Source of the DNA: a virus
Taxonomy: Duplodnaviria > Heunggongvirae > Uroviricota > Caudoviricetes
Virus record (IMG/VR): IMGVR_UViG_2627854098_000004
DNA: 51,192 bases
Direction: 5' to 3' (one strand)
This document shows positions 1 to 51,192 of this stretch, one piece after another. The notes beneath the pieces are model-generated. The model was not told the DNA's origin. It worked only from the letters and a program-made list of their open reading frames with translations, and made no database searches. The position numbers were made by a program, and so were the translations under genes. How positions within the stretch are numbered: the stretch's first letter is position 1; the number at the start of each line of letters is the position of its first letter.

Positions 1-219
1 TTATGCAGCGTTCTGGCGTGAGTTTCGAATAGTCGTTTCAATCCATTCATCAATCTCACTTTCCACAAAAGCGACACACCTCGGTCCTATTTTTACCCTG
101 TCTGGAAAGTTTCCTTCCTTAATACGCTCATATAAGGTCGTACGACTGAATCCCACTCGATTTAAAACATCAGGAACGCGGATAAATCGTTTTACGCTGG
201 TTTCACTATTTTTTTTCAT
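1..219 (-). CDS. AlpA-family phage/island transcriptional regulator (DNA-binding excision-type regulator)
   Basis: ORF 1..291 on the - strand; internal ATG at 219-217 preceded by AGAGGA; helix-turn-helix-like segment RFIRVPDVLNRVGFSRTTLYERIKEGNFP typical of the AlpA family; lies outside the prophage boundary. Confidence 0.65.
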   Translation of the reverse strand: MKKNSETSVKRFIRVPDVLNRVGFSRTTLYERIKEGNFPDRVKIGPRCVAFVESEIDEWIETTIRNSRQNAA

Positions 220-435
220 TGTCTGTCCTCTTTTGTTGTACGGAATCTCTATGAGATTTCGTTTTTCTCTATGTTGTTTCGACGAGAACAATGATAGCGA
301 TTTTGCTTATGACAATTTAGGGACGTTCAAAGAAGTTTTTTTTGAAAAATTCGAAGGGGCACGGATGGAAAGATAACGGTTAACACTGGATGCGATCACG
401 TTCGCACGGAGCGAACGTAACCCTTTTTACTTGGC

Positions 436-1272
436 TTATTTTTTCTTATTCCTGTCGTCTTCTACATGCTTTTCAACAGGGGAGTCTTTCAAGTAGTTGT
501 TTTCCATCATGTAATCTTCAAGCGACTTCAGATAGCTCGCATCCGTCAGAAAAGCCATTGCTAACGGGTAATCTGTAGCCTTGAGCATTCCTTCATCACG
601 ATCGTTGTCGCTGTCCTCGTGAAGCAGCGAGGAAATCAGTGAAAGCGGGATTTTAATGCCGTTATCTTCTCCCCAGAAGATCAGGTCCATCATCGGGATA
701 AGACGATATTCAATAATTTTTCTGAACGTGCTTTTGCCAAAACGATACTCTCTTGGAACTGGAGACGTCATCTTAAGCTGCCTCTTCCATTGAGGGATCA
801 ACACTTTCAGATGTTCAATGATCTCTTCGGTTGATGCTTCTTCCAGATGAATATCGGCAGTAATACGTGAAAGATTATTAAGGGATGTCTCTTTCAGATA
901 CTCGGACAGAAATTCAGACTGGCTTAACCCAGAGAGTTCAGGCGTGGCTTCGGTTAATGCCAGCGTTTTCGCATAAAATTGCGCGTGGCTTCGTGTCGTA
1001 GGGTTTACTGCGTAGGTTCTGGCAAGCTCATGTCCAAGGGTCGCGGTATCACCACTGAAAAAGATTTCGCCTCGCAAAATTTTATAGCGGTAGTCATCCA
1101 GCAAAAGTCTGTTCAGGGTCGGTATGGTATTCCGGCTCAACAACATTCTGTAAGCCAAGATGCGCCGCTCAACCTCAACATAAAACTGCTGTAAGGTGAG
1201 TTTCTCTATCGCCTCATAGCGTTCAACATCAAACCATGCTTCCAGTGCTTTCCTGATTTCACTTCTTTTCAT
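436..1272 (-). CDS. hypothetical island-associated protein (279 aa)
   Basis: ORF 436..1329; start ATG at 1272-1270 preceded by GGAGGATGG; no motif I can assign; adjacent to the AlpA-like gene. Confidence 0.5.
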   Translation of the reverse strand: MKRSEIRKALEAWFDVERYEAIEKLTLQQFYVEVERRILAYRMLLSRNTIPTLNRLLLDDYRYKILRGEIFFSGDTATLGHELARTYAVNPTTRSHAQFYAKTLALTEATPELSGLSQSEFLSEYLKETSLNNLSRITADIHLEEASTEEIIEHLKVLIPQWKRQLKMTSPVPREYRFGKSTFRKIIEYRLIPMMDLIFWGEDNGIKIPLSLISSLLHEDSDNDRDEGMLKATDYPLAMAFLTDASYLKSLEDYMMENNYLKDSPVEKHVEDDRNKKK

Positions 1273-1550
1273 CCATCCTCCAACAATCCATTTCCTTTGA
1301 TATATCTTCACAGGATCCGTTTGGAACAATTGAAGTTCAACTGTTTTGTCATCAGAGACGGGGGAATGGCTAAGTTGTTGTTAAGAGTGTGAACTCGAGA
1401 GCATAAAAGTGGATGCCCGACGCGCGGCAAAATGGTAAAAAACAGCATCAGTAGTAAGAAAAATTGAGCGAGAGAAAGGAATTTTAATGCAGGGATTTAT
1501 GCATGACAAAATCAAAAATGCTTTGTAATTGATTGATTTTGTTGAATGAT

Positions 1551-1612
1551 TGGCGGAGAGAGGGGGATTTGAACCCCCGGTAGAGTTGCCCCTACTCCGG
1601 TTTTCGAGACCG
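1551..1612 (-). repeat. 3' 62-nt fragment of tRNA-Ser(CGA) (serU-like); candidate prophage attachment-site core, distal (attR-side) copy
   Basis: Reverse complement reads CGGTCTCGAAAACCGGAGTAGGGGCAACTCTACCGGGGGTTCAAATCCCCCTCTCTCCGCCA: anticodon loop (CGA), long variable arm, T-arm and acceptor/CCA of a class II Ser tRNA; the 5' part of the tRNA is absent (sequence diverges at 1613). Confidence 0.7.
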
Positions 1613-2470
1613 ATGATACAGAGTCGAAAAATCAAAGAGTTAAAAAATTTTCTTGGAATAAATGTCTTAAAATCGTGCACGAAAAATCAATAAATTACAT
1701 AACATTAAAGAAGAATATTCCAAGCCTTCATGAGGTCACCACCTGTTTTCTGGTGTCATTCAGACGTGATTTGCCCCAGATTGGGAAAGCAAGCTTTTTT
1801 TTCTCAGCTTATTCCGTTTTGCCTGTGTGTTGAATAATTCCACTGCAGTTATATAAAATCGGTAACGGCTAGAAATCATTCAATACTCGCACTATCGGAA
1901 GTTCACCAGTCAACCGCGGTACGTTCTTGTATACAAGGTGCCGCGGTTTCCTTAATAATTTTTAGCAGTACTGTGTGAATGATGAGCGCCCTAAATCCAT
2001 GCATGATGCGTAGTGCCTGTTGTGCATCTTTCCGCGTCTCTTTTTACTAGACCAAAACCAATGATGCTTGCAATACCATTCCCGCCAGGCTCACAGAACA
2101 AATATCCCTTATCATCGACGCATAAGCGACACTAATCAGCAAAACCTAGGATGTATTGCTCTTGCCGGCACCTCCGGGAAAAATGTTTACTGCGCAATAA
2201 ATGAAAATAGCTCATCAACGTGCCGAGAATTAGCTATGTCTTGTGAGAAAAGAAACATCAATGATGCGTACAGCCGCACGAATACTTCTTATATTTTACT
2301 GTTAAACCGATACTTTTGTATCCTAACGAATACTTGACAAGATTATCTCCATCTTGGTAGATAAACCTCAGAAGGTTTTTGACAGGTGGATTTCTGTTCA
2401 GAAGGTCAATAAAGCTCTTCTCTATCATTAGTCAAATGTACAACATGGCTGTCTAAATAACGGAGTACTC

Positions 2471-3250
2471 ATGAATTTTACGTTTACTGACTCTGGATAC
2501 ACTGAAACAAATAAAAACAATCCCCCAATCATATTCGTTCATGGATTTTTCATGAATAATGAAATGTTCAAATACCAGTTTGACGAACTAAAAGAAAAAC
2601 ATAGAGTTGTTTGCATTAATGTTCGGGGATTCGATGCTCTCTCCGAAAAAATTGAGCCATTCTCGCTCTATGACATCGTTGATGACATTTTAAACGTCGC
2701 AGACTCACTACAACTGGATAAGTTTATTTTAGGTGGAATGTCGATGGGCGGATATATATCATTACGATTTGCCCTGTCACATTCAGAACGTTTGTCAGGG
2801 CTAATCCTTATGGCAACTCAGGCAGAGCAGGATCCGCCAGAAATCGCGTCCAGTTACATGGAGTTATGTAATGGATGGCAAGACCCAATCATAAAGGAAA
2901 ATATAATCAACTCATTATTACCCGTTTTTTTCGGAAATGATATCTCTGAAGCAGAGACATGGAGACAGGTATGGCTAGGCCATAAACCTGAAAATATCAT
3001 AAAGGCCATGAATGCAATGCTGGAGCGCGACGACATTTCAGAAAGAATCCAGATAATCACAATCCCCACGCTGATTATTCATGGTGCCAACGATATGGGG
3101 ATACCATTAGAGAAAGCAATTCAAATGCACAAAATGATTGCGCATTCTAAGCTTGAAGTCATTCCCGACGCAAATCATGCTCTAAATATCACTCATGCAA
3201 AGGAAGTAAATACAGCGATAAAAAACTGGCTGCAAAACAATCATATATAA
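2471..3250 (+). CDS. alpha/beta-fold hydrolase (moron, att-proximal)
   Basis: 259-aa ORF with RBS GGAG upstream; nucleophile elbow GGMSMGG (G-x-S-x-G) and candidate acid and His residues near the C-terminus; AT-rich compared with the lambda-like genes. Confidence 0.75.
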   Translation: MNFTFTDSGYTETNKNNPPIIFVHGFFMNNEMFKYQFDELKEKHRVVCINVRGFDALSEKIEPFSLYDIVDDILNVADSLQLDKFILGGMSMGGYISLRFALSHSERLSGLILMATQAEQDPPEIASSYMELCNGWQDPIIKENIINSLLPVFFGNDISEAETWRQVWLGHKPENIIKAMNAMLERDDISERIQIITIPTLIIHGANDMGIPLEKAIQMHKMIAHSKLEVIPDANHALNITHAKEVNTAIKNWLQNNHI

Positions 3251-3287
3251 AATTAATTATAACACATATTAATTTCTTAATTATATT

Positions 3288-3313
3288 ACGCCCGTAAAAC
3301 TGTAGCGGGCGTA
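3288..3313. terminator. hairpin between convergent genes (possible bidirectional terminator)
   Basis: 8-bp stem TACGCCCG/CGGGCGTA with a 10-nt loop, in the gap between the hydrolase (+) and the membrane-protein gene (-); flanking runs are A/T-rich but not clean U-tracts. Confidence 0.35.
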
Positions 3314-3451
3314 TGTTGTCACTCTGGTAGTGCCAGCCTCTCAATATCAGGTGCAGTTGATGTATCAACACGGTTCAGCAACACCCGATACTTTTTCCAG
3401 GCTTCCAGCAACGGGGTTTCTTCCTCCGTTGCATATACAGCTCACCTTTTT

Positions 3452-3745
3452 TCACCCACGATTAACCAACAGCCAGACCAGCAGACACGCCACCACCGGC
3501 ACAGCAAAATCCATCAGGCTTGCCACATCCCAAGCACGCGGATCAAAACCGCCCCACCACGGCATATTCATTCGCTTGCCATGCCCGAACATTTCAATCC
3601 AGCGATATTCTGCCTGGGTATGTTCACGCGCAATGAAGAACGTACAACCGGCTATCGCTCCGTAAGCCCAGTTTCCGGTAAAAAGACCAACCAGTATCTG
3701 CGCAGCCACAGCACAAAGTGCATGAAGTAAGGGGCTTATATCCAT
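3452..3745 (-). CDS. small membrane protein (97 aa, two predicted hydrophobic helices)
   Basis: ORF with strong RBS AGGAGG overlapping the stop of the upstream gene; hydrophobic N- and C-terminal segments; function unknown. Confidence 0.55.
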   Translation of the reverse strand: MDISPLLHALCAVAAQILVGLFTGNWAYGAIAGCTFFIAREHTQAEYRWIEMFGHGKRMNMPWWGGFDPRAWDVASLMDFAVPVVACLLVWLLVNRG

Positions 3746-3757
3746 TATTTCCTCCTT

Positions 3758-4036
3758 TCAGCTCCATTCCCGAAGCGGTGTTTCCAGCTCCACGACATAA
3801 TCAGAGAATACAGAAACATCAAACAAGTCATCAAGAATGCGAATGTTGACAAAATAACCATCATTCCGGATACAGACAGGTTCTCCCTCTTCTGTTACCC
3901 CTGTTTCTGTGTAGGTGAAACCAATTTCATCAACTAACAGTTTATTCTGGAGGTCTTCATCTTCCGCCCAGCCAAGAGATGACAGGAAGGCCTTAAACTG
4001 CAGTTTGTCATGAAACTTCAAAGTTAAATCTTTCAT
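3758..4036 (-). CDS. hypothetical protein (92 aa) immediately downstream of the side tail fibre gene
   Basis: ORF start overlaps the stf stop by 4 nt (translational coupling); acidic protein; sits where a tail-fibre assembly gene would be but does not look like lambda Tfa. Confidence 0.5.
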   Translation of the reverse strand: MKDLTLKFHDKLQFKAFLSSLGWAEDEDLQNKLLVDEIGFTYTETGVTEEGEPVCIRNDGYFVNIRILDDLFDVSVFSDYVVELETPLREWS

Positions 4037-6096
4037 ACGACCTCTTTTAATTGCCTGTCATTTAATTCTTTATGCCATATGCGGAAATTGCGAATATGGC
4101 CAAACAGATGTCGTTCTCCAGTATTCGTCTGCCCTCCAAATCGGATATTTTTATCAGCGGTCACGCCATTATATTCACAATAAACTTCATTAACCGCTTT
4201 ACCATTTGTCACCACATGAAAGTGACCATCAGCTTTTGCAATACATCCAAATGTGGTTTTCTCTGCAAATACATCTGTCGCTGCGCTATTAACATACGAG
4301 CCTGAAGGGTTTGACAGACTCATATATAACTTACCACTACCTCTGTTGACTGCTGCAATTGCTGATTGCCCGGTATTGGCTGCTGCTATATCCCACACGC
4401 GGGGTGCGGCGTTTGGTGCAATATCCCAGTTTTTATGAATCTCAAGTAAAAAAGTAAATGGTAACTTATAAAGATTATTTCTGGTGGGGATACTAACCAA
4501 ATCACTGGCTCTTGTCGTTGCGCTGCCTCCTGAAATAATAAATGATGATACACACGGCCCATTCTCTACTTGTGGGGTGGCAAGATAAATATAGTCACCA
4601 GATACTGTTGCCCCACCCTTCTCAGGAGAATACTGTATCTGAGAGCCTATTTTTAACTCACCATCAATTGCCTGAATCGTTGCCTCTGCAAAAATCCAGC
4701 CCGTGGTCTTATCCTTCCTGACTCGTGCCGTAATTCTGCCGGCAGCACCACCTGTCATATTAATTTCAAGCGTTTGCGTATCAATGTACGCATCGCCAAG
4801 AAAAGTTGTTGCACTTCCGTCATATTTATCAAACCGGATTCGCAACCTTACCTGCAGTTCTGTTTTAAAGCGACATGAGGTTGTCACGTATTTATTATCG
4901 CCTGAGACATCAACTGACTTTGTTGCAGCAATTGATGCCATATTAATAGCCGAAGTTTGCCCAACCAGAGAATCGTTGCAGACAAACTTTCCATAAGTAA
5001 AACCAAAACTATCCGTCCCGGTTTCGGGCACATCCATGTTTGATGACTTCCCCCAGCTGGCTGGACTTTCCGAATTGAGCATGTAGTTCGTTCTTTGTCC
5101 CTCAATAAGCAGGCCATCACACTCAAATCGCGGCTCATTAATTTCCGCCGTTTTCAGTTCGCCAGATTTGTTGATATATGTTGCCGTTGATGCGCGACTG
5201 AAATTAACCTGTTTATCACTGGCGACCTGAACCACATCGTCACCAATAGCTATTTTTTTATAGCCCGGAGAAAAACCCGCAATCATATCCAGTGAATCGT
5301 TAAACGGTATCCACACATCAGGCAGCGGCGGCACTATATTCGCATAGGGCTCTGCAGTCACTTCCGCTGCGGCTTCTGCGCGGTCTGCCGCCTTTTCAGC
5401 TCGTGTCGCTGCCGACAGAGCCTCATCCTTTTTCTGCCCGGCCTTTGTTGCGTCTGCTGCAGCCTCCCGCGCTTTTGTGGTGGCGACTCCGGCATTTTCA
5501 GCGGCTGACTCTGCATTACGGCGGGAAGCCTCTTCACTGTCTGCGGAGGCTTCTTCTGACGCACGGGCATTTGTCTCTGAACGTTCTGCCGCTGTTGCTG
5601 CGTTTTGTGCGGCTGTTTTTGAAGAAGCTGCCGCTTTCGCGCTGTTACCTGCATTCGTCTCTGATGTTTTCGCCGCGTTCCTGGACGATGCCGCTGCTGT
5701 TTCTGATTTCTTTGCTGCCGCTGCGCTCTGAGAGGCGGCTTCAGCGTTGCGTGCCACATCCTCCACCATTTCCTGAAAACGGCGCAATGCCTCCGGCATG
5801 ACATCATCTTCCGTCATGGCACCGAGAAAATCATTCAGCGTCCCCGGACTGGAACCTTCATAGACGGTAATGGTCCCAACATGTGATGGCTGAGAACCCT
5901 CAATCCACAGGATGACGCTGTACTGACCATACTCAACGTCCATACTGTAACGCCCGGCTTCATCAGGATTTTCAGAGGCCACCGTGTTCACCAGTACCGT
6001 GGTGCTGTTACGCTTTGCCTTCAGTTGAATAGTGCAGTTCTGTATTGGTTTTCCCGCACCATCTTTCAGCACACCTGAGATTTTTACTGCTGCCAT
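4033..6096 (-). CDS. stf: side tail fibre protein (Stf-like; lambda-type N-terminus, Ala/Ser-rich low-complexity shaft, distinct C-terminal domain)
   Basis: ORF 4033..6102; likely start ATG 6096-6094 (MAAVKISGVLKDG, as in lambda Stf) with GGAG upstream. Confidence 0.8.
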   Translation of the reverse strand: MAAVKISGVLKDGAGKPIQNCTIQLKAKRNSTTVLVNTVASENPDEAGRYSMDVEYGQYSVILWIEGSQPSHVGTITVYEGSSPGTLNDFLGAMTEDDVMPEALRRFQEMVEDVARNAEAASQSAAAAKKSETAAASSRNAAKTSETNAGNSAKAAASSKTAAQNAATAAERSETNARASEEASADSEEASRRNAESAAENAGVATTKAREAAADATKAGQKKDEALSAATRAEKAADRAEAAAEVTAEPYANIVPPLPDVWIPFNDSLDMIAGFSPGYKKIAIGDDVVQVASDKQVNFSRASTATYINKSGELKTAEINEPRFECDGLLIEGQRTNYMLNSESPASWGKSSNMDVPETGTDSFGFTYGKFVCNDSLVGQTSAINMASIAATKSVDVSGDNKYVTTSCRFKTELQVRLRIRFDKYDGSATTFLGDAYIDTQTLEINMTGGAAGRITARVRKDKTTGWIFAEATIQAIDGELKIGSQIQYSPEKGGATVSGDYIYLATPQVENGPCVSSFIISGGSATTRASDLVSIPTRNNLYKLPFTFLLEIHKNWDIAPNAAPRVWDIAAANTGQSAIAAVNRGSGKLYMSLSNPSGSYVNSAATDVFAEKTTFGCIAKADGHFHVVTNGKAVNEVYCEYNGVTADKNIRFGGQTNTGERHLFGHIRNFRIWHKELNDRQLKEVV

Positions 6097-6105
6097 ATCC
6101 ACTCC

Positions 6106-6133
6106 ACAAAAAAGCCCGCCTGAACCGGCGGGC
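6106..6133 (-). terminator. intrinsic terminator downstream of lom
   Basis: On the - strand GCCCGCC-GGTTCA-GGCGGGC followed by TTTTTTGTGG. Confidence 0.6.
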
Positions 6134-6160
6134 TGTCATAACACTGTGTTGCCTGGTTAA

Positions 6161-6760
6161 TCAGAATTTATAACCGACACCAACGATGAAACCGTCAGTG
6201 CGCCAGTCGCCACTGCCGGAACCTTCATAAGCAATATCAATGGCCACGGATTCGGTCGGGTTAAACTGCACGCCAGCCCCCCACGCCAGAGACGTGTCGC
6301 TGTAGCGACCGTCATCACTTCCGGTCAGCACATCGTCCGTTTTCCCCTTGTTATCAGTTACGCGGAGATAATCCCCGGAGAAAGTCGACACACGGCTGTA
6401 AGCCACGCCCGCCATCGCATACGTGCTGAACCATTCATTCACGCGTACAGACGGCCCCGCCATCATGCTGAACCAGCGGTTACGCACGGAATCTTCATGC
6501 CAGCGGGTATCGCTGTAGTGCGTTTTTTGCTCATCCTCAGCATTGGCATAACTGAAGGACGTAATCAGCCCCAGCGCGTCCGTAAACTCATAACGGTATT
6601 TCACGTTAATCCCGTTCAGATTATCGCTGCCGGGAGCGTTCGTACGGGCATGAAGATACCCCGCGCTCAGTGTGGACTGATGTTCAGACGCCCATGCAGG
6701 CGCACCGGATACGGACAGACAGATGGCTGCGGACAAAATGGCTGCACATAATTTACGCAT
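6161..6760 (-). CDS. lom: Lom outer-membrane protein (Ail/Lom family)
   Basis: 199-aa ORF with signal peptide; near-identical to lambda Lom as I recall it; position between J and stf as in lambda. Confidence 0.85.
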   Translation of the reverse strand: MRKLCAAILSAAICLSVSGAPAWASEHQSTLSAGYLHARTNAPGSDNLNGINVKYRYEFTDALGLITSFSYANAEDEQKTHYSDTRWHEDSVRNRWFSMMAGPSVRVNEWFSTYAMAGVAYSRVSTFSGDYLRVTDNKGKTDDVLTGSDDGRYSDTSLAWGAGVQFNPTESVAIDIAYEGSGSGDWRTDGFIVGVGYKF

Positions 6761-6782
6761 AATTACCTCTCGCTTTTCTGCA

Positions 6783-6809
6783 ATAAAAAAGGCGCCATTT
6801 CTGGCGCCC
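6783..6809 (-). terminator. intrinsic terminator downstream of J
   Basis: On the - strand GGCGCC-AGAAAT-GGCGCC followed by TTTTTTATT, directly after the J stop at 6828. Confidence 0.65.
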
Positions 6810-6827
6810 GTATTGGGGTTATAAAAT

Positions 6828-9800
6828 TCAGCTAATCGTGATGCCTGCAGTGGCTTTCTTCATCACAACAACCAGCAAATCGCTGATACTTGCTGTGGGA
6901 TACCAGCCATTTACCCACCATGCTGATACAGAAAACTCCAGCGTCATGTCGCCGCGACCAGCAGGCATATCAATAACACCACTGTAAACCAGCGTATTAT
7001 CCATCGCGGTACGGTTATAAATTTCAGCACCGTTTTTCTTCACTATCAGGCGGCATGACGAATAAGTATCGCTGTTCTCCCGCTCATGTCTGGCACCGCT
7101 GAAAGCCACCGCCGGAATAACAATCTGCCGGTTAAACGGCTGATCGTCATAAACCCTGACGGTAATGGTTCCTGATGGCCAACGCTTCGGTGCACGGGAG
7201 TCACGAGGGAAAGCCTTACCCACTGTTTTAACGAGATCGCCTTCAATCTGGTTTGCAGACAGTTTCCCTCTGATGACACAGTTCTCGTTAATGGTGACAT
7301 TATTGAGCGTGCCGGTATTCGCCGTGATGGCTCCACTGATATCCGCATTGCGGGCTGTCAGCCTGCCATCCGGCGTCAGGGAAAACGTCGGAGGATTGCC
7401 GGATGACGTGATGCTCACCGCAAACAGTCGCTTCAGGAACACGTCGTTCATGAACAGCTGATTCCCCTGCGCCACAAACAGCGGCGTGGTGTTGCCGTTC
7501 TCCGGGGTAATCATCGCAATGCGATCGGCCTGCAGCAGAATGTTACTCAGGGTCTGACCATCAACATCCTCAATCCCCGCACCAATCCCGGCCACATAGG
7601 GAATACCGTTTTTTGTTTTCTGCACCTTCAGCATATACATGGCATTCAGCTCATTGCGCGTGTCTGACTGAACCCGCTGGATTTGCTGTATGGTCACGGC
7701 CTGGTCACCCAGCTTTTTATCCGTGGTCGAGGTAATTTCACTCCCTTTTTTATCCACGTACTGGCGGACCTGTGCTATCTGTCGGGCGTTTTCTGACTGC
7801 CCCTGGCTGACAGTCTGTGAGATTTCACTGCTCACCCGGTCCACTTTCTGGCTCACCTGCGCGATGGCCAGTGTCTGATCCTCATTCTTTTTCGCAACCA
7901 GCTGCGTGAGGCTGTTTTCCGCCTTCCCGATTTTCCGGGTCACTTCTGCGATATCCGTGTCCATCCGCTGACGGATATCTTCTTCCAGTTGCGTGACCTC
8001 CGTACGCAGCGCTGAAGCATCAATGCGCTCTTTCAGTGCCTGACCCAGAAGCGTCTCATCTATCAGCCCCCGGAAAATTTCCAGATACCCTTCACCATCA
8101 TTGCTGGGCTGCCCGCTGGCTTCCACAAAAGCAGATTTTCCCACCAGGTTGACGCTTCGCACGTAAAACCAGAAATCCGTTCCCGGCTTAATCCGGCTCC
8201 CCTGGACAGTCCACTGACTGCCGGTCCCCAGATAACGGGCAGATTTTTCCACCTGTGCTGTGTTCGTGATGCGTTTTTTCTGAGAACCAGAATTCAAACT
8301 GTACCGTCGGGTCATACACCGCAAGACGCGGGACCGCCGTTATCTGAAAATACCCCGGCGTCAGCTCAATGGTGGCGGGTTTTGCAGGTGCGTTAATCCG
8401 GAACGATACCGACGCCGGATCGCCCTGCTGTCCCCGGGCATTTACCGCCCGGACCGTCAGCGTGTAACGCCCCAGCGCCAGCTGCCTGAAGCGGTAAGTG
8501 GTTTCCGCCGTCCGGGCCGTGCTGACCAGCCGCTCACTGCCGTCATCCGCTGTTACGGTCAGACGGAGCAGGAAGCTCACGCCCTTCACCACCTTCGGCG
8601 TGTCCCAGCGCGCCAGCACCTGATATTCCCCGCTGTCTGCGGTGACTTCGGCGGTCAGGTGCTGCACCGCTGGCGGCGTGACACCATTCACCGTGCCGCT
8701 CTGGTCGCCGTCAAAGTGCGCTCCGTTATCCACGATGGCCTCTTTTTCCGGTACATGCTGCACGGCGGTGATGGCATACGTGCCGTCATCGTTCTCACGG
8801 ATACTCACGCAGCGGAACAGGCGCTGGCGCAACGTCGGCAGCTTCAGTCCCCATACGCTGTATTCTGCAACGCCGTCAGGAACACGGCTCACTTTTACCT
8901 TCACGCCGTCGGTGACGGACTGGACCTCCACGCTGACCGGATTCCCCTGTCCGTCAGCCAGGCTTATCAGCGTGGTGCCGGAGGATGGCAGCGTGATTTC
9001 ACGGTCGAGCGTCAGTGTCCGCGTCTGGTTGTTCACCGCCAGCACGCGCCCGCCGATGCTGATCCCCGCATAGTCATCATCACAGATTTCAATGACATCG
9101 CCCGGTACATGGCGAAGCCCTTCTGCACCCACGCTGAAGTCCACGGTCTGCGTTTCCAGCAGCTCCGTTTTAATCAGCCACAGCCCGGCGCGGTGTGCCT
9201 GCCCCCGGCTGGTACAGCCAAAGGCATCCATCTTCGTGACGTTACGACCGTAACGGGCAATGGCCTGCGTGTCCTCCACAAGCTCTGTCGCCGTCTCCCA
9301 GCCGTTATCCGGGTCAATCCAGTTCACCTCAACGGCATTATGGCGGTCTTTCAGGGCGCTGAAGCTGTAGCGGAACGGCGCGCCATCATCCGGCATCACC
9401 ACATTACTGCGGTTATAGGTCCACACCTTATCCGACGGTCGGTCCTGCACGAATGTCAGCGTCTGCCCGTTCCATACCGGCATACAGCGCATCGCCGAGC
9501 AAAAATCACTGAGCACATCCCACGCCTTGCGCTGTGTGGTCAGGTACGCATTACAGGTGATGCGCGGCTCCGTGCCGCCAAAGCCGTCCGGCACTGACTG
9601 GTCGCAATTCTGGCCGATGACATACAGCGCCCATTTATCCACATCTGCCGCACCAAGACGTTTCCCCATGCCGTAGCGCGGATGGGTCAGCATATCCCAC
9701 AGACACCAGGCCATGTTGTTGCTGTATGCTGGCTTAAACGTTCCGTCCCAGATACCGCTGTATTGCCGCGTCTGCGGGTTATAGTTCGACGGCACCTGCA

Positions 9801-10527
9801 GAATGCGCCCGCGAAGATGATAATTACGGCTCACCTGCTGGCTGCCGAACTGCTCCGAGTCCACCTGTACGCCGACCAGTGCCGTGTTCGGGTAGCACTG
9901 TTTCACATCGATGATTTCGGTGTATGACGACCAGAGCGTTTTGTTCTGCAACTGGTCTGTGGTGCTGTCCGGCGTCATCCTGCGCATCCGGATATTAAAC
10001 GGGCGCGGCGGCAGGTTATCCACCACCACCGAGGCCAGATACTGCGACGTGGTTTTGCCCTTAATGGTGATGTCTTTTTCCGTCACCCAGCCACCGTTAC
10101 GTTGAATCTGAACCAGCAGGCGGACTTCCGATGGATTCCTGTCCCCCTTTGAGGTGGTTTCCACCAGTGCCTGCACGCCGAAAGTAAAACGCAGACGGTC
10201 AATGTTTGCCGACGTGATGGTCCGGGTGATCGGCGTGTCATATTTCACTTCTGTACCGAGCACCGTCTCGGAGCCGGAGGATTCAAATCCCTCCGGCGGT
10301 GTCTGCTCCTGCTCACCGGCCCGGAACACCACCGTGACGCCGAATATATTGGTATTCCCCTCACTGTCCAGCACCGGCGTACTGTTCAGCAGCACGCTTT
10401 TTAATCCATCCACCGGACCTTCAACCGGCCCTTCGCTGATGGCGTCTATCACGCTCAGCATCTGGGATGATTTCAGGTTGTCCTTCGCTTCGCGCGGGGT
10501 ATGCCCCTTACTGCTGCCTTTACCCAT
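6828..10527 (-). pseudogene. J: tail tip/host-specificity protein J, split by a frameshift in a homopolymer at 8274-8279
   Basis: ORFs 8188..10527 (lambda J-like N-terminal 740 aa) and 6828..8324 (J C-terminal part) overlap; the reading frames join at the plus-strand T6 run 8274-8279 (A6 in the coding sense); removing one base restores [17 protein letters not shown]. Confidence 0.8.
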
Positions 10528-10540
10528 TCCTCATGCTCCA

Positions 10541-10569
10541 TAAACGATAAAACCGCCCGGAGGCGGTTT
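10541..10569 (-). terminator. hairpin with following U-run in the 60-nt I-J spacer (possible attenuator)
   Basis: On the - strand AAACCGCC-TCCG-GGCGGTTT followed by TATCGTTTATGG, between the I stop (10588) and the J start (10527). Confidence 0.3.
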
Positions 10570-10587
10570 CACATAAAACATTTTGCA

Positions 10588-11260
10588 TCAGCGACCAATC
10601 ACCACAACCTGACCACCATCCCCTTCGTCTGCCGTGCTGATCTCCTGAGAAACCACGCGTGACCCCACGCGCATTTCACCGTACAGAACCGGCAGAACAT
10701 TGCCCTGGGCAACCATGTTATCCAGTGAGGAGAAATAGGTGTTCTGTTTGCCGTTATCCGTTGTCTGTGTACGGGGAGTTCTGGCTTTCGGTGCCAGCAT
10801 CTGCGCCACACCACCGAGCACCATACTGGCACCGAGAGAAAACAGGATGCCGGTCATACCACCGGCCCCAATGGCTGCCCCCCATGCTGCAAGGGTGGCT
10901 CCGGCGGTAAAGAATGATCCGGCAATGGCGGCAGCCCCCAGGACAATCTGGAATACGCCACCTGACTTGGCCCCGGCGACTCTGGGAACAATATGAATCA
11001 CAGCGCCATCAGGCAGAGTCTCATGTAACTGCGCCGTTAACCCGGACGTGCTGACGTCCCGCCCGGCAATCCGTACCTGATACCAGCCGTCGCTCAGTTT
11101 CTGACGAAACGCCGGGAGCTGTGTGGCCAGCGCCCGAATGGCTTCAGCCCCCGTTTTCACACGAAGGTCGAGTGCGGCGGCCAAATCGTTGTAAATCCCC
11201 GTAAAGGCAGATGCGCGCCATGCCCGGTGACGCCAGAGGGAGTGTGTGCGTCGCTGCCAT
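10588..11260 (-). pseudogene. I: tail tip assembly protein I with a +1 insertion about 29 codons in (near 11172)
   Basis: I-body ORF 10588..11184 (lambda I-like); the I N-terminus MAATHTLPLASPGMARICLYGDLQRFGRR lies in the K frame starting at 11260; gene span is 673 nt against 672 expected. Confidence 0.6.
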
Positions 11261-11902
11261 TTGTCGGTATAACCTCTCTCGTTTGCTCAGTTGTTCAGGA
11301 ATATGGTGCAGCAGCTCGCCATCACCACAGTAAATGGCGGCATGATTCGGCACCGATGAACCAAAACAGCACAGCAGCACATCGCCCGGTTGTGCTGATG
11401 ACAACGGCACCTGATACAGCCCTGTGGCCTCCAGATTATCCAGATAGAGATTCTGGCCGTTACGCCACCAGTCATCCTCACGATAAAAGTCCGGCATCTC
11501 AATCCCCGCCAGATGATAAGCATCCCGGAACAGTGTGTAACAGTCCGTCACACCGTGCTCAAAGCGCCGCCCGGTGAGATGCGGCACACAGCGGAACTTA
11601 TGAATCGTCCCCCGGCAGACCAGCCACCACGGCAAATCACTCTGCACCTGCAGCCGCCGGTCGGCCTCACTCAGCCAGGGCAGACCACCGGGGTGGCTGT
11701 GGACCAGCGCCACAATCTCACCCTGCATTTCTGCCTGCAGCCAGTCTTCCGGCGACATACGGAAATACGCCTCCGGCTCACCGGAGATATTCACGCAGGG
11801 GAAATATCTTTCCCCCTCCGGCGTGCTTACCACGAAGCCGCACGACTCCGCTGGCGCACATCGCCGGGCGTGCGCCAGAATCGCTGATTCTGTCTGTGTC
11901 AT
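11144..11902 (-). CDS. K: tail tip assembly protein K (MPN/JAMM HSHPGG motif plus NlpC/P60-like Cys-His-His); C-terminus altered by frameshift
   Basis: 252-aa ORF starting 5 nt after the L stop; a lambda-type frame would end at 11159-11157; here an extra base near 11271 shifts the C-terminal about 40 residues into the I-start frame. Confidence 0.65.
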   Translation of the reverse strand: MTQTESAILAHARRCAPAESCGFVVSTPEGERYFPCVNISGEPEAYFRMSPEDWLQAEMQGEIVALVHSHPGGLPWLSEADRRLQVQSDLPWWLVCRGTIHKFRCVPHLTGRRFEHGVTDCYTLFRDAYHLAGIEMPDFYREDDWWRNGQNLYLDNLEATGLYQVPLSSAQPGDVLLCCFGSSVPNHAAIYCGDGELLHHIPEQLSKRERLYRQMAATHTLPLASPGMARICLYGDLQRFGRRTRPSCENGG

Positions 11903-11907
11903 GGGAT

Positions 11908-12606
11908 TTACTGCGAAAGTTTGTTAATGGAAAGGAAGCCGCCAAAGTTGCCGACGTTATTGCGGAACTTACAACCGCTCAGGCATTTGCTGCATTTATC
12001 CTTCGTGATATCGGACGTTGGCTGGTCATATTCATCCGCGACAGCCGGACCGCTATAACCGCACTCGTCACCGCGATAGGTCCAGGTGCAGGTGTTGGCC
12101 AGCATGATACGTCCCGGAAAAACAGCGCCATCCGTTTCCGTCGGCGTGGACAGTACAAAGGAGGCACTCACCGCGCTCAGTTCGCTGCACTGCTCAATGC
12201 GCCAGCGGCTGATCACCTCCTGCTCCGGATCGGCGTCACTGTTTCCGTTGACGAAGTTCACCGCATCCAGAAAACGGGCGTAAACCTTACGCCGGACCAC
12301 CGTTCCGCCGACCAGACTCTGCAGATCTTCCGCCATCCCTGTGACCATACCGTACAGGTTAGAAACCGTCAGCGTGGGGCGCGTACTGGTGCCTTTGCCA
12401 TTCAGTTCAAAACCGCTCCCCTGAATGGGATACGGCTGATACTGTCGCCCCTGCCAGGTGACCGGCTCACCTTTTTCGTTCTGCTCATTACAGAAAAAAT
12501 AACGTTCTCCACCGACCTCTGTCAGGTCGATTTCCCAGAGCACCACGCTGGCCGACTGCTCCGCACGGGTGCATTCATTCAGTGTTTCCTGCCGGATATC
12601 CTGCAT
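11908..12606 (-). CDS. L: tail tip assembly protein L
   Basis: 232 aa; near-identical to lambda gpL; ATGA overlap with the M stop. Confidence 0.9.
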   Translation of the reverse strand: MQDIRQETLNECTRAEQSASVVLWEIDLTEVGGERYFFCNEQNEKGEPVTWQGRQYQPYPIQGSGFELNGKGTSTRPTLTVSNLYGMVTGMAEDLQSLVGGTVVRRKVYARFLDAVNFVNGNSDADPEQEVISRWRIEQCSELSAVSASFVLSTPTETDGAVFPGRIMLANTCTWTYRGDECGYSGPAVADEYDQPTSDITKDKCSKCLSGCKFRNNVGNFGGFLSINKLSQ

Positions 12607-12935
12607 CAGTTCACCACCTGTTCAAACTCTGCGCTGAACTCAACACGCAGCATACTGACCCGCGACGACCATTTTGCGCAGGTCACCTTTATCTGCCGCC
12701 ACTCATAAGGCGGCGTCCACAGAAAGGCTTTCCAGCCCCCGTGCTCTTCCAGAAACAACTCCAGTACCGTGGCCTCCTCACGGGGGACAGAAAGCGTCAC
12801 GCTGTACGTTTTCAGGTTGGCATTCAGCCCGGCAGGCGCTCGCTGGGAATAGCCATCACCAAAGCGCACCTTTCTTACAGAAGGGACCGAAGCCACATCC
12901 ATACCGGGTTTCACTTTCCAGCGGAAGGTCTTCAT
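12606..12935 (-). CDS. M: tail tip assembly protein M
   Basis: 109 aa; near-identical to lambda gpM. Confidence 0.9.
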   Translation of the reverse strand: MKTFRWKVKPGMDVASVPSVRKVRFGDGYSQRAPAGLNANLKTYSVTLSVPREEATVLELFLEEHGGWKAFLWTPPYEWRQIKVTCAKWSSRVSMLRVEFSAEFEQVVN

Positions 12936-15496
12936 CGTCCACCTCCGGAGAACAGGCCACCATCACGCATCTGTGTCTGAATTTCATCACGGGCACCCTT
13001 GCGGGCCATGTCATACACTGCTTTCATCATCTGTGGACCTGGCAGACCATTCGTACCGTCGTTCTGAATCACCACGTTGTTGTTCTGCTCAAACCTGATA
13101 CCCTCTGAACGCCGCATTTGCGCCGGACTTCCGGTGCCACCGACATAACCGCCGGTGGCATAGCCGCGCATCAGCCGGTAGAGATTTCCCACGCCAATCC
13201 GGCTGGTTGCCTCCTTCGTGAAGACAAATTCACCACGGTGAACAATCCCCGCTGGCTCATATTTGCCGCCGGTTCCCGTAAATCCTCCGGTTGCAAAATG
13301 GAATTTCGCCGCAGCGGCCTGAATGGCTGTACCGCCTGACGCGGATGCGCCGCCACCAACAGCCCCGCCAATGGCGCTGCCGATACTCCCGACAATCCCC
13401 ACCATTGCCTGCTTAAGCAGAATTTCTGTCATCATGGACAGCACGGAACGGGTGAAGCTGCGCCAGTTCTGCTCACTGCCGGTCAGCATCGCCGCCATAT
13501 TCTGTGCAATACCATCAAAGGTCTGCGTGGCTGCACTTTTAACCTGCGACATACTGTCCGTGGCGCTCTCTTCCCACTCACTCCAGCCGGACTTCAGGCC
13601 TGCCATCCAGTTCCCGCGAAGCTGGTCTTCAGCCGCCCAGGTCTTTTTCTGCTCTGACATGACGTTATTCAGCGCCAGCGGATTATCGCCATACTGTTCC
13701 TTCAGGCGCTGTTCTGTGGCTTCCCGCGCTGCCTGCCGGTCAGTCAGCCCCCGGTTTTTCGCATCAATGGCGGCCCGTTTTGCCCGTTGCTGCTGTGCGA
13801 ATTTATCCGCCTGCTGCGCCAGCGCGTTCAGGCGCTCCTGATACGTAACCTTGTCGCCAAGTGCAGCCAGCTGGCGTTTGTACTCCAGCGTCTCATCTTT
13901 ATGCGCCAGCAGGGATTTCTCCTGTGCAGACAGCTGGCGACGTTGCGCCGCCTCCTCCAGTACCGCGAACTGACTCTCCGCCTTCCACAAATCCCGGCGC
14001 TGCTGGCTGATTTTCTCATTCGCTCCGGCATGCTTCTCCAGCGTCCGGAGTTCTGCCTGAAGCGTCAGCAGGGCAGCATGAGCACTGTCTTCCTGACGAT
14101 CGCCCGCAGACACCTTCACGCCGGACTGTTTCGGCGTTTTTCAGCGTCGCTTCATTAATCCTTTTTCGCCGCCGCCATCAGCGTGTTGTAATCCGCCTGC
14201 AGGATTTTCCCGTCTTTCAGTGCCTTATTCAGTTCTTCCTGACGGGCGGTATATTTCTCCAGCGGCGTCTGCAGCCGTTCGTAAGCCTTCTGCGCCTCTT
14301 CGGTATATTTCAGCCGTGACGCTTCGGTATCGCTCTGCTGCTGCGCATTTTTGTCCTGTTGAGTCTGCTGCTCAGCCTTCTTTCGGGCGGCTTCAAGCGC
14401 AAGACGGGCCTTTTCACGATCATCCCAGTAACGCGCCCGCGCTTCATCGTTAACAAAATAATCATCCTTGCGCAGATTCCAGATGTCGTCTGCTTTCTTA
14501 AACGCAGCCTCTGCCTTAATCAGCATCTCCTGCGCGGTATCAGGACGACCAATATCCAGCACCGCATCCCACATGGATTTGAATGCCCGCGCTGTCCTGT
14601 CTGCCCAGGTCTCCAGCGTGCCCATGTTCTCTTTCAGGCGGCGGGTCTGGTCATCAAACCCTTTCGTCGCGGCCTCGTTCGCCGCCTGCAATGCCCCGGC
14701 CTCTTCGCCGGAACGCTGCAACTGAGCAACATACGCAATCTGCTCCGCCGTCACGTTATGGAACTGGCGCGCCATCGCTGTCAGCCCCGACGTCGGGTCA
14801 GTGGTCAGCTTCCCGAAGGCTTCAGCGACCTTGTCCACCTCCACGCCGGATGCAGAGGAGAAACGCGCCACACTCTGGCTGATGGACGCAATCTGAGCCT
14901 CACCGCTTACCCCCGCCTTAACCAGTGCGCTGAGTGACTCGCTGGTCTGGTTAAACGTCAGCCCTGCCGCCTGCCCGGCTCTGGACAGGACCAGCATGCG
15001 ATCTGCCGTCAGACCCGACTGATTGCCGGAAAGGACCAGCGTTTTGTTGAAATCGGACAGGGTTGAGTTGCCCTGATACCAGGCATACGCCAGCGCACCG
15101 GTCGCCACCGCCAGCGAGGTGGCCCCCACCATCGGCAGGGTGATCGCACCGGCAAGCCCCCTGAACATGGGGATCATCCCGCCGAAGGAGTCCTTAACCT
15201 GACCACCCTGTTGCAGCAGGATCAGCCACGGACTTTGCCCGCCTGCAAGCTGCGTGGCCACGTCGGTGAACTGTGCAGGCAGCATACGCATGGCGGCTTT
15301 ATACTGCCCGACGGAAATCCCCGCTTTCTGTGCAGCCAGCGCCTGTCGGCCTCAGCGACTGTTCAACGACTGCCGCTGTTTTTTTCGCATCACTTTCCGT
15401 ACCGGAAAAATGACGCCTGACTCTGGCCATCTGCTCGTCAAATCTGGCCGCATCCAGACTTAAATCAACGACCAGATCGCCTACCGGTTCAGCCAT
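12932..15496 (-). pseudogene. H: tape measure protein H, broken into three ORFs by three +1 insertions
   Basis: ORFs 15299..15496 (H N-terminus, 65 aa), 14155..15291 (378 aa) and 12932..14119 (395 aa) are colinear with lambda gpH (853 aa); span is 2565 nt against 2562 expected; first and last ORFs share a frame, the middle 1.2 kb is +1. Confidence 0.8.
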
Positions 15497-15923
15497 ACCG
15501 GACTCCTCCTGCGATCCCTTCTGATACTGTCATCAGCATTACGTCATCCTCCGTCATGCCCGCCATATCCGGGGAAGCGGGGATAACTTCATTTCCGTCC
15601 GGGTCAAAGCGGACGCCTCCGGTAAGCCCTGCCGCTTTCTGCATCAGCACATCATCTTCAGGCTCTTCGTCATCCTCACGCCGGTTCAGCAAACTGAAAT
15701 CCAGCGGATGCATATCCGGATCGCTGAAAAACAGGCTGAGCACAGTGTACGTCAGCCCGGAAAAGTGCATATCCAGCAGAACATCATGAAAATAATGGGT
15801 ACTGTAAAAGCGGTGCCAGTCGGCATACTCCGTGGATGACATCCCGGCAAGCATGGCGCGCCAGTCAGGTCGCCCCATCTCTCGCGCCAGTTTCAGGGCA
15901 AAACTCAGCTCACCGTCGAACAC
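15489..15923 (-). CDS. T: T portion of the tail assembly chaperone G-T (made by programmed -1 frameshift from G)
   Basis: T ORF 15489..15923 overlaps the end of G; near-identical to lambda gpT. Confidence 0.85.
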   Translation of the reverse strand: MFDGELSFALKLAREMGRPDWRAMLAGMSSTEYADWHRFYSTHYFHDVLLDMHFSGLTYTVLSLFFSDPDMHPLDFSLLNRREDDEEPEDDVLMQKAAGLTGGVRFDPDGNEVIPASPDMAGMTEDDVMLMTVSEGIAGGVRYG

Positions 15924-16327
15924 TTTCCCGCAGAAACAGGCTCTGCAGGCCCGGAGTCCTCTGCCTGGTCAGGGGCATCATTCACCACAAACCCATACAT
16001 ACCGGACAGCCGGTACACCACGTTTTCAGCATGAGAAATTGCCTCCGCGGGCCAGGTGGTAAGCACTTCCTGCTCAATCTGTTTAACGGCTTCATTCATG
16101 GAAGGCTGCTTTGTCTTCTGCGGATGGTTATGCCACAGGGACATCGCCACCACAAAAGCACCGGTTCTGATGGCGTCTTCCACAGTAACCTGCCGGTTGC
16201 TGTCTGACTCCGCCTGTTCTGCCTGCTGTTTCATCAGGGCGAGATGCTCAATACGCTGCAGGGCTGACAGTTCAGAAAGCGTGACGGTCACGCCGTTATG
16301 TTCAAATGATTCGGTTTTCAGGAACAT
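15905..16327 (-). CDS. G: tail assembly chaperone G
   Basis: 140 aa; near-identical to lambda gpG. Confidence 0.9.
   Translation of the reverse strand: MFLKTESFEHNGVTVTLSELSALQRIEHLALMKQQAEQAESDSNRQVTVEDAIRTGAFVVAMSLWHNHPQKTKQPSMNEAVKQIEQEVLTTWPAEAISHAENVVYRLSGMYGFVVNDAPDQAEDSGPAEPVSAGKCSTVS
15923..15929 (-). promoter_or_regulatory. programmed -1 ribosomal frameshift slippery heptamer GGGAAAG (G to G-T)
   Basis: The - strand reads GCG GGA AAG TGT ... in the G frame; a -1 shift gives GGG AAA GTG TTC GAC GGT, which is the start of the T ORF. Confidence 0.8.
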
Positions 16328-16342
16328 CGCTGACTCTCCGGA

Positions 16343-17083
16343 TTAACTGTCGGTGACAGTGATTTCTGCAACCGCAGCAAGTTCACCATTACCGGATACA
16401 ACCGGAATGTTGACCTTGCCTGCAGCAACGCCGTTCACGGTGATGGTCATACCACTGACCGACACGGTGGCTTTTGTTTTATCCGCTGACACCGCACGGA
16501 AGCTCTTGTCAGTTGCGCCCTCCGGCTGGAAGGCCACGGTCAGCGTGGTGCTCTGCCCTTTCACCACCGAGGAGCTGGCAGGCGTCACGGTCATACCGGT
16601 TGCCGCCGTCACCGTACTGCGATCTTCTGCCATTGACGGACGGCCCACATTGGTGACCTTCACCGTACGGGTGATCACTTCCTTCGCCGTCACCGCCTTA
16701 CCGATACTGCTGACCCAGCCACGGAACACATCGACCGTGCCGTTCGGGAAGCGGATTTTATAGGCACGGGTATCACCTTCATTAAACCACGCCAGCAGCG
16801 CCTGCTGCCCCTGCTCTCCGGGCATCCACGCCAGCGTGAAGCTGGTATCTCCGGCGGATTTCTGCCCCTGCCCGGTCGCGGTCCAGTCCGCATCTTCATC
16901 ATCGAGATAACTGTCGTCATAGGACTCAGCGGTCAGTTCGCCGGGCGTCAGGTCTTTAATTTTTGCCAGACGCGACCAGTCATTGTCTGAAAGCGGGTTT
17001 GCATAAGGGTCGCCGCTCCCGTTATAAACCCACAGTGTGGTCCCGGCCCCTTTCACCGGTGCCAGAGGATTTGGTGTTGGCAT
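16343..17083 (-). CDS. V: major tail protein V
   Basis: ORF 16343..17113; start ATG 17083-17081 gives [14 protein letters not shown], lambda gpV-like. Confidence 0.9.
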
Positions 17084-17090
17084 ATCGTCC

Positions 17091-17486
17091 TCACATTTCA
17101 TAGGTAATGACATAAGTCAGATCGGCTGAACTCCACAGGCCCGCATCATCGTCGCGCCGGTAGTCATAGCCACTGGCCACCATACTGGTGATCAAATCTG
17201 ACAGTGCCGGGATATCGCTCATCACCGGATAAATCCGGGACTCCATCCACGAATCCAGCTCTGAATCCGGCACCTGAGCAGGCAGGAAAACTTCAATATG
17301 CAGCTCCGCCTGCCAGGTATCGCTGTCCAGCTCTTCGCCCGTGTATTCAGCGCCGGTGAGATAAACGGCAATTGCCGGAAAATCTTCCTCATCAAAAACA
17401 GCAGGGCGACCATCAAAAAGCGTCGCCCCGGTGTCATGCTTCTCCAGTGCATCCAGTACGGCTGCACGGAGTTCAGTATGTTTCAT
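17091..17486 (-). CDS. U: tail terminator protein U
   Basis: 131 aa; near-identical to lambda gpU. Confidence 0.9.
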
Positions 17487-18061
17487 CGCTTTATTACCAT
17501 TCTCAGTTGATGCTGCAGCGCATAGCCCAGCTCTTTCGGAAGACGCTCACGCCGTATCCGCTCAATATTCTGTTTAAACGCCGTGGTCAGCGGCACCGCC
17601 ATCGGGATTTTCACCACATCAATGGGGTAACGGTTTTTCCCGGCCACACGCTGCATGACATGCCACCGGCCATTTTTCAGTTGCTGAATAAACGCGCCGG
17701 GAATACGACGGTTTCCCACCACAAGCACGCTGCCGCCACCTTTCAGGGATGAACGCTGCCCCTTTTTACGACGCCTGCGTCGGGACAGGACAACCCGCGC
17801 GTTACCCAGCCTGATTACGGGCAAATCCCCCCGGTTAACTTTGATTCTGGCCTGCGGATTTTTGACCGTGGCCCTTTTCAGCCTGGCCCTTTCCTTTACC
17901 AGTTTCCGGCGTACCTTTGTCTCACGGGCAACCAGTGACGCCGACTGCGATATCGCGGATGAAGCAACGCGGTTAATGGCCATTGCGGCGGCACCAGGCA
18001 CTGCCGTTTTGCTGATACGGCTGAGGTTTTCAACGGCCTGCTCAAGACCTTTTATGGCCAT
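17483..18061 (-). CDS. Z: tail completion protein Z
   Basis: ORF 17483..18127; start at the internal ATG 18061 (MAIKGLEQ), matching lambda gpZ. Confidence 0.9.
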   Translation of the reverse strand: MAIKGLEQAVENLSRISKTAVPGAAAMAINRVASSAISQSASLVARETKVRRKLVKERARLKRATVKNPQARIKVNRGDLPVIRLGNARVVLSRRRRRKKGQRSSLKGGGSVLVVGNRRIPGAFIQQLKNGRWHVMQRVAGKNRYPIDVVKIPMAVPLTTAFKQNIERIRRERLPKELGYALQHQLRMVIKR

Positions 18062-18072
18062 ACATCCCCCTT

Positions 18073-18426
18073 TCAGCGGCGACGGCTGGCGGCAGGTGGT
18101 TGCCCCCGGTTGAGCCAGAGATAACAACTCCCTCCGTCATCCGGAGAAACACGGTCCACCCAGAACATCTCGCCGTTAATGGTCAGCGTGTCACCACGCC
18201 GTACAGCACAAACCGTATCCGTAAGCACAAATAATGACGGGTTACTTCCTTCAATACGGATCCCACTACTGGCAAAACCCAGCGACTCCGGATCGTCAAA
18301 AACGCCATGAACCTCGCCGCCACGCTGTGCACCGGAGGTGAACTGCGCACTGATGCCCATCACTTCAACAATCGTACTGTCCACCCCGGCAAGGGCGGCA
18401 TCAAAGGCATTCTGAAAATCACGCAT
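18073..18426 (-). CDS. FII: head-tail joining protein FII
   Basis: ORF 18073..18462; lambda-like start MRDFQNAFDAA at 18426. Confidence 0.85.
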   Translation of the reverse strand: MRDFQNAFDAALAGVDSTIVEVMGISAQFTSGAQRGGEVHGVFDDPESLGFASSGIRIEGSNPSLFVLTDTVCAVRRGDTLTINGEMFWVDRVSPDDGGSCYLWLNRGQPPAASRRR

Positions 18427-18793
18427 AAACAGCCATTCCACCATCAACGTGTGTTTTTGCATCTGAGGACATAATCAGAATCACCCGACCAACATCCGCA
18501 AGCTCAACGGATTCCCCCGTTTCACCATCAACGCCACAGAGATGGAGGCAGGTCAGAACTCTGATGCGCGTTAACGCGCCGGATGTTTCCTCACGAACAT
18601 CATGAGCCGCGGTTTCCCGCTCCCGGATATCCATATTCATAACCTGTACATCATCGCCGGATGACTGCATTTCCTCTTCCCATTCTGCCACCCGCTGCGC
18701 TATCTCTGCGGCACTCCCGGATATATCCGGCTCACGCCCCAGAATCAGGGCCAGTTCATCAAGCCGTTTCAGATTTTGCTCTTTCGTTGCCAT
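18419..18793 (-). CDS. FI: DNA packaging protein FI
   Basis: ORF 18419..18841; start ATG 18793 (MATKEQNLKRL) with RBS AGGGGG. Confidence 0.75.
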   Translation of the reverse strand: MATKEQNLKRLDELALILGREPDISGSAAEIAQRVAEWEEEMQSSGDDVQVMNMDIRERETAAHDVREETSGALTRIRVLTCLHLCGVDGETGESVELADVGRVILIMSSDAKTHVDGGMAVYA

Positions 18794-18806
18794 ATCAGCC
18801 CCCTGT

Positions 18807-18836
18807 GAAAAAAGACACGGGGGCATTTCGCCCCCG
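18807..18836 (-). terminator. hairpin plus U-run between E and FI (possible partial terminator after the major capsid gene)
   Basis: On the - strand CGGGGGC-GAAAT-GCCCCCG followed by TGTCTTTTTTC. Confidence 0.45.
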
Positions 18837-18844
18837 CTCACGGA

Positions 18845-19873
18845 TTATTTCACCTGTACCACCACAAACTCATCCGGGTCCGGCAACACCATCAGCGGCG
18901 CGGACTGCGTCATGGTAAATTCACGGGCGGGATCCCCTACCGTCAGCCAGTGTTTCGGATAACGGGAAGAGGCCACCACACCTTCGGACAACGCCTGAGC
19001 ATCCTGAATGGCACCGTAACAACGGATCCCATCTGCAGCAGTATTCCCCAGAACCAGCATGCCATCTGGAAGATAACGTTTTTCGATACCGTCTTCTGCT
19101 ATATAAGACGTTTTCGCCACCACAATGGCCAGATCGCCGTAATACCCCTTGAAGGACACCACTGCGCCCAGATCTTTCACTGCCGTTTCGAGTTGAGAAT
19201 TTGAACCGCGACGGGTATCCAGTTTTTCGCGGAACAGCTTAAAACCATTCAGAAGACGCCAGACGGTACCGTCCATAATGGCAATATTCACAAGACCGCT
19301 GGCCAGGTCGCAGTAGAGGTCAATATCATGTGTAGGATCGAACGTGTCACGATCCTGTTTTGACCACTCCTTACCACTACCCTGAGTGATGTTATTCTTC
19401 GTCGACCTGCCAAAATCGACCTCAATTTTCTCGAACTGGTCTCCTTCCATGGTGTATTTGCCATACAACACAGCATTTACCGCCTGCATTTCTTCCACCT
19501 GGACAATCGCGTGCTCTTCCTGTTTGAGGTTATCGGTAATGATACGCAGACGGCGGTAAGCCGGATCATTCAGTTGAGATGGATCTTCACCAGGAAGGCG
19601 CTCAACCGCCTGCTGGTAATTAAATTCGTGTTTCGGCTTGACGTAGCCCGGACGCAACACGCGGGTTTCACCACCACGATGACGCAGCACTTTTCCTTCA
19701 ACAACCGGGGAGACATAGGCCGCCACCGGCGTTTTTCCGGTAATTTTGTCCAGCATCACCTCTTCGGTATGGAAATTCACCGTACGGCGGAAAAACAGCT
19801 CCAGAAACAGCGCACGAAATTTAACTTTTTGTTCGGTATAACCGAGTAACTGGCGGGTCGTAAACAATCCCAT
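18845..19873 (-). CDS. E: major capsid protein E
   Basis: 342 aa; near-identical to lambda gpE. Confidence 0.9.
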   Translation of the reverse strand: MGLFTTRQLLGYTEQKVKFRALFLELFFRRTVNFHTEEVMLDKITGKTPVAAYVSPVVEGKVLRHRGGETRVLRPGYVKPKHEFNYQQAVERLPGEDPSQLNDPAYRRLRIITDNLKQEEHAIVQVEEMQAVNAVLYGKYTMEGDQFEKIEVDFGRSTKNNITQGSGKEWSKQDRDTFDPTHDIDLYCDLASGLVNIAIMDGTVWRLLNGFKLFREKLDTRRGSNSQLETAVKDLGAVVSFKGYYGDLAIVVAKTSYIAEDGIEKRYLPDGMLVLGNTAADGIRCYGAIQDAQALSEGVVASSRYPKHWLTVGDPAREFTMTQSAPLMVLPDPDEFVVVQVK

Positions 19874-19930
19874 AAATCAGTTCCTTTCATTCAGAAATCA
19901 GTCAGGCCACCGCGGTGGCCTGATAACGTG

Positions 19931-20278
19931 TTACGGCAGCGCCGCGTGACTCAGGGCACTGCCAGCAAAGGCGTTGGCCTTTTTGTGTTCATCCACACTT
20001 TCAGGCCAGTGGATTGCCTCCGTCGCAAAGGTTCCCGACTTGTAATACGTCAGCGCCGTCTCTGTGCCTTCAAGCGGCAGTACCAGTATGCCAACCGCAC
20101 TACCGGCTTTCTGTCCGTCCCAGACCACCAGTTTCCCGGTGGCTTCATCCAGCATCAGGGGCGTCAGTGCCGGTGTTGGCGAGGAAATCCCGCTGCTGCC
20201 TGTGGCGGTATGAGCCGGATCATTACCGGCAAAAATACGTACTTCCGCACGCTGTTCAGTGATGGTTTTCGTCACCAT
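19931..20278 (-). CDS. D: head decoration protein D
   Basis: 115 aa; lambda gpD-like (NDPAHTAT, YKSGTF motifs). Confidence 0.85.
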   Translation of the reverse strand: MVTKTITEQRAEVRIFAGNDPAHTATGSSGISSPTPALTPLMLDEATGKLVVWDGQKAGSAVGILVLPLEGTETALTYYKSGTFATEAIHWPESVDEHKKANAFAGSALSHAALP

Positions 20279-20314
20279 ATTGTAAAAACCTCCTATTGAT
20301 GGTCAGCACTGACT

Positions 20315-21820
20315 TCATGGCATGGCCATGAGCATTTTCACGTCCGCATCACCGTCTGCTGACGTCTGTGCCACGCCACCCTGTACCGCTGCCGGTGAAT
20401 GGTTCGCCATGAAATGTTCAAACATGGCGGTTGTGGATGCAGAGACCGGTTCTGCCTTACCTGATCCCGCAGCCAGCACAGCCCGGGCGCTCTCCACTGT
20501 CATTCCCGGGCAGGCAGCCAGCTGTTCAGCCTGCGCCTCAGCCCCTTTTGCCTCATCCAGTGCCATGATCTGATCACGGAGTGATGGTCCGGCATCCGCC
20601 TGCGGTGAAGCAGCCAGGATCGGGCGGGCTTTTTCCACCGTCATCTCCGGCATCGCCGCCAGCGTTGCCGCCAGTTGTTCACGACCGTTCGCTTCTTCAC
20701 ACACCATAATGCGATCGGCTTCACTCTGCGTGGATGCCACCGGCTGCTGCGGTGCCGCCGCGGCCAGAATCGCCCGGGCCTGTTCAACGCTCATGCCCTG
20801 TTGTCCTGCCAGCATCGTGGCAAGCTGTTCACGTCCTTTCGCTTCCTGGCATGTCAGGATCCCCATCACTCGCTGGTTCTCCTGCGCGGCGGCTTCCGTT
20901 GCAGTTAATTGCGGCATAGTGCCTCCTCTGACATTACTGTTCAGCGCCGTGGCCATCACACTGATGGCATCCGACGCATTGATTAATTCATCCGCCAGCC
21001 CGGCCTCAATGCCGGACTGACCTTCAAAAACGGCAGCCTCTGTTCCCGTGACGGCATCAACAGACAGACCGGTATACATCGCCACTTTTTCGGCAAACAT
21101 CCGGCGCGCCGCATCAATCCGCTGCTGCATGTCCTGGCGAACCTCTGCCGGCAACGCTTCAAACTGATTGCCATCCACCTTGTGCGCCCCTGAGTAAATC
21201 AGCGTGATATCCACACCGGCCTGCGCCAGATGACCGGCATAGCTGACATGGCTCATCATCACGCCAATGGAGCCGATACGGGATGTCTGGGTAACCAGCC
21301 GTCGGGAGCAGGCCGACGCCAGCAGCATGGCTGCAGAACAGGCCGTGTCATTGCACAGTGCCCAGACCGGCTTCTGCTGACGGAGGCGGTAAATCATGTC
21401 AGCGCAGTCAAACGCGCCGGCGGCCTGCCCGCCCGGACTGTCAATGTCCAGCAGTACGCCCCGCACCTGGCTATCCGCCATTGCCTGCTGAAGACAGGCG
21501 ACAATGCCGTCATAGCCTGTCATTCCGGAAAATGGCCGCATACCACCCAGCCGGTGCACCAGTGTGCCGGTCACCGGCAGTACAGCAATACCGTTCACCA
21601 CCCGGTAAACACGGGCCGGTCGTTTACCTCCGGCCATGTACTCGTCCGTTTCAGCCAGCATTCCGGGAGCATCAAACTGTACCTGCTGTTGTGGTACCGA
21701 AAGACTTGCTGCCCCCATCTCGCGCCCGAGCGCGCAAAAGAAAACCCGCGCATAGGCGGGCTCCAGAAGCAGCGGTTCATTGAATGCTGCGGCAATAATG
21801 TGTGAAAGATTACGTCTCAC
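20315..21820 (-). CDS. C: head protease/scaffold protein C (S49/SppA-like) with a triplicated C-terminal repeat
   Basis: 501 aa; DSPGG serine-protease motif; the C-terminal part carries three tandem degenerate copies of about 40-45 aa (EAKGREQLA...MSVEQARAILAA). Confidence 0.8.
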   Translation of the reverse strand: MRRNLSHIIAAAFNEPLLLEPAYARVFFCALGREMGAASLSVPQQQVQFDAPGMLAETDEYMAGGKRPARVYRVVNGIAVLPVTGTLVHRLGGMRPFSGMTGYDGIVACLQQAMADSQVRGVLLDIDSPGGQAAGAFDCADMIYRLRQQKPVWALCNDTACSAAMLLASACSRRLVTQTSRIGSIGVMMSHVSYAGHLAQAGVDITLIYSGAHKVDGNQFEALPAEVRQDMQQRIDAARRMFAEKVAMYTGLSVDAVTGTEAAVFEGQSGIEAGLADELINASDAISVMATALNSNVRGGTMPQLTATEAAAQENQRVMGILTCQEAKGREQLATMLAGQQGMSVEQARAILAAAAPQQPVASTQSEADRIMVCEEANGREQLAATLAAMPEMTVEKARPILAASPQADAGPSLRDQIMALDEAKGAEAQAEQLAACPGMTVESARAVLAAGSGKAEPVSASTTAMFEHFMANHSPAAVQGGVAQTSADGDADVKMLMAMP

Positions 21821-23402
21821 GTGGTGTTGTCTCCTCTTCCGGCCTACGACTCTCCGCTATCTGCTGCTGATACGCCTGCTCTATCCACACCGGACGTGAG
21901 AGTCCGGCTTTTTGCCGCTCAGCAGATTCCCTGACCTGCTGGCGGAAAATGTCCTGATAATCCTCGCCCATCAGCGCCAGCTCTTTCTCATACGTGCTCA
22001 GTCCGGCCTCAATGCGCATCACTGATTCCTGGACTTCCTTGAGCCCGTCAATGGCCATTCTTCCGGCACCAATCCACTCTGCCCGTGACCAGGCTGATCG
22101 CGCCTGATAAAAATCAAAACGTGCCCGTGGCGGACGAATAATCCCCCGAAGAAGTGCCTCTTCCAGCCAGCAGGAAAACATCTGCGTGGCCAGCCGGGCC
22201 GCAATAAATTTTCGCCGCCCCATAAAATAGCGCCACGACTCATTGGCGGAGGCGCGGGCACTTGAGTAACTGACCTTCGAGTAATCACGGGACAACTGTT
22301 CGTAGGAAACGCCAAGACCGGCGGCGATATACCGCAGCAGCGCCTGTTCAAGCGCAGAAAATCCATTGTCTGAATCCTGCGCAGTCTGTAGTTTCAGATC
22401 ATCACCAGGGAAAAGGTGCGGAATTTTGACACCGCCCAGTGTCACGTTATTCGTGTCATACCAGCTGGAAAACTTCTCCAGAATATTAATAAGCGGATTA
22501 TCCTTCTGCTCCTGTGGCGCGCCGGCGATATATTCAAAGGCCTTTTCGGTATCAAGTTCACTTTCAATCGTCGCTGCATACATCGCCTTCACTATGGCCG
22601 ACTGAAGCTGTGTTGCCTGCAGGGAATCGAGCATCTTCAGCCGTTCCATGACGCTGTAAAACTGATTAGCCCCACGGGTCTGCCCGTCCTCCACCGGCTC
22701 GAAAATATGCAGCATGGCCGGACGCCCGGTGGGAAGTTCACGCGGGATCCGTTCCCATCGTCCACTACCAGAGAACGGAAAATCATCCTCACAGATATGG
22801 TACGCGACGGCACGGCCATATCGATCGACCTCCACACCGGCCCGCAGAAAACGGTTCCCCATACCGTGTCCAGGCGTGTCCACCCGTTTCGGACTCACGG
22901 CTTTAAAACGCGTACGGAATAACTGCGTGGTTTCCGTATCCCAGACCGGCTGCACAAAGATTTCGCCGTTAAACGCATGAACGCCCACACCTTCACGGAT
23001 AAATTCCGTGAACGTGCGTTTTCCTTCCACGTCGATCTCGCCAAACATCCCTTCGGCGTATTCCGACCAGGCCGCCTCCACCTCATCGACAAAGCTTTTT
23101 GCTGCGGTCTCCCGCATCCCCAGCCAGCGCCAGTTCGGACGGTAGCTGATCAGAAACATATGCCCGACAATGTGATCCTTATGCAGAGCCACCGCATTAG
23201 CCGCTATTCCGTTATTGCGCACCAGATCATCTGCCCGGGCATTCCCCAGACGCAACGCGGGCAGCAGGGCCGCATCGGCACTCTGCGCCGGTGGCAACCA
23301 CTCAGCCATTTGCCCGCCAAATCCTGCACCGCCCCCGTTGTAGCTGAGACTCTCACGAAGCGGAACGCCGTTCACATCAATCAGGACAGGCGTTCGTTTC
23401 AT
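21810..23402 (-). CDS. B: portal protein B
   Basis: ORF 21810..23432; start MKRTPVLIDVNGVPL at 23402 in an ATGA overlap with the W stop; near-identical to lambda gpB. Confidence 0.9.
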   Translation of the reverse strand: MKRTPVLIDVNGVPLRESLSYNGGGAGFGGQMAEWLPPAQSADAALLPALRLGNARADDLVRNNGIAANAVALHKDHIVGHMFLISYRPNWRWLGMRETAAKSFVDEVEAAWSEYAEGMFGEIDVEGKRTFTEFIREGVGVHAFNGEIFVQPVWDTETTQLFRTRFKAVSPKRVDTPGHGMGNRFLRAGVEVDRYGRAVAYHICEDDFPFSGSGRWERIPRELPTGRPAMLHIFEPVEDGQTRGANQFYSVMERLKMLDSLQATQLQSAIVKAMYAATIESELDTEKAFEYIAGAPQEQKDNPLINILEKFSSWYDTNNVTLGGVKIPHLFPGDDLKLQTAQDSDNGFSALEQALLRYIAAGLGVSYEQLSRDYSKVSYSSARASANESWRYFMGRRKFIAARLATQMFSCWLEEALLRGIIRPPRARFDFYQARSAWSRAEWIGAGRMAIDGLKEVQESVMRIEAGLSTYEKELALMGEDYQDIFRQQVRESAERQKAGLSRPVWIEQAYQQQIAESRRPEEETTPRET

Positions 23403-23605
23403 AACCTCACTCCCAGCGGACGACGGCGACACCGGGTTGTCCCCAGTACCGACTCCGCATCATTGATCGCCCGGTTAAGCTCATCCAGAGAAGCCGCCGT
23501 ATATTCAATTCTGCGACCATCTTTCTGGACAGACACCACCCGTTTACCGGTTAATAAATCAAGGCGCGCCTGACGCAGCGCCTGCAGTTCAGCGACTGTA
23601 ACCAT
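23399..23605 (-). CDS. W: head-tail joining protein W
   Basis: 68 aa; lambda gpW-like. Confidence 0.85.
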   Translation of the reverse strand: MVTVAELQALRQARLDLLTGKRVVSVQKDGRRIEYTAASLDELNRAINDAESVLGTTRCRRRPLGVRL

Positions 23606-25517
23606 TCACTCCTCCGGACAGCTTCGCTGCCAGTTCTTTAAGGGTTGGCCGGGTCGTCTCTTCTTCCCGGGATTTTGCCAGTACAGCCAGATCAAGCTGC
23701 CAGCGTTGCACGGACACACGTAATGCCGCGTAGGCATACACCAGGCAGTCCAGCGCTTCGTTACGCCGCTTTTTGTTATCCCACAGCAGACGCATCTTTC
23801 CTTTTTCCCACTTCTCCACAAGCTCTTCCGCGACCAGTTGCTGCGCCTCTGTCTGCGAAAAAATCTCCGGATCATCAGGAAAACGGATAGCATACGACGT
23901 GGCTTCATCCACAGGCGTGGGATCGGCTTTCATACGGGCATAGAGAATTTCTTTTGCGGTGTCCGTCCCCACTTCACACAGATACACGCCCCGCTGATTG
24001 CGGGTTTTTGGCATGGTGATCACCGGCTTGCCATAGACAGATGCGCCTTTTACCGGCAGCACCCGGAAAACACCGTGTTTTTTTGACCTCTGATAAACGA
24101 TTTCGCCATCGATCCCCCCGATGTCCCAGCAGACACGGGAAATGGTCATTTCGGTTCCGTCTGCATGGCGGTATTTTTTGTTGATCGCCGCATCCACACG
24201 TAACAGCGTCTCTTCCTCATCGGGACGCCCCATAATGATGATTTTATCCACCAGAAAGGCTTCCTCTCCCGGAGCCCATCCCCAGACATACATCTCAAAA
24301 CGGTTTCGCTGCGAGTCAATGCCCGCCGTCAGATAAACCACCCGGGCAGGCACCGCCGCCGTGTAACGCACAACCTTATCCATCAGCACCTGGTGATCGA
24401 GTTTTTCGCCCACAGCCTCTTCCCAGGTCTCGCCCAGCGTGGTGTTCACAAAGGTTTTCAGGCCGTTGGGATCTTTCAGTGCATCCAGCCAGTCATAGAC
24501 AATCTGTACCCAGGTGGTGAACGGACTGTACGCCGTCCAGATATGGAAAGTGATGGAGCGCGGCGGCGGAATTTCATCACCCCGGGCGCTGAAAAACATC
24601 AGGCCGTCACGGGTCCACATGCCCGTGTTTTCACAGATCCACCGCCCGTTACTCTGGTCAAGCTCAGACTGATGGATCACACAGCCATGATGCTCACAAA
24701 GGTAGAAAACACTTTCTGGCTTATTCTTCTCCCACTTAAGACCGAAAGGCGAGGCATCATCGCCAAATTTCAGATACTGCTCCTCCCCACAGTGCGGACA
24801 GGGCACATAAAAACGCATGAAGTGTGCCGACTCGTTAGCGGCTTTTTCGATCTGGCAGGAGCCTTTGATTTTAGGCGTCGAGCCGCGAATGGATTTTGGC
24901 CATACAGAGCCCTCAATACGTTTATCCCCCAGCAGGGTTGGCGAACCCTCTTTTTCAACATCCGGTTCGAACGAGGAAAGCTCGTCATAACAGACCACAT
25001 CCACGGATTTTTCACGGTAGTTTTTTGCTGCCGCACCACCCAGACACCAGAACCCCACACCGGAGGAAAAACGCTTCAGGGTGAGCGTATTATCGCGGTG
25101 TTTTCTTCCGAACCATGGAGCCAGCTCCAGCAATGCAGGAACATCCCTTATCGTTGGCTCAACATGAGATTTCATAAAATCTTCAGCAGCTGAGTCCGTG
25201 GGCTGAAAAAGAAGGCTGTTGCGTGATTTATGCTCAATAAAATAAGCCTCCACTCCCAGCAACATCTTTGTATAACCAACACGGGCAGATTTAATCAGGT
25301 TAACCGTGCGAATCAGATCGTTGCCCATACAGTTCATGATGCCAACCTGAAACGGCAGTGTTTCCCATCGCCCCGGGGTATAAGACGACTCTTTAGGAAG
25401 GTAATAATGTTTATTGGCCCACTGAACTGTCGTCAGTGGAACAGGAATAATGAGAGATAAAAGCCCTGTAGCTATCGCACCGGCTGCATTAGCTGCCTTC
25501 TGCGCGTCTGAAATCAT
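23589..25517 (-). CDS. A: terminase large subunit A
   Basis: ORF 23589..25559; likely start ATG 25517 overlapping the end of Nu1 as in lambda; lambda gpA-like throughout. Confidence 0.9.
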
Positions 25518-26037
25518 CGATCCACCCGCCCACGTTTTCACCGGCCTTAGCTGCAACATTGGAGGCTTTCGCGATTTCAGTTTTCACCACATCAAGGTGT
25601 GATGGTGAAATGTCCGGATATTTACGCTGTAATGTCAACGGCACACGCACAAGTATCCCCGAAATCTCCTGTGCCACACGTTGCAGAATGAAGGTAAACA
25701 GTTCAGTTTCCAGCACTACTCCGTCTTCACGGGCATTTTTCAGTTCCTGCGCATCTGCCTGCGCTTTTGTGAGCCGGTAGCGTTCATAGTCAATGGTGCC
25801 GGGTTGTAAATCTGACTCCGCTGCCGCACGCAAATCGTCCAGTTCTTTGCGGAGCTTTTCGTTTTCGATATCAGTTTCCCTCTGCGCATACCACTGAATT
25901 GCCATGGCAGTATCAAATACAGATTCAATGCCCTTACTACCTTTGGAGGCGCAAGGGAGTCCCTGAGACTGCCAGCGTTCAATCGTCCGCGGGTCCACGT
26001 TGAAAATTTCGGCAAGCCTCTTTTTATTAACCTTCAT
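25489..26037 (-). CDS. nu1: terminase small subunit Nu1
   Basis: 182 aa; lambda Nu1-like but with a diverged N-terminal helix-turn-helix. Confidence 0.85.
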
Positions 26038-26063
26038 GAAAACAACCCATTATCAAATACAAG

Positions 26064-26117
26064 GCCCGACATGAAAACGCCAGAAAAAGGCATTTTCGGA
26101 CACTTTCATGTCGGACC
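26064..26117. promoter_or_regulatory. inverted repeat in the cosB remnant (candidate terminase small-subunit binding elements)
   Basis: GGCCCGACATGAAA at 26064-26077 and its near-complement TTTCATGTCGGACC at 26104-26117, 27-106 nt upstream of Nu1. Confidence 0.35.
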
Positions 26118-26219
26118 TTTACGGATGCAATATTAAAAAAACAAAAAGTTATATTCGAGAAGTACCGTAACCGGCTCATTTAAACCGTCTGGTCTGTTTC
26201 CTCCGGCTCTACAAAAATA

Positions 26220-26897
26220 ATGTCCATCATTTTTAATGGACACTATCGTATGAAACACCGGACCTGGATCACTGAAGCTTTACGTCTTCACTTTGAAGAA
26301 CATTTACCCCGGGTTGTGGCCGGGCGTCGCCTGGGTGTACCAAAATCAACAGTTTGTAGTATGTTCGTGCGCTTTCGGAGAGCTGGCCTTTCGTGGCCTT
26401 TGCCCGCAGGCATGTCGGAGCAGGAACTTGATGCCTGCCTTTACGGACAATTTTCCACGGTACCAGTCGTACGTCCTGAAAGCACCGTTATATCCGAAGC
26501 CCCCGTGGTAAAAAAACGTCCCCGGCGGCCCAACTTCCCTTATGAGTTTAAAATCGCCTTAGTGGAGCAGTCACTGCAGCCCGGAGCCTGTGTGGCGCAG
26601 ATCGCCCGGGAAAACGGAATCAACGATAACCTGCTCTTCAACTGGCGCCATCAATACCGGAAAGGTGGCCTGCTGCCTTCCGGAAAAAATATGCCGGCAC
26701 TGCTTCCCGTGACGTTAACGCCGGAGCCGGATAATAAAATCCCGGCCCCCGCACAGGAACCAGAGCAGATAAATACACCGTCCGACAGTCTGTGTTGTGA
26801 GCTGGTTCTGCCGGCCGGAACTCTCAGGCTTAAAGGTAAACTGACGCCGGCGTTATTACAGACACTTATCCGCGAAATAAAAGGGAGCAGCCACTGA
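26220..26897 (+). CDS. IS66-family accessory protein TnpA (start uncertain)
   Basis: ORF has an IS66 orf1-like C-terminal part (PNFPYEFKIALVEQSL...LLFNWRHQYRKG); the N-terminal extension may not be translated. Confidence 0.6.
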   Translation: MSIIFNGHYRMKHRTWITEALRLHFEEHLPRVVAGRRLGVPKSTVCSMFVRFRRAGLSWPLPAGMSEQELDACLYGQFSTVPVVRPESTVISEAPVVKKRPRRPNFPYEFKIALVEQSLQPGACVAQIARENGINDNLLFNWRHQYRKGGLLPSGKNMPALLPVTLTPEPDNKIPAPAQEPEQINTPSDSLCCELVLPAGTLRLKGKLTPALLQTLIREIKGSSH

Positions 26898-27244
26898 TGA
26901 TATCTCTCCCTGCAGGTTCGCGTATCTGGCTGGTTGCAGGTATCACCGATATGCGAAATGGCTTTAACGGCCTGGCATCAAAAGTTCAGAACGTCCTGAA
27001 GGATGACCCGTTCTCCGGACACCTGTTCATCTTCCGCGGACGCCGGGGTGACCAGATAAAAGTGTTGTGGGCTGACAGTGACGGACTGTGCCTCTTCACC
27101 AAACGCCTGGAGCGGGGCCGCTTCGTCTGGCCAGTCACCCGTGACGGCAAGGTGCACCTTACTCCGGCTCAGTTATCCATGCTTCTTGAAGGTATCAACT
27201 GGAAGCACCCGAAACGAACGGAACGCGCTGGAATCCGCATATAA
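26897..27244 (+). CDS. IS66-family TnpB
   Basis: 115 aa; [27 protein letters not shown] signature. Confidence 0.85.
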   Translation: MISLPAGSRIWLVAGITDMRNGFNGLASKVQNVLKDDPFSGHLFIFRGRRGDQIKVLWADSDGLCLFTKRLERGRFVWPVTRDGKVHLTPAQLSMLLEGINWKHPKRTERAGIRI

Positions 27245-27263
27245 CCCGTTGTAAAGTGAGGAT

Positions 27264-28835
27264 ATGGACACCTCACTTGCTCATGAGAACGCCCGCCTGC
27301 GGGCACTGTTGCAGACGCAACAGGACACCATCCGCCAGATGGCTGAATACAACCGCCTGCTCTCACAGCGGGTGGCGGCTTATGCTTCCGAAATCAACCG
27401 GCTGAAGGCGCTGGTTGCGAAACTGCAACGTATGCAGTTCGGTAAAAGCTCAGAAAAACTTCGTGCAAAAACCGAACGGCAGATACAGGAAGCACAGGAG
27501 CGAATCAGCGCACTTCAGGAAGAAATGGCGGAAACGCTGGGTGAGCAATATGACCCGGTACTGCCATCCGCCCTGCGCCAGTCTTCAGCCCGTAAACCGT
27601 TACCGGCCTCACTTCCCCGTGAAACCCGGGTTATCCGGCCGGAAGAGGAATGCTGTCCTGCCTGTGGTGGTGAACTCAGTTCTCTGGGATGTGATGTGTC
27701 AGAGCAACTGGAGCTTATCAGCAGCGCCTTTAAGGTTATCGAAACACAACGTCCGAAACAGGCCTGTTGCCGGTGCGACCATATCGTGCAGGCACCAGTA
27801 CCTTCAAAACCCATTGCACGCAGTTATGCCGGAGCGGGGCTTCTGGCCCATGTTGTCACCGGGAAATATGCAGACCATCTGCCGTTATACCGCCAGTCAG
27901 AAATATACCGTCGTCAGGGAGTGGAGCTGAGCCGTGCCACACTGGGGCGCTGGACAGGTGCTGTTGCTGAACTGCTGGAGCCGCTGTATGACGTCCTGCG
28001 CCAGTATGTGCTGATGCCCGGTAAAGTCCATGCTGATGATATCCCCGTCCCGGTCCAGGAGCCGGGCAGCGGTAAAACCCGGACAGCCCGGCTGTGGGTC
28101 TACGTCCGTGATGACCGTAACGCCGGTTCACAGATGCCCCCGGCGGTCTGGTTCGCGTACAGTCCGGACCGGAAAGGTATCCATCCACAAAATCACCTGG
28201 CCGGTTACAGCGGTGTGCTTCAGGCCGATGCTTACGGTGGTTACCGGGCGTTATACGAATCCGGCAGAATAACGGAAGCCGCGTGTATGGCTCATGCCCG
28301 GAGAAAAATCCACGATGTGCATGCAAGAGCGCCCACCTACATCACCACGGAAGCCCTGCAGCGTATCGGTGAACTGTATGCCATCGAGGCAGAGGTCCGG
28401 GGCTGTTCAGCAGAACAGCGTCTGGCGGCAAGAAAAGCCAGAGCCGCGCCACTGATGCAGTCACTGTATGACTGGATACAGCAACAGATGAAAACACTGT
28501 CGCGTCACTCAGATACGGCAAAAGCGTTCGCATACCTGCTGAAACAGTGGGATGCACTGAACGTGTACTGCAGTAATGGCTGGGTGGAAATCGACAACAA
28601 CATCGCAGAGAACGCCTTACGGGGAGTGGCCGTAGGCCGGAAAAACTGGATGTTCGCGGGTTCCGACAGCGGTGGTGAACATGCGGCGGTGTTGTACTCG
28701 CTGATCGGCACATGCCGTCTGAACAATGTGGAGCCAGAAAAGTGGCTGCGTTACGTCATTGAACATATCCAGGACTGGCCGGCAAACCGGGTACGCGATC
28801 TGTTGCCCTGGAAAGTTGATCTGAGCTCTCAGTAA
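27264..28835 (+). CDS. IS66-family transposase TnpC
   Basis: 523 aa; zinc-ribbon CxxC...CxxC and IS66 transposase core. Confidence 0.85.
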
Positions 28836-28919
28836 ATATCAATACGGTTCTGACGAGTCGCTTACGAAGTACCGACACGATTTTCCCTGAAAAATTTTCA
28901 TAAATAGTGAAAAACCGCG

Positions 28920-28931
28920 AGGTCGCCGCCC
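28920..28931 (-). other. cosN cohesive-end site (lambda-type 12-nt sequence GGGCGGCGACCT on the - strand)
   Basis: The - strand reads GGGGCGGCGACCTCGCGGTTTTTCACTATTTATGAAAATTTT, closely matching the lambda cos region as I recall it; separated from Nu1 by the IS66 element. Confidence 0.75.
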
Positions 28932-29079
28932 CGTAACCTGTTGGATCGACGGAAAGGACCCGAAAACGAGAATAATTATCACTTACAGCAAGAATCGAAT
29001 CTGATCTATTATGGTGCTTGCTATTATGTGCCGGCACAAGTGCGTCGTTTACCGTCATTTCACACAGAGGCATCATCAA

Positions 29080-29331
29080 ATGAAAATCAGAAATATTCTC
29101 GCTATCTCCCTTGCGACATCATCCTTCAGTTGCCTGGCATTTAAATCCTCGCCCAATGTGCTACCAGGACCAACGAATCAACTAACTGCGGTAGAAAGTA
29201 AAATTATCGGACATTTTTATGCCCCACACAGTACATTACCCGGAACAACCATCACAGGGACATGTGACGCCTCCCCCGTCCCGGGATGCACCTGTCCGTT
29301 TTGTACTATGCTGCGTAGCCAAAACCGATAA
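29080..29331 (+). CDS. small secreted Cys-rich protein (83 aa, signal peptide)
   Basis: ATG 29080 with AGAGG upstream; hydrophobic N-terminus MKIRNILAISLATSSFSCLAF; C-terminal CxC...CPFC. Confidence 0.4.
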   Translation: MKIRNILAISLATSSFSCLAFKSSPNVLPGPTNQLTAVESKIIGHFYAPHSTLPGTTITGTCDASPVPGCTCPFCTMLRSQNR

Positions 29332-29392
29332 CATCCGCATTTACCTGGTATTCCATGATGAGTTCACGCAGCGACTGATAGAGGAAGGAAAG

Positions 29393-29572
29393 ATGGTTAG
29401 TAAAAGCAAGGCGCATTGCCGCCGCATGCTGCAGGCATTGCAACAGACGAGAGCAGGTATTTTTGACCAGTTGGAAAACTGCCAGCATACTTTGCCCGAG
29501 TATATCGCCATCTCATCGGAAACCAGTGCAACTCTTATTCATCGGGTTCCACCAGAGAAAAAGAAGAAATGA
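29393..29572 (+). CDS. hypothetical small protein (59 aa)
   Basis: ATG 29393 with strong RBS GAGGAAGGAAAG; ends in KKKK. Confidence 0.35.
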   Translation: MVSKSKAHCRRMLQALQQTRAGIFDQLENCQHTLPEYIAISSETSATLIHRVPPEKKKK

Positions 29573-29694
29573 ACAGTGAGGCGTTGTGTGGCATACAACG
29601 CCTTCTTCCATCATTCCTCGTCAGCCATGACAAAAATATAACCGCTGGCTCTTTCATTTTTCTCCTGCTTCCAGCCCCTCTCTACCTGGAAGCA

Positions 29695-30021
29695 TCAAGG
29701 ACGTGACGGCGTAAAGATAAATTGTCTCTTCACTCCCTGACAGGGGCGATTCTTTTCAAATCGCCATTTCGCCATGGCCTTCACCACTTCATCACGAAAC
29801 AAATTATGAGGCTCTGAGCGGAGAAAAACGATCCGTGTCACAGTCCCATCAGCACCAATATCGAACTTAACCTCAACCAGCCCCTTGATATAATTTGCTG
29901 CAGCATATTCCGGATATCGTGGATACACCGTCACTAATTGCCGGGGCTCATCAGCTTTTTGCTGCGAGCATCCCACTGCCAGGACAGATAACAGAAAAAG
30001 TAGTAAAAGGCGTCTTTTCAT
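29695..30021 (-). CDS. lipoprotein with a TonB C-terminal-like domain (108 aa)
   Basis: Start ATG 30021 with RBS AGGAA; lipobox LAVGC followed by Ser; PRYPEYAAANYIKGLVEVKFDIGADGTVTRIVFLRSEPHNLFRDEVVKAMAKWRF aligns with the E. coli TonB C-terminal domain. Confidence 0.7.
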   Translation of the reverse strand: MKRRLLLLFLLSVLAVGCSQQKADEPRQLVTVYPRYPEYAAANYIKGLVEVKFDIGADGTVTRIVFLRSEPHNLFRDEVVKAMAKWRFEKNRPCQGVKRQFIFTPSRP

Positions 30022-30501
30022 TTTTATTCCTACGGGTCTTATTCTGACAATATATCCTGTGTTCCAGACTGCCACATCACCACATCCTGTGCCATTATCT
30101 GACTCACATTACATACATCGCATCGGGATACAGTAGTAGCACTTTCTGTAATACAGCTTCCTGTTTCTTCCACCATCGCACCGGGATAAACCCGCGAATC
30201 ATTAACGCGGTAAAAACCCGGTGTGCATCGTTTTTAATTATTCCCGCACACTCACGCAGAAGGAATTCCCCGTCGGGCTACGGTCATGGTTAATGCGGGA
30301 ATACGGCGACGATACAGCGCAGCTAAAAGGGTAATGGACGGATAGACCGGTTTATTTCATTCCACAGGATTCTGAGTGTCCCCAACTTCCTCCAATAGTC
30401 TGAGCCCACCTGTGTAGTTTTAATTTTCATCAATCCATTTAACTATCGTTTAATTGTTGTCACATAGGATTCTGCCGTTTTTAACAATGCAGGATAATAA
30501 G

Positions 30502-30795
30502 ATGAAAAAAATGTTGTTTTCTGCCGCTCTGGCAATGCTTATTACAGGATGTGCTCAACAGACGTTTACTGTTGGAAACAAACCTACAGCAGTAACACCA
30601 AAGGAAACCATCACCCATCATTTCTTCGTTTCGGGAATTGGGCAGAAGAAAACTGTCGATGCAGCAAAAATTTGTGGTGGTGCAGAAAATGTTGTTAAAA
30701 CAGAAACCCAGCAAACATTCGTAAATGGATTGCTCGGTTTTATTACTTTAGGCATTTATACTCCGCTGGAAGCGCGTGTGTATTGCTCACAATAA
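30502..30795 (+). CDS. bor: Bor lipoprotein (serum-resistance family)
   Basis: Start MKKMLFSAALAMLITGCAQQ; near-identical to lambda Bor; opposite strand to the lysis genes as in lambda. Confidence 0.9.
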   Translation: MKKMLFSAALAMLITGCAQQTFTVGNKPTAVTPKETITHHFFVSGIGQKKTVDAAKICGGAENVVKTETQQTFVNGLLGFITLGIYTPLEARVYCSQ

Positions 30796-30826
30796 TTGCA
30801 TGAGTTGCCCATCGATATGGGCAGCT

Positions 30827-31300
30827 CTATCTGCACTGCTCATTAATATACTTCTGGGTTCCTTCCAGTTGTTTTTGCATAGTGATCAGCCTCTCTCTGA
30901 GGGTGAAATAATCCCGTTCAGCGGTGTCTGCCAGTCGGGGGGAGGCTGCATTATCCACGCCGGAGGCGGTGGTGGCTTCACGCACTGACTGACAGACTGC
31001 TTTGATGTGCAACCGACGACGACCAGCGGCAACATCATCACGCAGAGCATCATTTTCAGCTTTCGCATCAGCTAACTCCTTCGTGTATTTTGCATCGAGC
31101 GCAGCAACATCACGCTGACGCATCTGTATGTCAGTAATTACCGCGTTCGCCAGCGTCAGTTCTCTGGCATTTTTGTCGCGCTGGGCTTTGTAGGTAATGG
31201 CGTTATCACGGTAATGATTAACAGCCCATGACAGGCAGACGATGATGCAGATAACCAGAGCGGAGATAATCGCGGTTACTCTGTTCATTGCTGACCCCAC
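30827..31300 (-). CDS. Rz: i-spanin Rz
   Basis: 157 aa; N-terminal transmembrane segment then coiled-coil region; last gene of the lysis cassette. Confidence 0.85.
30886..31068 (-). CDS. Rz1: o-spanin Rz1 (embedded in Rz, +1 frame)
   Basis: 60 aa; lipobox VVGC; proline-rich; lies entirely within Rz. Confidence 0.8.
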
Positions 31301-31782
31301 AAACAGATTTCACGCTCAATCTCACGACGAGTCATGAGACCTTTCCATTGCTTACCGCCAGCATATGTCCAGCGACGTAGCTGATCACATGCGCCTTTGA
31401 TATCGCCCTGGTTTATTTTGCGAAGAAGCGTCGATGTTCTGAAATTGCCAGCACCCACGTTGTAAACGAATGAGTAAAGAGCGCCGCGCATTGTTTCCGG
31501 TATATCGACTTTGATGTACGGGTTAATTTGTCTGGCGACCGTGGCAAGGTCTTTATTCAGGAGGGCTTTGCATTCTGCTTTGGTATACGTTTTACCGAGC
31601 ATGATGTCTTTTCCTGTATGCCCGTGACATACAGTCCATACACCAACAATATCTTTGTATGGTATGTAGCTGACACCTTCCAGACCATCGTTACCACTTG
31701 GGCCAGTGATTAACACTGATGCTATAGCAATTGCTCCGCCACCAATAGCAGCAGCAACGGCTTTTCGTAATGATGGAGGCAT
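31285..31782 (-). CDS. R: SAR endolysin (T4-lysozyme-type, phage-21 R-like)
   Basis: 165 aa; Gly/Ala-rich N-terminal signal-anchor-release segment; catalytic E-x8-D-x5-T ([16 protein letters not shown]). Confidence 0.85.
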
Positions 31783-31997
31783 TATTCACCTCTCGCAGCC
31801 TTGCGCTTATCTTCTTTAATCTTGAAATAAAGGTTTGTCAGGTACGTCAGCAGGCCAAATACCAGGCTACCCAGCACACCTATTGCCGCCCACTGTGAGG
31901 GCGTGACTTTATCGAGCAACTGTAAAAACCAGTACCCGGCACTACCTGCTGAGGTACCATAGGCGACACCCGTTGTTAACTTATCCATGGATTTCAT
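31782..31997 (-). CDS. S: class II holin (pinholin, S21-like) with dual-start motif MKSM
   Basis: 71 aa; two transmembrane segments; Met1 and Met4 give antiholin/holin starts; ATGA-type overlap with R. Confidence 0.85.
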
Positions 31998-32135
31998 AAC
32001 CCCACCTCGCAGACAAAGCGGGTGTAAATTAAGGGGATACTACGTATCGCAATAAAGGCAGAAACGTAACAGATTCGGAGTCAGTGAATAACTCAGGTAT
32101 TGGGTTATCAGCTAATATCGAGACTCAAAAAATGG

Positions 32136-32159
32136 AAAAACCCGCTCGACGGCGGGTTT
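32136..32159 (-). terminator. hairpin plus U-run about 140 nt upstream of S
   Basis: On the - strand AAACCCGC-CGTCGA-GCGGGTTT followed by TTCCATTTTTTGAG. Confidence 0.4.
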
Positions 32160-32585
32160 AAGCTGTGTGACGAAGTAACCACTCTTAACAGCATAACCAA
32201 TTTTTTACGTACGTAAACTACTAAATGATATTTGTGAGAATGCCACCGAGTGTTCAAAACACCACCACAAATGCATAAGAAAACTTCAACAAATAACCAG
32301 TTAATAATTTCCGATGTTATTTTTAGTTTGTTTAAATTAAGCTAAAGAATTATAGAGCACTTATAAATAAGTGCCATTAATATAAATTAGCTAATAGATT
32401 TATTTTTGTTCAGACAAGAGCCATGAATAGGATTAGATAGAAAAGGTTCAGATAAAAATAGAGATCTACTTCACAAATTAAATGAGAAACTAAAACTTAC
32501 ATCTTGAAATAATCACATTGATTAGATGAATATTTATCGCGCAGTGACATCATTTTTTAATAATAGTTCAAAAAAAGGGCGTACA

Positions 32586-33668
32586 ATGAAAAAATTAACA
32601 GTGGCAATTTCTGCTGTAGCTGCATCAGTACTGATGGCGATGTCTGCTCAGGCAGCTGAAATTTATAATAAAGACAGTAACAAGCTGGATCTATACGGGA
32701 AAGTTAATGCCAAGCACTACTTCTCCTCTAATGATGCAGATGATGGTGATACTACTTATGCCCGTCTTGGCTTCAAAGGTGAAACCCAAATCAACGATCA
32801 ACTGACTGGTTTCGGTCAGTGGGAATATGAATTCAAAGGCAACCGTGCTGAATCTCAAGGTTCTTCCAAAGACAAAACCCGTCTTGCATTTGCAGGCCTG
32901 AAATTTGGTGATTACGGCTCAATCGATTACGGCCGTAACTACGGTGTAGCATACGACATCGGTGCGTGGACTGACGTTCTGCCAGAATTCGGTGGTGATA
33001 CCTGGACCCAAACAGATGTGTTCATGACTGGTCGCACTACTGGTGTTGCAACTTATCGTAACAACGACTTCTTTGGTCTGGTCGATGGCCTGAACTTTGC
33101 TGCTCAGTATCAGGGTAAAAATGACCGCACTGACGTAACTGAAGCCAATGGTGATGGTTTCGGTTTCTCCACTACTTATGAGTATGAAGGATTCGGCGTG
33201 GGTGCAACCTATGCTAAATCAGATCGCACTGACGGTCAGGTCGCCTATGGTAAGAGCAAATTCAATGCCTCCGGCAAAAATGCGGAAGTATGGGCTGCAG
33301 GCCTGAAATATGATGCGAACAATATCTATCTGGCTACCACATATTCTGAAACTCAGAATATGACCGTTTTTGGTAATAACCATATTGCAAACAAAGCACA
33401 AAACTTTGAAGCAGTAGCACAATATCAGTTTGACTTCGGTCTGCGTCCATCTGTTGCTTACCTTCAGTCAAAAGGTAAAGACCTTGGTGTTCATGGTGAC
33501 CGAGACTTAGTCAAGTATGTCGATGTCGGTGCTACTTACTACTTTAATAAAAACATGTCCACTTTTGTTGATTACAAAATCAACTTAATTGACGATAGTA
33601 AGTTTACCAAAACAGCTGGTATTGATACCGACGACATCGTCGCTGTAGGTCTGGTTTATCAGTTCTAA
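32586..33668 (+). CDS. phage-borne general porin (OmpC/OmpF/NmpC-Lc family)
   Basis: ORF 32526..33668; start ATG 32586 with RBS AAGGG; signal peptide ...AMSAQA then AEIYNKD, C-terminal F; between Q and S on the opposite strand, as for nmpC in DLP12. Confidence 0.9.
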
Positions 33669-33685
33669 TCTGACTTACGAAAAAG

Positions 33686-33719
33686 ATATGTTGCGGGAGG
33701 CTTTGCCTCCGCAACATAT
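33686..33719. terminator. long hairpin between porin and Q; candidate tR' on the - strand
   Basis: ATATGTTGCGGGAGGC-TTT-GCCTCCGCAACATAT; a U-run (CTTTTTC) follows only on the - strand. Confidence 0.4.
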
Positions 33720-33803
33720 AAGTGGAGCCCTCAAGCCACTTCCTTTAGAAGCACTACCTTGCTTCTTACTATATAAACCTTCTGTTATATATTACCCTTT
33801 ATT

Positions 33804-33832
33804 TTGGGGGCGTTTCCACGCCCCATTTTTAA
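33804..33832 (+). terminator. intrinsic terminator after the porin gene
   Basis: GGGGGCG-TTTCCA-CGCCCC followed by ATTTTTAAT on the + strand. Confidence 0.55.
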
Positions 33833-33856
33833 TAACTTTTAGTAAACAATTGCATA

Positions 33857-34240
33857 TCAATTAGAATTATTAGCAACGATATCCATATCTAACCGGATAT
33901 CTAATGCCATTAACATCCCTTCAATTATGCCCTCAGCCTTCTGTAACCTTTTCCCGATATAACCATCCGAGCAGCAATGCTTACTTGCCAGTGACATGAA
34001 TGTCATACCACATACATAATAATCTACTAATAAATCGTGTAAATCGCTGTTGTTCTTTTTCAGACGGGCCATGCACCCGCAAATGATCATCGCGTCATCG
34101 TCACAACATTGCGGGCGAGATTTTACTTTTGAAGGAATTAATCCCTTAAAACCGGCGGCAATGGACGACCAGGTCACATCTTCATGATTATTAGCCGCCC
34201 ACGCACCCCAACGCTCAAGAACCATCTGAATATCACGCAT
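33857..34240 (-). CDS. Q: late-gene antiterminator Q (phage 82/DLP12 QuuD type)
   Basis: ORF 33857..34255; start [11 protein letters not shown] at 34240 with GGAG upstream; Cys-rich zinc-binding region. Confidence 0.85.
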
Positions 34241-34325
34241 CAACTTACTCCACAAAAATCAGACCAGAACGCCAATTACAAGCAAAAATCAACAAAACAG
34301 TATTAGTTGATTGTTATCTCTGACT

Positions 34326-34448
34326 TCATACTCCTGTTCCTGTCAGGGTTTTGGCGTAATTCTTCAGTATTCGGTAATCGGTCAAAACAGAACCGAGGAA
34401 ACGATATAAGCGCAGACGCCCCCAGCGGTGGCGAAGAAGTTCTGCCAT
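34326..34448 (-). CDS. small ORF between rusA and Q (ylcG-like position, 40 aa)
   Basis: ATG 34448 to TGA 34326, below the ORF-track cutoff; no clear RBS; assigned by position only. Confidence 0.3.
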   Translation of the reverse strand: MAELLRHRWGRLRLYRFLGSVLTDYRILKNYAKTLTGTGV

Positions 34449-34462
34449 ATTAAACTCAAACA

Positions 34463-34825
34463 TCATTCATTCCCCATTTCGGTGATGGTCAGTTCCAGCC
34501 TCCCACCTTTGGTAACAGGCATCTTCACAACGCGGTAATCAACGACCTGAGCATCATCCAGCCAGAAACCTGCTTTAGTGAGTGCGTCAAAAGCGGCTTT
34601 TTGCAGATTATCCAGGTCACGGCGACGGCGATCCGGCATGTGGCACTCAATGCGGATTTTCACAGGCATAGCCAGGCCGATATCCAGCATTGCGTTTTTA
34701 ATGATTCGGGCGACGTTATCGCGGTATGCCTGCCCCTCTGCGCTGACGTGCGTGCGCCCGCGATTATGGCGGTAATAGCGATTATTGCTCGGAGGCCAGG
34801 GTAATGTGATGCTGTAGGTATTCAC
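34463..34825 (-). CDS. rusA: RusA Holliday-junction resolvase
   Basis: 120 aa; matches E. coli DLP12 RusA as I recall it; GTG start with GGGGG RBS. Confidence 0.9.
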
Positions 34826-34947
34826 GCCTTAATAACCCCCTCTTTCAGCCACATAACCTGTGTTCTCGCCATACCTTCCAGCGCGCATTCTTTTGCATAT
34901 GCAGCATCGACTTGCTTGGCATGCCCTTTACCGGCAATCTTCTGTAT
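34822..34947 (-). pseudogene. truncated remnant of a ybcO-like (DUF1364) gene
   Basis: Only the C-terminal part (...[24 protein letters not shown]) is open, with a TAG upstream; stop overlaps the rusA start. Confidence 0.3.
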
Positions 34948-35031
34948 GCGCTAAACCTAGATAGAATCCACTCTGTGCACATTGAAGCCCGCTCTATGCT
35001 TTCTTTCAGGTATTGAAGGGATTGAGATGGG

Positions 35032-35373
35032 CTAAGCATTATTGGCCTCCTGCATCAGGAGAAAGACAATCATGGCGGCGCGGAGAGGTCTGGTATCAAA
35101 TATTGGGCTTACGCCTTTTGCATCCACACACCATTCAGTTAACTGGTCTAAGATAGAAATCCTGTATTTCTCAATAATCGGCCATGAAGCGCTCGGATCA
35201 TTGCAGTAGTCAGGCAAATGATTTAATGGCTCAAAAGTTGTATCAGCATTTCCGTAATACCATTTGTTGGTGTTATTCCCTGATGTTTCCGGTTTACTTG
35301 CCCAAAGGCCTTTAAAAATTATGTCTCCTACCATTCTGTTAATTTCAAAATCACTTAACTGTGAATAATCCAT
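35032..35373 (-). CDS. hypothetical nin-region protein (113 aa)
   Basis: ORF 35032..35415; likely start ATG 35373 ([12 protein letters not shown]) 6 nt after GAGGAA. Confidence 0.55.
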
Positions 35374-35375
35374 TG

Positions 35376-35552
35376 TCATTTCCTCGCACGATATCTTAGC
35401 CACCGGATATCCCACAGGTGGGCTGTGTAATTGAAGGTTTTTACGTCAGATTCTTTTGGGATTAGCTTGCGTTTATTTCTGGAGCGTTTCGTTGGAAGGT
35501 ATTTGCAGTTTTCGCAGATTATGTCGGTGATGCTTCGTCGCTGTCGTCTCAT
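35376..35552 (-). CDS. ninE: NinE-like small basic protein
   Basis: 58 aa [29 protein letters not shown]...; ATGA overlap with the dam stop. Confidence 0.6.
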
Positions 35553-36076
35553 GCAGCCCTCCTGACGCCCTGCCCGATCGCCATCAATGCCGCTTTGGAT
35601 ACGGTAGTAAACATCCGCCGAGGACTGATGAACGGTCGCCAAATCAGCAGCATGGAGCCTTTGCTGTTTCCCTTCTTCTCCAGCCCTGTCGATGGTTCGA
35701 TAAAATTAATCCGTCCATCAGTGATAATACGAACTTCGTCAACACTCTCCAGAGCCTTGCTGAACCATCCGACAGACATATCCTCTGGCACAAGCATCAC
35801 TACCGTCTGTCGCTGTTGTATACACTGCTCAGCGGCTTTTTCCACCCACGGCCTGATATTGCTGTACGGTGGGTTATTCCAGATTGCACCGTGGCTTACC
35901 CACTCAGAATTGAGCGCGTCGTCGTCCTCAGTTAGCCAGTGAGCGCACAGAGCATTTTTGTCGCTCGCTGCCGAATCCAGCCAGAATCCAAACTCAATAT
36001 CCAGTGCATCAAAAAGCCAAAGCGGCGTTTGCCAGCAGTCCTTGTCGTGTGCTGGCGTATTTGATTTGATAGTCAT
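35549..36076 (-). CDS. phage DNA N6-adenine methyltransferase
   Basis: ORF 35549..36136; start ATG 36076 in an ATGA overlap with ninB; methyltransferase motif IV NPPY (IWNNPPYS). Confidence 0.75.
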
Positions 36077-36513
36077 GCAGCCCGATCTCCCCATCGCGCT
36101 TTCCATTCGAGAGCCAGTCGCGCTTCGTCTGACCACTTAACGCCACGCTCTGTACCGAATGCCTGTATAAGCTCTAATAGCTCCGCAAATTCGCTTACAC
36201 GCATCCTGCTGGTTGACTGGCCTATTACCACAAAGCCATTCCCGGCAAGGTTAGGAACAACATCCTGCTGCTTTAATGCTGCGGTAAACACACACTTCCA
36301 GCTTTCTGCATCCAGCCAGCGACCATGCCATTCAACCTGACGAGAGACGTCACCTAAGCAGGCCCATAGCTTCCTGTTTTGGTCTAAGCTGCGGTTGCGT
36401 TCCTGAATGGTTACTACGATTGGTTTGGTTGGGTCTGGAAGGATTTGCTGTACTGCGTGAATAGCGTTTTGCTGATGTGCCGGAGATCGAATTTCAAAGG
36501 TTAGTTTTTTCAT
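36073..36513 (-). CDS. ninB: NinB (Orf-family recombination mediator)
   Basis: ORF 36073..36531; start MKKLTFEI at 36513; near-identical to lambda NinB. Confidence 0.85.
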   Translation of the reverse strand: MKKLTFEIRSPAHQQNAIHAVQQILPDPTKPIVVTIQERNRSLDQNRKLWACLGDVSRQVEWHGRWLDAESWKCVFTAALKQQDVVPNLAGNGFVVIGQSTSRMRVSEFAELLELIQAFGTERGVKWSDEARLALEWKARWGDRAA

Positions 36514-36530
36514 GACTTCCCTCTCCCCCA

Positions 36531-36561
36531 AATAAAAAGGCCTGCGATTACCTGCAGGCCT
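36531..36561 (-). terminator. intrinsic terminator between ren and ninB (tR2-like position)
   Basis: On the - strand AGGCCTGC-AGGTAATC-GCAGGCCT followed by TTTTTATTT. Confidence 0.6.
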
Positions 36562-36586
36562 GTTATTAGCTCAGTGATGTAGATGG

Positions 36587-36877
36587 TCATCTTTTAACTC
36601 CATATACCGCCAATATCCGTTTCATCGTGGCACTCTGGCGACACTCCTTAAAAATCAGGTTCGTGCTCATCTTTCCTTCCCGTTCTTCCTTGGTAGCAAA
36701 CCGGTAATACACCGTTCGCCAGACCTTACCTTCGATAACCAGAAGACCTGCCCGTGCCATTTTAGCCGCGGCCTGATTTATGCTGGTTACTGTTGCGCCT
36801 GTTAGCGCGGCAACGTCCGGCGCACAGAAGCTATTATGCGTCCCCAGGTAATGAATAATTGCCTCTTTGCCCGTCAT
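36587..36877 (-). CDS. ren: Ren
   Basis: 96 aa; near-identical to lambda Ren. Confidence 0.85.
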   Translation of the reverse strand: MTGKEAIIHYLGTHNSFCAPDVAALTGATVTSINQAAAKMARAGLLVIEGKVWRTVYYRFATKEEREGKMSTNLIFKECRQSATMKRILAVYGVKR

Positions 36878-37575
36878 ACACTTGCTCCTTTCAGTCCTAA
36901 CTTAGCTTTAATTTCTGCGATCTTCGCCAGCGCCTGAACACGATTTAGAGGTCTGCCGCCCATGACAGGAAGTTGTTTTACTGGTTCAGGTATCGTCTCA
37001 CCACGGTTAATTCGCGCTGTCATACAGGTCAGTTCATCGGCAGCCTTGCGTCGTAATTCCGCGTCAGTCAGCGCATTGGCCCGCATGTTCTGGTACAGGT
37101 TGGTAACCAGCCAGTAGTGCGCGTTCGATTTCCACGGATAAGACTCTGCATCCGGATACAGGCCTCGCTTCCGGCAATACTCGTAAACCATATCAACCAG
37201 CTCGCTGACGTTTGGCAGTCCGGCGATAACGGATGCTTCTTCCCGGCACCATGCAACAAACTGCCCGGGTGATGGCAGAAATGGTCGATTCTGCCGACGG
37301 GCTACGCGCATTCCTGCGTTAACCTGTTCCATTGTGGTGATCCCGTTTTCCCGGAAAGCCAGAACCCACTGGCGGCGGATTTCGTTCAGTTCGTTCTGGT
37401 CACGGTTAGCCAGACTCGCCGGGAAAGTTGCCAGTAACTGGCTGAACACACCGTTGATGATCTGCGCTACCTGCTGTACCTGCGGCTTTTCGTCGTACTG
37501 TTCCGGCATGTTGTTGGCGATCCGACGCATCTGCTCACGGTCAAAATTAACCATCTGTGCGGCGATGTTTTTCAT
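36874..37575 (-). CDS. P: replication protein P (DnaB loader)
   Basis: 233 aa; near-identical to lambda P; ATGA overlap with the O stop. Confidence 0.9.
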   Translation of the reverse strand: MKNIAAQMVNFDREQMRRIANNMPEQYDEKPQVQQVAQIINGVFSQLLATFPASLANRDQNELNEIRRQWVLAFRENGITTMEQVNAGMRVARRQNRPFLPSPGQFVAWCREEASVIAGLPNVSELVDMVYEYCRKRGLYPDAESYPWKSNAHYWLVTNLYQNMRANALTDAELRRKAADELTCMTARINRGETIPEPVKQLPVMGGRPLNRVQALAKIAEIKAKLGLKGASV

Positions 37576-38470
37576 AAATCCACCCCGTAAATCCAGTCAG
37601 TGTTTGTCAGGTCGAGTTTTGGTTTGCAGGCTGTCACACCTGCCTGTTGCTTGTTACGGTTGATTTCGAGCTGGGTCCACTTGTCGCGGAGTTTGGCCGG
37701 GCTCAGCACGTTACCGGACCAGAAGTTGTCCTGGCATGCCCAGCGGAACAGTACACACATGTCGCGATGGTTACGTCCGTCACGTTCACGCATCAGGCGG
37801 ATATCGTTAGCCCACCCTGCAAAATTCGGTTTTCTGGCTGATGGCGCGATGGTCTTCACCATGTCAAACATCCATTCTGCGGCGGTCAGGTCTTCTGCTG
37901 TCCCCCACTTGCTGCCGCTCTGAATTGCAGCATCCGGTTTCACCACAGAAAGGTCGTTTTCTGGCTGGTCAGAGGATTCGCCAGAATTCTCTGACGAATA
38001 ATCTTTTCTTTTTCTTTTGTAATAGTGTCTTTTGTGTCCCCCTGTTTTGAGGGATAGCAATCCCCCAATTTGAGGGATGTTTTATCCCTCGTTTTAGGGG
38101 ATTTTCCCTCGTTTTGAGGGATACACCATTCTGAGATGTTTTTATTTGGTCCAAACATGCCGCCTTGCTGCTTGATAATATTCATTCTGACGAGTTCTAA
38201 CTTGGCTTCATTGCACCGTTTGACGGGTAACTTTGTAATCTCGCTAAGTTGAGAATCGGTGATTCTGTCCATTGGTTTATTCCATCCATAGGTTTTACGC
38301 AGAATGGCAAGCAGCACTTTAAACTGTCGCTTGGTCAGATCTGCGCCTGAATAAGCCTCAAGCAGCATATTTGATAGTCTGGCGTAACCATCATCGAGAT
38401 CTGCCACATTACGCTCCTGTTTGGCAAAGTTACCTCTGCAGAAGTTGAGTATTTTTGCTGTATTTGTCAT
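37572..38470 (-). pseudogene. O: replication initiator O, split by a 1-nt deletion in the AT-rich ori segment
   Basis: ORFs 37940..38470 (O N-terminus) and 37572..38060 (O C-terminus) overlap; total 899 nt against 900 expected; the frame change maps to the plus-strand T5 run 38009-38013. Confidence 0.75.
38041..38120. repeat. ori iterons (four roughly 19-bp O-binding repeats) inside the O gene
   Basis: On the - strand four tandem copies of TCCCTCAAAACGAGGGA-like repeats, followed by an A/T-rich segment at 37990-38040. Confidence 0.85.
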
Positions 38471-38502
38471 AATGACTCCTGTGGATTGATCCAGTAATGA
38501 CC

Positions 38503-38799
38503 TCAGAATTCCATCTGGATTTGTTCAGAACGCTCGGTTGCCGCCGGGCGTTTTTTATTGGTGAGTCCATCAAGCGCATACTTAAAAGCCCTGCTAATCG
38601 GACTGATGTCTGATGCCATTCCGAAAGCACACAAGACCGAAGCAATAAATCTCCAGTCCGTTCTGCTTATCTTCGATTCATGACAGCCAATCATCTTTGC
38701 CAGACCGCGCTGGGTAATAGCTGACAGATTGATAAGTAAATCTGTTTCTGCGCGATCAACGTCACGCTGTGATAGTTTGCTGTAACTTGTTCTTTCCAT
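38503..38799 (-). CDS. cII: CII transcriptional activator (lambda-type C-terminus, divergent N-terminal part)
   Basis: 98 aa ending LTNKKRPAATERSEQIQMEF as in lambda CII; positioned between nutR and O. Confidence 0.75.
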   Translation of the reverse strand: MERTSYSKLSQRDVDRAETDLLINLSAITQRGLAKMIGCHESKISRTDWRFIASVLCAFGMASDISPISRAFKYALDGLTNKKRPAATERSEQIQMEF

Positions 38800-38884
38800 T
38801 TCTTAAGATTTCCAATAGTGAATAGTTAGTTGAAAGGTATGCGTGGAAACGCATATGGCCTTAGTTGGTCAGATATCTTGGAAC

Positions 38885-38930
38885 TCGCTTTTCAGCGACG
38901 TAGGACGAATGTCCGTTGTTACAAAGAGCG
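38885..38930 (-). promoter_or_regulatory. nutR: boxA-like CGCTCTTTG, an intervening hairpin, and boxB-like hairpin TCGCU-GAAA-AGCGA
   Basis: Immediately downstream of the cro stop on the - strand; same element order as the nutL candidate, with paired base changes in both stems. Confidence 0.55.
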
Positions 38931-38940
38931 GATCCGCTTA

Positions 38941-39156
38941 TTAAGCGGCTTTGTGTTCCGGCGGGAACACGTCATCAAGACTGACTTTTGCGCCTAACTT
39001 GTTTAGGCACGCAACAAGAGCACGGCATGTTTTAAGGTCTGGGAAGCGACGACCAGATTCCCAATGTCCGATAGCTCCCTGTGTGCATCCAACTGCCTTA
39101 GCAAGTGTTGTTTGAGAGATATTCAGTGACTCTCGATATTTTCGTAGGTTGCTCAT
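38941..39156 (-). CDS. cro: Cro-like repressor (XRE-family helix-turn-helix, 71 aa)
   Basis: ORF 38941..39327; start ATG 39156 with RBS GGAGGG; HTH LNISQTTLAKAVGCTQGAIGHWESG; divergent from cI across the operator region. Confidence 0.8.
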   Translation of the reverse strand: MSNLRKYRESLNISQTTLAKAVGCTQGAIGHWESGRRFPDLKTCRALVACLNKLGAKVSLDDVFPPEHKAA

Positions 39157-39267
39157 ATGCCCTCCATAGTAAACACGAATAAAAAAATACAATATGTACT
39201 TTGCGAATACAAGTAAAAATACACATTGTGCATGGATGGTTCCAGTACAGAGCGTAATAATAAGGAC
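39157..39267. promoter_or_regulatory. OR operator / pR / pRM region
   Basis: Divergent cI/cro spacer with repeated ATACA-containing quasi-palindromes; candidate pR on the - strand has -35 TTGTAT and -10 TATTTT (plus-strand 39184-39212); the element AAAGTACATAT is shared with the pL region. Confidence 0.5.
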
Positions 39268-39927
39268 ATGAAAATGAAATGGTATGAACTGGCTAGATCC
39301 AGAATGAAAGAGCTCGGCATAACTCAAGAGAAGTTAGCCGAAGAGCTAGGTATGACGCAGGGTGGGATTGGACACTGGTTGCGCGGATCTCGTCATCCAT
39401 CTCTTAGTGATATTGGTGTGGTGTTTAAATACCTTGGTATTGATAACATATCATTCAACCACGACGGGACATTTTCACCTGTTGGCGAATACTCATCGGC
39501 CCCAGTTAAAAAACAATATGAGTACCCTGTTTTTTCTCATGTTCAGGCTGGGATGTTCTCTCCAGAACTCAGAACCTTTACCAAAGGCGATGCGGAGAGA
39601 TTGGTAAGCACAACCAAAAAAGCCAGTGACTCTGCATTCTGGCTTGAGGTTGAAGGTAACTCAATGACCGCACCAACAGGTTCCAAACCCAGCTTTCCTG
39701 ACGGGATGTTAATTCTGGTTGACCCTGAGCAAGCTGTTGAGCCCGGCGATTTCTGCATAGCCAGACTTGGTGGTGATGAATTTACCTTCAAGAAACTGAT
39801 CAGGGATAGCGGTCAGGTGTTTCTACAGCCACTAAACCCACAATACCCAATGATCCCATGCAATGAGAGTTGTTCCGTTGTGGGGAAAGTTATCGCCAGC
39901 CAATGGCCTGAAGAGACGTTTGGGTGA
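39268..39927 (+). CDS. cI: CI repressor (lambda-identical C-terminal cleavage/dimerisation domain, different N-terminal DNA-binding domain)
   Basis: ORF 39226..39927; C-terminal about 130 aa match lambda CI as I recall it; N-terminal HTH differs, implying a non-lambda immunity; start could be 39232, 39268 or 39274. Confidence 0.85.
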
Positions 39928-39966
39928 TGAAACCACTTTTATCTACAATTTACAGGGCGGTAAACA

Positions 39967-40524
39967 TTGGCAAAAATAGATGATTATCAGCCAAGCCAAG
40001 TAGAAGTTGATAAAGTACTTTATTGTAAAAAAATAGTTAACTTTTCTGGCGTTAAATGGAAACAGAAACCAAGTCGCTCTGATATGTGGCTACAAGCCCA
40101 TATCATCCCCTTGGATGAGGATTGTATACCTATACAAGGGCTAAAGTTTGAACTGAAATGGAAACCAGATCAGGATTCAGAACCTGATGACCCGATTTCT
40201 TACCCTAAAATAAATATTATTGCTTTCTATCATAACAAGAGGGTTTTCGCGGTAGATACCTATCACTTTGACAAACACACGAATAGTTACAAGGTCGATC
40301 ATCCGAAGTACCAAGATATCATTTACGGTGCTCACTACCATGTATACTATGAAGAAGCTGGATACTATAGTGATAGAATAGCGTTTCCAATCGAAGATGA
40401 CATAAACCCAGATGACCTGGTAGGGTATTGGAATTACTTCTGTAAACATCTGAACATAACTTACTCTGGGAGAATACCTTTACCGCTTGAAGATGAGTCG
40501 GGGCAAATGGGGTTTGGAATATGA
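39967..40524 (+). CDS. hypothetical protein A of the cI-downstream cassette (185 aa, possible TTG start)
   Basis: Begins 39 nt after the cI stop on the same strand; AT-rich; no transmembrane segment or motif I recognise. Confidence 0.6.
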   Translation: MAKIDDYQPSQVEVDKVLYCKKIVNFSGVKWKQKPSRSDMWLQAHIIPLDEDCIPIQGLKFELKWKPDQDSEPDDPISYPKINIIAFYHNKRVFAVDTYHFDKHTNSYKVDHPKYQDIIYGAHYHVYYEEAGYYSDRIAFPIEDDINPDDLVGYWNYFCKHLNITYSGRIPLPLEDESGQMGFGI

Positions 40525-41273
40525 TGTGCTCAACAGTGATCTCACAACTAGGTTTCGAATGCCATCCAATAGGCAAGACCTTGAGAATTATCAGTCCATT
40601 CACTTACTGTGATGATGGAGAGCATGTCGGTGCCTTTATCCGTGAAGTCAATGGTAGGTATTTAGTTAGTGACAGATGCGATGCCTTAATGAATATGGAG
40701 GCAAGAGGGATCTCGCTTACCAAAAAACGACTTGATGAGATACGACAATTACTGCTTAAAGAAGGCGCAGAACTCAATGCTCGAGGAGAAATCATTGCTT
40801 GGGCAACAGAAAAGGATGTCGGTGCGATTACATCGAACATAATTAGAGCTGGTATACTCGCATCAACTTTGTCGTTAGACTGGTATCAGCCAGTTCAAGC
40901 TGAAAAGTTTGAAAGTATGGTTATTGATTATCTATATCACACAGAGCTTAGAGACGCACTTTCTCTTCGTGAAAACGTATATGGCTTGAGTGGACATCAA
41001 ATTACCGTCCCTGTAACAATAAAAACCGACATACCTAAATACGTTTTTACATCAAGCGTGAAACACGGAGGAAGCTGGAATAGTGCTTACTCATTGCTTG
41101 GGAAACTAATTGATCTTAAAGCTTCAAGTGAGGAGTATAACAACAGATTTGTTGTTATAGACAGCGAAGCAATTGGTGATCAAATGCAACAACTCTCCTT
41201 ACTCTTCCATGAATCAAGCCAAGTTCTACCATTCTCCAAAAGAGAGACTTGGGTTAAGAGACTTGCAGCATAA
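40521..41273 (+). CDS. hypothetical protein B of the cI-downstream cassette (250 aa)
   Basis: ATG overlaps the stop of gene A (ATGA at 40521-40524); AT-rich; no recognisable motif; followed by a terminator. Confidence 0.65.
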   Translation: MMCSTVISQLGFECHPIGKTLRIISPFTYCDDGEHVGAFIREVNGRYLVSDRCDALMNMEARGISLTKKRLDEIRQLLLKEGAELNARGEIIAWATEKDVGAITSNIIRAGILASTLSLDWYQPVQAEKFESMVIDYLYHTELRDALSLRENVYGLSGHQITVPVTIKTDIPKYVFTSSVKHGGSWNSAYSLLGKLIDLKASSEEYNNRFVVIDSEAIGDQMQQLSLLFHESSQVLPFSKRETWVKRLAA

Positions 41274-41277
41274 TACA

Positions 41278-41304
41278 ACCCGGCCTCAGCGCCGGGTTTT
41301 CTTT
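41278..41304 (+). terminator. intrinsic terminator ending the cI-cassette operon
   Basis: CCCGGC-CTCAGC-GCCGGG followed by TTTTCTTT. Confidence 0.65.
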
Positions 41305-41492
41305 GCCTCACGTTCGCCCACCTAAAAACACATAACCAATTATATTTATTGAAAAATAAATAGATGCAACCCACTAAACCACGCAATTCTGATCTCTCCT
41401 TACATCGCCGAGGCAATACATCCACGCTAAAAAACAACACTATTAAATACAAAGCGTTATAAAAAACCACGCCAACTTACAACAAATTGTAT

Positions 41493-41520
41493 TGATCTTG
41501 TAAAGTACATATCGTACTAT
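41493..41520 (+). promoter_or_regulatory. candidate pL promoter with overlapping operator
   Basis: -35 TTGATC, 16-bp spacer, -10 TACTAT; the spacer contains AAAGTACATATCGTACT, the same quasi-palindrome class as in OR. Confidence 0.45.
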
Positions 41521-41566
41521 TTAACCGTCAGCAGGACGCTGGAAGCCAAATGGAACAGACTGGCAG

Positions 41567-41611
41567 GCTCTTTAAACAACGTCGACTCTCGACTACGTGG
41601 CTGAAAAGCCA
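41567..41611 (+). promoter_or_regulatory. nutL: boxA-like GCTCTTTA, intervening hairpin GTCGA-CTC-TCGAC, boxB-like hairpin GGCU-GAAA-AGCC
   Basis: Between the pL candidate and the N start; architecture parallels nutR. Confidence 0.55.
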
Positions 41612-41709
41612 GATCACCCAACCACATAAGCTGTGGGATGCAATGCCGAAGCAACCGTCTCAGGAGGAGCTTCGAGATTGCATCGCCAAAGTTTATTCGG
41701 GAGGAATCC

Positions 41710-41798
41710 ATGTCCAGAAAAACAGAATTTAAAGGCACCGCAGCTTCTCGCCGTAGAGCTCGTCGCGCAAATCTGCAAAGTCAGGAGGCGATCAGCTC
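41710..41798 (+). pseudogene. N: N antiterminator, 5' fragment (codons 1-29), interrupted by IS66
   Basis: ATG 41710 with RBS GGAGGAA; arginine-rich N-terminus MSRKTEFKGTAASRRRARRA; reading frame continues at 44249 after the IS and one copy of the target duplication. Confidence 0.55.
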
Positions 41799-41835
41799 GT
41801 AAGCGTGCAGCAAGAACCGTATTGACGGGGATGTG

Positions 41836-43374
41836 TTATTCAGTCGGCAGTGCTACGCGCCAGGGGAGCAGTTCGCCGACCCGGTTTATCGGCCAGTCGG
41901 CTATGACGTCAAGGACATAGCGGAGGTAGCTTTCTGGCTCCACTCCGTTCAGTTTGCACGTCCCGATCAGGCTGTACAGCAGCGCTCCCCGCTCTCCTCC
42001 ATGATCCGAACCGAAGAACAGGTAGTTTTTGCGGCCCAGACTGACCATCCGCAACGCATTTTCAGCGATGTTATTGTCCGCCTCAGCCCAGCCATCATCT
42101 GCATAGTACGTCAGCGCCGGCCACTGGTTCAGGGCGTATGCGAACGCTTTCGCCAGTTCTGAGTGTCGCGACAGGGTTTTCATCTTTTCACGCAGCCAGC
42201 TTTCCAGGGATTTCAGCAGCGGTTTCGTTTTCAACTGACGTTCGGCAAGGCGCTGCTCCGCCGTCATTCCCCTTATCTCTGCCTCGATGGCGTACAGTTC
42301 GCCGATCCGTTTCAGCGCTTCCTCCGTCAGGGCTGACGGGGTGCGAACGTGCACATCGTGGATTTTACGGCGGGCGTGAGCCCAACAGGCGGCTTCCGTT
42401 ATCCGGCCATCCCGGTACAGCTCGTTGAACCCGGCGTATGCATCCGCCTGCAGTACACCACTGAACCCCGCAAGATGGGTCTGCGGATGGATGCCTTTTC
42501 TGTCCGGGCTGTAAGCGAACCACACCGCCGGCGCCAGCGTTGACCCGGCGTTACGGTCGTCACGAACGTAGGTCCATAACCGCCCGGTCTTCGTTTTCTT
42601 ATTGCCTGGCAACAGCACCGGGACAGGCGTGTCATCAGCATGGAGCTTACCGTCAGTCAGCACATAGCCATGAAGCGCCTCTTCCAGCGGAGACAGCAGC
42701 CGGCAGCATGCATCCACCCAGCCCGACAGCAGTGAACGGCTCAGCTCCACACCTTGCCGGCCGTATATTTCTGACTGGCGATACAGCGGGGTGTGCTCTG
42801 CATACTTCGAGGTCAGCACGCGGGCCAGCAGCCCCGGTCCGGCGATACCCCGCTCGATGGGCCGCGAAGGTGCAGGTGCCTGCACGATGGCATCGCACTG
42901 AGTACAGGCATGTTTTTCCCGTACCGTCCGGATAACCCGGAAGGCGCTACGCATCAACTCCAGCTGTTCGGCGGTATCCTCGCCCAGATAGCTCAGTGAA
43001 CCGCCGCAGTTCGGGCAGCACGGCGCCGCAGGCAACAGTCGCTTTTCGTCACGGGGTAGTGATTCAGGGAACGGCTTACGGGTGCGGGTCTGACGCAACG
43101 GACGCTGTACTGCCGGGTCATACACCCTACCAGTCAGCGTATCGCTCTCTTTCTGAAGCCGGTTCAGATCGGCTTCCATTTGTGCGATACGGCGGGAGAC
43201 TTTTTCGGAACGACTGCCGAAGTTCATCCGGCGGAGTTTATCCAGCTGCGCCTGCAGATGGTCTATTTCGCGCTCCCGGTTGCTCAGCTTTTCCTGCAGG
43301 GCGTGGATCAGCGCTTCCTGTTCGGCCAGGCGCTGTTTCAGCAGGAAGATGTCGTCAGAAGAGATGTCGTTCAT
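41836..43374 (-). CDS. IS66-family transposase TnpC
   Basis: 512 aa; IS66 transposase with zinc-ribbon CxxC motifs. Confidence 0.85.
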
Positions 43375-43423
43375 AAGCCCGTATTTTACCGGGCTTATTC
43401 TGTGACAACCAGGATAAAGAGAT

Positions 43424-43771
43424 TTACAGCATGGTCAGGGAGGTCAGCAGCCGCTTAGGCTGTCGCCAGTCGATACCTTCCAGCAGCATCGCCAGCTGCG
43501 CCTGTGTAAGGAACACTTTGCCATCACGGGCTGACGGCCAGGCGAAGCGCCCACGCTCCAGCCGTTTGGTCAGGAGGCACAGTCCGTCACCGGTGGACCA
43601 CAGCAGTTTAACCTGACTGCCGCTGCGGCCCCGGAAAATGAAAACATGGCCGGACATGGGATCGTCTTTCAGCGCCGTCTGTACTTTCGCAGCCAGGCCG
43701 TTGAAGCCATTTCTCATATCAGTGATACCGGCAACCAGCCAAATTTTGGTCCCGGAAGGTAACGGGATCAT
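43424..43771 (-). CDS. IS66-family TnpB
   Basis: 115 aa; [27 protein letters not shown]. Confidence 0.85.
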
Positions 43772-44169
43772 CGCTTCAGTTCCTGTATCAGCAGAGTCAG
43801 GAGCTTTTCGCTGACATTGCCATTGAAGCGGAGCGTCCCGTGCCGGAACGTTACCTCACAGCTGATACTGAGGGTTTCCGGGTCCTCTGCGAGCGATTCT
43901 GGCTGTTCGGCAGCTGCATCGAGAGTCACAGGAAGTAGCTGGGGGCTCTCTGAAGAAGGTAATAGCAGCTTTCCCTCGCGCCATTGTTGTCGCCATTTGA
44001 ACAACAGATTGGCGTTAATGCCATTTTCAAGAGCAAGTTTTGAGATGGATATCCCGGGTTCACAGGAGGCAGCAACGAGCTGCTGTTTAAATTCGGGAGG
44101 ATAATTAGGGCAGCCTTTTCGCCTGCCGGGAGTCACATTTTTCTGCATATCTGACACTTTGGTTCCCAC
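43768..44169 (-). CDS. IS66-family TnpA
   Basis: 133 aa; ATGA-type overlap with tnpB. Confidence 0.8.
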   Translation of the reverse strand: MGTKVSDMQKNVTPGRRKGCPNYPPEFKQQLVAASCEPGISISKLALENGINANLLFKWRQQWREGKLLLPSSESPQLLPVTLDAAAEQPESLAEDPETLSISCEVTFRHGTLRFNGNVSEKLLTLLIQELKR

Positions 44170-44240
44170 TACTTATTTGGTGGACACCACTTTGTCTAAT
44201 TCGTCAGATTCTGACCAGACGGTTCAGGCTGTACGCTTAC

Positions 44241-44432
44241 ATCAGCTCCGACAAGCTACACAGGCCAACCCCTTCACGAGTGGTCTTGCAATGCAAGCTC
44301 AAACCAGCAATGAGAGCAGAAGTGATAACTCTGACAACGTTGACCAGAAAATATGAAGGTTCAACTTGTCTTCCGAACGTAGCTCTTTACGCGGCAGGCT
44401 ACCGGAAATCAAAACAACTGACGGCGAGATGA
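44241..44432 (+). pseudogene. N: N antiterminator, 3' fragment
   Basis: In-frame continuation of the 41710 ORF once the IS and one target-duplication copy are removed; stop TGA at 44430-44432; reconstructed N is 90 aa. Confidence 0.5.
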
Positions 44433-44448
44433 TAAATTCATTTGCTAA

Positions 44449-45030
44449 TTACTTGTTTTTGCCATGCTTATCCTGAGCGATAAGTTCATCCATAAGGCTG
44501 TCTGCCTTCCCGGCAAACCTAATGTAGCACTCATGTCTATAGCTTTCAGGGATAACGAAACGGTCGGTATCAGGATATCCAACAGCAGGAGGCCTTCGAA
44601 CGAGGAGTCCTTTTTTGAGCAATGAAATTGATTCATGAGCGCCCTTTTCCGTTTGTAGCTGGTTATTAGCGGCTACAGCGAATGCCAAATACGCTCTTTC
44701 TCCAAGAGTTAACGAATCAAACAAATCTTGCACATATTTTTCTTCTTTAGATTTGCGCTTCTGAGCAGCGAATACCTCAATTCTTTCAGTCACAGCGTGA
44801 TAAGCGGAATTAACAACGCCGTTAAGCACATAGCTAACGCAAAACAACAGGATGTAATACATCCAGTAATGAGGAAGGATTTCTGGATTATGCAGGTTTA
44901 TCCATTCTTTTACGCTTACCGGCATAACAATAATCAATATGATCAGGATGATTAGCATATGAATCAACTGTTTAAGTGTCATTCCTTGCAGGAAAAAATG
45001 CATTAGTTCCTGCCACCATGAGTTGTTCAT
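44449..45030 (-). CDS. sieB: superinfection exclusion protein SieB-like membrane protein
   Basis: 193 aa; N-terminal hydrophobic segment LIHMLIILIILIIVMPV; located between N and ral as sieB is in lambda. Confidence 0.65.
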   Translation of the reverse strand: MNNSWWQELMHFFLQGMTLKQLIHMLIILIILIIVMPVSVKEWINLHNPEILPHYWMYYILLFCVSYVLNGVVNSAYHAVTERIEVFAAQKRKSKEEKYVQDLFDSLTLGERAYLAFAVAANNQLQTEKGAHESISLLKKGLLVRRPPAVGYPDTDRFVIPESYRHECYIRFAGKADSLMDELIAQDKHGKNK

Positions 45031-45243
45031 CGGCGTTTCTCTTTTGCTCTCTGTAGGGGTGAATAGAGTTTATCCGATTTCTCGTTGTAGGGGTACACGA
45101 GAACCACCGAGCCTGATGTGGTTAAAAGACAGGCACAATCTTTACTACCGCAATCCACTATTTAAGGTGATATATGGAAGAAGAATTTGAAGAGTTCGAA
45201 GAGCATCCTCAAGATGTGATGGAACAATACCAGGACTATCCGT

Positions 45244-45444
45244 ATGACTACGACTATTGATACAAATCAATGGTGTGGACAATTCAAACGATGCAATGGA
45301 TGCAAGCTGCAATCGGAATGCATGGTTAAGCCTGAAGAAATGTTTCCTGTAATGGAAGATGGGAAATATGTCGATAAATGGGCAATACGAACGACGGCAA
45401 TGATTGCCAGAGAACTTGGTAAACAGAACAACAAAGCTGCCTGA
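45244..45444 (+). CDS. ral: Ral restriction-alleviation protein
   Basis: 66 aa; near-identical to lambda Ral. Confidence 0.85.
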   Translation: MTTTIDTNQWCGQFKRCNGCKLQSECMVKPEEMFPVMEDGKYVDKWAIRTTAMIARELGKQNNKAA

Positions 45445-45580
45445 TAGTGGCCTTTATTTTTGGCATAAATAACAGAATAAACACTGCACTGTGTATTCAT
45501 TCCAACGAGTGAATACACGGAGCAATGTCGCTCGTAACTAAACAGGAGCCGACTTGTTCTGATTATTGGAAATCTTCTTT

Positions 45581-45606
45581 GCCCTCCAGTGTGAGGGCGA
45601 TTTTTT
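45581..45606 (+). terminator. intrinsic terminator between ral and ea10 (tL-type)
   Basis: GCCCTC-CAGTGT-GAGGGC followed by GATTTTTTAT. Confidence 0.55.
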
Positions 45607-45626
45607 ATCTATGAGGATATGAATAG

Positions 45627-45995
45627 ATGTCAAACATCAAAAAATACATCATTGATTACGACTGGAAAGCATCAATAGAAATTGAAATTGACCATGACGT
45701 AATGACAGAGGAAAAACTTCACCAGATTAATAATTTCTGGTCAGACTCTGAATACCGACTCAATAAACACGGCTCTGTATTAAATGCTGTATTAATCATG
45801 CTGGCGCAACATGCTCTGCTTATAGCAATTTCAAGCGACTTAAATGCATATGGTGTTGTGTGTGAGTTCGACTGGAATGATGGAAATGGTCAGGAAGGAT
45901 GGCCTCCAATGGATGGTAGTGAAGGAATAAGAATTACCGATATCGATACATCAGGAATATTTGATTCAGATGATATGACTATCAAGGCCGCCTGA
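45627..45995 (+). CDS. ea10: Ea10-like protein
   Basis: 122 aa; matches lambda Ea10 as I recall it. Confidence 0.7.
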   Translation: MSNIKKYIIDYDWKASIEIEIDHDVMTEEKLHQINNFWSDSEYRLNKHGSVLNAVLIMLAQHALLIAISSDLNAYGVVCEFDWNDGNGQEGWPPMDGSEGIRITDIDTSGIFDSDDMTIKAA

Positions 45996-46067
45996 GCGCG
46001 GCGTTACCGCATACCAATTACGCTTCACTCGAGGCGTTTTTCGTTATGTATAAATAAGGAGCACACC

Positions 46068-46232
46068 ATGCAATATGCCATTGCAGGGTGGCCTGTTGCT
46101 GGCTGCCCTTCCGAATCTTTACTTGAACGAATCACCCGTAAATTACGTGACGGATGGAAACGCCTTATCGACATACTTAATCAGCCAGGAGTCCCAAAAA
46201 ATGGATCAAACAATTATGGCTATCCAGACTAA
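46068..46232 (+). CDS. cIII: CIII (FtsH inhibitor, 54 aa)
   Basis: ATG 46068 with [64 protein letters not shown]; below the ORF-track cutoff. Confidence 0.85.
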   Translation: MQYAIAGWPVAGCPSESLLERITRKLRDGWKRLIDILNQPGVPKNGSNNYGYPD

Positions 46233-46344
46233 ATTCACTATCGCCACTTTTATTGGCGATGAAAAGATGTTTCGTGAGGCCGTCGACGCTTATAAAAAAT
46301 GGATATTAATACTGAAACTGAGATCAAGCAAAAGCATTCACTAA
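46201..46344 (+). CDS. kil: Kil (host cell-division inhibitor, 47 aa)
   Basis: ATG 46201 overlapping the end of c[25 protein letters not shown]...; lambda Kil-like. Confidence 0.65.
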
Positions 46345-46419
46345 CCCCCTTTCCTGTTTTCCTAATCAGCCTGGCATTTCGCGGGCGATATTTTCACAGC
46401 CATTTTCAGGAGTTCAGCC

Positions 46420-46716
46420 ATGAACGCTTATTACATTCAGGATCGTCTTGAGGCTCAGAGCTGGGCGCGTCACTACCAGCAGATCGCCCGTGAAGAGAAA
46501 GAGGCAGAACTGGCAGACGACATGGAAAAAGGCCTGCCCCAGCACCTGTTTGAATCGCTATGCATCGATCATTTACAACGCCACGGGGCCAGCAAAAAAG
46601 CCATTACCCGTGCGTTTGATGACGATGTTGAGTTTCAGGAGCGCATGGCAGAACACATCCGGTACATAGTTGAAACCATTGCTCACCATCAGGCTGATAT
46701 TGATTCAGAGGTATAA
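46420..46716 (+). CDS. gam: Gam (RecBCD inhibitor, short form; the long-form start at 46299 is out of frame)
   Basis: 98-aa ORF equal to lambda GamS; the upstream GamL start ATG 46299 runs into a stop; 418 nt from that ATG to the gam stop against 417 expected. Confidence 0.85.
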
Positions 46717-46721
46717 AACGG

Positions 46722-47507
46722 ATGAGTACAGCACTCGCAACGCTGGCAGGGAAGCTGGCTGAACGTGTCGGCATGGATTCTGTCGACCCACAGGAACTGA
46801 TCACCACTCTTCGCCAGACGGCATTTAAAGGTGATGCCAGCGATGCGCAGTTCATCGCATTGTTGATCGTCGCCAACCAGTACGGCCTTAATCCGTGGAC
46901 GAAAGAAATTTACGCCTTCCCTGATAAGCAGAACGGCATTGTTCCGGTGGTGGGCGTTGATGGCTGGTCCCGCATCATCAATGAAAACCAGCAGTTTGAT
47001 GGTATGGACTTTGAGCAGGACAATGAATCATGTACATGCCGGATTTACCGCAAAGACCGCAATCATCCGATCTGCGTTACCGAGTGGATGGATGAATGCC
47101 GCCGCGAACCATTCAAAACCCGCGAAGGCAGAGAAATCACGGGGCCGTGGCAGTCGCATCCCAAACGGATGTTACGGCATAAAGCCATGATTCAGTGTGC
47201 CCGTCTGGCCTTCGGATTTGCTGGTATCTATGACAAGGATGAAGCCGAGCGCATTGTCGAAAATACCGCATACACTGCAGAACGTCAGCCGGAACGCGAC
47301 ATCACTCCGGTTAACGATGAAACCATGCAGGAGATTAACACTCTGCTGATTGCCCTGGACAAAACATGGGATGACGACTTATTGCCGCTCTGTTCCCAGA
47401 TATTTCGCCGCGACATTCGCGCATCGTCAGAACTGACACAGGCCGAAGCAGTGAAAGCTCTTGGATTCCTGAAACAGAAAGCCACTGAGCAGAAGGTGGC
47501 AGCATGA
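46722..47507 (+). CDS. bet: Bet (Red-beta single-strand annealing protein)
   Basis: 261 aa; near-identical to lambda Bet. Confidence 0.9.
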
Positions 47508-48184
47508 CACCGGACATTATCCTGCAGCGTACCGGGATCGACGTGAGAGCTGTCGAACAGGGGGATGATGCATGGCACAAATTACGGCTCGGCGTCATCA
47601 CCGCTTCAGAAGTTCACAACGTGATAGCAAAGCCCCGCTCAGGAAAGAAGTGGCCTGACATGAAAATGTCCTACTTCCACACCCTGCTGGCTGAGGTTTG
47701 CACCGGTGTGGCTCCGGAAGTTAATGCTAAGGCGCTGGCGTGGGGAAAACAGTACGAGAACGACGCCAGAACCCTGTTTGAATTCACTTCCGGCGTGAAT
47801 GTTACTGAATCCCCGATCATCTATCGCGACGAAAGTATGCGCACCGCCTGCTCTCCCGATGGTTTATGCAGTGACGGCAATGGCCTTGAGCTGAAATGCC
47901 CGTTTACCTCCCGGGATTTCATGAAGTTCCGGCTCGGTGGTTTCGAGGCCATAAAGTCGGCTTACATGGCCCAGGTGCAGTACAGCATGTGGGTGACACG
48001 AAAAGATGCCTGGTACTTTGCCAACTATGACCCACGAATGAAGCGTGAAGGCCTGCATTATGTCGTGGTTGAGCGGGATGAAAAGTACATGGCGAGTTTT
48101 GACGAGATGGTGCCGGAGTTCATCGAAAAAATGGACGAAGCACTGGCTGAAATTGGTTTTGTATTTGGAGAGCAATGGCGATGA
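47504..48184 (+). CDS. exo: Exo (lambda exonuclease)
   Basis: 226 aa; near-identical to lambda Exo. Confidence 0.9.
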
Positions 48185-48363
48185 CCCATCCTCACGATAA
48201 TATCCGGGTAGGCGCGATCACTTTCGTCTACTCCGTTACAAAGCGAGGCTGGGTATTTCACGGTCTTTCTGTTATCCGAAATCCGCTGAAAGCCCAGCGG
48301 CTGGCTGAGGAGATAAATAATAAACGGGGGGCGGTATGCACAAAGCATCTCCTGTTGAGTTAA
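48175..48363 (+). CDS. lambda orf60a-like protein
   Basis: 62 aa; lies directly downstream of exo. Confidence 0.55.
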
Positions 48364-48527
48364 GAACGAGTATTGATTTGGCACATAGCCTTGCTCAAAT
48401 TGGAGTCAGGTTTGTGCCAATACCAGCAGAAACAGACGAAGAATTTCATACGTTAGCCACATCCCTTTCACAAAAGCTGGAAATGATGGTGGCGAAAGCA
48501 GAAGCAGATGAGAGAGACCAGGTATGA
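48336..48527 (+). CDS. lambda orf63-like protein
   Basis: 63 aa; lies between exo and xis. Confidence 0.55.
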   Translation: MHKASPVELRTSIDLAHSLAQIGVRFVPIPAETDEEFHTLATSLSQKLEMMVAKAEADERDQV

Positions 48528-48537
48528 CAACCACTGA

Positions 48538-48720
48538 ATGCATTTTTCTGGCAGCGGGCTTCATATTCTGTGTGCTTATGCTTGCCGACATGGGGCTTGT
48601 TCAGTGACACCTCAGCAAGAAAACGCCCTTCGCAGCATTGCCCGTCAGGCTAATTCTGAAATCAAAAAAGTCAGACAGCAGTTTCCAAAAACGTCAATGA
48701 CATTTGCCGTAGCGTACTGA
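48538..48720 (+). CDS. hypothetical protein (lambda orf61 region; possibly frameshifted)
   Basis: 60-aa ORF; a separate 27-codon ORF starting at 48524 (MTTTECIFLAAGFIFCVLMLADMGLVQ) lies in another frame just upstream. Confidence 0.3.
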   Translation: MHFSGSGLHILCAYACRHGACSVTPQQENALRSIARQANSEIKKVRQQFPKTSMTFAVAY

Positions 48721-48913
48721 AGAAGCACCGCGAAACGGTAACGCTGAAGGGATTCACACCGACTCATTTAAGCCTGGCAATCGGCATGTTAAACGGCGTC
48801 TTTAAGGAACGATGAACATGAAAAGCAAAATTATCAGGGAGCTACAGGCTCCTTTTTTATTGTTCGCATTCACCCTCAAGCGTATTAACCAACAGTTCAG
48901 GGATTAATGAAAG

Positions 48914-49135
48914 ATGGCAGACATCATTGATTCAGCATCAGAAATAGAAGAATTACAGCGCAACACAGCAATAAAAATGCGCCGCCTGAACTACCTGGCT
49001 GTATCTGCCACTCATTGTTGTGAGTGTGGCGATCCGATAGATGAACGAAGACGCCTGGCCGTTCAGGGTTGTCGGACTTGCGCCAGTTGCCAGCAAGATC
49101 TGGAGCTTATCCGCAAACAAAGGGGGATTAAGTGA
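48914..49135 (+). CDS. TraR/DksA-family C4 zinc-finger protein
   Basis: 73 aa with CCECGDPID...CRTCASC four-cysteine motif. Confidence 0.65.
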   Translation: MADIIDSASEIEELQRNTAIKMRRLNYLAVSATHCCECGDPIDERRRLAVQGCRTCASCQQDLELIRKQRGIK

Positions 49136-49461
49136 TGGCTAACCTGCAACTTGCTGTTAAAAGTGAATACTTCGATGCCATGATTCGCGGAGAGAAAACG
49201 GAAGAGTATCGCTTGTGTAATGACTACTGGAATAAGCGAATTATGTTCCGGGAATATGACCGCCTGATTATCACAAAGGGATATCCGAAGCGCGACGATT
49301 CCAGTCGCAGAATTGATGTTCCGTATGACGGATATGAAGTGAAGACAATCACACATCCGCACTTTGGCGATAAACCGGTAAAGGTGTTCGCTATAAAGGT
49401 GAATATCAGCACTGAATATCAATCCGCACAACACAAGGTCAAGAATGTTCAGAGTGATTGA
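49132..49461 (+). CDS. hypothetical early-left protein (109 aa)
   Basis: Start overlaps the upstream stop; no recognisable motif. Confidence 0.5.
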   Translation: MMANLQLAVKSEYFDAMIRGEKTEEYRLCNDYWNKRIMFREYDRLIITKGYPKRDDSSRRIDVPYDGYEVKTITHPHFGDKPVKVFAIKVNISTEYQSAQHKVKNVQSD

Positions 49462-49684
49462 CCCTAACACCTGGTACGTCGACCACCACGGCACTCCCTG
49501 CAAAATCCTGCGTTCTACCCACAACAAAGTTCACTACATCCGAAAAGGCAGAACATGTATCGCCAGCATGTTCCGCTTTAATCATGACTTTGAACCTGTG
49601 AATAAAGCTGATGCAGATCGGATAGCAGAAGAGATCGAAACGGCAGAACACATTAAGAAGTTACGTGACATGCGCAGGAAATAG
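49445..49684 (+). CDS. hypothetical early-left protein (79 aa)
   Basis: ORF in the early-left operon; no recognisable motif. Confidence 0.45.
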   Translation: MFRVIDPNTWYVDHHGTPCKILRSTHNKVHYIRKGRTCIASMFRFNHDFEPVNKADADRIAEEIETAEHIKKLRDMRRK

Positions 49685-49823
49685 AAAAATTGATAAATTC
49701 AATACTGCATTTCTCAGCATTAAATTTATCTCTATGACCAGTCAAGAGATGTACCTGCCATGAGCTTAATATCATGTCAGATATATCGGTCACAAACTCC
49801 CTCAGCAGCTAAGAGGAGGACAA

Positions 49824-50060
49824 ATGTCTCGACTAATCACTTTACAGGACTGGGCTAAAGAAGAATTTGGGGACTTAGCACCAAGTGAGCGAGTTCTGAA
49901 AAAATACGCGCAAGGGAAAATGATGGCCCCACCCGCTATAAAAGTTGGTCGCTACTGGATGATTGACCGAAATTCCCGTTTTGTAGGAACGCTTGCAGAA
50001 CCGCAACTCCCAATAAACGCAAACCCAAAACTCCAAAGGATAATCGCTGATGGCTGCTAG
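49824..50060 (+). CDS. xis: excisionase Xis
   Basis: 78 aa; RBS GGAGGA; overlaps the int start by 11 nt as in lambda. Confidence 0.8.
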   Translation: MSRLITLQDWAKEEFGDLAPSERVLKKYAQGKMMAPPAIKVGRYWMIDRNSRFVGTLAEPQLPINANPKLQRIIADGC

Positions 50061-51192
50061 ACCCCGATCTCACAAAATCTCTATACCCAATTTATATTGC
50101 AAATTAGATAAGCGAACCGGAAAGGTATATTGGCAATACAAACATCCACTATCCGGTCGTTTTCATAGCTTAGGAACTGATGAGAATGAAGCAAAACAAG
50201 TTGCTACTGAAGCAAATACCATTATTGCTGAACAACGTACCAGACAAATATTAAGCGTCAATGAGCGTCTGGAAAGAATGAAAGGCAGGCGCTCAGACAT
50301 TACGGTGACAGAATGGCTTGATAAATATATTTCTATCCAAGAGGACAGGCTGCAACATAATGAACTAAGACCCAACTCCTATCGGCAAAAAGGCAAACCC
50401 ATTCGTCTTTTCCGTGAGCATTGTGGAATGCAACACCTCAAGGATATTACCGCACTTGATATTGCCGAAATAATTGATGCTGTAAAGGCTGAAGGTCATA
50501 ACAGGATGGCGCAAGTCGTGAGAATGGTGTTGATCGACGTCTTCAAAGAAGCACAACACGCAGGACATGTTCCGCCAGGATTTAACCCAGCGCAGGCAAC
50601 AAAACAACCGCGAAATCGAGTAAACCGCCAAAGATTGTCACTGCCCGAATGGCAGGCAATATTTGACAGCGTAAGCAGACGGCAGCCCTATTTAAAATGC
50701 GGCATGCTACTTGCTCTTGTTACTGGACAACGTTTAGGCGATATCTGCAATTTGAAATTCTCTGATATATGGGACGACATGTTGCACATTACTCAGGAAA
50801 AAACCGGTTCAAAACTTGCTATTCCGCTTAACCTGAAATGCGATGCTCTGAATATTACCCTTCGTGAAGTTATATCTCAGTGCAGGGATGCTGTTGTTAG
50901 TAAATATCTGGTCCATTACCGTCACACTACCTCTCAAGCAAACAGAGGAGACCAGGTTTCTGCGAATACTCTGACAACGGCTTTTAAAAAGGCCCGGGAA
51001 AAATGTGGCATAAAATGGGAGCAAGGAACTGCGCCCACATTTCATGAGCAGCGATCTCTGTCAGAACGGTTATATCGGGAACAGGGTCTGGATACGCAAA
51101 AGTTGTTAGGCCATAAATCCAGAAAAATGACCGACCGATACAATGATGATCGTGGTAAAGACTGGATTATCGTAGATATCAAAACAGCATAG
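50050..51192 (+). CDS. int: lambda-family tyrosine integrase
   Basis: 380 aa; C-terminal catalytic region HEQRSLSERLY...LLGHKSRKMTDRYNDDRG parallels lambda Int HELRSLSARLY...LLGHKSDTMASQYRDDRG; ends at the window edge. Confidence 0.9.
   Translation: MAARPRSHKISIPNLYCKLDKRTGKVYWQYKHPLSGRFHSLGTDENEAKQVATEANTIIAEQRTRQILSVNERLERMKGRRSDITVTEWLDKYISIQEDRLQHNELRPNSYRQKGKPIRLFREHCGMQHLKDITALDIAEIIDAVKAEGHNRMAQVVRMVLIDVFKEAQHAGHVPPGFNPAQATKQPRNRVNRQRLSLPEWQAIFDSVSRRQPYLKCGMLLALVTGQRLGDICNLKFSDIWDDMLHITQEKTGSKLAIPLNLKCDALNITLREVISQCRDAVVSKYLVHYRHTTSQANRGDQVSANTLTTAFKKAREKCGIKWEQGTAPTFHEQRSLSERLYREQGLDTQKLLGHKSRKMTDRYNDDRGKDWIIVDIKTA

What the first reader, a model, noticed from the sequence alone, without database searches (positions are those of the whole stretch)
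11144..11310. Two extra nucleotides in the K/I overlap change the K C-terminus and break I
A lambda-type K frame would stop at 11159-11157 and a lambda-type I would begin at the ATG at 11260, in different frames. Here the I N-terminus (MAATHTLPLASPGMARICLYGDLQRFGRR) is in the K frame and the I body (10588-11184) is +1. Single extra bases near 11271 and 11172 explain this. The ORF also shows that K is open for 48 codons upstream of the Met that lines up with the start of a 199-aa K, suggesting the real K is about 250 aa and includes the full MPN domain.
Basis: partly seen in the sequence, partly recalled or inferred. Interest (0 to 1): 0.4.

Follow-up and report, generated by a model that had tools for sequence, protein, structure and literature searches.

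The report
Probable sequencing errors in prophage K/I
The two extra bases that scramble the lambda-type tail genes K and I are really in this record, but they occur in only one old 454-sequenced E. coli genome and are most likely sequencing or finishing errors, so this is ordinary.

Summary
Compared with lambda, the window has one extra T at 11271-11272 and one extra C at 11172. K runs into the I frame and then into a third frame. I loses its first 29 codons.

The window is the E. coli APEC IMT5155 chromosome (CP005930). That genome was sequenced with 454 only, at roughly 25x by my arithmetic, with gaps closed by PCR and Sanger reads. NCBI's PGAP annotation already marks K as frameshifted.

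Neither insertion occurs in any of about 4,100 other complete E. coli genomes that carry this region, nor in IMG/VR. The exact products are on record only in CP005930. They appear only in IMT5155, in both of its lambdoid prophages, inside a 6.5 kb repeat.

The near-clonal strain DE17 carries the same defective prophage with H, K, I, J and O intact. Outside one recombinant patch, the window shows no substitutions against DE17 over about 46 kb, and no private substitutions inside the patch. It has eight private single-base indels. A 50 kb core region shows the same pattern and includes a frameshifted core gene. Deleting the two bases restores K (247 aa) and I (223 aa) exactly.

Most likely explanation: assembly or finishing errors (about 0.88).

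The parts
11271..11272 (-). Insertion 1. A TT pair where lambda and all other E. coli copies examined have a single T (GG[T]TATACC). It lies at K codon 211 and shifts K into the I reading frame.
   Evidence: The 61-mer around it is matched at 99% identity or more only by CP005930, out of 4,174 records with the region. In IMG/VR it matches only IMT5155's own second prophage.
11172..11172 (-). Insertion 2. An extra C (GCA[C]TCGACC), not in a homopolymer. It lies at I codon 30 and K-frame codon ~244. It shifts I out of frame and moves the K reading into a third frame.
   Evidence: Its 61-mer is matched at 99% identity or more only by CP005930, out of 4,066 records. IMG/VR: with a control k-mer lacking the insertion found in at least 120 contigs.
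11144..11902 (-). K as it reads in the record: a 252-aa ORF. Residues 1-210 are normal K (Prok-JAB 3-104, NlpC/P60 from 111). Then comes LYRQ, then the first 29 residues of I, then TRPSCENGG. The stop is at 11146-11144.
   Evidence: PGAP annotates 11157-11902 as 'C40 family peptidase, frameshifted'.
11759..11902 (-). The 48-codon N-terminal part of K that is absent from the historic 199-aa lambda K. It encodes the first half of the JAB/MPN domain, including Glu19 of the JAMM motif. The start ATG lies 5 nt after the L stop.
   Evidence: J02459 lacks the G that corresponds to window 11768. Re-sequenced lambda has the 247-aa ORF.
11157..11159 (-). Position of the lambda-type K stop codon (TGA). 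It is out of frame here. The overlapping GTG at 11160-11158 is the start PGAP uses for its 190-aa I.
11144..11260 (-). I start codon (ATG 11260-11258) and the detached 38-codon stub MAATHTLPLASPGMARICLYGDLQRFGRR+TRPSCENGG. It carries the first strand of the ubiquitin-like domain of I.
10588..11184 (-). Body of I: a 198-aa ORF that matches only PF06805 profile positions 21-83. Its C-terminal portion corresponds to the part of gpI resolved in the lambda virion and is intact.
   Evidence: and 30 (residues 135-223 resolved in the virion).
8855..15325 (.). A 6.5 kb stretch covering H 3' part, M, L, K, I and J 5' half. It is identical to the second lambdoid prophage of the same assembly (CP005930 ~4,918,000-4,926,000), including both K/I insertions. 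The only exceptions are the window-only insertions at 14156 and 14136.
11137..15232 (.). A patch holding all 99 substitutions between the window and the orthologous prophage of the clonal strain DE17. Inside it the window matches IMT5155's own second prophage. It is either a gene conversion or an assembly collapse.
14136..14156 (-). Two more private +1 insertions in the tape-measure gene H, at 14136 (extra C) and 14155/14156 (A to AA). They are present in this copy only.
   Evidence: PGAP marks H as 'frameshifted'.
15350..15351 (-). A third private +1 insertion in H (G to GG on the gene strand), 119 nt beyond the edge of the patch.
8274..8279 (-). A private +1 insertion in an A5 run (now A6) in J. 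It splits J into 779-aa and 444-aa ORFs.
38003..38008 (.). A private -1 deletion in a T run that frameshifts the replication gene O. O is intact in DE17.

Best explanation
The two extra bases are most likely errors in the deposited sequence of E. coli APEC IMT5155 (CP005930), not mutations in the organism.

Shown:
- The region is the K/I gene pair of a lambda-type prophage tail module.
- In intact relatives K is a 247-aa assembly protein with a JAB/MPN metalloprotease domain plus an NlpC/P60 cysteine peptidase domain. It is not found in the virion.
- In intact relatives I is a 223-aa protein. It has an N-terminal ubiquitin-like domain ending in Gly-Gly, then a glycine-rich hydrophobic stretch, then a C-terminal plug that sits as a trimer in the tail-tip lumen.
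- The last 103 nt of K overlap the first 34 codons of I in a different frame. One spurious base therefore damages K, and the next damages both K and I.

Inferred:
- The stretch lies in a 6.5 kb repeat shared by the strain's two lambdoid prophages. Reads of about 400 nt could not resolve such a repeat.
- It was probably assembled as one consensus, or closed by PCR and direct Sanger sequencing, and that sequence was used for both copies. This would explain why both copies carry the same two errors.
- The organism most probably has intact K and I reading frames, like its clonal relative DE17, inside a prophage that is already defective for other, real reasons (IS elements in N and near cos).
For: 1. 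Source and method. The window is 100% identical to NZ_CP005930.1. That genome was made from 454 GS Junior/FLX Titanium reads assembled with Newbler 2.7. The reported read totals (about 53 + 47 + 26 Mb) give roughly 25x by my arithmetic. Gaps were closed by PCR and direct Sanger sequencing, and the methods mention no Illumina data (PMC4232414).

2. The insertions are private to this assembly.
- Only this record matches the 61-mers around each insertion at 99% identity or more, out of 4,174 and 4,066 E. coli records with the region.
- In IMG/VR the insertion k-mers hit one contig, which is IMT5155's own second prophage. The control k-mer hits at least 120 contigs.
- The exact 204-aa K and 198-aa I products exist only at two places in CP005930, in a collection of 153 billion gene positions. 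The neighbouring L protein is listed in 13,974 blocks of that collection.

3. Both prophage copies in the assembly carry the same two insertions, inside a 6.5 kb otherwise identical repeat.

4. The differences from a clonal relative are indels only.
- DE17 carries the same prophage with the same IS insertions, and with H, K, I, J and O intact.
- Over 49.9 kb, all 99 substitutions fall in one patch (11137-15232), and that patch equals IMT5155's other prophage. The remaining ~45.8 kb has 0 substitutions.
- The window has 8 IMT5155-private 1-nt indels across those 49.9 kb, four of them inside the patch.
- Within the patch there are no private substitutions against L016/L017-type alleles. The one site flagged against the panel (13611) is shared with VTB96815v (L003). 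There are 4 private +1 insertions.
- Prophage 2 adds three more private homopolymer indels, breaking Q and Z.
- A 49.8 kb core-genome region has 0 substitutions and 2 A-run indels. One of them frameshifts an ABC-transporter ATPase only in IMT5155.
- From general knowledge, real mutation gives many more substitutions than indels. 454 errors are the reverse.

5. Deleting the two bases restores K and I exactly as in relative L017.
Against: - The two K/I insertions are not in long homopolymers. One is T to TT and the other is a C between A and T. They are therefore not the textbook 454 error. A consensus built from both repeat copies would have had about double coverage.
- The prophage is genuinely defective: N is split by an IS66-family element, and this is shared with DE17. 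Its tail genes are under no selection, so real frameshifts would be tolerated.
- Identical changes in both copies could also arise by real gene conversion between the prophages.
- No reads were available, so the error itself was not observed. I also could not reconstruct how exactly it was made. The insertions do not coincide with sites where the two expected alleles differ.
Confidence: 0.88

Rival explanations
1. The insertions are real, recent mutations in a decaying prophage. After N was knocked out by an IS element, the late genes drifted. K and I each acquired a +1 insertion in one prophage. A gene conversion of about 4-6.5 kb then copied the damaged segment into the other prophage. K would be made with a chimeric C-terminus and an incomplete NlpC/P60 domain. 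I would be made, if at all, from an internal start and would lack the first strand of its ubiquitin-like domain. Neither prophage could then build tail tips.
For: - The prophage is truly defective. N::IS66 and a second IS between the lysis genes and nu1 are both shared with DE17.
- The zapA frameshift in this prophage and the integrase frameshift in prophage 2 are shared with DE17, so they are real.
- A 99-substitution patch that matches the strain's own second prophage could be a gene conversion.
- The K/I insertions are not typical homopolymer errors.
Against: - There are zero private substitutions alongside 8 private indels in this prophage. The same indel-only pattern appears in prophage 2 and in a core region, where a conserved gene is frameshifted only in IMT5155.
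- All six private changes in the tail module are +1 insertions, with no deletions.
- Five of them cluster within 4.2 kb, exactly where the assembly has an unresolvable repeat.
- DE17 and VTB96815v carry the same long-defective prophage and have kept H, K, I and J intact.
- No other genome shares either insertion.
Confidence: 0.1
2. The arrangement is functional recoding. Either the inserted base creates a deliberate K-I fusion, or the site is decoded by programmed ribosomal frameshifting, as for G/GT upstream in the same operon.
For: - The I frame is -1 relative to K, so insertion 1 alone would fuse K residues 1-210 to full-length I.
- Iyer et al. 2006 mention rare prophages in which I is fused to the K JAB domain or to J.
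Against: - The second insertion, 100 nt further on, ends the fused frame after only 29 I codons, so no K-I fusion results.
- By my own reading of the sequence returned, there is no X XXY YYZ slippery heptamer around 11272.
- The arrangement is found in no other genome, so nothing indicates selection for it.
Confidence: 0.02

Closest known systems
Bacteriophage lambda genes K and I (gpK/TAPK and gpI/TAPI), as in re-sequenced lambda PV340536.1 and OM418625.1
   Same: - Same gene order: L, K, I, J.
- After removing two bases, K is 196/199 identical to lambda K over the shared part, and I is 222/223 identical to lambda I.
- Same Prok-JAB + NlpC/P60 architecture for K and the same PF06805 domain for I.
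- Same 103-nt K/I overlap.
   Different: The record has two extra bases. They give K a 42-residue foreign C-terminus and detach the first 29 codons of I.
RefSeq/PGAP annotation of this very locus (L282_RS20660 and its twin L282_RS24715, 'C40 family peptidase, frameshifted')
   Same: PGAP already models K as a pseudogene running from the ATG at 11902 to the lambda-type stop at 11157, that is, with the frameshifts.
   Different: PGAP does not flag I. It starts I at the GTG downstream of insertion 2 (190 aa, WP_000847666.1), so the damage to the I N-terminus is invisible in the annotation.
The historic 199-aa K of lambda J02459 (Sanger 1982 reference)
   Same: This is another single-base discrepancy in a deposited sequence that changes the apparent K protein. 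J02459 lacks a G (window equivalent 11768) 10 nt upstream of the Met49 ATG. That closes the upstream frame.
   Different: That discrepancy is a missing base at the 5' end and hid the JAB domain. Here the bases are extra, at the 3' end. I did not establish whether the J02459 difference is an error or a strain difference. All other lambda records I examined have the G.
454 pyrosequencing consensus indel errors, and finishing errors in repeats
   Same: The differences from a clonal genome are indels only, mostly in A/T runs, and they include frameshifts in core genes. The assembly was made from 454 reads with PCR/Sanger gap closure.
   Different: The two K/I insertions and the one at 14136 are not in homopolymers of 3 or more bases. 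They resemble low-quality Sanger or mixed-template calls more than flowgram miscalls. I could not verify this without reads.
TAPK/TAPI ubiquitin-like processing model (Iyer, Burroughs and Aravind 2006, PMC1779556)
   Same: The model describes K as JAB + NlpC/P60 and I as an N-terminal ubiquitin-like beta-grasp ending in Gly. It predicts that K's JAB domain cleaves I after that Gly. The motifs are present here: E19, H68-S-H70-x7-S78-xx-D81, C121 and H187 in K, and G100-G101 in I.
   Different: Nothing new is added here. The paper also notes NlpC/P60-only 'K' versions as probable degenerate or mis-modelled forms.

Membership tests
Lambda gpK / TAPK (tail-tip assembly peptidase, Prok-JAB + NlpC/P60) | Complete Prok-JAB (MPN) domain with the JAMM motif E...H-S/T-H-x7-S-xx-D | tested here: met
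   PF14464 matches residues 3-104, profile positions 3-112 of 114, E = 6.9e-14. E19 and H68-S-H70-x7-S78-xx-D81 are present. The 199-aa form matches only profile positions 63-112 and falls below the Pfam cut-off.
Lambda gpK / TAPK (tail-tip assembly peptidase, Prok-JAB + NlpC/P60) | Complete NlpC/P60 domain | tested here: not met
   As the record reads, PF00877 matches profile positions 1-98 of 105 (residues 111-218). Intact K matches 1-105 (residues 111-224). The candidate catalytic residues C121 and H187 lie upstream of the insertion. The feature is met after in-silico removal of base 11272.
Lambda gpK / TAPK (tail-tip assembly peptidase, Prok-JAB + NlpC/P60) | Gene sits between L and I in a lambda-type tail module and starts just after the L stop | tested here: met
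   L is at 11908-12606 and the K ATG is at 11902. The order M-L-K-I-J is seen.
Lambda gpI / TAPI (PF06805: ubiquitin-like domain + Gly-rich segment + C-terminal plug) | Whole PF06805 ubiquitin-like domain encoded in one reading frame | tested here: not met
   Lambda I matches profile positions 2-83 (residues 14-97). The window's I ORF matches only positions 21-83. The missing first strand lies in the K frame upstream of insertion 2. The feature is met after removal of base 11172.
Lambda gpI / TAPI (PF06805: ubiquitin-like domain + Gly-rich segment + C-terminal plug) | C-terminal part that is built into the tail tip (residues ~134-223) is intact, and the Gly-Gly at the end of the ubiquitin-like domain is present | tested here: met
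   The restored I is 222/223 identical to lambda I. It matches PDB 8iyk chain I over residues 1-223. G100-G101 are present. Virion structures resolve residues 135-223 and 134-222.
Sequencing / assembly artefact (454 consensus or finishing error in a repeat) | The change is private to one assembly and absent from all independent sequences of the same element | tested here: met
Sequencing / assembly artefact (454 consensus or finishing error in a repeat) | The assembly shows an indel-only difference spectrum against a clonal relative, including in selected core genes | tested here: met
   - Prophage 1: 0 substitutions outside the patch, and 8 private indels across the 49.9 kb compared.
- Prophage 2: 5 indels.
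- Core 49.8 kb: 0 substitutions and 2 homopolymer indels, one of which frameshifts an ABC-transporter ATPase.
Sequencing / assembly artefact (454 consensus or finishing error in a repeat) | The error sits in a context prone to the platform's errors (a homopolymer run) | tested here: inconclusive
   Five of the private indels elsewhere are in A/T runs of 5 or more bases, and two more are in A3-A4 runs. The K/I insertions are T to TT and a non-homopolymer C. They do lie in a 6.5 kb intragenomic repeat.
Sequencing / assembly artefact (454 consensus or finishing error in a repeat) | Raw reads or independent resequencing contradict the consensus | not testable with these tools
   No reads of IMT5155 and no second assembly were available. 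The only records with these products are CP005930 itself.
Programmed frameshift / natural K-I fusion | A slippery site, a continuous fused frame, and conservation in relatives | tested here: not met
   The fused frame ends after 29 I codons. No other genome has the arrangement. By my own reading of the sequence, there is no X XXY YYZ heptamer at 11260-11290.

The most novel reading that the evidence does not exclude
Both insertions are real in strain IMT5155. They arose in one lambdoid prophage and were copied into the other by a kilobase-scale gene conversion. The strain would then carry two tail modules with an identically damaged K/I pair. K would carry the first beta-strand of I's ubiquitin-like domain as a foreign tail. 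I would lack that strand.
Probability: 0.1. Interest if true: 0.15.

Novelty: not a real feature. Interest (0 to 1): 0.06.

Why it matters
It matters little for biology. At most it would be a routine pseudogenisation in a prophage that is already dead.

The practical value is as a caution in three respects:
- The IMT5155 reference genome, a widely used avian pathogenic E. coli (APEC) model strain, carries single-base indels. These create false pseudogenes in both prophages (H, K, I, J, O, Q, Z) and in at least one core gene. Gene-content or pseudogene comparisons that use it should be treated with care.
- The 199-aa lambda K that is still copied into new annotations hides half of a JAB metalloprotease domain.
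- The widely propagated 190-aa model of I cuts off the first strand of its ubiquitin-like domain. That matters to anyone testing the proposed K-cleaves-I mechanism.

Tried and rejected
- I looked for an independent assembly or resequencing of IMT5155 through exact-protein look-ups. Only CP005930 itself came back.
- I tested whether the insertions coincide with sites where the two expected prophage alleles differ (DE17 copy 1 against copy 2). That would fit a flow-space consensus of mixed reads. They do not. The nearest allele difference to 11172 is 8 nt away, and by my own flow-order reasoning it would not desynchronise the 454 flows. There is no difference within 90 nt of 11272. I dropped this as a specific mechanism.
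- I considered that a mixed PCR template could have produced the calls. The natural 1-nt polymorphism at 11909 between the two prophage types would put Sanger traces out of phase. This is plausible but untestable here, so I mention it only as speculation.
- I considered a programmed frameshift or a K-I fusion and rejected it (see the rival explanations).
- The extra A at 11909, in the L-K spacer, first looked like another private insertion. It is a natural polymorphism shared by many relatives.
- A literature search for a published note on the missing G in J02459 found nothing usable. The BEN2908 comparison paper says nothing about IMT5155 sequence quality.
- I did not run structure prediction or large protein searches. 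The family assignments were unambiguous from Pfam and PDB.

Full report
**What is in the sequence**

On the minus strand, the window carries a lambda-type tail module in the order H, M, L, K, I, J. Alignment of 11100-11340 with lambda J02459 shows exactly two single-base insertions. One is a T in GG[T]TATACC at 11272/11271. The other is a C in GCA[C]TCGACC at 11172.

In lambda the last 103 nt of K overlap the first 34 codons of I in another frame. Here the first insertion, at K codon 211, moves K into the I frame. K therefore reads LYRQ and then the first 29 residues of I. The second insertion moves that reading into the third frame, which stops at 11146-11144. It also detaches the body of I (ORF 10588-11184) from its start at 11260.

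**Effect on the proteins as the record reads**

- Intact K (247 aa) has a full Prok-JAB domain and a full NlpC/P60 domain, with profile positions 1-105 matching residues 111-224. The window's K loses the last seven profile positions and the natural 37-residue tail.
- Lambda I matches Pfam PF06805 from residue 14 to 97. The window's I ORF matches only profile positions 21-83. The first strand of the ubiquitin-like domain described by Iyer et al. 2006 is therefore in the wrong frame.
- Two solved homologues (9l9p_A and 25vf_9) align from lambda I residues 11-19 onward. This confirms that the stretch upstream of the insertion is coding.
- "Changes the K C-terminus and breaks I" is a correct reading of the record.

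**Where the window comes from**

The window is 100% identical to the chromosome of E. coli APEC IMT5155, NZ_CP005930.1. PGAP already annotates K there as "C40 family peptidase, frameshifted". It also marks H and J as frameshifted.

The genome paper states that the sequence came from two 454 shotgun runs and one 8 kb paired-end run, assembled with Newbler 2.7. The reported read totals give roughly 25x by my arithmetic. Contig gaps were closed by PCR and direct Sanger sequencing (PMC4232414).

**The insertions are private to this assembly**

- Of 4,174 E. coli records that contain the 61-mer region around insertion 1, only CP005930 matches at 99% identity or more. The same holds for insertion 2 among 4,066 records.
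- In IMG/VR each insertion-bearing k-mer hits a single contig, which is IMT5155's own second prophage. The insertion-free control hits at least 120 contigs.
- The exact 204-aa K and 198-aa I products occur only at two places in CP005930. The adjacent L protein is listed in 13,974 blocks of the same collection.

**Both prophages of the strain carry them**

IMT5155 has a second lambdoid prophage that spans the origin of the record. Window 8855-15325 is identical to it, including both K/I insertions. The only differences are two further insertions, at 14156 and 14136, found only in the window copy. A 6.5 kb exact repeat cannot be resolved by 400-nt reads. A consensus or gap-fill sequence used for both copies would duplicate any error in it.

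**Comparison with a clonal relative**

Strain DE17 (NZ_CP045206.1) carries the same prophage. It has the same IS66-family element splitting N, the same ISCro1 between the lysis genes and nu1, and the same zapA frameshift. Its H (853 aa), K (247 aa), I, J (1232 aa) and O are all intact.

Over 49.9 kb aligned with the window:
- All 99 substitutions fall in 11137-15232. In that patch the window equals IMT5155's other prophage and the L016/L017 alleles.
- The remaining ~45.8 kb has no substitutions.
- The window has eight private single-base indels.
  - Insertions (+1): 8274-8279 in J, 11172, 11271/2, 14136, 14155/6, and 15350/1 in H.
  - Deletions (-1): 26134 (an A8 run) and 38008 (a T run, in gene O).

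Inside the patch there are no private substitutions against close alleles. The one site flagged against the panel (13611) is shared with VTB96815v (L003). There are four private insertions.

Prophage 2 against DE17's prophage 2 shows five indels: the two in K/I, an A8-to-A7 change that breaks Q, and two added A's that break Z.

A 49.8 kb core-genome region shows no substitutions and two A-run indels. One of these frameshifts an ABC-transporter ATPase in IMT5155 only.

**Interpretation**

Two genomes with no substitution differences over roughly 95 kb, but more than a dozen single-base indels, all of which disable genes in only one of them, show the signature of 454-type consensus error. This is not the signature of mutation. 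From general knowledge, spontaneous substitutions outnumber small indels about ten to one in E. coli, and selection would remove frameshifts in core genes.

Five of the private insertions cluster within 4.2 kb, in or next to the unresolvable repeat, and they are not in long homopolymers. I infer that they come from the finishing of that repeat rather than from flowgram miscalls. I could not reconstruct the exact route. Removing the two bases restores K and I exactly as in relative L017.

I put the artefact explanation at about 0.88. Real private mutations spread by gene conversion get about 0.10. That is not negligible, because the prophage is genuinely dead and the two insertions are atypical 454 errors. 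Functional recoding gets about 0.02. The fused frame ends after 29 codons, and nothing is conserved.

**The K N-terminus**

The ORF starts 5 nt after the L stop. The 48 extra codons supply profile positions 3-62 of the JAB domain and Glu19 of the JAMM motif E...H68-S-H70-x7-S78-xx-D81.

This is already known:
- Iyer et al. 2006 describe K as JAB + NlpC/P60.
- PGAP aa throughout.
- A 2025 lambda record annotates 744 nt.

The 199-aa K traces to J02459, which lacks a G (window equivalent 11768) 10 nt upstream of Met49. Re-sequenced lambda left arms have the G and a 247-aa ORF.

**Context from the literature**

gpK is required for tail assembly but is not found in virions. Only gpI residues ~134-223 are seen in the tail-tip lumen, as a trimer holding the C-terminus of gpH. 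This is compatible with the untested proposal that K's JAB domain removes I's ubiquitin-like domain after the Gly-Gly at 100-101.

**Verdict**

The feature itself is most probably not real, and what is real about K is already known. Interest is low.

Noticed in passing
window 11768 (equivalent position in lambda J02459 about 14,265); L002 about 1691: The 1982 lambda reference J02459 lacks one G (GGAGGC-TATTTC) 10 nt upstream of the ATG of its 199-aa K. The window, DE17/VTB96815v, L017 and re-sequenced lambda (OM418625, PV340536) all have the G, which opens a 247-aa K starting right after L. Some new lambda records still copy the 199-aa annotation even though their own sequence has the long ORF.
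   Followed up: partly
window 10588-11160 (PGAP I, WP_000847666.1) versus 10588-11260: PGAP and several phage annotators start I at the GTG that overlaps the K stop, giving 190 aa. Other gene callers give 210 aa (Met14), and the classical annotation gives 223 aa. Pfam PF06805 matches from residue 14, and solved homologues align from residues 11-19. The 190-aa model therefore removes the first strand of the ubiquitin-like domain.
   Followed up: partly
window 8855-15325, and CP005930 about 4,918,300-4,926,000 (L023/L030): The two lambdoid prophages of IMT5155 are identical over 6.5 kb. Against the clonal strain DE17, the window's copy shows a 99-substitution patch (11137-15232) that matches IMT5155's other prophage. 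This is either a recent intragenomic gene conversion or a collapse of the two copies during assembly.
   Followed up: partly
window 8274-8279, 14136, 14155-14156, 15350-15351, 26134, 38008: These are six further IMT5155-private single-base indels in this prophage. They break J, H (three times) and O, and one is intergenic near nu1. None of them is accompanied by a private substitution.
   Followed up: yes
CP005930 16,686; 4,928,847; 4,928,911; 4,875,792; 4,857,353 (L031, L030, L158): Outside the window, the same assembly has private A-run indels. They frameshift Q and Z of the second prophage and a core ABC-transporter ATPase. The core region is otherwise identical to DE17 over 49.8 kb. This suggests the IMT5155 reference needs polishing.
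   Followed up: yes
window about 41677-44432 and about 26220-28835: The antiterminator gene N is split by an IS66-family element. An ISCro1 element sits between the lysis cassette and the small terminase gene. Both are shared with DE17, so the prophage was already defective in the common ancestor, yet its tail genes stay intact in DE17 and VTB96815v.
   Followed up: partly
window 30502-30795 and 32586-33668: The prophage carries iss (an increased-serum-survival lipoprotein) downstream of the lysis genes, and an ompC-like porin gene between the Q-type antiterminator gene quuD and the lysis genes. Both are cargo genes relevant to APEC virulence and phage resistance.
   Followed up: no
window 11907-11909: The spacer between the L stop and the K start is naturally polymorphic in length. 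It is 4 or 5 nt (GTAATCCCATG versus GTAAATCCCATG) among otherwise very similar prophages.
   Followed up: yes

What the first reader, a model, noticed from the sequence alone, without database searches (positions are those of the whole stretch)
12932..15496. Tape measure gene H is broken by three separate +1 insertions
Three ORFs (65, 378 and 395 aa) are colinear with a single 853-aa lambda-type tape measure protein. The gene span is 2565 nt against 2562 expected. The first and third ORFs are in the same frame and the middle 1.2 kb is +1, so one insertion near 15349 and two near 14120-14160 are needed. As read, only a 65-aa peptide would be made. This is either real decay of a tail gene or indel errors in the assembly.
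Basis: partly seen in the sequence, partly recalled or inferred. Interest (0 to 1): 0.45.

Follow-up and report, generated by a model that had tools for sequence, protein, structure and literature searches.

The report
Tape measure gene frameshifts, likely artefacts
A lambda-type phage tail tape measure gene in an E. coli prophage is read as broken by three extra bases, but these are almost certainly sequencing and finishing errors in an old 454 assembly, not real gene decay.

Summary
On the minus strand, 12932-15496 holds a lambda gene H homologue (97% DNA identity to lambda). It is cut into ORFs of 65, 378 and 395 aa by three 1-nt insertions, at 15351, 14156 and 14136. Deleting them restores a clean 853-codon ORF.

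The window is E. coli APEC IMT5155 (NZ_CP005930.1), a 23x 454/Newbler assembly whose gaps were closed by PCR and direct Sanger reads.

- All three insertions are unique to this record. They are absent from about 3,000 other complete E. coli genomes with this gene segment, from phage records, from IMG/VR, and (one motif scanned) from JGI metagenomes.
- IMT5155's own second copy of the tail module is intact. It has 0 substitutions against this copy over 6.1 kb and differs only by the three insertions.
- Against the near-identical strain DE17, 94 kb of unique sequence shows 0 substitutions and 5 single-base homopolymer differences.
- Four of those five break ORFs in IMT5155 only, including the near-essential fabH. 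Neighbouring K, J and O are also frameshifted only here.

Verdict: assembly or finishing artefact in an intragenomic repeat (about 0.9). Real decay is about 0.07. Low interest. RefSeq already flags the gene as "frameshifted".

The parts
12932..15496 (-). Lambda-type tail tape measure gene H, 2565 nt as deposited. RefSeq locus L282_RS29900, annotated 'phage tail tape measure protein, frameshifted'.
   Evidence: Pfam TMP_2 and Tape_meas_lam_C domains.
15299..15496 (-). ORF1, 65 aa: H residues 1-48, then 17 out-of-frame residues and a stop. GenBank AJB39003.1.
14155..15291 (-). ORF2, 378 aa, +1 frame: H residues 69-446, containing the TMP_2 domain. GenBank AJB39004.1.
12932..14119 (-). ORF3, 395 aa, original frame: H residues 459-853, containing the Tape_meas_lam_C domain.
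15350..15351 (-). Insertion 1: one extra G on the coding strand (GAGCC to GAGGCC), codon 49. It lies 25 nt upstream of the last marker typical of this prophage (15326) and 119 nt from the first marker typical of the second copy (15232).
14155..14156 (-). Insertion 2: one extra A (GATTATG to GATTAATG). It creates the TAA stop that ends ORF2.
14136..14136 (-). Insertion 3: an extra C between A5 and GCC (GAAAAAGCC to GAAAAACGCC). It returns the reading to the original frame.
11137..15232 (-). Tract (H from about nt 265, then M, L, K) that matches IMT5155's second tail module at the sit locus (101 of 105 markers). In strain DE17 the orthologous prophage carries different alleles here. Identity to the second copy (0 substitutions) continues down to 9228.
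11157..11902 (-). Gene K (C40 peptidase), frameshifted by two further 1-nt insertions (11272, 11172). Both are of the same non-homopolymer kind and both are present in both IMT5155 copies only.
6828..10527 (-). Gene J, frameshifted by T6 versus T5 at 8269-8274. Intact in DE17.
37572..38470 (-). Replication gene O, frameshifted by T5 versus T6 near 38008. Intact in DE17 and UTI89.

Best explanation
The gene is an ordinary, very probably intact lambda gpH-type tail tape measure gene. It sits in the lambdoid prophage integrated at icd in APEC strain IMT5155. The three extra bases are errors of the deposited sequence. The genome was assembled from 23x 454 reads with Newbler, and gaps were closed by PCR and direct Sanger sequencing. 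The H-to-J tail module occurs twice in this chromosome, in inverted orientation, and is therefore a repeat that such an assembly cannot resolve from reads alone. Shown: the insertions are unique to this record; the second copy in the same genome lacks them; the assembly carries other ORF-breaking single-base indels that a near-identical strain lacks. Inferred: the three bases entered during contig joining or gap filling of the repeat (low-coverage contig ends or single-pass Sanger reads). That inference fits their non-homopolymer context and their local clustering.
For: (1) Identity and method. The window is 100% identical to NZ_CP005930.1. The genome paper PMC4232414 states 454 GS Junior/Titanium, about 23x, Newbler 2.7, 121 contigs, with gaps PCR-amplified and directly Sanger sequenced.
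(2) Uniqueness. 69-mers spanning the insertions match in full only IMT5155 among 5,426 complete E. coli genomes, of which 3,021 hold this part of H. Each insertion motif gives 0 hits in IMG/VR, and the 14156 motif gives 0 hits in JGI metagenomes. The un-inserted control motif is in at least 120 viral contigs. The 65-aa and 378-aa products occur on one contig only among about 15 billion proteins.
(3) Clean repair. Removing the 3 bases gives an 853-codon ORF with no other defect, 1 aa different from IMT5155's own intact second copy.
(4) Indels without substitutions. Copy A against copy B over 15232-9228 (6.1 kb) shows 0 substitutions and only these 3 insertions. The window against the DE17 orthologue shows 0 substitutions in about 45.7 kb outside the tract, plus three 1-nt homopolymer indels. 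The adjacent 48.7 kb of core chromosome shows 0 substitutions and 2 homopolymer indels.
(5) Error signature in the assembly. Those indels frameshift fabH, ymfA, O and J in IMT5155 only. K carries 2 more insertions. Z of the second prophage has 2 homopolymer insertions within about 205 nt of the record's origin.
(6) Local excess. At the background rate of 5 indels per 94.4 kb, three or more in H has P of about 4e-4. This points to a locally poor patch, and the patch coincides with the intragenomic repeat.
Against: The three sites are not long homopolymers, so they are not classic 454 length miscalls. The second copy, in the same sequence context, reads correctly, so the error is not context-driven. 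The prophage already looks defective: N is split by IS66, and ISCro1 sits between the lysis genes and nu1. H may therefore be under no selection, and real frameshifts would be tolerated. No raw reads or independent resequencing of IMT5155 were available, so the artefact is inferred and not observed.
Confidence: 0.9

Rival explanations
1. Real pseudogenisation. Gene H of an already crippled prophage has truly acquired three independent 1-nt insertions in strain IMT5155, so no tape measure protein and no tails can be made from this prophage.
For: N is interrupted by IS66 and there is a second IS insertion upstream of nu1, so selection on tail genes is probably relaxed. The insertion contexts are not typical homopolymer miscalls. 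Copy B in the same assembly reads correctly.
Against: There are zero substitutions against copy B over 6.1 kb and zero against DE17 over 94 kb of unique sequence, so the time available for mutation is minute. Three rare events in one 2.6-kb gene, plus two in K, one in J and one in O, without a single base substitution is contrary to the roughly 10:1 substitution-to-indel spectrum known for E. coli (my knowledge of mutation-accumulation studies). No other genome shares any of them. The same record has a frameshift in fabH, which shows that it does contain indel errors.
Confidence: 0.07
2. Real, recombination-associated mutation. The 4.1-kb tract that matches the second prophage was copied in by gene conversion at the junction of the large prophage-to-prophage inversion. 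Error-prone repair synthesis left a cluster of +1 frameshifts in the recipient copy.
For: Copy A switches from its own alleles to copy-B alleles between 15326 and 15232, close to insertion 1. The two tail modules are inverted repeats that have evidently recombined.
Against: Two of the insertions lie 1.1 kb inside the tract and not at its edge. No substitutions accompany them. The tract itself may be an assembly product, because DE17, identical elsewhere, keeps distinct alleles in its two copies. Known error-prone repair polymerases in E. coli favour -1 events and substitutions over +1 events (my knowledge).
Confidence: 0.025
3. Functional split or recoded gene. The tape measure is made by ribosomal frameshifting or as separate polypeptides.
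For: None specific. The upstream G/T pair does use a programmed -1 frameshift (GGGAAAG intact).
Against: There is no slippery motif at the three sites. Insertion 2 creates an immediate TAA stop. Three separate recoding events would be required. No relative among thousands has this arrangement.
Confidence: 0.005

Closest known systems
Bacteriophage lambda gene H (tail tape measure protein gpH, 853 aa; J02459 10542-13103)
   Same: Colinear over the full length. 97.2% DNA identity. The repaired protein differs from lambda gpH at 25 of 853 residues, mostly in a short C-terminal patch. Same Pfam domains TMP_2 and Tape_meas_lam_C. Same gene order V-G-T-H-M-L-K-I-J, with the G/T slippery site.
   Different: As deposited it carries three extra bases that split it into three ORFs. 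Lambda H is a single 2562-nt ORF.
IMT5155's own second tail module (prophage next to sitABCD; H = WP_039267898.1, record 4924206-4926767)
   Same: Identical base for base from window 15232 to 9228, except for the three insertions. The repaired protein differs by one residue (K57R), which lies upstream of the tract.
   Different: Intact 2562-nt ORF. Different head genes and a different 3' part of J. Opposite orientation in the chromosome.
Orthologous icd prophage of ST95-complex strains (DE17 WP_032153373.1; UTI89 WP_000840269.1)
   Same: Same integration site, same head genes and the same G/T proteins. 0 substitutions against DE17 outside the 11137-15232 tract.
   Different: H, K, J and O are all intact there. 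H-M-L-K carry about 100 different bases (A-type alleles) in DE17.
Single-base indel errors of 454/Newbler assemblies finished by PCR and Sanger
   Same: The platform is documented for this genome. The assembly shows homopolymer length differences that break fabH, ymfA, O, J and Z, against a strain with no substitutions.
   Different: The three H sites (and the two K sites) are not in runs of 3 nt or more. They fit contig-end or Sanger gap-fill errors better than classic pyrosequencing length miscalls. This last step is inference.

Membership tests
Lambda gpH-type tail tape measure protein | Full-length colinear sequence similarity to lambda gpH | tested here: met
   97.2% DNA identity over 2565 nt. 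ORF2 matches residues 69-446 at 99% and ORF3 matches 459-853 at 95%. The repaired protein is identical to lambda gpH at 828 of 853 residues.
Lambda gpH-type tail tape measure protein | Pfam TMP_2 (PF06791) and Tape_meas_lam_C (PF09718) above gathering score | tested here: met
   TMP_2 scores 219.5 bits (cut-off 30.2) in ORF2. Tape_meas_lam_C scores 77.7 bits (cut-off 23) in ORF3.
Lambda gpH-type tail tape measure protein | Position between the G/T chaperone genes and M-L-K-I-J, with the G/T -1 slippery site | tested here: met
   Annotated order V, G, T, H, M, L, K, I, J. GGGAAAG lies at nt 398 of G.
Lambda gpH-type tail tape measure protein | One uninterrupted ORF of about 853 codons | tested here: not met
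   As deposited there are three ORFs. The feature is met only after deleting the 3 inserted bases.
Sequencing or assembly indel artefact | Produced on an indel-prone platform, in a region that needed finishing | tested here: met
   454 at 23x, Newbler, PCR plus direct Sanger gap closure. The locus lies in a tail module of at least 6 kb that is present twice in the chromosome.
Sequencing or assembly indel artefact | The same assembly has ORF-breaking single-base indels in conserved or essential genes that near-identical strains lack | tested here: met
   fabH, ymfA, O, J, K and Z are frameshifted in IMT5155 and intact in DE17.
Sequencing or assembly indel artefact | Differences from the closest sequences are indels without substitutions | tested here: met
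   0 substitutions and 3 insertions against copy B over 6.1 kb. 0 substitutions and 5 indels against DE17 over 94 kb.
Sequencing or assembly indel artefact | Variant absent from every independent sequence | tested here: met
   with a positive control.
Sequencing or assembly indel artefact | Raw reads or resequencing contradict the deposited bases | not testable with these tools
   No reads or second assembly of IMT5155 are available in the collections searched.
Genuine decaying prophage pseudogene | Lesion shared by related strains or independent assemblies | tested here: not met
   Unique to one record.
Genuine decaying prophage pseudogene | Accompanying substitutions or other signs of elapsed neutral time | tested here: not met
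   The repaired ORF is flawless. Zero substitutions against copy B and against DE17.
Genuine decaying prophage pseudogene | Prophage otherwise defective, so selection is relaxed | tested here: inconclusive
   N is split by IS66 and ISCro1 lies upstream of nu1. DE17 has the same IS insertions and still has intact H, K, J and O.

The most novel reading that the evidence does not exclude
The three +1 insertions are real. They arose in one step as a mutation cluster during gene conversion between the two inverted prophage tail modules that also mediated the roughly 780-kb chromosomal inversion. This would be a footprint of mutagenic recombination repair that killed one copy of the tape measure gene.
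Probability: 0.03. Interest if true: 0.4.

Novelty: not a real feature. Interest (0 to 1): 0.07.

Why it matters
It matters mainly as a data-quality flag. IMT5155 is a much-used APEC reference genome, and its record contains single-base indels that falsely turn genes into pseudogenes: fabH, ymfA, and prophage genes O, H, K and J. Counts of pseudogenes, judgements about whether its prophages are intact, and pan-genome comparisons based on this record are affected. Even if the insertions were real, the result would only be one more dead tail gene in an already IS-disrupted prophage, and RefSeq already annotates it as frameshifted.

Tried and rejected
- I looked for any other carrier of the insertions. 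None was found in complete E. coli genomes, IMG/VR, JGI metagenomes (14156 motif only) or the 15-billion-protein collection.
- I looked for literature comment on errors in the IMT5155 sequence. The BEN2908 comparison paper does not contain the words frameshift, sequencing error or homopolymer.
- I considered that the three sites where IMT5155's copy B differs from DE17's copy B (13856, 13611, 13448) show a collapsed mosaic consensus. I rejected this as evidence. UTI89 and DE17 copy A share the IMT5155 alleles, so DE17 and VTB96815v copy B may simply carry derived SNPs.
- I considered that the insertions coincide with A/B polymorphic sites, as mixed-template Sanger peaks would. They do not.
- I considered programmed frameshifting. 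There are no slippery motifs, and insertion 2 creates an immediate stop.
- Whether the 4.1-kb copy-B-like tract in copy A is a true gene conversion or a repeat mis-resolution could not be decided.
- The sequencing method of DE17 could not be found.

Full report
**What is there**

On the minus strand, the ORF listing gives three ORFs: 15299-15496 (65 aa), 14155-15291 (378 aa) and 12932-14119 (395 aa). The 2565-nt span is 97.2% identical to lambda gene H. It is 98.4-98.8% identical to H of phage 21, mEp332 and PhiR49_1.

- ORF2 aligns with lambda gpH residues 69-446 at 99% identity. ORF3 aligns with residues 459-853 at 95%.
- ORF2 carries Pfam TMP_2 and ORF3 carries Tape_meas_lam_C, both far above gathering score.
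- The gene sits in the canonical order V-G-T-H-M-L-K-I-J. The G/T slippery heptamer GGGAAAG is intact.

A four-way DNA alignment with lambda, mEp332 and PhiR49_1 shows exactly three columns where only the window has a base:

- window 15351: G, GAGCC to GAGGCC, codon 49;
- window 14156: A, GATTATG to GATTAATG, which makes a TAA stop at codon 447;
- window 14136: C inserted between A5 and GCC, codon 454.

ORF1 and ORF3 share a frame and ORF2 is +1.

**Where the window comes from**

The window is 100% identical to the reverse complement of NZ_CP005930.1 positions 4102897-4154088. This is the chromosome of avian pathogenic E. coli IMT5155. It covers a lambdoid prophage integrated next to icd.

RefSeq already annotates H as "phage tail tape measure protein, frameshifted". 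It also flags K (C40 peptidase), J and the replication gene O of the same prophage as frameshifted.

The genome paper (PMC4232414) states the method:

- 454 GS Junior/FLX Titanium shotgun and 8-kb paired-end reads, at about 23x coverage;
- Newbler 2.7, giving 121 contigs in 8 scaffolds;

**The insertions are unique to this record**

- Among 5,426 complete E. coli genomes, 3,735 hold an H homologue, but only IMT5155 matches at 100%. The next best matches (DE17 and VTB96815v, 99.7%) are 2562 nt long and annotated as intact.
- A 69-mer spanning insertions 2 and 3 matches only IMT5155. A 69-mer spanning insertion 1 matches 3,021 genomes, but only IMT5155 in full; all other full-length matches have the one-base gap.
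- Exact motifs carrying each insertion give 0 hits in IMG/VR. The 14156 motif gives 0 hits in JGI metagenome contigs. The un-inserted control motif occurs in at least 120 viral contigs.
- The 65-aa and 378-aa products are each found on a single contig among about 15 billion proteins. That contig is the IMT5155 chromosome (AJB39003.1, AJB39004.1).

**The gene is otherwise perfect and has an intact twin in the same genome**

Deleting the three bases yields an 853-codon ORF with no other lesion.

IMT5155 carries a second lambdoid prophage next to sitABCD (record 4915619 to the origin and beyond). Its tail module is in the opposite orientation and its H (WP_039267898.1) is intact.

From window 15232 down to 9228 (6.1 kb: most of H, then M, L, K, I and the 5' part of J) the two copies have zero substitutions. 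The only differences are the three H insertions.

**Comparison with a near-identical strain**

DE17, an independent APEC O2 duck isolate, carries the orthologous icd prophage. It has the same IS66 insertion in N and the same ISCro1 insertion upstream of nu1, and its H, K, J and O are intact.

Over 49.9 kb the window and DE17 differ by 99 substitutions, all confined to 11137-15232, and by 11 one-base gaps.

- Outside that tract (about 45.7 kb) there are no substitutions at all. There are three homopolymer length differences: T6/T5 at 8274 in J, A7/A8 at 26134 (intergenic), and T5/T6 at 38008 in O.
- In the adjacent 48.7 kb of core chromosome there are again 0 substitutions and two homopolymer differences. 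A7/A6 frameshifts fabH and A6/A7 frameshifts ymfA, in IMT5155 only.
- In the second prophage, gene Z is broken by two homopolymer insertions within about 205 nt of the record's origin. K carries two insertions.

FabH is essential or nearly so in E. coli, and the shift at codon 256 would remove Asn274 of its catalytic triad (my knowledge of FabH). A real frameshift there in a virulent field isolate is not credible. The record therefore demonstrably contains single-base indel errors, at about one per 19 kb in unique sequence.

**Why H is worse than the background**

At 5 indels per 94.4 kb, three or more in a 2.565-kb gene has a Poisson probability of about 4e-4. Two or more in K has a probability of about 8e-4.

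The five H and K insertions also differ in kind. None extends a run of 3 nt or more, whereas all five background differences lie in runs of 5-8 nt.

Both H and K lie in the tail module that is duplicated in the chromosome, a repeat that 400-nt reads cannot bridge. Insertion 1 lies 25 nt from the last marker of the icd prophage's own type (15326). It lies 119 nt from the first marker of the other copy's type (15232), which is next to the point where two differently sourced sequences are joined. The two K insertions are shared by both copies, as expected if one repeat consensus was placed twice.

I infer that the H insertions entered at contig ends or through single-pass Sanger gap-fill reads. 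This step is inference, not observation.

**The rival: real decay**

The prophage is probably non-inducible because N is split by IS66, so real frameshifts would be tolerated. But real events would have to accumulate in a lineage that shows no substitution against DE17 in 94 kb and none against the sister copy in 6.1 kb. There would be three in H, two in K, and one each in J, O, fabH and ymfA. That is contrary to the substitution-dominated mutation spectrum of E. coli (my knowledge).

A single mutagenic gene-conversion event could in principle produce a cluster. However, two of the three insertions lie 1.1 kb inside the tract, and no substitutions accompany them. Programmed recoding is excluded by the lack of slippery motifs and by the immediate TAA at insertion 2.

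**Comparison with the known, and verdict**

The gene is a member of the lambda gpH tape measure family by sequence, domains and synteny. The only defining feature it fails, a single ORF, fails because of three bases that are very probably not in the organism.

I put the artefact explanation at about 0.9 and real strain-specific decay at about 0.07. Recombination-associated mutation takes about 0.025 and recoding about 0.005.

Novelty is nil: the feature is most likely not real, and if real it is an already-annotated pseudogene of a defective prophage. Its practical value is as a warning about the IMT5155 reference record.

**Open points**

- It is unresolved whether the 4.1-kb tract in which copy A carries copy-B alleles is a true gene conversion or a mis-resolved repeat.
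- Relative to UTI89, which has a single prophage reading icd-int-heads-tail-sit-icd', both IMT5155 and DE17 have icd and the sit/icd'/ymg/min region about 780 kb apart. The two tail modules act as inverted repeats at the ends of that segment. This is a large inversion mediated by prophage tail homology. It is reproduced in two independent assemblies and is therefore probably real.

Noticed in passing
window 11157-11902 (-): Gene K (C40 peptidase) is frameshifted by two 1-nt insertions (11272 T, 11172 C on the coding strand). They are present in both IMT5155 tail-module copies and absent from DE17 (both copies), VTB96815v and UTI89. This is the same non-homopolymer type as the H insertions. It suggests that one repeat consensus was used twice.
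   Followed up: partly
window 8269-8274 (gene J, 6828-10527, -): J is frameshifted by a T6 versus T5 homopolymer difference. It is intact in DE17, with no substitution anywhere nearby. This is typical of a pyrosequencing length miscall.
   Followed up: partly
window ~38008 (replication gene O, 37572-38470, -) and 26134 (intergenic): O is frameshifted by T5 versus T6. It is intact in DE17 and UTI89. There is a further A7 versus A8 difference in the intergenic region upstream of nu1.
   Followed up: partly
window 11137-15232: In this tract copy A carries 101 of 105 markers of IMT5155's second (sit-locus) prophage. DE17's orthologous prophage keeps its own alleles here. This is either a 4.1-kb gene conversion between the two prophages or a mis-resolved repeat in the 454 assembly.
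   Followed up: partly
whole window relative to L008 (NZ_CP005930.1 4890000-4929051) and L011 (UTI89): UTI89 has one prophage reading icd-int-heads-tail-sitDCBA-icd' remnant. In IMT5155 and DE17 the icd-int-heads part and the tail-sit-icd'-ymg-min part lie about 780 kb apart, in two prophages whose tail modules are inverted repeats. This is a large chromosomal inversion mediated by prophage tail homology.
   Followed up: partly
window 41677-44432 and 26220-28835: The antiterminator gene N is split by an IS66-family element. An ISCro1 (IS66-like) element sits between the lysis/iss region and the small terminase gene. Both are shared with DE17, and the ISCro1 copy is absent from UTI89. The prophage is probably not inducible.
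   Followed up: no
L012 3022 and 34886 (NZ_CP005930.1 4055918 and 4087782; outside the window): fabH (A7 versus A6) and ymfA (A6 versus A7) are annotated as frameshifted in IMT5155 only. There are 0 substitutions against DE17 in this 48.7-kb core stretch. This is strong evidence of indel errors in the record.
   Followed up: yes
L008 (NZ_CP005930.1 4928847 and 4928911): Gene Z of the second prophage is chopped into three small CDSs by two homopolymer insertions (A3 to A4, A5 to A6) within about 205 nt of the record's origin. The origin is where the assembly was circularised.
   Followed up: partly
L001 1501-4061 (phage PhiR49_1, PV340568.1): The closest phage record also has H annotated as two CDSs. 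The cause is a 1-nt deletion in a G-run (GGGGGGG in lambda, six G's in PhiR49_1). This is possibly another homopolymer sequencing error in a phage that was propagated on ECOR13.
   Followed up: no
window 30502-30795 (+), 32586-33668 (+), 6161-6760 (-), 48604-48815: The prophage carries cargo genes iss (bor-like serum survival lipoprotein), an OmpC-type porin and lom. A zapA-like gene is frameshifted in both IMT5155 and DE17, so that lesion is probably real.
   Followed up: no

Follow-up and report, generated by a model that had tools for sequence, protein, structure and literature searches.

A very probable orthologue of the lambda G/G-T programmed -1 frameshift site in an apparently defective E. 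coli prophage

Does the end of gene G in this prophage carry the programmed -1 frameshift of phage lambda, and is the copy still of use? We analysed a window of 51,192 nucleotides (IMG/VR record IMGVR_UViG_2627854098_000004). Sequence comparison indicates that the site is very probably the orthologue of the lambda G/G-T programmed -1 frameshift, in a prophage of E. coli APEC IMT5155 related to phage 21 and PhiR63_2. The original prediction had matched the site to the known lambda mechanism; sequence, phase, gene order, protein families and conservation all agree with it, and the slip itself, its rate and the chaperone roles are taken from the lambda literature. The site is already known: it is a textbook recoding signal, in a copy identical to that of phage 21 and nearly identical to that of lambda.

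The lambda G/G-T frameshift was reportedly studied by Levin, Hendrix and Casjens (1993) and by Xu, Hendrix and Duda (2004, 2013, 2014). In lambda, a -1 shift of ~4% takes place at G GGA AAG, tail assembly needs a G:G-T ratio of ~30:1, and G binds H while T binds V (PMC3296357; PMC5009743); PMC7618472 also backs the G/G-T frameshift. By analogy, the ~4% rate is assumed to apply to the window copy.

The coordinates of the features are given in Table 1. Inspection of the sequence places the predicted GGGAAAG at 15929..15923 on the minus strand, at the end of G, in the correct phase and five codons before the stop. There, the G frame reads GCG GGA AAG TGT TCG ACG GTG AGC TGA (A G K C S T V S stop), a phase of X XXY YYZ that fits the requirement of a tandem -1 slip. 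In the -1 frame, the same stretch reads GGG AAA GTG TTC GAC... and is open into T, as had been proposed: 146 open codons precede the TGA, and the frame continues for 138 further codons across T, to 15489. The interval originally given, 15905-15929, covers exactly the stretch that opens with the heptamer and closes with the G stop codon; only its strand, the minus strand, had been left unstated. A stop closes the -1 frame 5' of G codon 120, so that a G-T fusion is possible from one 61-nt interval only. This overlap contains exactly one in-phase XXXYYYZ motif, G GGA AAG.

Table 1. Coordinates of the frameshift site and of the surrounding features in the window.
Feature	Coordinates	Strand	Remarks
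Gene V, major tail tube protein	16343..17083	-	Pfam Phage_TTP_12 (1.3e-70) and Big_2; RefSeq CDS of 741 nt
Shine-Dalgarno-like GGAGAG	16334..16339	-	Ends 6 nt 5' of the G start codon
Gene G, tail assembly chaperone	15905..16327	-	140 codons and TGA (15907..15905); 0-frame product
Slippery heptamer G GGA AAG	15923..15929	-	Gly-Lys in both frames; 5 codons 5' of the G stop
-1 frame through T, GK VFDGELSFALKLAREMGRPDW...	15489..15929	-	146 codons and TGA (15491..15489)
Candidate stem, 5' arm CGGUGAGC	15908..15915	-	Predicted; begins 7 nt 3' of the heptamer and adjoins the G stop codon
Candidate stem, 3' arm GCUUGCCG	15845..15852	-	Predicted; the stem would enclose 55 nt
Gene H, tape measure protein, client of G and G-T	12932..15496	-	RefSeq 'frameshifted' pseudogene

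The bare motif is not enriched in the window, where GGGAAAG occurs 8 times against 6.63 ± 2.70 times in shuffled sequences. The heptamer count being no higher than chance, enrichment was discarded as evidence; the significance of the site, as judged from sequence, is in its phase, its V-to-H position, the protein-family matches and conservation, and not in motif count. Among the stop-to-stop ORFs of 100 codons or more (143 in all), we also looked for ends with an in-phase heptamer and a -1 extension of 50 codons or more. Four ORF ends passed, that of G and three others (27861, 47160, 11809 on plus strand). These three were rejected as off-frame or antisense ORFs that overlap real genes, which are, once the coordinates are mapped to the RefSeq annotation, IS66 tnpC, bet and the antisense of L/K. 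A second minus-strand GGGAAAG (11814..11808) falls in K, at an offset of 88 from the start of that gene; being out of phase, it was set aside as well.

Each of the two frames belongs to the expected protein family. G is matched by Pfam PF06894 (Phage_TAC_2; 1.3e-57, 193.5 bits for a cutoff of 27) and by the NCBIfam equivalog TIGR01674 (phage_lambda_G; 8.7e-63, 210 bits, cutoff 74); the protein, RefSeq gpG WP_000479129, shares 91.4% of its residues with lambda G and all of them with phage 21 G. The T frame is matched by Pfam PF06223 (Phage_tail_T; 2.9e-14, 53.7 bits, cutoff 25.9) and by the NCBIfam equivalog TIGR01715 (2.2e-55, 185.7 bits, cutoff 77). PHROG 32165, whose 290-position profile was built from fused proteins, is covered by both: positions 1-142 by G and positions 137-285 by the T frame. 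The G/T pair is flanked by the tail tube and tape measure genes, in the order V-G-T-H, all on the minus strand. The identification of the two genes as lambda G and T is supported by the Pfam and NCBIfam matches.

With lambda, the locus shares the heptamer G GGA AAG, the five codons to the G stop, a 140-aa G, a 279-aa fusion and the V-G-T-H order; the DNA shows no difference from 17 nt before the heptamer to 46 nt after it. Identity to lambda is 91% in G and 97% in the T part, which leaves 17 amino-acid differences in the fusion (262/279 residues identical, 94%). The gpG cluster in Table S6 of Sharma et al. is also listed with a length of 279 aa (PMC4066793). Phage 21 (OL657228) is closer still: its G and G-T proteins are 100% identical to those predicted here (279/279 for the fusion), within 1.1 kb of surrounding DNA at 99.9% identity. 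Its record annotates G-T as a joined frameshift CDS, named tape measure chaperone. The two differ in H, which is intact in phage 21; the window has an extra base at about 15351, within the 1.1 kb, and two more further into the gene.

To follow the site among relatives, we compared the window with 15 phages (16 loci in all), whose G identity ranges from 100% down to 28%, and with a further set of 159 loci that stem from IMG/VR and from Enterobacterales genomes of many genera. In 15/15 phages and 158/159 further loci, the -1 frame is open across the G stop and the T amino acids are conserved from the slip site onward; in the same numbers of loci, G ends 0-5 codons past a motif of the ..A AAG type, the distance being 1-5 codons in the 15 phages. 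GGGAAAG itself is at this position in lambda, phage 21, PhiR42_1 and Stx2a phages, as well as in 101/159 further loci; depending on the clade, GGGAAAG, AAAAAAG, GGAAAAG or rarer forms are found. Enterobacterales prophages retain the A AAG core together with the G-stop/T-frame architecture, while they vary in the first half of the heptamer. The site had been described as conserved, which is true of this architecture and of the core but not of the heptamer, which differs between clades. These data also bear on the notion of a chance heptamer without any role, to which we give next to no probability. The unremarkable motif count would suit it, but the heptamer is in the correct phase and unique in the 61-nt overlap, both frames have family matches, the site is identical to the one studied experimentally in lambda, and the architecture is found in 158/159 loci: on comparative sequence data, chance is effectively refuted.

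The more distant relatives N15 (gp14/gp15), phi80, cdtI, Gifsy-1 and Fels-1 have homologous G and T proteins in the same architecture, with an invariant A AAG at the homologous position, and the records of N15 and Gifsy-1 annotate the frameshift. They differ from the window in the motif, G GAA AAG, in the distance to the G stop (1-5 codons) and in a shorter T of 112-117 codons. As G GAA AAG is not a perfect XXXYYYZ, the slip in these phages would rely mainly on the A_AAG tetramer. Phage P2 has an analogous device, E/E+E', between its tail tube and tape measure genes and with an analogous purpose, but there is no sequence similarity and its slippery sequence is T6G (PMC3931495).

RefSeq describes T as an independent gene (WP_000459474, 144 aa) that starts at GTG 15923..15921; if this were so, the heptamer would be incidental. 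The T-frame GTG indeed overlaps the last base of the heptamer, and T is listed as a separate CDS by RefSeq, by the lambda reference record and by several phage records. However, this GTG has no Shine-Dalgarno sequence at a usable distance, the sole purine-rich stretch, GGGA, ending 2 nt before it, and relatives with the same conserved T N-terminus have GTC, GCA or GCC in its place. In 12/16 loci, the first ATG, GTG or TTG of the T frame is found only 21-75 nt 3' of the heptamer, past conserved T residues; T would therefore not generally arise by its own initiation. The fused protein is moreover represented by PHROG 32165 and by the joined CDS of phage 21, and the literature attributes gpGT to frameshifting (PMC3296357). 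Altogether, we regard independent initiation as very unlikely; the T frame is probably expressed solely as the C-terminal part of G-T. It is here that the site is of practical value, for annotation: RefSeq has a free-standing T that starts inside the heptamer and lacks the 279-aa G-T product, and many phage records likewise list T alone, without G-T.

By the mechanism that we propose, ribosomes would start at the G start codon (16327), with the GGAGAG upstream as the sole entry point for both G and G-T, as we infer from sequence; the phage 21 record annotates a ribosome-binding site at the equivalent position. The majority would read G GGA AAG in frame and terminate five codons on, which would give the 140-aa chaperone gpG. 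A minority would slip back by one base, with tRNA-Gly on GGA and tRNA-Lys on AAG; the slipped tRNAs would re-pair with GGG and AAA, and translation would proceed in the -1 frame through T to a 279-aa gpG-T, with the junction ...PVSAGK|VFDGELSF.... At the core of the slip would be the single E. coli tRNA-Lys (mnm5s2UUU), which pairs weakly with AAG and better with AAA. As in lambda, many gpG and few gpG-T would then coat the tape measure gpH, the T domain would recruit the tube protein gpV, and neither gpG nor gpG-T would be retained in the virion, if the lambda scheme holds.

The same protein would also result from transcriptional slippage, with RNA polymerase dropping one A in the AAA run and no slip of the ribosome. 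A longer A run, AAAAAAG, does exist in some relatives, but that of the window consists of three A's only, and polymerase slippage generally needs much longer homopolymers. In lambda, the G:G-T ratio responds to the thiolation of tRNA-Lys, a translational effect (PMC3296357), and reviews class the lambda case as ribosomal frameshifting, in contrast to transcriptional slippage (PMC5009743). This origin of G-T is, in our estimate, extremely improbable, and a slip of the ribosome is the reading that we retain.

G_GGA_AAG ranks among the most shift-prone heptamers of E. coli (PMC4066793; PMC5009743); GGGAAAG alone in a reporter gives 0.277% frameshifting (PMC4066793 Table S3). The native lambda site shifts at ~4%, against the ~0.3% of the bare heptamer. 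E. coli dnaX (A AAA AAG) and IS3/IS911 have slip sites of the same X XXA AAG class, read by the single E. coli tRNA-Lys (PMC5009743; PMC4066793); they differ in their demonstrated stimulators, an upstream SD-like element and/or a downstream hairpin or pseudoknot, and in far higher shift rates. No stimulator of the dnaX/IS3 type, be it a hairpin, a pseudoknot or an SD-like element above background, was found at the site. Upstream, inspection of the sequence for an SD-like stimulator of the dnaX type returned only an AGGA ~29 nt 5' of the heptamer, and such a spacing is too far for dnaX-type SD stimulation. Downstream, single-sequence folding of 107-nt and 60-nt stretches gave energies no better than those of shuffled sequences (z of -0.22 and +0.23), and RNAalifold on 75 sequences gave no family-wide consensus structure. 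Sharma et al. (2014) list no SD for the gpG cluster, and they judged its hairpin fortuitous, with a ΔΔG of 0.020 ± 0.095 per nt that is no better than the local average (PMC4066793 Table S8).

A run of RNAalifold on 10 sequences had suggested one stem that the 75-sequence run did not recover. It is possible, if rather doubtful, that this 8-bp long-range stem, CGGUGAGC/GCUUGCCG, modestly stimulates the G-T frameshift from its 3' side in the window and in the lambda, Stx2a, N15/Kluyvera and Leclercia/Atlantibacter/Buttiauxella clades; if it did, it would help explain the native ~4% versus the ~0.28% of GGGAAAG alone in a reporter. Its spacing of 7 nt from the heptamer suits a stimulator. Every lambda-type sequence has the stem in perfect form; the Phytobacter/Kosakonia clade lacks it, and in the cdtI, Gifsy and Proteus clades it is weak.

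Covariation was assessed on a one-genome-per-species collection, instead of the viral-contig relatives that are 97-100% identical in T and uninformative in this respect. At pair 16-84, 26 unique sequences have G-C, 20 have A-U, 6 have C-G and 1 has G-U, and in 22 the pair is broken; its swap from G-C to A-U links a Gly/Ser change with a synonymous Ala position, and none of 47 unique sequences has an A-C mismatch. Overall, 78.5% of the cells of the stem are paired, as opposed to at most 45% in slid registers. The covariation is limited to clades, with some 2-3 independent swaps only, and both arms encode conserved residues. Pairs with a two-sided change are no more frequent in the stem than in shuffles, 402/500 of which reach its count.

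Is the copy of the window still in use? Lambda is a viable phage, whereas the window copy lies in an integrated and apparently defective prophage, with N interrupted by IS66 and H, K, J and O frameshifted. We lean slightly towards a relic whose site is intact in sequence and idle in function: G and G-T would be unexpressed or would lack working tape measure and tip proteins, with too little time elapsed for the heptamer to decay. A 2.4-kb IS66 element, which PhiR63_2 lacks, interrupts gene N, and another member of the IS66 family, ISCro1, is found immediately 5' of the small terminase gene. RefSeq annotates O, H, K and J as 'frameshifted'; the single-base indel of O is at 38014. With the IS66 element in N and these annotated frameshifts, tail assembly in IMT5155 probably fails, irrespective of G-T.

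The client of the two chaperones is itself affected. Compared with lambda, phage 21 and PhiR63_2, H has three extra nucleotides, single insertions near 15351, 14156 and 14136, which break it into ORFs of 65, 378 and 395 aa, and the Pfam domains TMP_2 and Tape_meas_lam_C are found on the pieces. Two further 1-nt insertions are in K and one is at the end of L; phage 21, PhiR63_2 and lambda have none of them, and those in H are missing from the other E. coli genomes listed. The site is intact, but with client genes that appear to be broken it is probably a retained and idle copy; expression of the late operon may be poor, and a G-T product would be left without a working client.

Some of the evidence goes the other way. 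G, T, V, U, Z, the head genes, Q and the lysis genes are intact, and the small indels could be assembly errors of 2014: all are insertions, they are clustered in ~4 kb, and the region is otherwise ~99% identical to viable phages. An idle copy would, in any case, concern present use only, and is compatible with the identity of the site as the orthologue of the lambda signal. The sequence contexts of the insertions in H, L and K are mixed, four of them extending a run of 1-2 nt and two not.

The tail genes of the window lie on the minus strand, and the heptamer GGGAAAG stands near the end of G, the tail assembly chaperone gene. The G frame reads GCG GGA AAG TGT TCG ACG GTG AGC TGA at the site: the heptamer is in the phase G GGA AAG, and the stop codon comes five codons further on. 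The −1 frame is open from the heptamer into T, and the interval 15905-15929, where the original prediction placed a conserved lambda-like G-T programmed −1 frameshift site, spans exactly the heptamer through the G stop; both the heptamer and the open frame are borne out. The −1 frame is closed as far as G codon 120, which leaves only 61 nt in which a fusion could arise. It contains a single in-phase XXXYYYZ motif.

Coordinates of the slip site, its reading frames, the candidate stem and other features of the window
Feature	Position (nt)	Strand	Detail
GGGAAAG heptamer	15929..15923	minus	sequence read on the minus strand
G ORF	16327..15905	minus	140-aa product, C-terminal end ...PVSAGKCSTVS
−1 frame (T) from heptamer		minus	GGG AAA GTG TTC GAC...; open 146 codons; TGA 15491..15489
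T in RefSeq	15489..15923	minus	separate CDS from a GTG overlapping the heptamer; NZ_CP005930.1 4138166..4138600
Candidate stem, 5' arm	15915..15908	minus	CGGUGAGC; RNAalifold, 10 sequences
Candidate stem, 3' arm	15852..15845	minus	GCUUGCCG; RNAalifold, 10 sequences
H	12932..15496	minus	1-nt insertions ~15351, 14156, 14136; 'frameshifted' in RefSeq
L, end	11909		1-nt insertion
K (C40 peptidase)	11272, 11172		two 1-nt insertions
J	6828..10527		frameshifted
IS66-family element	~41798..44241		2.4-kb; tnpA/tnpB/tnpC; splits antiterminator gene N
ISCro1	~26167..28866		second IS66-family element; just upstream of small terminase gene, cos/Nu1 region
Replication gene O	~38014		1-nt deletion in A run, out of frame; 'frameshifted' in RefSeq
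Other small indels relative to PhiR63_2	36533, 33810, 30942, 26142		within homopolymer runs
iss	30502..30795	plus	increased serum survival lipoprotein, bor homologue

The two frames belong to the expected protein families. In Pfam, the 0-frame ORF matches Phage_TAC_2 (1.3e-57) and the −1 frame Phage_tail_T. Among the NCBIfam equivalogs, TIGR01674, 'phage tail assembly chaperone G', scores 210 bits (cutoff 74) on the 0-frame ORF, and TIGR01715, 'phage tail assembly protein T', scores 186 bits (cutoff 77) on the −1 frame. PHROG 32165, a 290-position profile made of fused proteins, is matched at positions 1-142 by G and 137-285 by the −1 frame; the two frames of the window therefore abut at the heptamer. 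Upstream, U and the major tail tube gene V match Phage_tail_U and Phage_TTP_12; downstream, the tape measure gene H matches TMP_2 and Tape_meas_lam_C. The gene order is the canonical V-G-T-H.

Identity over the 1.1 kb around the site is 99.9% between the window and phages 21, ev017, PhiR57_1 and PhiR63_2, and roughly 97% between the window and lambda-type phages. DNA identity with lambda is unbroken from −17 to +46 nt about the first base of the heptamer. The slip site of phage 21 is identical to that of the window, and its record holds both G, as 'tape measure protein chaperone', and a joined G-T CDS labelled as lambda's GT frameshift product. The window's predicted fusion has 279 aa, the length of the gpG cluster in Sharma et al. 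(PMC4066793), and is identical to phage 21 G-T at 279/279 positions and to lambda G-T at 262/279.

The bare heptamer is not in excess over chance: the window has 8 copies, where dinucleotide shuffles give 6.63 ± 2.70 and 33 of 100 of them reach 8. Of 143 stop-to-stop ORFs with 100 codons or more that were scanned mechanically, four have an in-phase heptamer at their end and can be extended there by 50 or more codons in the −1 frame. The other three are rejected: by RefSeq coordinate mapping they are off-frame or antisense, and run into IS66 tnpC, bet and the antisense of L/K. Since the heptamer alone is at chance level and these matches are spurious, the case for the slip site rests on context and homology.

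We compared the G-T region in 15 phages, whose G is from 100% down to 28% identical to that of the window. In all 15 the −1 frame runs open past the G stop, the 0-frame stop lies 1-5 codons past the motif, and the −1-frame protein is kept from the slip site on (GK[VA][FL]..E[LM].F..[LM].LARE[MF][GR]R[PA]DW). Lambda, 21, PhiR42_1 and Stx2a phages carry the motif as G GGA AAG, an Stx1 phage and 1720a-02 carry it as A AAA AAG, and the form is G GAA AAG in N15, phi80, mEp043, Kp4865-4, cdtI, mEp460, Fels-1 and Gifsy-1; N15's own record annotates it as a slippery sequence. A AAG is invariant among these motifs, in agreement with A_AAG being the best tetramer in E. coli, where G_GGA_AAG, C_CCA_AAG and A_AAA_AAG are the most shift-prone heptamers (PMC4066793). 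The 30 nt 5' of the motif are poorly conserved.

A further 159 loci came from 80 contigs of IMG/VR and 80 contigs of genomes in many Enterobacterales genera, after one unusable contig was set aside. The homologous position reads GGGAAAG in 101, GGAAAAG in 50, AGAAAAG in 3, GGCAAAA in 2, GGTAAAG in 2 and GGGAAAA in 1; for the four rare forms the exact slip position comes from alignment alone. The 0-frame stop lies 0-5 codons past the motif in 158. The sole exception, L146 in Shigella flexneri CP182557.1, is a decayed G-T remnant that has lost the architecture: its 0-frame ORF has 28 codons, and the T frame extends for 11. The predicted conservation thus holds for the architecture and, among the phages, for the A AAG core; the form of the heptamer varies. 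Most non-lambda clades use G GAA AAG, which is not a perfect XXXYYYZ motif, and a few use the rarer forms (loci L007, L010-L016, L118-L180). Slippage there must depend mainly on the A_AAG (or A_AAA) tetramer.

Lambda-type G-T, 96-100% identical to the window's T, is also found in draft assemblies of unrelated bacteria: Neobacillus, Oceanobacillus, Kitasatospora, Pseudomonas, Shewanella, Chromatium, Leeuwenhoekiella, Paenibacillus, Enterococcus, Psychrobacter and others (L102-L108, L110-L116, L123, L135, L158). The names of many of these contigs give a coverage of about 1x; the public assemblies look to be contaminated with lambda DNA.

T could alternatively start on its own. RefSeq, the lambda reference record and several phage records present it as free-standing from the GTG in the heptamer and omit the 279-aa G-T, unlike the phage 21 record with its correct joined CDS. 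However, the window sequence has no Shine-Dalgarno at a usable distance from this GTG, which is replaced by GTC, GCA or GCC in relatives with the same T N-terminus. In 12 of the 16 loci formed by the window and the 15 phages, the first T-frame ATG, GTG or TTG comes 21-75 nt 3' of the heptamer, past conserved residues. For these reasons independent initiation is very unlikely to be the conserved route to T.

To judge from context, protein families, conservation and near-identity, the site is the −1 programmed frameshift site already known for lambda-type G/G-T, as the original prediction had it. In lambda, about 96% of ribosomes keep the 0 frame and the remainder slip −1 at GGGAAAG, which encodes Gly-Lys in either frame; a single tRNA-Lys(UUU) reads both lysine codons, and loss of its 2-thiolation increases frameshifting and lowers lambda yield (PMC3296357; PMC7618472). 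The resulting G:G-T ratio of about 30:1 is critical to building the tail: both G and the G portion of G-T attach to gpH, the tape measure, the T domain attaches to gpV, the tube protein, and the virion contains neither G nor G-T (PMC5009743). Given the near-identity, we infer that the same steps apply to the window: most ribosomes would keep the 0 frame and make G, a minority would slip at GGGAAAG to make G-T, both products would bind gpH, and the T domain would bind gpV.

In Sharma et al., the gpG cluster (G_GGA_AAG_4) has no Shine-Dalgarno; a 54-nt hairpin with a 7-nt spacer occurs in 51% of its members, with a stability not above the local average (ddG 0.020 ± 0.095 per nt). GGGAAAG alone gives 0.277% shift, against 3.8% with IS911 stimulators and 43% with the IS3 pseudoknot (PMC4066793). 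Set against the roughly 4% seen in native lambda, 0.277% leaves scope for a contribution of context.

A possible 3' stem is the only thread left beyond the known site. The downstream 60 and 107 nt of the window fold no better than shuffles (z = +0.23 and −0.22). From 10 sequences, RNAalifold proposed an 8-bp stem that pairs columns 15-22 with 78-85, numbered from the heptamer, after a 7-nt spacer; it abuts the G stop codon. Among 75 unique sequences it is 78.5% paired, against at most 45% in slid registers, and pair 16-84 is G-C in 26, A-U in 20, C-G in 6, G-U in 1 and broken in 22, with a G-C to A-U swap between clades. On the tree, the stem is perfect in the lambda-type, Stx2a, N15/Kluyvera and Leclercia/Atlantibacter/Buttiauxella clades, keeps 7/8 pairs in phi80/Enterobacter and Stx1-type sequences, is weak in the cdtI/Gifsy/Proteus group and is absent in Phytobacter/Kosakonia. 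Pairs with two-sided changes are not in excess over shuffles (402 of 500 reach the observed number), RNAalifold no longer finds the stem when run on the 75 sequences, each arm codes for conserved residues, and the covariation amounts to only about 2-3 independent swaps. We regard the stem as an unproven, clade-limited candidate.

The window spans a lambdoid prophage, with int at its right end and tail fibre genes, then non-phage genes, at its left. The G-T-H stretch matches E. coli APEC IMT5155 (NZ_CP005930.1) at 100% identity, and a related stretch occurs in 3731 of 5426 complete E. coli genomes. The insertions, the deletion in O and the frameshifted J given in the table are differences from PhiR63_2, phage 21 and lambda. 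Intact are the slip site and the genes G, T, V and U. The IS66 element in N, missing from the otherwise 100% identical early region of PhiR63_2, is real structural damage and should cripple lytic development. Three single-base insertions break H into ORFs of 65, 378 and 395 aa; they total +3, which returns the last segment to the frame of the start. They are missing from lambda, phage 21, PhiR63_2 and the other E. coli genomes among the matches listed. The six small indels of H, L and K are without exception insertions, most outside long homopolymers, and could reflect either errors of the assembly or decay specific to the strain. In either case the IS insertions are structural. The prophage is probably defective, and its assembly of tails is doubtful. 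Beside the lysis cassette lie iss and an ompC/nmpC-like porin gene, cargo of possible relevance to the avian pathogenic strain.

What the first reader, a model, noticed from the sequence alone, without database searches (positions are those of the whole stretch)
20440..20900. Tandem triplication of a 40-45 aa motif in the scaffold-like C-terminal part of head protein C
The C-terminal region of the 501-aa C protein has three consecutive degenerate copies of (R/D)IM...(C/D)EA(K/N)G(R/A)EQLA..LA..P(G/E)M(S/T)VE.AR.ILAA, visible at DNA level as roughly 120-nt repeats (for example ctgttcacg(a/t)cc(g/t)ttcgcttc). Lambda C, as I recall it, has one copy of this motif. Repeat expansion in a scaffolding domain could change procapsid assembly, or mark a recombination-prone site.
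Basis: partly seen in the sequence, partly recalled or inferred. Interest (0 to 1): 0.35.

Follow-up and report, generated by a model that had tools for sequence, protein, structure and literature searches.

The report
Phage 21 scaffold "Tri box" triplication
The three-fold repeat is real, but it is the "Tri box" triplication annotated decades ago in the prohead protease/scaffold gene of phage 21, an old and conserved protein-level repeat rather than a new expansion.

Summary
Observation confirmed. The 501-aa S49 prohead protease gene (window 20315-21820, minus strand) carries three consecutive copies of a ~42-aa unit. They lie at aa 314-358, 367-409 and 414-455 (window 20456-20881). Pairwise scores are 12-15 SD above shuffles. 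Lambda C and phi80 gpC have one copy.

It is already known. The gene is 99.8% identical to phage 21 gene 5, and GenBank M81255 annotates exactly these stretches as Tri1, Tri and Tri3 boxes ("function unknown") inside the nested scaffold gene 6.

The triplication is old and acts at the protein level. Units share only 53-66% of nucleotides and 37-41% of third codon positions. Salmonella Gifsy-1 has the same three orthologous units. dN/dS for R2 and R3 is 0.10-0.24.

One copy is the family norm (96 of 122 diverse relatives). At least 1814 of 5426 complete E. coli genomes keep the intact three-unit form. Microhomology deletions are uncommon (56, 1 and 0 genomes).

New here: a sister prophage lineage has 2-5 near-identical units, with the four-unit gene in 105 complete genomes. 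Module number across the family therefore ranges from 1 to 5.

The likely role is a repeated three-helix scaffold interaction module. This is inferred, not shown. Interest is low.

The parts
20315..21820 (-). Gene for the 501-aa S49 prohead protease with a C-terminal scaffold region (phage 21 gene 5, the lambda C analogue)
   Evidence: ORF. Peptidase_S49 domain at aa 146-293, E 3.7e-35. 99.8% aa identity to M81255 gene 5. 100% nt identity to E. coli APEC IMT5155.
20315..20917 (-). Nested in-frame scaffold gene (phage 21 gene 6, the lambda Nu3 analogue), 200 aa, starting at Met302 of the long protein
   Evidence: Annotated in M81255. The ATG is preceded by GAGGAGG, in the context GTAATGTCAGAGGAGGCACTATG. 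The product is 100% identical to phage 21 gp6. Expression was not tested here.
20924..20928 (-). Putative ribosome-binding site for the nested gene 6
   Evidence: M81255 feature 5464-5468 mapped to the window. The sequence was seen.
20747..20881 (-). Repeat unit R1 (aa 314-358). It is the orthologue of the single unit of lambda and phi80 and shares their RVMGIL..C form. The GenBank 'Tri1 box' maps to window 20747-20850.
20594..20722 (-). Repeat unit R2 (aa 367-409). The GenBank 'Tri box' maps to window 20600-20710.
   Evidence: dN/dS of 0.10 against Gifsy-1.
20456..20581 (-). Repeat unit R3 (aa 414-455). The GenBank 'Tri3 box' maps to window 20456-20569.
   Evidence: dN/dS of 0.24 against Gifsy-1.
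20318..20455 (-). C-terminal tail of about 46-50 aa after the last unit, with two predicted helices. A tail of similar length (median 53 aa) follows the motif in single-copy relatives.

Best explanation
This is the known 'Tri box' triplication of phage 21 head genes 5 and 6, sitting in a phage-21-type prophage of E. coli. The long product (501 aa) is an S49 serine prohead protease. The short nested product (200 aa, from Met302) is the scaffolding protein. Both share a C-terminal region built of three tandem copies of a ~42-aa module, followed by a ~50-aa tail.

The module is the conserved element that follows the protease domain in lambda-C-like proteins, where it normally occurs once. In an ancestor of the phage 21 / Gifsy-1 head lineage, two extra copies were added downstream of the original unit. 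All three have since been kept by purifying selection on the protein.

Inferred mechanism: each unit folds as a small, independent three-helix module joined by flexible Pro/Gln/Ala/Ser linkers. The units act as repeated interaction sites of the scaffold, either self-association or contact with the major capsid protein or portal. Because the protease carries the same C-terminus, it is co-assembled into the prohead. It then degrades the scaffold and itself, as described for lambda C/Nu3.

Three copies instead of one would raise the valency and length of the scaffold without changing the kind of capsid made.
For: Identity with phage 21 and existing annotation: (window 18258-24820 is 99.95% identical to M81255).

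Reality of the repeat.

Ancient origin and protein-level selection:
- Unit pairs share 53-66% nt, 45-61% aa and 37-41% of third positions.
- Gifsy-1 and many Salmonella, E. coli, Klebsiella and Edwardsiella relatives have orthologous R1, R2 and R3.
- Orthologous units are more alike (0.59-0.74) than paralogous ones (0.52-0.59).
- dN/dS is 0.10 for R2 and 0.24 for R3, against 0.13 for the protease domain. For R1, pN is 0.146 and pS is 0.776.

The module is the family's conserved post-protease element. Among the 150 best 50%-identity representatives, 96 of 122 full-length proteins have exactly one copy and only one has three. The motif starts at a median of aa 346 and is followed by a ~53-aa tail.

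Scaffold context: the unit matches PHROG families annotated as head scaffolding, capsid assembly and head maturation protease.

Structure: in the AlphaFold2 model each unit forms three short helices at pLDDT about 66-76. The linkers are below 50 and pTM is 0.24, so no fixed arrangement between units is predicted.

Conservation in nature: at least 1814 of 5426 complete E. coli genomes hold an intact R1-R2-R3 segment. All 19 phage-collection records of the phage 21 type, plus Gifsy-1, match the full 200-aa product.

Lambda Nu3 is reported to interact with itself, C, E and B (PMC3224144).
Against: No experiment or solved structure shows what the unit binds. PDB sequence and fold searches found nothing. 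The model is of low to moderate confidence (mean pLDDT 62).

A half-unit deletion allele (482 aa) occurs in 56 complete genomes, and its exact protein sequence is on record in 3592 blocks of the assembly index. Full three-fold integrity may therefore not be essential, or those prophages may be defective.

The original paper describing the Tri boxes could not be read, so anything its authors proposed is unknown to me.
Confidence: 0.85

Rival explanations
1. A recent repeat expansion or unstable, recombination-prone array specific to this prophage.
For: In-frame length variants exist among close relatives, with junctions at 5-8 nt microhomologies in register with the repeat. The forms are 451, 452, 472 and 482 aa. 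A sister lineage has 2-5 units that are 80-93% nt identical.
Against: The units in this window share only 53-66% of nucleotides and 37-41% of third positions. TRF finds no array. The same three orthologous units occur in Gifsy-1 and many other lineages. The window gene is 100% identical to a complete E. coli chromosome and 99.8% to the phage 21 protein sequenced decades ago. Among 5426 complete genomes, the intact form is in at least 1814, against 56, 1 and 0 for the three deletion junctions tested.
Confidence: 0.05
2. The 'boxes' act at the DNA or RNA level, for example as protein-binding sites, a recombination signal or a translational control element for gene 6, and the protein repeat is a by-product.
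For: GenBank calls them repeat_region 'boxes' with unknown function. They lie just downstream of the internal start of gene 6.
Against: Conservation is in amino acids, not nucleotides. Third-position identity between units is 37-41%, while aa identity is 45-61%. Between phage 21 type and Gifsy-1, synonymous sites are near saturation (pS 0.63-0.78) while pN is 0.15-0.27. The longest shared DNA word family is 12 nt.
Confidence: 0.03
3. The extra units are only a spacer. They supply length or mass to the scaffold, with no specific binding by R2 and R3, replacing the long low-complexity linker that lambda has before its single unit.
For: Phage 21 gp6 (200 aa) and lambda Nu3 (201 aa) are the same size although they start at different points in the long gene (aa 302 against aa 239). 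In phage 21 the linker before R1 is about 22 aa, against about 65 aa in lambda. A half-unit deletion allele is widespread.
Against: R2 and R3 keep the motif's conserved residues (E-A-x-G, L-A, M-T, A, L-A-A) across lineages that are 46-80% identical. Their dN/dS is as low as that of the protease domain. A pure spacer would drift like the inter-unit linkers and the tail (dN/dS 0.33-0.66 for the longer ones). phi80 gp6 is annotated at only 137 aa, so a scaffold length of about 200 aa is not universal.
Confidence: 0.1
4. Chance resemblance caused by the Ala/Gln/Glu-rich composition of the region.
For: The region is compositionally biased and GC-rich. TRF does not call it.
Against: Composition-preserving shuffles never reach the observed scores (0 of 2000, z of 12-15). 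An HMM of the unit finds exactly three hits here and one in lambda, each at about 76-82 bits.
Confidence: 0.01

Closest known systems
Phage 21 genes 5 and 6 with Tri1, Tri and Tri3 boxes (GenBank M81255.1; complete genome OL657228.1)
   Same: This is essentially the same sequence. The protein is 99.8% identical, gp6 is 100% identical, and there are 3 mismatches in 6563 nt of the head operon. The three annotated boxes map onto R1, R2 and R3.
   Different: Nothing in the repeat differs. Here the genes sit in a chromosomal prophage of E. coli (100% identical to APEC IMT5155) that carries an IS66 insertion and several frameshifted tail and replication genes.
Lambda C / Nu3 (J02459) and phi80 gpC / gp6
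   Same: They share the S49 protease, the nested in-frame scaffold gene, the position between the portal and decoration/major capsid genes, and the same conserved unit followed by a ~40-aa tail. R1 is the orthologue of their single unit.
   Different: They have one unit instead of three and a longer low-complexity linker before it. The nested start lies at a different position (lambda aa 239; phi80 about aa 311). The protease part is only about 54% identical.
Gifsy-1 STM2605 and other Salmonella, Klebsiella and Edwardsiella prophage S49 peptidases of about 495-513 aa
   Same: They have three units, each orthologous to R1, R2 or R3, with the same order and a similar tail length.
   Different: They are 46-80% identical in the scaffold region. 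Salmonella R3 keeps G-R-E, where the E. coli form has G-A-E.
Sister lineage of 538-aa S49 peptidases in E. coli, E. marmotae, E. albertii, Citrobacter, Salmonella and Cronobacter prophages (for example L045-L049, P0342, P0350)
   Same: The gene type and module are the same. The first unit is of R1 type and the downstream units are of the 'QIMAL.EAKGRE' type.
   Different: They carry 2, 3, 4 (most common) or 5 units with an exact 46-aa period. Units are 80-93% nt identical, which points to recent duplication or gene conversion. The four-unit gene is present in 105 of 5426 complete E. coli genomes. No close match (best 68% identity) was found in the phage collection.
Other nested protease/scaffold gene pairs (herpesvirus UL26/UL26.5, P2 gpO, Mu I/Z) and the helix-turn-helix coat-binding domain of the P22 scaffolding protein
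   Same: From general knowledge and by analogy only. A shared C-terminus brings the protease into the procapsid with the scaffold, and small helical modules of scaffolds bind the coat protein.
   Different: No sequence or fold similarity was detected here. I know of no tandem multiplication of the binding module in those systems.

Membership tests
Lambda-like S49 prohead protease with nested scaffold (lambda C/Nu3, phage 21 gp5/gp6) | Peptidase S49 (SppA-like) domain in the N-terminal two thirds | tested here: met
   PF01343 at aa 146-293, 121.6 bits against a cut-off of 24.9. Ser162 and Lys214 are invariant in an alignment of 28 diverse relatives. I identify these two residues as the catalytic pair from memory of the family, not from a test here.
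Lambda-like S49 prohead protease with nested scaffold (lambda C/Nu3, phage 21 gp5/gp6) | In-frame internal start with a ribosome-binding site that yields a shorter scaffold protein sharing the C-terminus | tested here: met
   ATG at window 20917 is preceded by GAGGAGG and is annotated as gene 6 in M81255. Actual translation of the short product is not testable with these tools.
Lambda-like S49 prohead protease with nested scaffold (lambda C/Nu3, phage 21 gp5/gp6) | Gene order of portal, then protease/scaffold, then decoration protein, then major capsid protein | tested here: met
   ORFs, with matching annotations.
Lambda-like S49 prohead protease with nested scaffold (lambda C/Nu3, phage 21 gp5/gp6) | Conserved ~42-aa unit (R.RI..IL...EA.GRE.LA..LA....M[ST]vE.A...LA) after the protease domain, followed by a ~50-aa tail | tested here: met
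   Three hits here and one in lambda and phi80. Present in 97 of 122 diverse relatives. Tail lengths are given.
Lambda-like S49 prohead protease with nested scaffold (lambda C/Nu3, phage 21 gp5/gp6) | Protease cleaves the scaffold, itself and the portal during prohead maturation | not testable with these tools
   Known for lambda from the literature (listed in PMC3224144).
Phage 21 'Tri box' triplication | Three repeat boxes at the annotated positions within gene 6 | tested here: met
   M81255 features 5542-5645, 5682-5792 and 5823-5936 map to window 20747-20850, 20600-20710 and 20456-20569, inside R1, R2 and R3.
Recent DNA tandem repeat (VNTR-like array) | Head-to-tail copies with high nucleotide identity, detectable as a tandem array | tested here: not met
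   TRF finds nothing in 19000-22000 apart from an unrelated 12-nt repeat. Units are 53-66% nt identical. This feature is met in the sister 538-aa lineage instead.
Helix-hairpin-helix motif (Pfam PF00633) | Score above the Pfam gathering threshold | tested here: not met
   13.0 bits against a cut-off of 24, E of 0.097, for R3 only.

The most novel reading that the evidence does not exclude
The number of scaffold modules (1 in lambda and phi80; 3 in phage 21 and Gifsy-1; 2-5 in a sister E. coli/Citrobacter/Salmonella/Cronobacter prophage lineage where units are still 80-93% nt identical) may be an evolvable parameter. It would set the valency or reach of the internal scaffold and of the tethered protease. 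On this reading the natural allelic series, including the 482-aa half-unit deletion found in 56 complete genomes, consists of functional variants rather than decay products. It would be a ready-made system for testing how scaffold valency controls T=7 procapsid assembly. I found no description of this copy-number series in the papers I could search.
Probability: 0.3. Interest if true: 0.4.

Novelty: already known. Interest (0 to 1): 0.18.

Why it matters
For this window it matters little. The feature is the annotated Tri-box triplication of phage 21 genes 5 and 6, present unchanged in a common E. coli prophage.

The wider survey adds one modest point of use to people who study capsid assembly. 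The conserved module that follows the S49 prohead protease, whose partner is still undefined even in lambda, occurs in 1 to 5 tandem copies in otherwise similar lambda-like head gene sets. Each copy is under purifying selection. This marks the module as the functional core of the Nu3-type scaffold and offers natural variants for testing what it binds.

Tried and rejected
- Tandem Repeats Finder on 19000-22000 found no array, because the copies are too diverged.
- A sequence search of the PDB with gp6 gave only a chance hit at E 1.7. Foldseek of the AlphaFold2 model against the PDB gave nothing below E 0.8, and the model confidence is low.
- Pfam has no family for the unit. There is a sub-threshold HHH hit only.
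- Six literature searches found no paper in the held library that discusses the Tri boxes or the motif. One search was badly framed, with min_terms of 1. The Medina 2011 gpNu3 paper (PMC3247018) is not held. The paper behind M81255 could not be read.
- The 100-nt junction probes against E. coli genomes were uninformative. The tool joins the two half-matches of three-unit genes into one 'place'. I replaced them with 46-48-nt probes whose halves fall below the 28-nt seed length.
- The four-unit 551-aa forms of the phage 21 type (P0002, P0003) both come from one assembly project and carry an N at the junction codon. I treat them as doubtful.
- A genome-contig scan for close relatives of the 538-aa lineage found none at high identity, because that collection holds one genome per species. 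The phage collection holds no close match to that lineage.
- I considered a second structure job on the full-length protein and dropped it, because the tool returns no inter-domain confidence.

Full report
**What is there.** The minus-strand ORF at window 20315-21820 encodes a 501-aa protein. It has a Peptidase_S49 domain at aa 146-293 (E 3.7e-35). The gene lies between a portal gene and genes for a 115-aa decoration protein and a 342-aa major capsid protein.

The C-terminal third contains three consecutive copies of a ~42-aa unit. R1 is aa 314-358 (window 20747-20881), R2 is aa 367-409 (20594-20722) and R3 is aa 414-455 (20456-20581). Sixteen columns are invariant among the three units. Pairwise local alignment scores of 87-101 compare with 25-27 +/- 5 for composition-preserving shuffles. 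That gives z of 12-15, with 0 of 2000 shuffles reaching the observed score.

The period is 141-159 nt rather than about 120 nt. The DNA copies are too diverged for Tandem Repeats Finder.

**It is already annotated.** A tblastn search of phage records gives 99.8% identity over all 501 aa to gene 5 of phage 21 (M81255.1). The features under that match include a 'Tri1 box', a 'Tri box' and a 'Tri3 box'. The record annotates them as repeat_region, 'function unknown; putative'. They lie inside gene 6, the in-frame nested scaffold gene analogous to lambda Nu3.

Window 18258-24820 differs from that 6563-nt stretch at 3 positions. Mapped to the window, the boxes fall at 20747-20850, 20600-20710 and 20456-20569, inside R1, R2 and R3. 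The nested start is the ATG at window 20917, preceded by GAGGAGG. Its 200-aa product is 100% identical to phage 21 gp6.

Window 315-41820 is 100% identical to a lambdoid prophage in the chromosome of E. coli APEC IMT5155.

**Lambda and the ancestral state.** An HMM of the unit finds one copy in lambda C (aa 357-400) and one in phi80 gpC. I ran a phmmer search of 1.84 billion 50%-identity representatives and counted units with an iterated HMM. Of the 122 full-length proteins among the best 150, 96 have exactly one unit, 25 have none detectable, and only one has three.

In single-unit proteins the unit starts at a median of aa 346 and is followed by a tail of median 53 aa. The window protein has a 50-aa tail after R3. 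One copy is therefore the family norm.

**The triplication is old and selected at the protein level.**
- Unit pairs share 53-66% of nucleotides, 45-61% of residues and only 37-41% of third codon positions.
- Salmonella Gifsy-1 has three units, each recognisably orthologous to R1, R2 or R3.
- So do many Salmonella, E. coli, Klebsiella and Edwardsiella relatives that are 46-80% identical.
- Across nine three-unit lineages, orthologous units are more alike (R1 0.74, R2 0.65, R3 0.59) than paralogous ones (0.52-0.59). The triplication therefore predates the clade, and the units have not been homogenised.
- R1 shares the RVMGIL..C form with the single unit of lambda and phi80, so the extra units were added downstream.
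- Between the window gene and Gifsy-1, dN/dS is 0.13 for the protease domain, 0.10 for R2, 0.24 for R3 and 0.33 for the tail. For R1, pN is 0.146 against a saturated pS of 0.776.

This pattern argues against a DNA- or RNA-level role for the 'boxes' and against mere spacer function.

**Stability and variants in nature.** The gene type occurs in 2032 of 5426 complete E. coli genomes, and 1866 cover at least 80% of it. A 198-nt probe centred on R2 with both linkers is at least 80% covered in 1814 genomes. All 19 phage-21-type records in the phage collection, plus Gifsy-1, match the full 200-aa product.

Close relatives include in-frame length variants:
- 451 aa: an R1/R2 hybrid followed by R3.
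- 452 aa: R1 followed by R3.
- 472 and 482 aa: half of R2 missing.

At the DNA level the junctions lie at 5-8 nt microhomologies (GAAGCGAA, CACCGCAG, CTGGCnGC) in register with the repeat.

Short junction-specific probes (design) find the 482-aa junction in 56 complete genomes, the 452-aa junction in one, and the 451-aa junction in none. The exact 482-aa protein is nevertheless on record in 3592 blocks of the wider assembly index.

The 551-aa 'four-unit' forms of this lineage come from one assembly project and carry an N at the junction codon, so I treat them as doubtful. A 657-aa form with a 156-aa internal duplication is in one complete genome, CP007136.1.

**A sister lineage with a dynamic array.** A scan of IMG/VR with an alignment of diverse relatives returned 80 loci. 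Of these, 40 have one unit, 33 have three, 2 have two and 5 have four.

The four-unit genes (538 aa, about 60% identical to the window protein) have an exact 46-aa period. Units 2-4 share 80-93% of nucleotides. In L045, units 2 and 3 share 95% of third positions. This indicates recent duplication or gene conversion.

A protein search with this form and a unit count show four units as the common state. Two of these clusters have 470 and 826 member sequences, and the hosts named are E. coli, E. marmotae, E. albertii, Citrobacter and Salmonella. Three units occur in the 492-aa forms, including one from Cronobacter. Five units occur in the 568- and 578-aa forms from E. coli.

The four-unit gene is at least 80% covered in 105 of 5426 complete E. 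coli genomes, with several 100% matches. No close match exists in the phage collection.

In every array the first unit is of R1 type and the later ones are of 'QIMAL.EAKGRE' type. Across lambda-like head gene sets the module number therefore ranges from 1 to 5. I found no account of this in the searchable literature.

**How it probably works (inference).** An AlphaFold2 model of gp6, built from a 17-sequence alignment, has low to moderate confidence (mean pLDDT 62, pTM 0.24). Each unit forms three short helices at pLDDT about 66-76. The inter-unit linkers fall below 50, and two further helices lie in the tail. This fits independent small helical modules on flexible linkers.

The unit matches PHROG families annotated as head scaffolding protein, capsid assembly protein (the Nu3 family) and head maturation protease. 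For lambda, interactions of Nu3 with itself, C, E and B have been reported (PMC3224144).

The most economical reading has three parts. The unit is the interaction module of the Nu3-type scaffold. Its presence on both the scaffold and the protease co-targets the protease into the prohead. Three copies raise valency and length. The binding partner is not known, and no solved structure resembles the unit.

**Verdict.** The feature is the long-annotated Tri-box triplication of phage 21, ancient and stable in this lineage, so it is not novel. The only addition of some interest is the 1-to-5 copy-number series across related prophages. Overall interest is low.

Noticed in passing
window 315-41820: This stretch is 100% identical to a lambdoid prophage in the E. 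coli APEC IMT5155 chromosome (NZ_CP005930.1 4112269-4153774, reverse orientation). Its head operon is phage 21's, with 3 mismatches in 6563 nt.
   Followed up: partly
window ~26220-28835 (IS66/ISCro1), ~12932-15496 (tape measure), ~6828-10527 (gpJ): In the identical RefSeq region an IS66-family element sits between the lysis genes and the terminase. The tape-measure, J, K-like C40 peptidase and replication O genes are annotated as frameshifted. The prophage is probably defective. Coordinates were converted from L012 and not re-checked base by base.
   Followed up: no
window ~30502-30795 and ~32586-33668: The prophage carries iss (increased serum survival lipoprotein) and an ompC-like porin gene next to the lysis cassette, according to the RefSeq annotation of the identical region.
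   Followed up: no
L011 301-2274 (CP007136.1, protein P0001): A 657-aa allele has a 156-aa in-frame tandem duplication. It runs from the end of the S49 domain through the gene-6 start, R1, R2 and half of R3, in a complete E. coli genome. Whether it is real or an assembly error was not resolved.
   Followed up: partly
proteins P0080, P0084, P0336, P0382: In several database entries the C-type gene is fused in frame, just after or within the last unit, to tail-fibre-like or baseplate-like sequence. These look like deletion fusions in decayed prophages.
   Followed up: no
L001 2633-3238 (lambda nu3); L002 3904-4506 (phage 21 gene 6); L005 1357-1770 (phi80 gene 6): The nested scaffold start is not at a conserved position. 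Lambda Nu3 (201 aa) starts at C residue 239, inside the end of the S49 domain. Phage 21 gp6 (200 aa) starts at residue 302. phi80 gp6 is annotated at 137 aa. Lambda and phage 21 scaffolds are almost equal in length despite different make-up.
   Followed up: no
window 20675-21020, + strand: Three antisense ORFs of 61-103 aa overlap the repeat region. They are most likely by-products of the GC-rich, Ala-rich coding strand, and nothing suggests they are genes.
   Followed up: no
L045-L050 (IMG/VR) and P0340-P0381: A sister lineage of S49 protease/scaffold genes has 2-5 nearly identical 46-aa units. In some alleles (P0379, P0381) the linkers are also almost identical, which suggests ongoing gene conversion or very recent amplification.
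   Followed up: partly

Follow-up and report, generated by a model that had tools for sequence, protein, structure and literature searches.

The DNA analysed here is a single window of 51,192 nucleotides (IMG/VR virus record IMGVR_UViG_2627854098_000004). It carries a lambdoid, phage-21-like prophage whose integrase adjoins icd, the integration site also used by phage 21. Positions 6000–49000 (43 kb) correspond base for base to the reverse complement of the chromosome of IMT5155 (NZ_CP005930.1), an avian pathogenic E. coli (APEC) of type O2:K1:H5 and ST140 that was isolated from chicken and sequenced by 454. In the orientation of the window, the prophage opens with the tail genes and head genes, which are followed by A and Nu1 on the minus strand and by cos. 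Beyond cos lie a small moron region with a TonB-like gene and iss, the lysis genes Rz/R/S, an ompC-like porin, Q and the nin region, P and O, cII/cro/cI, N, the recombination genes, and finally xis and int. The distance from int to the tail-fibre remnant is about 48 kb, with both of the IS elements described below included. The tail end has a truncated tail-fibre assembly gene, and no icd-derived attR, that is, no repeat of the icd 3′ end, was found in the window or in a 12.1-kb search stretch of which about 9 kb lies past the tail-fibre remnant. Measured against an intact, inducible lambdoid prophage with complete regulatory, replication, morphogenesis and lysis genes and both att sites, the prophage falls short, with N split and the tail-fibre gene truncated. 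The DNA adjoining the tail end belongs to a different mobilisable island.

The terminase large subunit, of the gpA type, is encoded at 23589–25517 on the minus strand. The small subunit, Nu1, is a 182-residue protein of the phage 21 gp1 type, encoded at 25489–26037 on the same strand. Both genes are intact, and the region of the Nu1 ribosome-binding site is kept. In the phage 21 record (OL657228; also M81255 and X02501), cos is annotated with cosN at bp 1–12, the terminase-binding box R3 at 50–65, the IHF site I1 at 74–86, R2 at 107–122, R1 at 150–166 and the Nu1 start at 189. Older phage 21 records add I2 between cosN and R3, together with an upstream element on the R4/cosQ side. All of these features are present in the window, in two groups. 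On the side of Nu1 lie R1 (26061–26076, minus strand, TTTCATGTCGGGCCTT), R2 (26104–26119, plus strand, TTTCATGTCGGACCTT, inverted relative to R3 and R1) and I1 (26139–26151, minus strand, phage 21 bp 74–86). On the far side lie R3 (28867–28882, minus strand, AATCGTGTCGGTACTT), which agrees with phage 21 bp 50–65 at 16 of 16 positions, a spacer (28883–28919, minus strand) identical to phage 21 bp 13–49, and cosN (28920–28931, minus strand), whose 12-bp cohesive-end sequence of the lambda/21 type, GGGCGGCGACCT, occurs once in the window. The spacer contains I2, the role of which is taken from PMC4856287. The right-end side of cos, with the R4/cosQ region, covers the 166 bp upstream of cosN (28932–29097, minus strand).

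Between the two groups lies an insertion sequence of 2699 bp, at 26167–28865 on the plus strand. Its three reading frames are intact and comprise tnpA (26220–26897, plus strand), an IS66 accessory protein with an HTH_Tnp_1 domain; tnpB (26897–27244, plus strand), an Orf2-like accessory protein that matches TnpB_IS66 with an E-value of 5e-40; and tnpC (27264–28835, plus strand), a DDE transposase of 523 residues that matches DDE_Tnp_IS66 with an E-value of 3e-103 and also contains the zf-IS66, LZ_Tnp_IS66 and IS66 C-terminal domains of Pfam. The tnp genes lead away from Nu1 and are thus antisense to the late transcription of the phage. RefSeq labels the encoded proteins ISCro1, under the same accessions as copies in other genomes, and the element is about 99.6–99.9% identical to these RefSeq-labelled copies, which, rather than the ISfinder reference, formed the basis of comparison. 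The terminal inverted repeats are imperfect, agreeing at 18 of the first 26 positions, and both begin with GTAA(G/C)CG (left end, GTAACCGG...; right end, GTAAGCGA...). Eight further copies at eight loci in other E. coli genomes all measure 2699 bp and carry 8-bp duplications of their own, and all nine open with GTAACCGGCT and close with AGTCGCTTAC. The chromosome of IMT5155 has ISCro1 matches at 14 places. By these features the element is an intact, multicopy ISCro1 of the IS66 family and an ordinary member of it. Like ISCro1 as first named in Citrobacter rodentium and common in E. coli, it has the same length, the tnpA-tnpB-tnpC layout, the GTAA ends and the 8-bp duplication; set against the other copies, the element itself shows no differences, and just its insertion site is particular.

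The element is flanked by a perfect 8-bp duplication, GAAGTACC, at 26159–26166 and 28866–28873; a third occurrence of this octamer in the window, at 40305, is the only other. Mapped base by base, the duplication corresponds to phage 21 bp 59–66, read on the opposite strand. The right copy belongs to the intact R3, as its distal part, and the left copy duplicates the last 7 bp of that box. Removing the IS and one repeat restores an empty site of 994 bp. E. coli O18, PMV-1 and CE10 match it at 100% identity; phage 21 matches it at 99.9%, as do two isolated phages, PhiR57_1 and PhiR63_2, both of which share neighbouring genes with this cos region. The right-end side of cos at 28932–29097 and the rest of the restored site are 99.9% identical to M81255. 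In all, 291 complete genomes match the restored site over at least 80% of its length; the best of these, such as CFT073 and Nissle 1917, reach 99.9%. Matches to phage records end precisely at 28865/28866. The restored site equals phage 21 through bp 90. Past bp 90, the sole difference is a run of seven rather than eight T residues (an A run at 26134 in the window); otherwise cosN, I2, R3, I1, R2, R1 and Nu1 all have the phage 21 sequence. DE17 and VTB96815v carry the longer run, and a 454 run-length error is the probable cause. The insertion was thus a simple transposition that left no other change in a cos region known to work in other phages. The result bears out the preliminary description, all coordinates of which are right and which had recognised a 2699-bp IS66-family element between perfect 8-bp repeats and had proposed an alignment to the uninterrupted cos of a related phage; the element is confirmed by its domains and by the nine copies of equal length, and the alignment yields the identities given above.

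We considered whether ISCro1 might favour targets resembling the R3/I1 junction, an idea prompted by many top megablast matches that ran 5–30 bp past the IS ends. The nine independent sites, however, have unrelated flanks, and their duplications share no pattern (GAAGTACC, GCATTAGC, GTAAAAAC, GCTTTTTG, TGGCCTTC, GAATGTAC, GAATATCC, CAATGGCG and ACAAGTTC). The megablast extensions are chance similarity, enriched by score ranking. In other prophages, five more independent ISCro1 insertions lay no more than a few kb from cos. No enrichment near cos or the terminase genes is claimed from them, as the flanks of the query favoured such matches and a rough expectation from copy number was of the same order.

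The position of the cut determines what remains on either side. Because the staggered cut fell at bp 59–66, at the distal edge of R3, this box is fully preserved on the side of cosN. Phage bp 1–66 are identical to phage 21, and both I2 and the spacing between cosN and R3 are unchanged. What is left at cosN is a module of cosQ side, cosN, I2 and R3 rather than a bare cosN. The IS ends 54 bp from cosN, and its left end lies 129 bp from the Nu1 start (26037), in agreement with the roughly 55 bp from a lambda-type cosN and 130 bp of cosB beside Nu1 that had been estimated at the outset. The accompanying claim, that the IS separates cosN from Nu1 and from most terminase-binding sites, is right: it parts cosN from Nu1, from two of the three small-subunit sites (R2 and R1) and from the IHF site I1. 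R3 stays by cosN. The intact R3 had been missed in the preliminary description, as had a second IS66-family insertion, in N. A scan of the whole window found exactly three perfect R boxes, all at the expected places. R3, I1, R2 and R1 are thus each present exactly but are non-contiguous, R3 now lying 2707 bp from I1. In phage 21, R3, I1 and R2 form a contiguous unit; here this unit is broken, and the contiguous run of R boxes and IHF site immediately upstream of Nu1 that marks a cosB of the phage 21 type is no longer found.

We also considered whether the IS end that abuts R3 might by chance stand in for R2 or I1. It contains neither an inverted R-like box nor an IHF consensus, and besides R2 and R1, the R-box core CRTGTCGG occurs within 2.5 kb of R3 at 26411–26418 alone. 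This single core within the IS lies about 2.45 kb from R3, and the candidate was rejected.

How cos is used by related terminases is known from laboratory constructs of lambda, 21 and N15, a different configuration from the one described here. Initiation of packaging requires cosN and cosB. In lambda, TerS is thought to require R3 and R2, with R1 accessory; by bending the DNA at I1, IHF sets R3 opposite R2, and a TerS dimer docks across both. Mutations in R3 have the most severe phenotype, termination needs just cosQ and cosN, and processivity requires all three subsites (Feiss laboratory papers). R3 is the critical box, and the spacing of cosN and cosB is likewise critical (PMC4856287, PMC4669245 and PMC9026076). 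For phage 21 itself, an interaction between terminase and IHF is called essential in the title of Feiss, Frackman and Sippy (1985), as listed in PMC2366019.

ISCro1 transposed into the cos of a phage-21-like prophage at icd, with an 8-bp cut at bp 59–66, and split cos into two modules. One holds the cosQ side, cosN, I2 and the intact R3; the other, 2707 bp away, holds a 7-bp stub of R3, the IHF site I1, R2, R1 and the terminase genes. This much, with the ends of the element, its duplication and its distribution among genomes, is shown by the sequence, whereas all effects on function are inferred. In a complex cosB of the lambda type, the IHF-bent I1 lets the TerS dimer dock on R3 and R2 and so anchors TerL on cosN. 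In the split cos, the nucleoprotein structure for this docking would be unable to form, and a severe drop would be expected in packaging initiation, in stable Complex I and in processive packaging. Since I1 and R2 have been moved 2.7 kb from R3, packaging initiation is probably severely impaired, and the preliminary claim that cos cleavage and packaging should be abolished or severely impaired is a reasonable one. Termination is probably unaffected, as cleavage at the split cos would need cosQ and cosN alone. With the second IS66-family hit, in N, the prophage would be disabled more than once and immobilised, though it retains the serum-resistance gene iss, and the cos insertion would be one step of ordinary prophage decay. 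We regard this explanation as a whole, from the split of cos through reduced initiation and retained termination to decay, as likely.

The second insertion bears on how much the cos lesion matters. N is split by another IS66-family element, of 2442 bp, at window positions 41799–44240, with the duplication ATCAGCTC. Removing it restores the N reading frame with an arginine-rich motif. A lambdoid prophage that lacks N but has a nin region has no efficient lytic programme. With the antiterminator split in this way, the effect on cos is largely moot, and the cos lesion is not the sole, perhaps not the first, cause of defectiveness. The cos insertion could be functionally irrelevant, a neutral passenger in a prophage already dead by an earlier loss of N, whose non-essential DNA puts up with IS copies. 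The junction pair of ISCro1 in cosB occurs in 3 of 5426 complete E. coli genomes, namely IMT5155 from chicken, DE17 from duck in China and VTB96815v from chicken in South Africa, and the junctions of the insertion in N occur in the same three of these genomes and in no others. This constant association speaks for such a passenger. So do the 14 matches of ISCro1 in the chromosome, the lack of a consensus among the duplications of its copies, and the independent copies in other prophages, which sit in Nu1, where Nu1 and A overlap, or in the moron region. Against it, none of the genomes carries just one of the two insertions, by which the two events could be ordered. For the passenger history, we see the balance as even. 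It concerns the selective history alone and does not conflict with the mechanistic effect on cos proposed above. On the sequence of the three carriers, both insertions are older than the spread of this avian lineage.

With the split of cos and the impaired initiation as the preferred reading, it may be asked whether the split site could keep a useful activity, being nicked or packaged less efficiently in the manner of a simple, N15-like cosB, or serving as a termination site, when a helper supplies terminase and late functions. Several features of the cosN-proximal module speak for such an activity: R3 matches at 16 of 16 positions and lies at its normal distance from cosN, the most severe mutations are those of R3 whereas R1 is accessory, and termination needs cosQ and cosN alone. 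At its length of about 48 kb, the prophage is also within the head capacity of a lambda-type phage. Phage N15 packages efficiently with an R3-only cosB (PMC4669245). In the titles of their 1994 papers (PMC395595 and PMC395596), Higgins and Becker name cosN, R3 and ATP in the control of end formation and have the cut measured from the R site. With R3 and the spacing surviving here, the N15 precedent and these titles suggest that in vitro nicking guided by R3 alone may survive.

The comparison with N15 holds in part. The cosN-proximal module here likewise has one R box, in the R3 position. The simple cosB of N15, however, combines its single R3 with an accessory inverted box, rR2, about 200 bp away; for a few hundred bp from R3, the present site contains no inverted R-like box. 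A higher affinity for R3 is attributed to N15 TerS, whereas the TerS encoded here is of the phage 21 type, and the N15 arrangement is an evolved simplification, whereas this one is the product of a disruption. Further points weigh against a useful residual activity. In the reading of the Feiss laboratory, lambda TerS needs both R3 and R2 because it binds R3 with lower affinity than N15 TerS does; the interaction that the 1985 title calls essential for phage 21 would have to be made with an I1 that is now 2.7 kb from R3, and the IS end beside R3 offers no substitute. The junction of R3 and the IS was absent from phage records and from IMG/VR contigs, and no packaged copy is found in phage or virome collections. 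As three genomes alone carry the junction, this absence is weak evidence. We consider a useful activity of the split cos unlikely.

A stronger form of this idea holds that transposition made a natural minimal cos of the phage 21 type, consisting of cosQ side, cosN, I2 and R3 and uncoupled from I1, R2 and R1, that is possibly still cut. We think this quite improbable. Were the module still cut by a terminase of phage 21 specificity, nature would have supplied a trial of R3 as the sole guide to cleavage or termination in a phage with a complex cosB, and a helper phage could still mobilise the iss-bearing prophage together with its IS cargo.

An effect on the terminase genes by polarity, through IS terminators on the strand of the late transcript, was rejected, since terminator-like sites there are no commoner than in shuffled sequence. 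A Q-modified polymerase would in any case read through such terminators.

That the junction is an assembly artefact, an IS copy misplaced in a repeat-rich 454 genome, is exceedingly improbable: although IMT5155 was assembled from 454 reads, ISCro1 is multicopy in it and its record has probable homopolymer errors, both cos junctions, with the 8-bp duplication, recur unchanged in three independent assemblies (IMT5155, DE17 and VTB96815v), two of them from separately sequenced strains of other continents, and a perfect duplication whose excision restores a known sequence is the signature of real transposition.

Not every lesion in the IMT5155 record is equally credible. In the RefSeq annotation of this strain, J, K, H and O carry frameshifts. 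We do not count these frameshifts as additional proof of a dead prophage and regard them as unreliable, because the genes are intact in the sister strains DE17 and VTB96815v, the assembly is from 454 data and it shows several one-base differences in run length.

The insertion itself is real and correctly read. It amounts to an ordinary IS insertion into a prophage that is already decaying. It implies no new biology and adds little to annotation; no description of the cos hit in this strain was found in the Creative-Commons literature. Prophages of E. coli O157 Sakai are riddled with IS elements. Like other IS-inactivated lambdoid prophages of pathogenic E. coli, this one bears a virulence gene, iss, and appears immobilised by IS elements in regulatory and packaging functions; it differs in that the hit described here struck the non-coding cos, not a gene. 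It thereby offers a base-resolved case of an IS in a non-coding packaging signal, which gene-based tools for prophage completeness miss: in the sister strains, whose structural genes are all intact, a tool of this kind could rate the prophage as complete despite its broken N and cos. The preserved R3 would make the locus a ready-made substrate for examining the minimal cosB requirements of the phage 21 terminase. For the APEC O2:K1 lineage, the finding would explain why its iss-carrying prophage is fixed in the chromosome.

The antiterminator gene N of the IMT5155 prophage is interrupted by a second IS66-family element, 2442 bp in length (window 41799-44240; 41791-44248 with its duplications), with a break point 3′ of the arginine-rich motif. 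This second element shares about 95% identity with copies labelled ISEc8, and the 8-bp duplication ATCAGCTC borders it on both sides. When the 2442 bp were removed in silico, the N reading frame was whole again. The insertion in N and the ISCro1 insertion at cos are common to the same three genomes, those of IMT5155 and its sister strains DE17 and VTB96815v. Independent ISCro1 insertions were found within the packaging region, or close to it, in four other lambdoid prophages, those of WS3294A, EC130, NMBU_W05E18 and 98206. One of the four lies at the overlap of the terminase genes Nu1 and A, another around codon 5 in a Nu1 gene of the lambda type, with an associated deletion, and the remaining two in the TonB-like/iss moron region.

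The IMT5155 prophage also bears cargo genes around cos and the lysis cassette: iss, whose product is a serum-survival lipoprotein of the bor type (window 30502-30795); a fragment of the TonB family (29695-30021); and, between Q and S, an ompC-like porin gene (32586-33668).

The spacer between the cosB elements I1 and R2 contains a run of seven A residues (window 26128-26134), as do the O18, PMV-1 and CE10 matches, versus eight in phage 21, DE17 and VTB96815v. As read from these sequences, the shorter run could be either a homopolymer error or a true 1-bp shift in R3-R2 phasing. According to RefSeq, four genes are frameshifted in IMT5155, namely J (window 6828-10527), K (11157-11902), H (12932-15496) and O (37572-38470); all four are intact in DE17 and VTB96815v. 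Since several differences consist of one-base changes in run length, and the assembly was made from 454 reads, the frameshifts are probably sequencing errors and not true pseudogenes.

At the tail-side end of the prophage (window 1-3432 region), the tail-fibre assembly gene is truncated. Past this remnant lies unrelated DNA, beginning with an alpha/beta hydrolase and a DUF6387 gene and continuing outside the window with a SMODS-SLATT pair, H-NS, RepL, MobQ, DotA/TraY, PilV and an integrase (NZ_CP005930.1 4150657-4185000). An icd-derived attR was not found in the window or in a 12.1-kb stretch, about 9 kb of which lies past the tail-fibre remnant. The prophage may have lost its right end, or another island may lie between that end and attR.

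Relative to DE17, the K-L-M-H tail genes carry about 100 substitutions, clustered in window 11137-15350, whereas in the rest of the 43 kb compared the only differences are three one-base indels that alter run length (8274, 26134 and 38008). Judged by this distribution, the cluster looks like a recombination patch, a case of mosaicism in a prophage whose remainder appears clonal.

Follow-up and report, generated by a model that had tools for sequence, protein, structure and literature searches.

A free-standing TonB C-terminal domain in a predicted outer-membrane lipoprotein encoded behind the lysis genes of lambdoid prophages

The window analysed here, a stretch of 51,192 nucleotides, is an entire lambdoid prophage from the chromosome of an Escherichia coli resembling APEC IMT5155 (100% identity), and the direction of late transcription in it is the minus strand. 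According to the ORF list and annotation, the lysis cassette (30827..31997, minus) consists of genes for a holin (31782-31997) and a SAR endolysin (31285-31782), followed by Rz (30827-31300) with Rz1 embedded in it (30886-31068), all on the minus strand. Next come a bor/iss lipoprotein gene in the opposite orientation (30502..30795, plus; Pfam Lambda_Bor, E=1e-30, annotated iss), a 45-codon ORF and the gene considered here, which encodes a small lipoprotein with a TonB C-terminal domain (TonB_C) at 29695..30021 on the minus strand. On its 3′ side lie two small ORFs, then the IS66-like element ISCro1 (26220-28835), which separates the TonB_C region from the terminase small-subunit gene, and then the terminase genes. 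The iss gene (increased serum survival) is a virulence marker of ExPEC and APEC. Its position between Rz and the TonB_C gene is a feature of this lineage only, and bor/iss is not there in the O157, Klebsiella, Salmonella and Rahnella lineages. The 45-aa upstream ORF was considered as a conserved partner and rejected, since it is shortened in the O157 allele.

A second IS66-family element (about 41836-44148) splits gene N, and frameshifts are annotated in O, in the tape-measure gene (H), in K and in J (about 6828-10527). With two IS66 insertions and these frameshifts the prophage is defective. The cargo genes (iss, porin, lom and TonB_C) and the lysis genes are intact in it. The OmpC/NmpC-like porin gene is located at 32586-33668 (plus), between the Q antiterminator and holin genes, and opposes the late operon.

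The TonB_C gene starts with an ATG at 30021 and ends with a TGA at 29695-29697, and its 108-residue product is WP_000830178.1. A ribosome-binding site, AGGA, can be read at 30028..30031 (minus), 6 nt 5′ of the ATG, and the phage 21 record annotates a ribosome-binding site at the equivalent position. A GTG at 30075 was rejected as an alternative start, as neither the other allele nor existing annotations support it. Translation bears out the lipoprotein signal, with an LAVGC lipobox and Ser at +2, that the earlier note had claimed. The N-terminus reads MKRRLLLLFLLSVLAVG followed by Cys, in agreement with the lipobox rule. The signal peptide (residues 1-17, lipobox L-A-V-G-C) maps to 29968..30021 (minus), and Cys18 (codon 29968-29970) is predicted to be the lipidated first residue of the mature protein. 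Lipoproteins with Asp at +2 are kept in the inner membrane. Here Ser follows the Cys (LAVG, then C-S-Q) and this Lol-avoidance Asp is absent, so that Lol-dependent sorting to the outer membrane is predicted. The sequence thus combines the invariant lipobox Cys with a +2 residue other than Asp, as in bacterial outer-membrane lipoproteins.

The mature protein begins with a short tether (residues 19-25, SQQKADE; 29947..29967, minus), which has low AlphaFold2 pLDDT and is predicted to be disordered. The distance from Cys18 to the first residue of the domain is about 8 residues (SQQKADE-P). The TonB C-terminal domain itself (residues 26-104; 29710..29946, minus) is delimited by Pfam, TIGR and PDB matches, by the fold and by alignments. 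It contains a Y36-P37 'YP' motif, an aromatic core of F53, F75, W86, F88 and F103, and an edge strand at residues 94-103. By alignment this strand corresponds to beta3 of TonB, and it is present in the AlphaFold2 model; in TonB, beta3 is the strand that pairs with Ton boxes. Seven of the 90 mature residues are Pro, none of them in a repeat, and the C-terminus (...KRQFIFTPSRP) has no hydrophobic segment.

Two hairpins directly 3′ of the stop codon (29579..29694, minus; MFE -49.8 kcal/mol, z=-3.5) may form a terminator. The first occupies 29666-29694, and the second has a 9-bp GC-rich stem at 29579-29603 and then a U-rich tract; a strict terminator scan did not detect these hairpins. Within the ORF, on the opposite strand, a strong sigma-70-like motif is found at 29867-29894 (plus; TTAACC-16-TATAAT after TG, 10/12). 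At the matching codons of the second E. coli allele described below (L013 5155-5128, minus), a similar motif is found (TTCACA-16-TATAAT, 11/12) despite near-saturated synonymous sites. This recurring motif could be an antisense promoter, or it could be a by-product of the conserved residues V-K-F...N-Y-I.

That the domain matches the C-terminal domain of TonB, as the earlier note had proposed, holds in every comparison. Pfam PF03544 (TonB_C) matches the product at E=7.3e-13 with 49 bits (cut-off 24.6), TIGR01352 matches with 47 bits, phmmer finds E. coli TonB chains in the PDB at E=1.4e-14, and BLASTP aligns it to TonB 150-230 with 33/81 identities and 0 gaps. Judged from these alignments, the similarity to the TonB C-terminus is well past chance. 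NCBIfam equivalog models of full-length TonB match only at their last 80-90 positions (about 150-240) and far under their cut-offs, which is direct evidence that the anchor and the Pro-rich rod are missing from the product. Residues 1-18 are a cleavable lipoprotein signal and not a cytoplasmic-membrane anchor, and a proline-rich spacer that could span the periplasm is absent, as the roughly 8 residues between Cys18 and the domain illustrate. The protein is therefore unable to transduce energy, and this part of the earlier note is upheld.

The AlphaFold2 model was built from a 20-sequence family alignment; a single-sequence run was poor (pLDDT 51). Its pLDDT climbs from about residue 26, and the predicted fold has near-identical geometry to TonB complexed with BtuB, FhuA and FoxA in a structure search of the PDB. 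A TonB-like fold, rather than an unrelated one, was the structural check proposed earlier, and it is what the model and the fold search return, together with the Pfam match over the curated threshold. TonB comes first among the PDB fold matches listed, followed by TolA. Another fold match is 9hi3, a structure of FusB, a protein that binds ferredoxin. Positions P26, P34, Y36, P37, G59, P71, F75, W86, P93 and F103 are invariant or nearly so in the family, and thus the YP motif of TonB and its structural core are what the family conserves; Cys94 is unconserved. TonB residues Q160, R158 and R166 have genetic or structural roles in specific contacts. In the phage protein they are replaced by Y33, T31 and Y39, respectively.

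The gene is widespread. Phage 21 encodes an identical protein (CPT_21_73), likewise between bor and cos, and the gene is present in 1617 of 5426 complete E. coli genomes (~30%). For 1202 of the copies identity is 99% or higher, with Nissle 1917, UTI89 and ATCC 25922 among the carriers, and a second allele with about 72% protein identity accounts for 392 copies in O157 and O111 strains. Gene coverage is at least 80% in 1612 of the 1617 genome copies, and among the copies listed all are annotated as protein-coding genes. Comparison of the two E. coli alleles gave dS of about 1.5, dN of 0.19 and dN/dS of 0.12, with similar dN/dS in the signal peptide and in the domain. These rates mean that purifying selection on the gene is strong.

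Exhaustive searching with HMMER turned up many free-standing TonB_C proteins, 100-135 residues long. The closest relatives bear a lipobox and come from Salmonella, Klebsiella, Raoultella, Gibbsiella, Rahnella, Erwinia/Pantoea and Serratia; in all lipobox relatives the Cys is preceded by Gly or Ala and followed by Ser, Thr or Ala at +2. The lipoprotein signal is conserved over lineages at 31-72% identity. In a neighbour-joining tree of the domains, calculated with no bootstrap, the small lipoproteins form their own clade apart from enterobacterial TonB domains. This grouping is indicative only; it holds proteins from prophages as well as chromosomal, non-phage ones. A recent truncation of tonB was rejected as the origin of the gene, which belongs to this group instead.

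None of ten chromosomal loci has a phage gene nearby, and their neighbourhoods are unrelated: beside lacZ/lacI, in the bcs cellulose cluster, or between ycgN and dsbB. The small chromosomal TonB_C proteins (L003-L005, L009-L010, L016-L023) are found in Erwinia, Klebsiella, Raoultella and Serratia; some are lipoproteins and others have an ordinary signal peptide. Their neighbourhoods are fixed yet mutually unrelated, for example in the bcs cellulose-synthesis cluster after the GH8 gene. Such unrelated contexts imply that the fold also has a non-phage life, and the location of these homologues away from transporter and phage genes hints at a more general envelope role.

In viruses, by contrast to this variety, the gene has a constant address. 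Viral loci were scanned with a narrow alignment (A2), in a scan saturated with identical copies, and extra scans were made with the Salmonella and Klebsiella members. In 103 of the 105 IMG/VR loci whose sequence extends 2.5 kb or more upstream, a co-oriented lysis gene lies on that side, and none of the 105 has one there on the opposite strand; these loci are highly redundant, and the effective weight of the count is that of five sequence groups and four endolysin types (phage 21-type SAR lysozyme, O157-type lysozyme, Klebsiella-type lysozyme and GH19). The Rahnella homologue, only 32% identical, lies downstream of holin-endolysin-Rz/Rz1, co-oriented with them and upstream of terminase. The same position after lysis genes and before terminase is occupied by the O157 allele, by the homologue of Klebsiella phage ST13-OXA48phi12.4, by the Salmonella type and by a group about 40% identical (L119). 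Thus, the address is constant although holins, endolysins and terminases vary among lineages.

In L119, the TonB_C gene begins about 80 nt past Rz1 and has a strong intrinsic terminator directly 3′. Further along this contig (6410-7354) lie genes for a homologue of DNA polymerase III theta (HolE) and a PhageMetallopep protein, and the intrinsic terminators at 6324-6343 and 6667-6686 follow the TonB_C and theta genes, one each. L119 hence carries a series of cargo-like units between lysis and packaging. In a Salmonella-type contig (L114, 645-2549), the TonB_C gene stands between two different Rz/Rz1 pairs, which is evidence of mosaic recombination precisely at this junction.

The earlier note had placed the gene in a moron cluster next to bor. 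The bor gene is indeed about 480 nt upstream, on the opposite strand. As for the traits expected of an autonomous moron, the G+C content is 46.8% against 50.5% for the window and hairpins or terminators lie 3′ of the gene, and no consistent promoter of its own was found. The TonB_C gene seems to be more than a bor-like moron, because it keeps its post-lysis position on the late-operon strand in 103 of 105 viral contigs. Bor/Iss and Lom of lambda are likewise small envelope proteins that lambdoid prophages carry as cargo between Rz and cos. In lysogens, bor has its own promoter and is read in the direction opposite to the late operon. Unlike Bor, the TonB_C gene is always on the late-operon strand and shows no consistent promoter signal: simple sigma-70 scans of the upstream coding strand found no promoter-like site in the window or in the O157, Rahnella and L119 lineages, and the one promoter-like site just upstream of the gene in the Klebsiella phage is at chance frequency. 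Given its co-oriented position after the lysis genes and the lack of a consistent promoter, the gene most likely forms part of the Q-antiterminated late transcript that also carries those genes. It may have a weak promoter as well and be expressed in lysogens, and late-lytic expression is at least as likely as lysogen expression.

A lipoprotein signal and a place beside the lysis genes are shared with Rz1-type o-spanins, and phrog_1267, which matches the product at E=5e-43, is labelled 'Rz-like spanin' in the lysis category. A spanin identity was rejected. Rz1 is a Pro-rich peptide of roughly 40 residues, whereas the mature TonB_C protein is a 90-residue folded alpha/beta domain; the true Rz1 of the window is embedded in Rz upstream, Rz/Rz1 are also found in L114 and L119, and a C-terminal transmembrane segment as in unimolecular spanins of the T1 gp11 type is absent. 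The label is likely a mis-annotation derived from position, one that phage annotation pipelines will propagate.

Our preferred interpretation, quite possible but short of probable, is that the lipoprotein acts as a mimic of the TonB docking domain and jams TonB-dependent gates. In this model, the lipid anchor would hold the TonB-type domain at the inner leaflet of the outer membrane, which would place it beside the periplasmic face of TonB-dependent transporters. Its retained edge strand (94-103) could take the Ton boxes of FhuA, FepA, Cir and BtuB, and Ton boxes of incoming group-B colicins could be occupied too. Occupancy by strand pairing, as in TonB, would shut out the real TonB, and with no ExbB/ExbD link there would be no pull, leaving the occupied transporters closed. 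Closed transporters would then exclude TonB-dependent phages of the T1 and phi80 type, colicins, microcins and siderophores.

If the gene is read from the late transcript, the induced cell and the timing of its holin might be shielded from outside attack until lysis. Pore-forming group-B colicins or superinfecting phages depolarise the membrane and would in this way trigger the holin prematurely. A late TonB mimic could, speculatively, guard the lysis clock against such early triggering. In its full form this proposal describes a conserved extra member of the lysis cassette, a late docking mimic that shuts all TonB-dependent gates and prevents early holin firing, with group-B pore-forming colicins, microcins and TonB-dependent phages kept from depolarising or taking over the induced cell; we consider it rather unlikely as a whole. 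If it were true, it would define a new class of exclusion, in which mimicry of a host fold acts on the Ton box, a handle common to many receptors.

Two precedents make the decoy the best-supported reading. As cited in PMC9841981, an overexpressed periplasmic TonB domain blocks TonB-dependent iron import in E. coli, and overproduced TonB fragments inhibit TonB-dependent transport (Howard, Herrmann, Stratilo & Braun 2001, J Bacteriol 183:5885). Like the phage protein, such engineered fragments are TonB domains detached from the energy source, and they provide the direct experimental model for the proposed mechanism. They are artificial, soluble and derived from E. coli TonB itself, whereas the phage protein is natural, diverged and predicted to be lipid-anchored. 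Compared with TonB (E. coli P02929), whose residues 150-239 form the matching domain, it lacks the SHLS/H20 anchor region and the Pro-rich rod, would be lipid-anchored to the opposite membrane without ExbB/ExbD coupling, and differs in the contact residues and in its clade.

The second precedent comes from Llp of T5 and Cor (phi80, N15, HK022), small phage lipoproteins in the inner leaflet of the outer membrane, which inactivate FhuA by acting on it from the periplasm (bioRxiv 10.64898/2026.03.26.714494); its authors put this forward as a common way to counter TonB-dependent transporters. Their fold is unrelated to that of the TonB_C lipoprotein: Llp (8A60) is not among the PDB matches listed, and BFVD, a set of predicted viral protein structures, gave no neighbour at E<0.1. 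The phage protein would thus use the TonB_C domain apart from TonB, with an Llp/Cor-like logic, a different fold and a shared target. Other differences concern timing, as Llp is an early gene and the TonB_C gene lies in the late region, and self-direction. LamB does not belong to the TonB-dependent transporters. Llp and Cor close off the receptor that their own phage uses, whereas phage 21, with its identical TonB_C gene, uses LamB (bioRxiv 10.1101/2024.04.15.589635). Self-directed receptor blocking was therefore rejected, and exclusion would target other phages and colicins and leave the spread of phage 21 itself unhindered.

Several observations argue for such a decoy. Domain identity, predicted fold, YP motif, core aromatics and the beta3-equivalent strand are all kept; the lipobox, without Asp at +2, is clade-wide; and selection on the gene is strongly purifying. 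The gene is also widespread, being carried by 30% of complete E. coli genomes and, in identical form, by phage 21, and it stands after the lysis cassette. On the other side, the TonB contact residues Q160, R158 and R166 are not retained. The tether of about 8 residues joins the domain at the end which, in TonB, faces away from the outer membrane, which makes the bound geometry uncertain, and efficient Lol sorting with so short a tether is uncertain as well. Synthesis in lysogens would come at a cost, through a general block of iron and B12 uptake; with synthesis confined to the late phase, it is harder to see what exclusion would gain. Moreover, chromosomal homologues are not beside transporter or phage genes, and the PADLOC models of anti-phage defence gave no match (0 families at E up to 1).

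The protein could instead be a lysis or late-envelope accessory, in which the TonB-type fold binds a partner other than a Ton box and tunes envelope breakdown or lysis timing. Candidate partners are peptidoglycan, Lpp, OmpA, a spanin or TonB/ExbD, for example through a heterodimer with the TonB C-terminal domain. Its co-oriented position right after holin-endolysin-Rz/Rz1 in nearly all viral loci and with four endolysin families, the short distance to Rz1 and the strong 3′ terminator in L119, and the lysis label of its family, PHROG 1267, are consistent with such a role, and TonB-type domains are able to bind other proteins, as the fold match to 9hi3 (FusB, with ferredoxin as partner) illustrates. 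Yet an Rz/Rz1 pair is already present in each of the loci examined, the protein has neither a C-terminal membrane segment nor a Pro-rich Rz1-like sequence, and chromosomal homologues have no lysis genes nearby. In addition, cargo such as bor is known to land between Rz and cos, which makes position by itself a weak argument. We regard an accessory role as unlikely.

An unlikely further alternative is a factor of lysogenic conversion or host physiology, produced in the lysogen under a weak promoter belonging to the gene. Its effect would be to tune, and not to block, TonB-dependent uptake or signalling (iron, B12 or FecA-type signalling), or to add an iss/bor-like virulence trait, in the same role as the chromosomal homologues. 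In this ExPEC/APEC prophage the gene adjoins iss, with lom and the porin gene not far away, its G+C content is below that of the surroundings, and hairpins or terminators lie 3′ of it, all of which speak for this alternative. Chromosomal paralogues are stably placed in several genera of Enterobacterales, and the Klebsiella phage has its promoter-like site just upstream. However, such a site is absent from the coding strand upstream of the gene in the window and in the O157, Rahnella and L119 lineages. The ORF has stayed intact in a decaying prophage (two IS66 elements; frameshifts in O, H, K and J), but a 327-bp ORF is a small mutational target and its intactness is weak evidence; the lysis genes of the same prophage are likewise intact.

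That the gene is a dead leftover of a captured host tonB, as implied by older labels ('partial tonB-like' or 'TonB fragment' in EDL933-derived records and phage Perceval) and by its correspondence to the C-terminal third of TonB only, is highly improbable and effectively refuted by the selection and conservation data, namely a dN/dS of 0.12 at near-saturated synonymous divergence, a complete lipoprotein signal acquired and kept over distant lineages, near-complete coverage in almost all genome copies, protein-coding annotation of those listed, and a clade apart from enterobacterial TonB domains.

The domain assignment is already known from annotation records, in which the protein is named 'TonB family protein' (RefSeq) or 'TonB C-terminal domain protein' (phage 21 record), and is not new. 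A literature search found no functional study of the gene, and the paper on the phage 21 genome (PMC9119081) contains no discussion of it. The following appear to be new: its recognition, from the sequence, as a predicted outer-membrane lipoprotein, a family that spans prophage and chromosomal branches, evidence that the gene is under selection, and the strict post-lysis-cassette position. Carriers include the textbook phage 21, Nissle 1917, UTI89, ATCC 25922, O157:H7 and APEC strains. If the TonB_C lipoprotein does block Ton boxes, it would represent the first case of a dominant-negative TonB in nature, and it could broadly exclude TonB-dependent phages, colicins, microcins and sideromycin-type antibiotics. 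Such exclusion would bear on host range in phage therapy, on how probiotic and pathogenic E. coli compete, and on antibiotics of the "Trojan horse" kind. Moreover, the fixed position after the lysis genes would add a new player to one of the most thoroughly studied phage modules.

Outside the Enterobacterales, one match concerns a 418-bp contig (L015, NZ_SJEX01000172.1) of a Modestobacter excelsi assembly, which encodes the first 67 codons at 100% protein identity (tblastn). This match is almost certainly E. coli contamination of the actinobacterial assembly.
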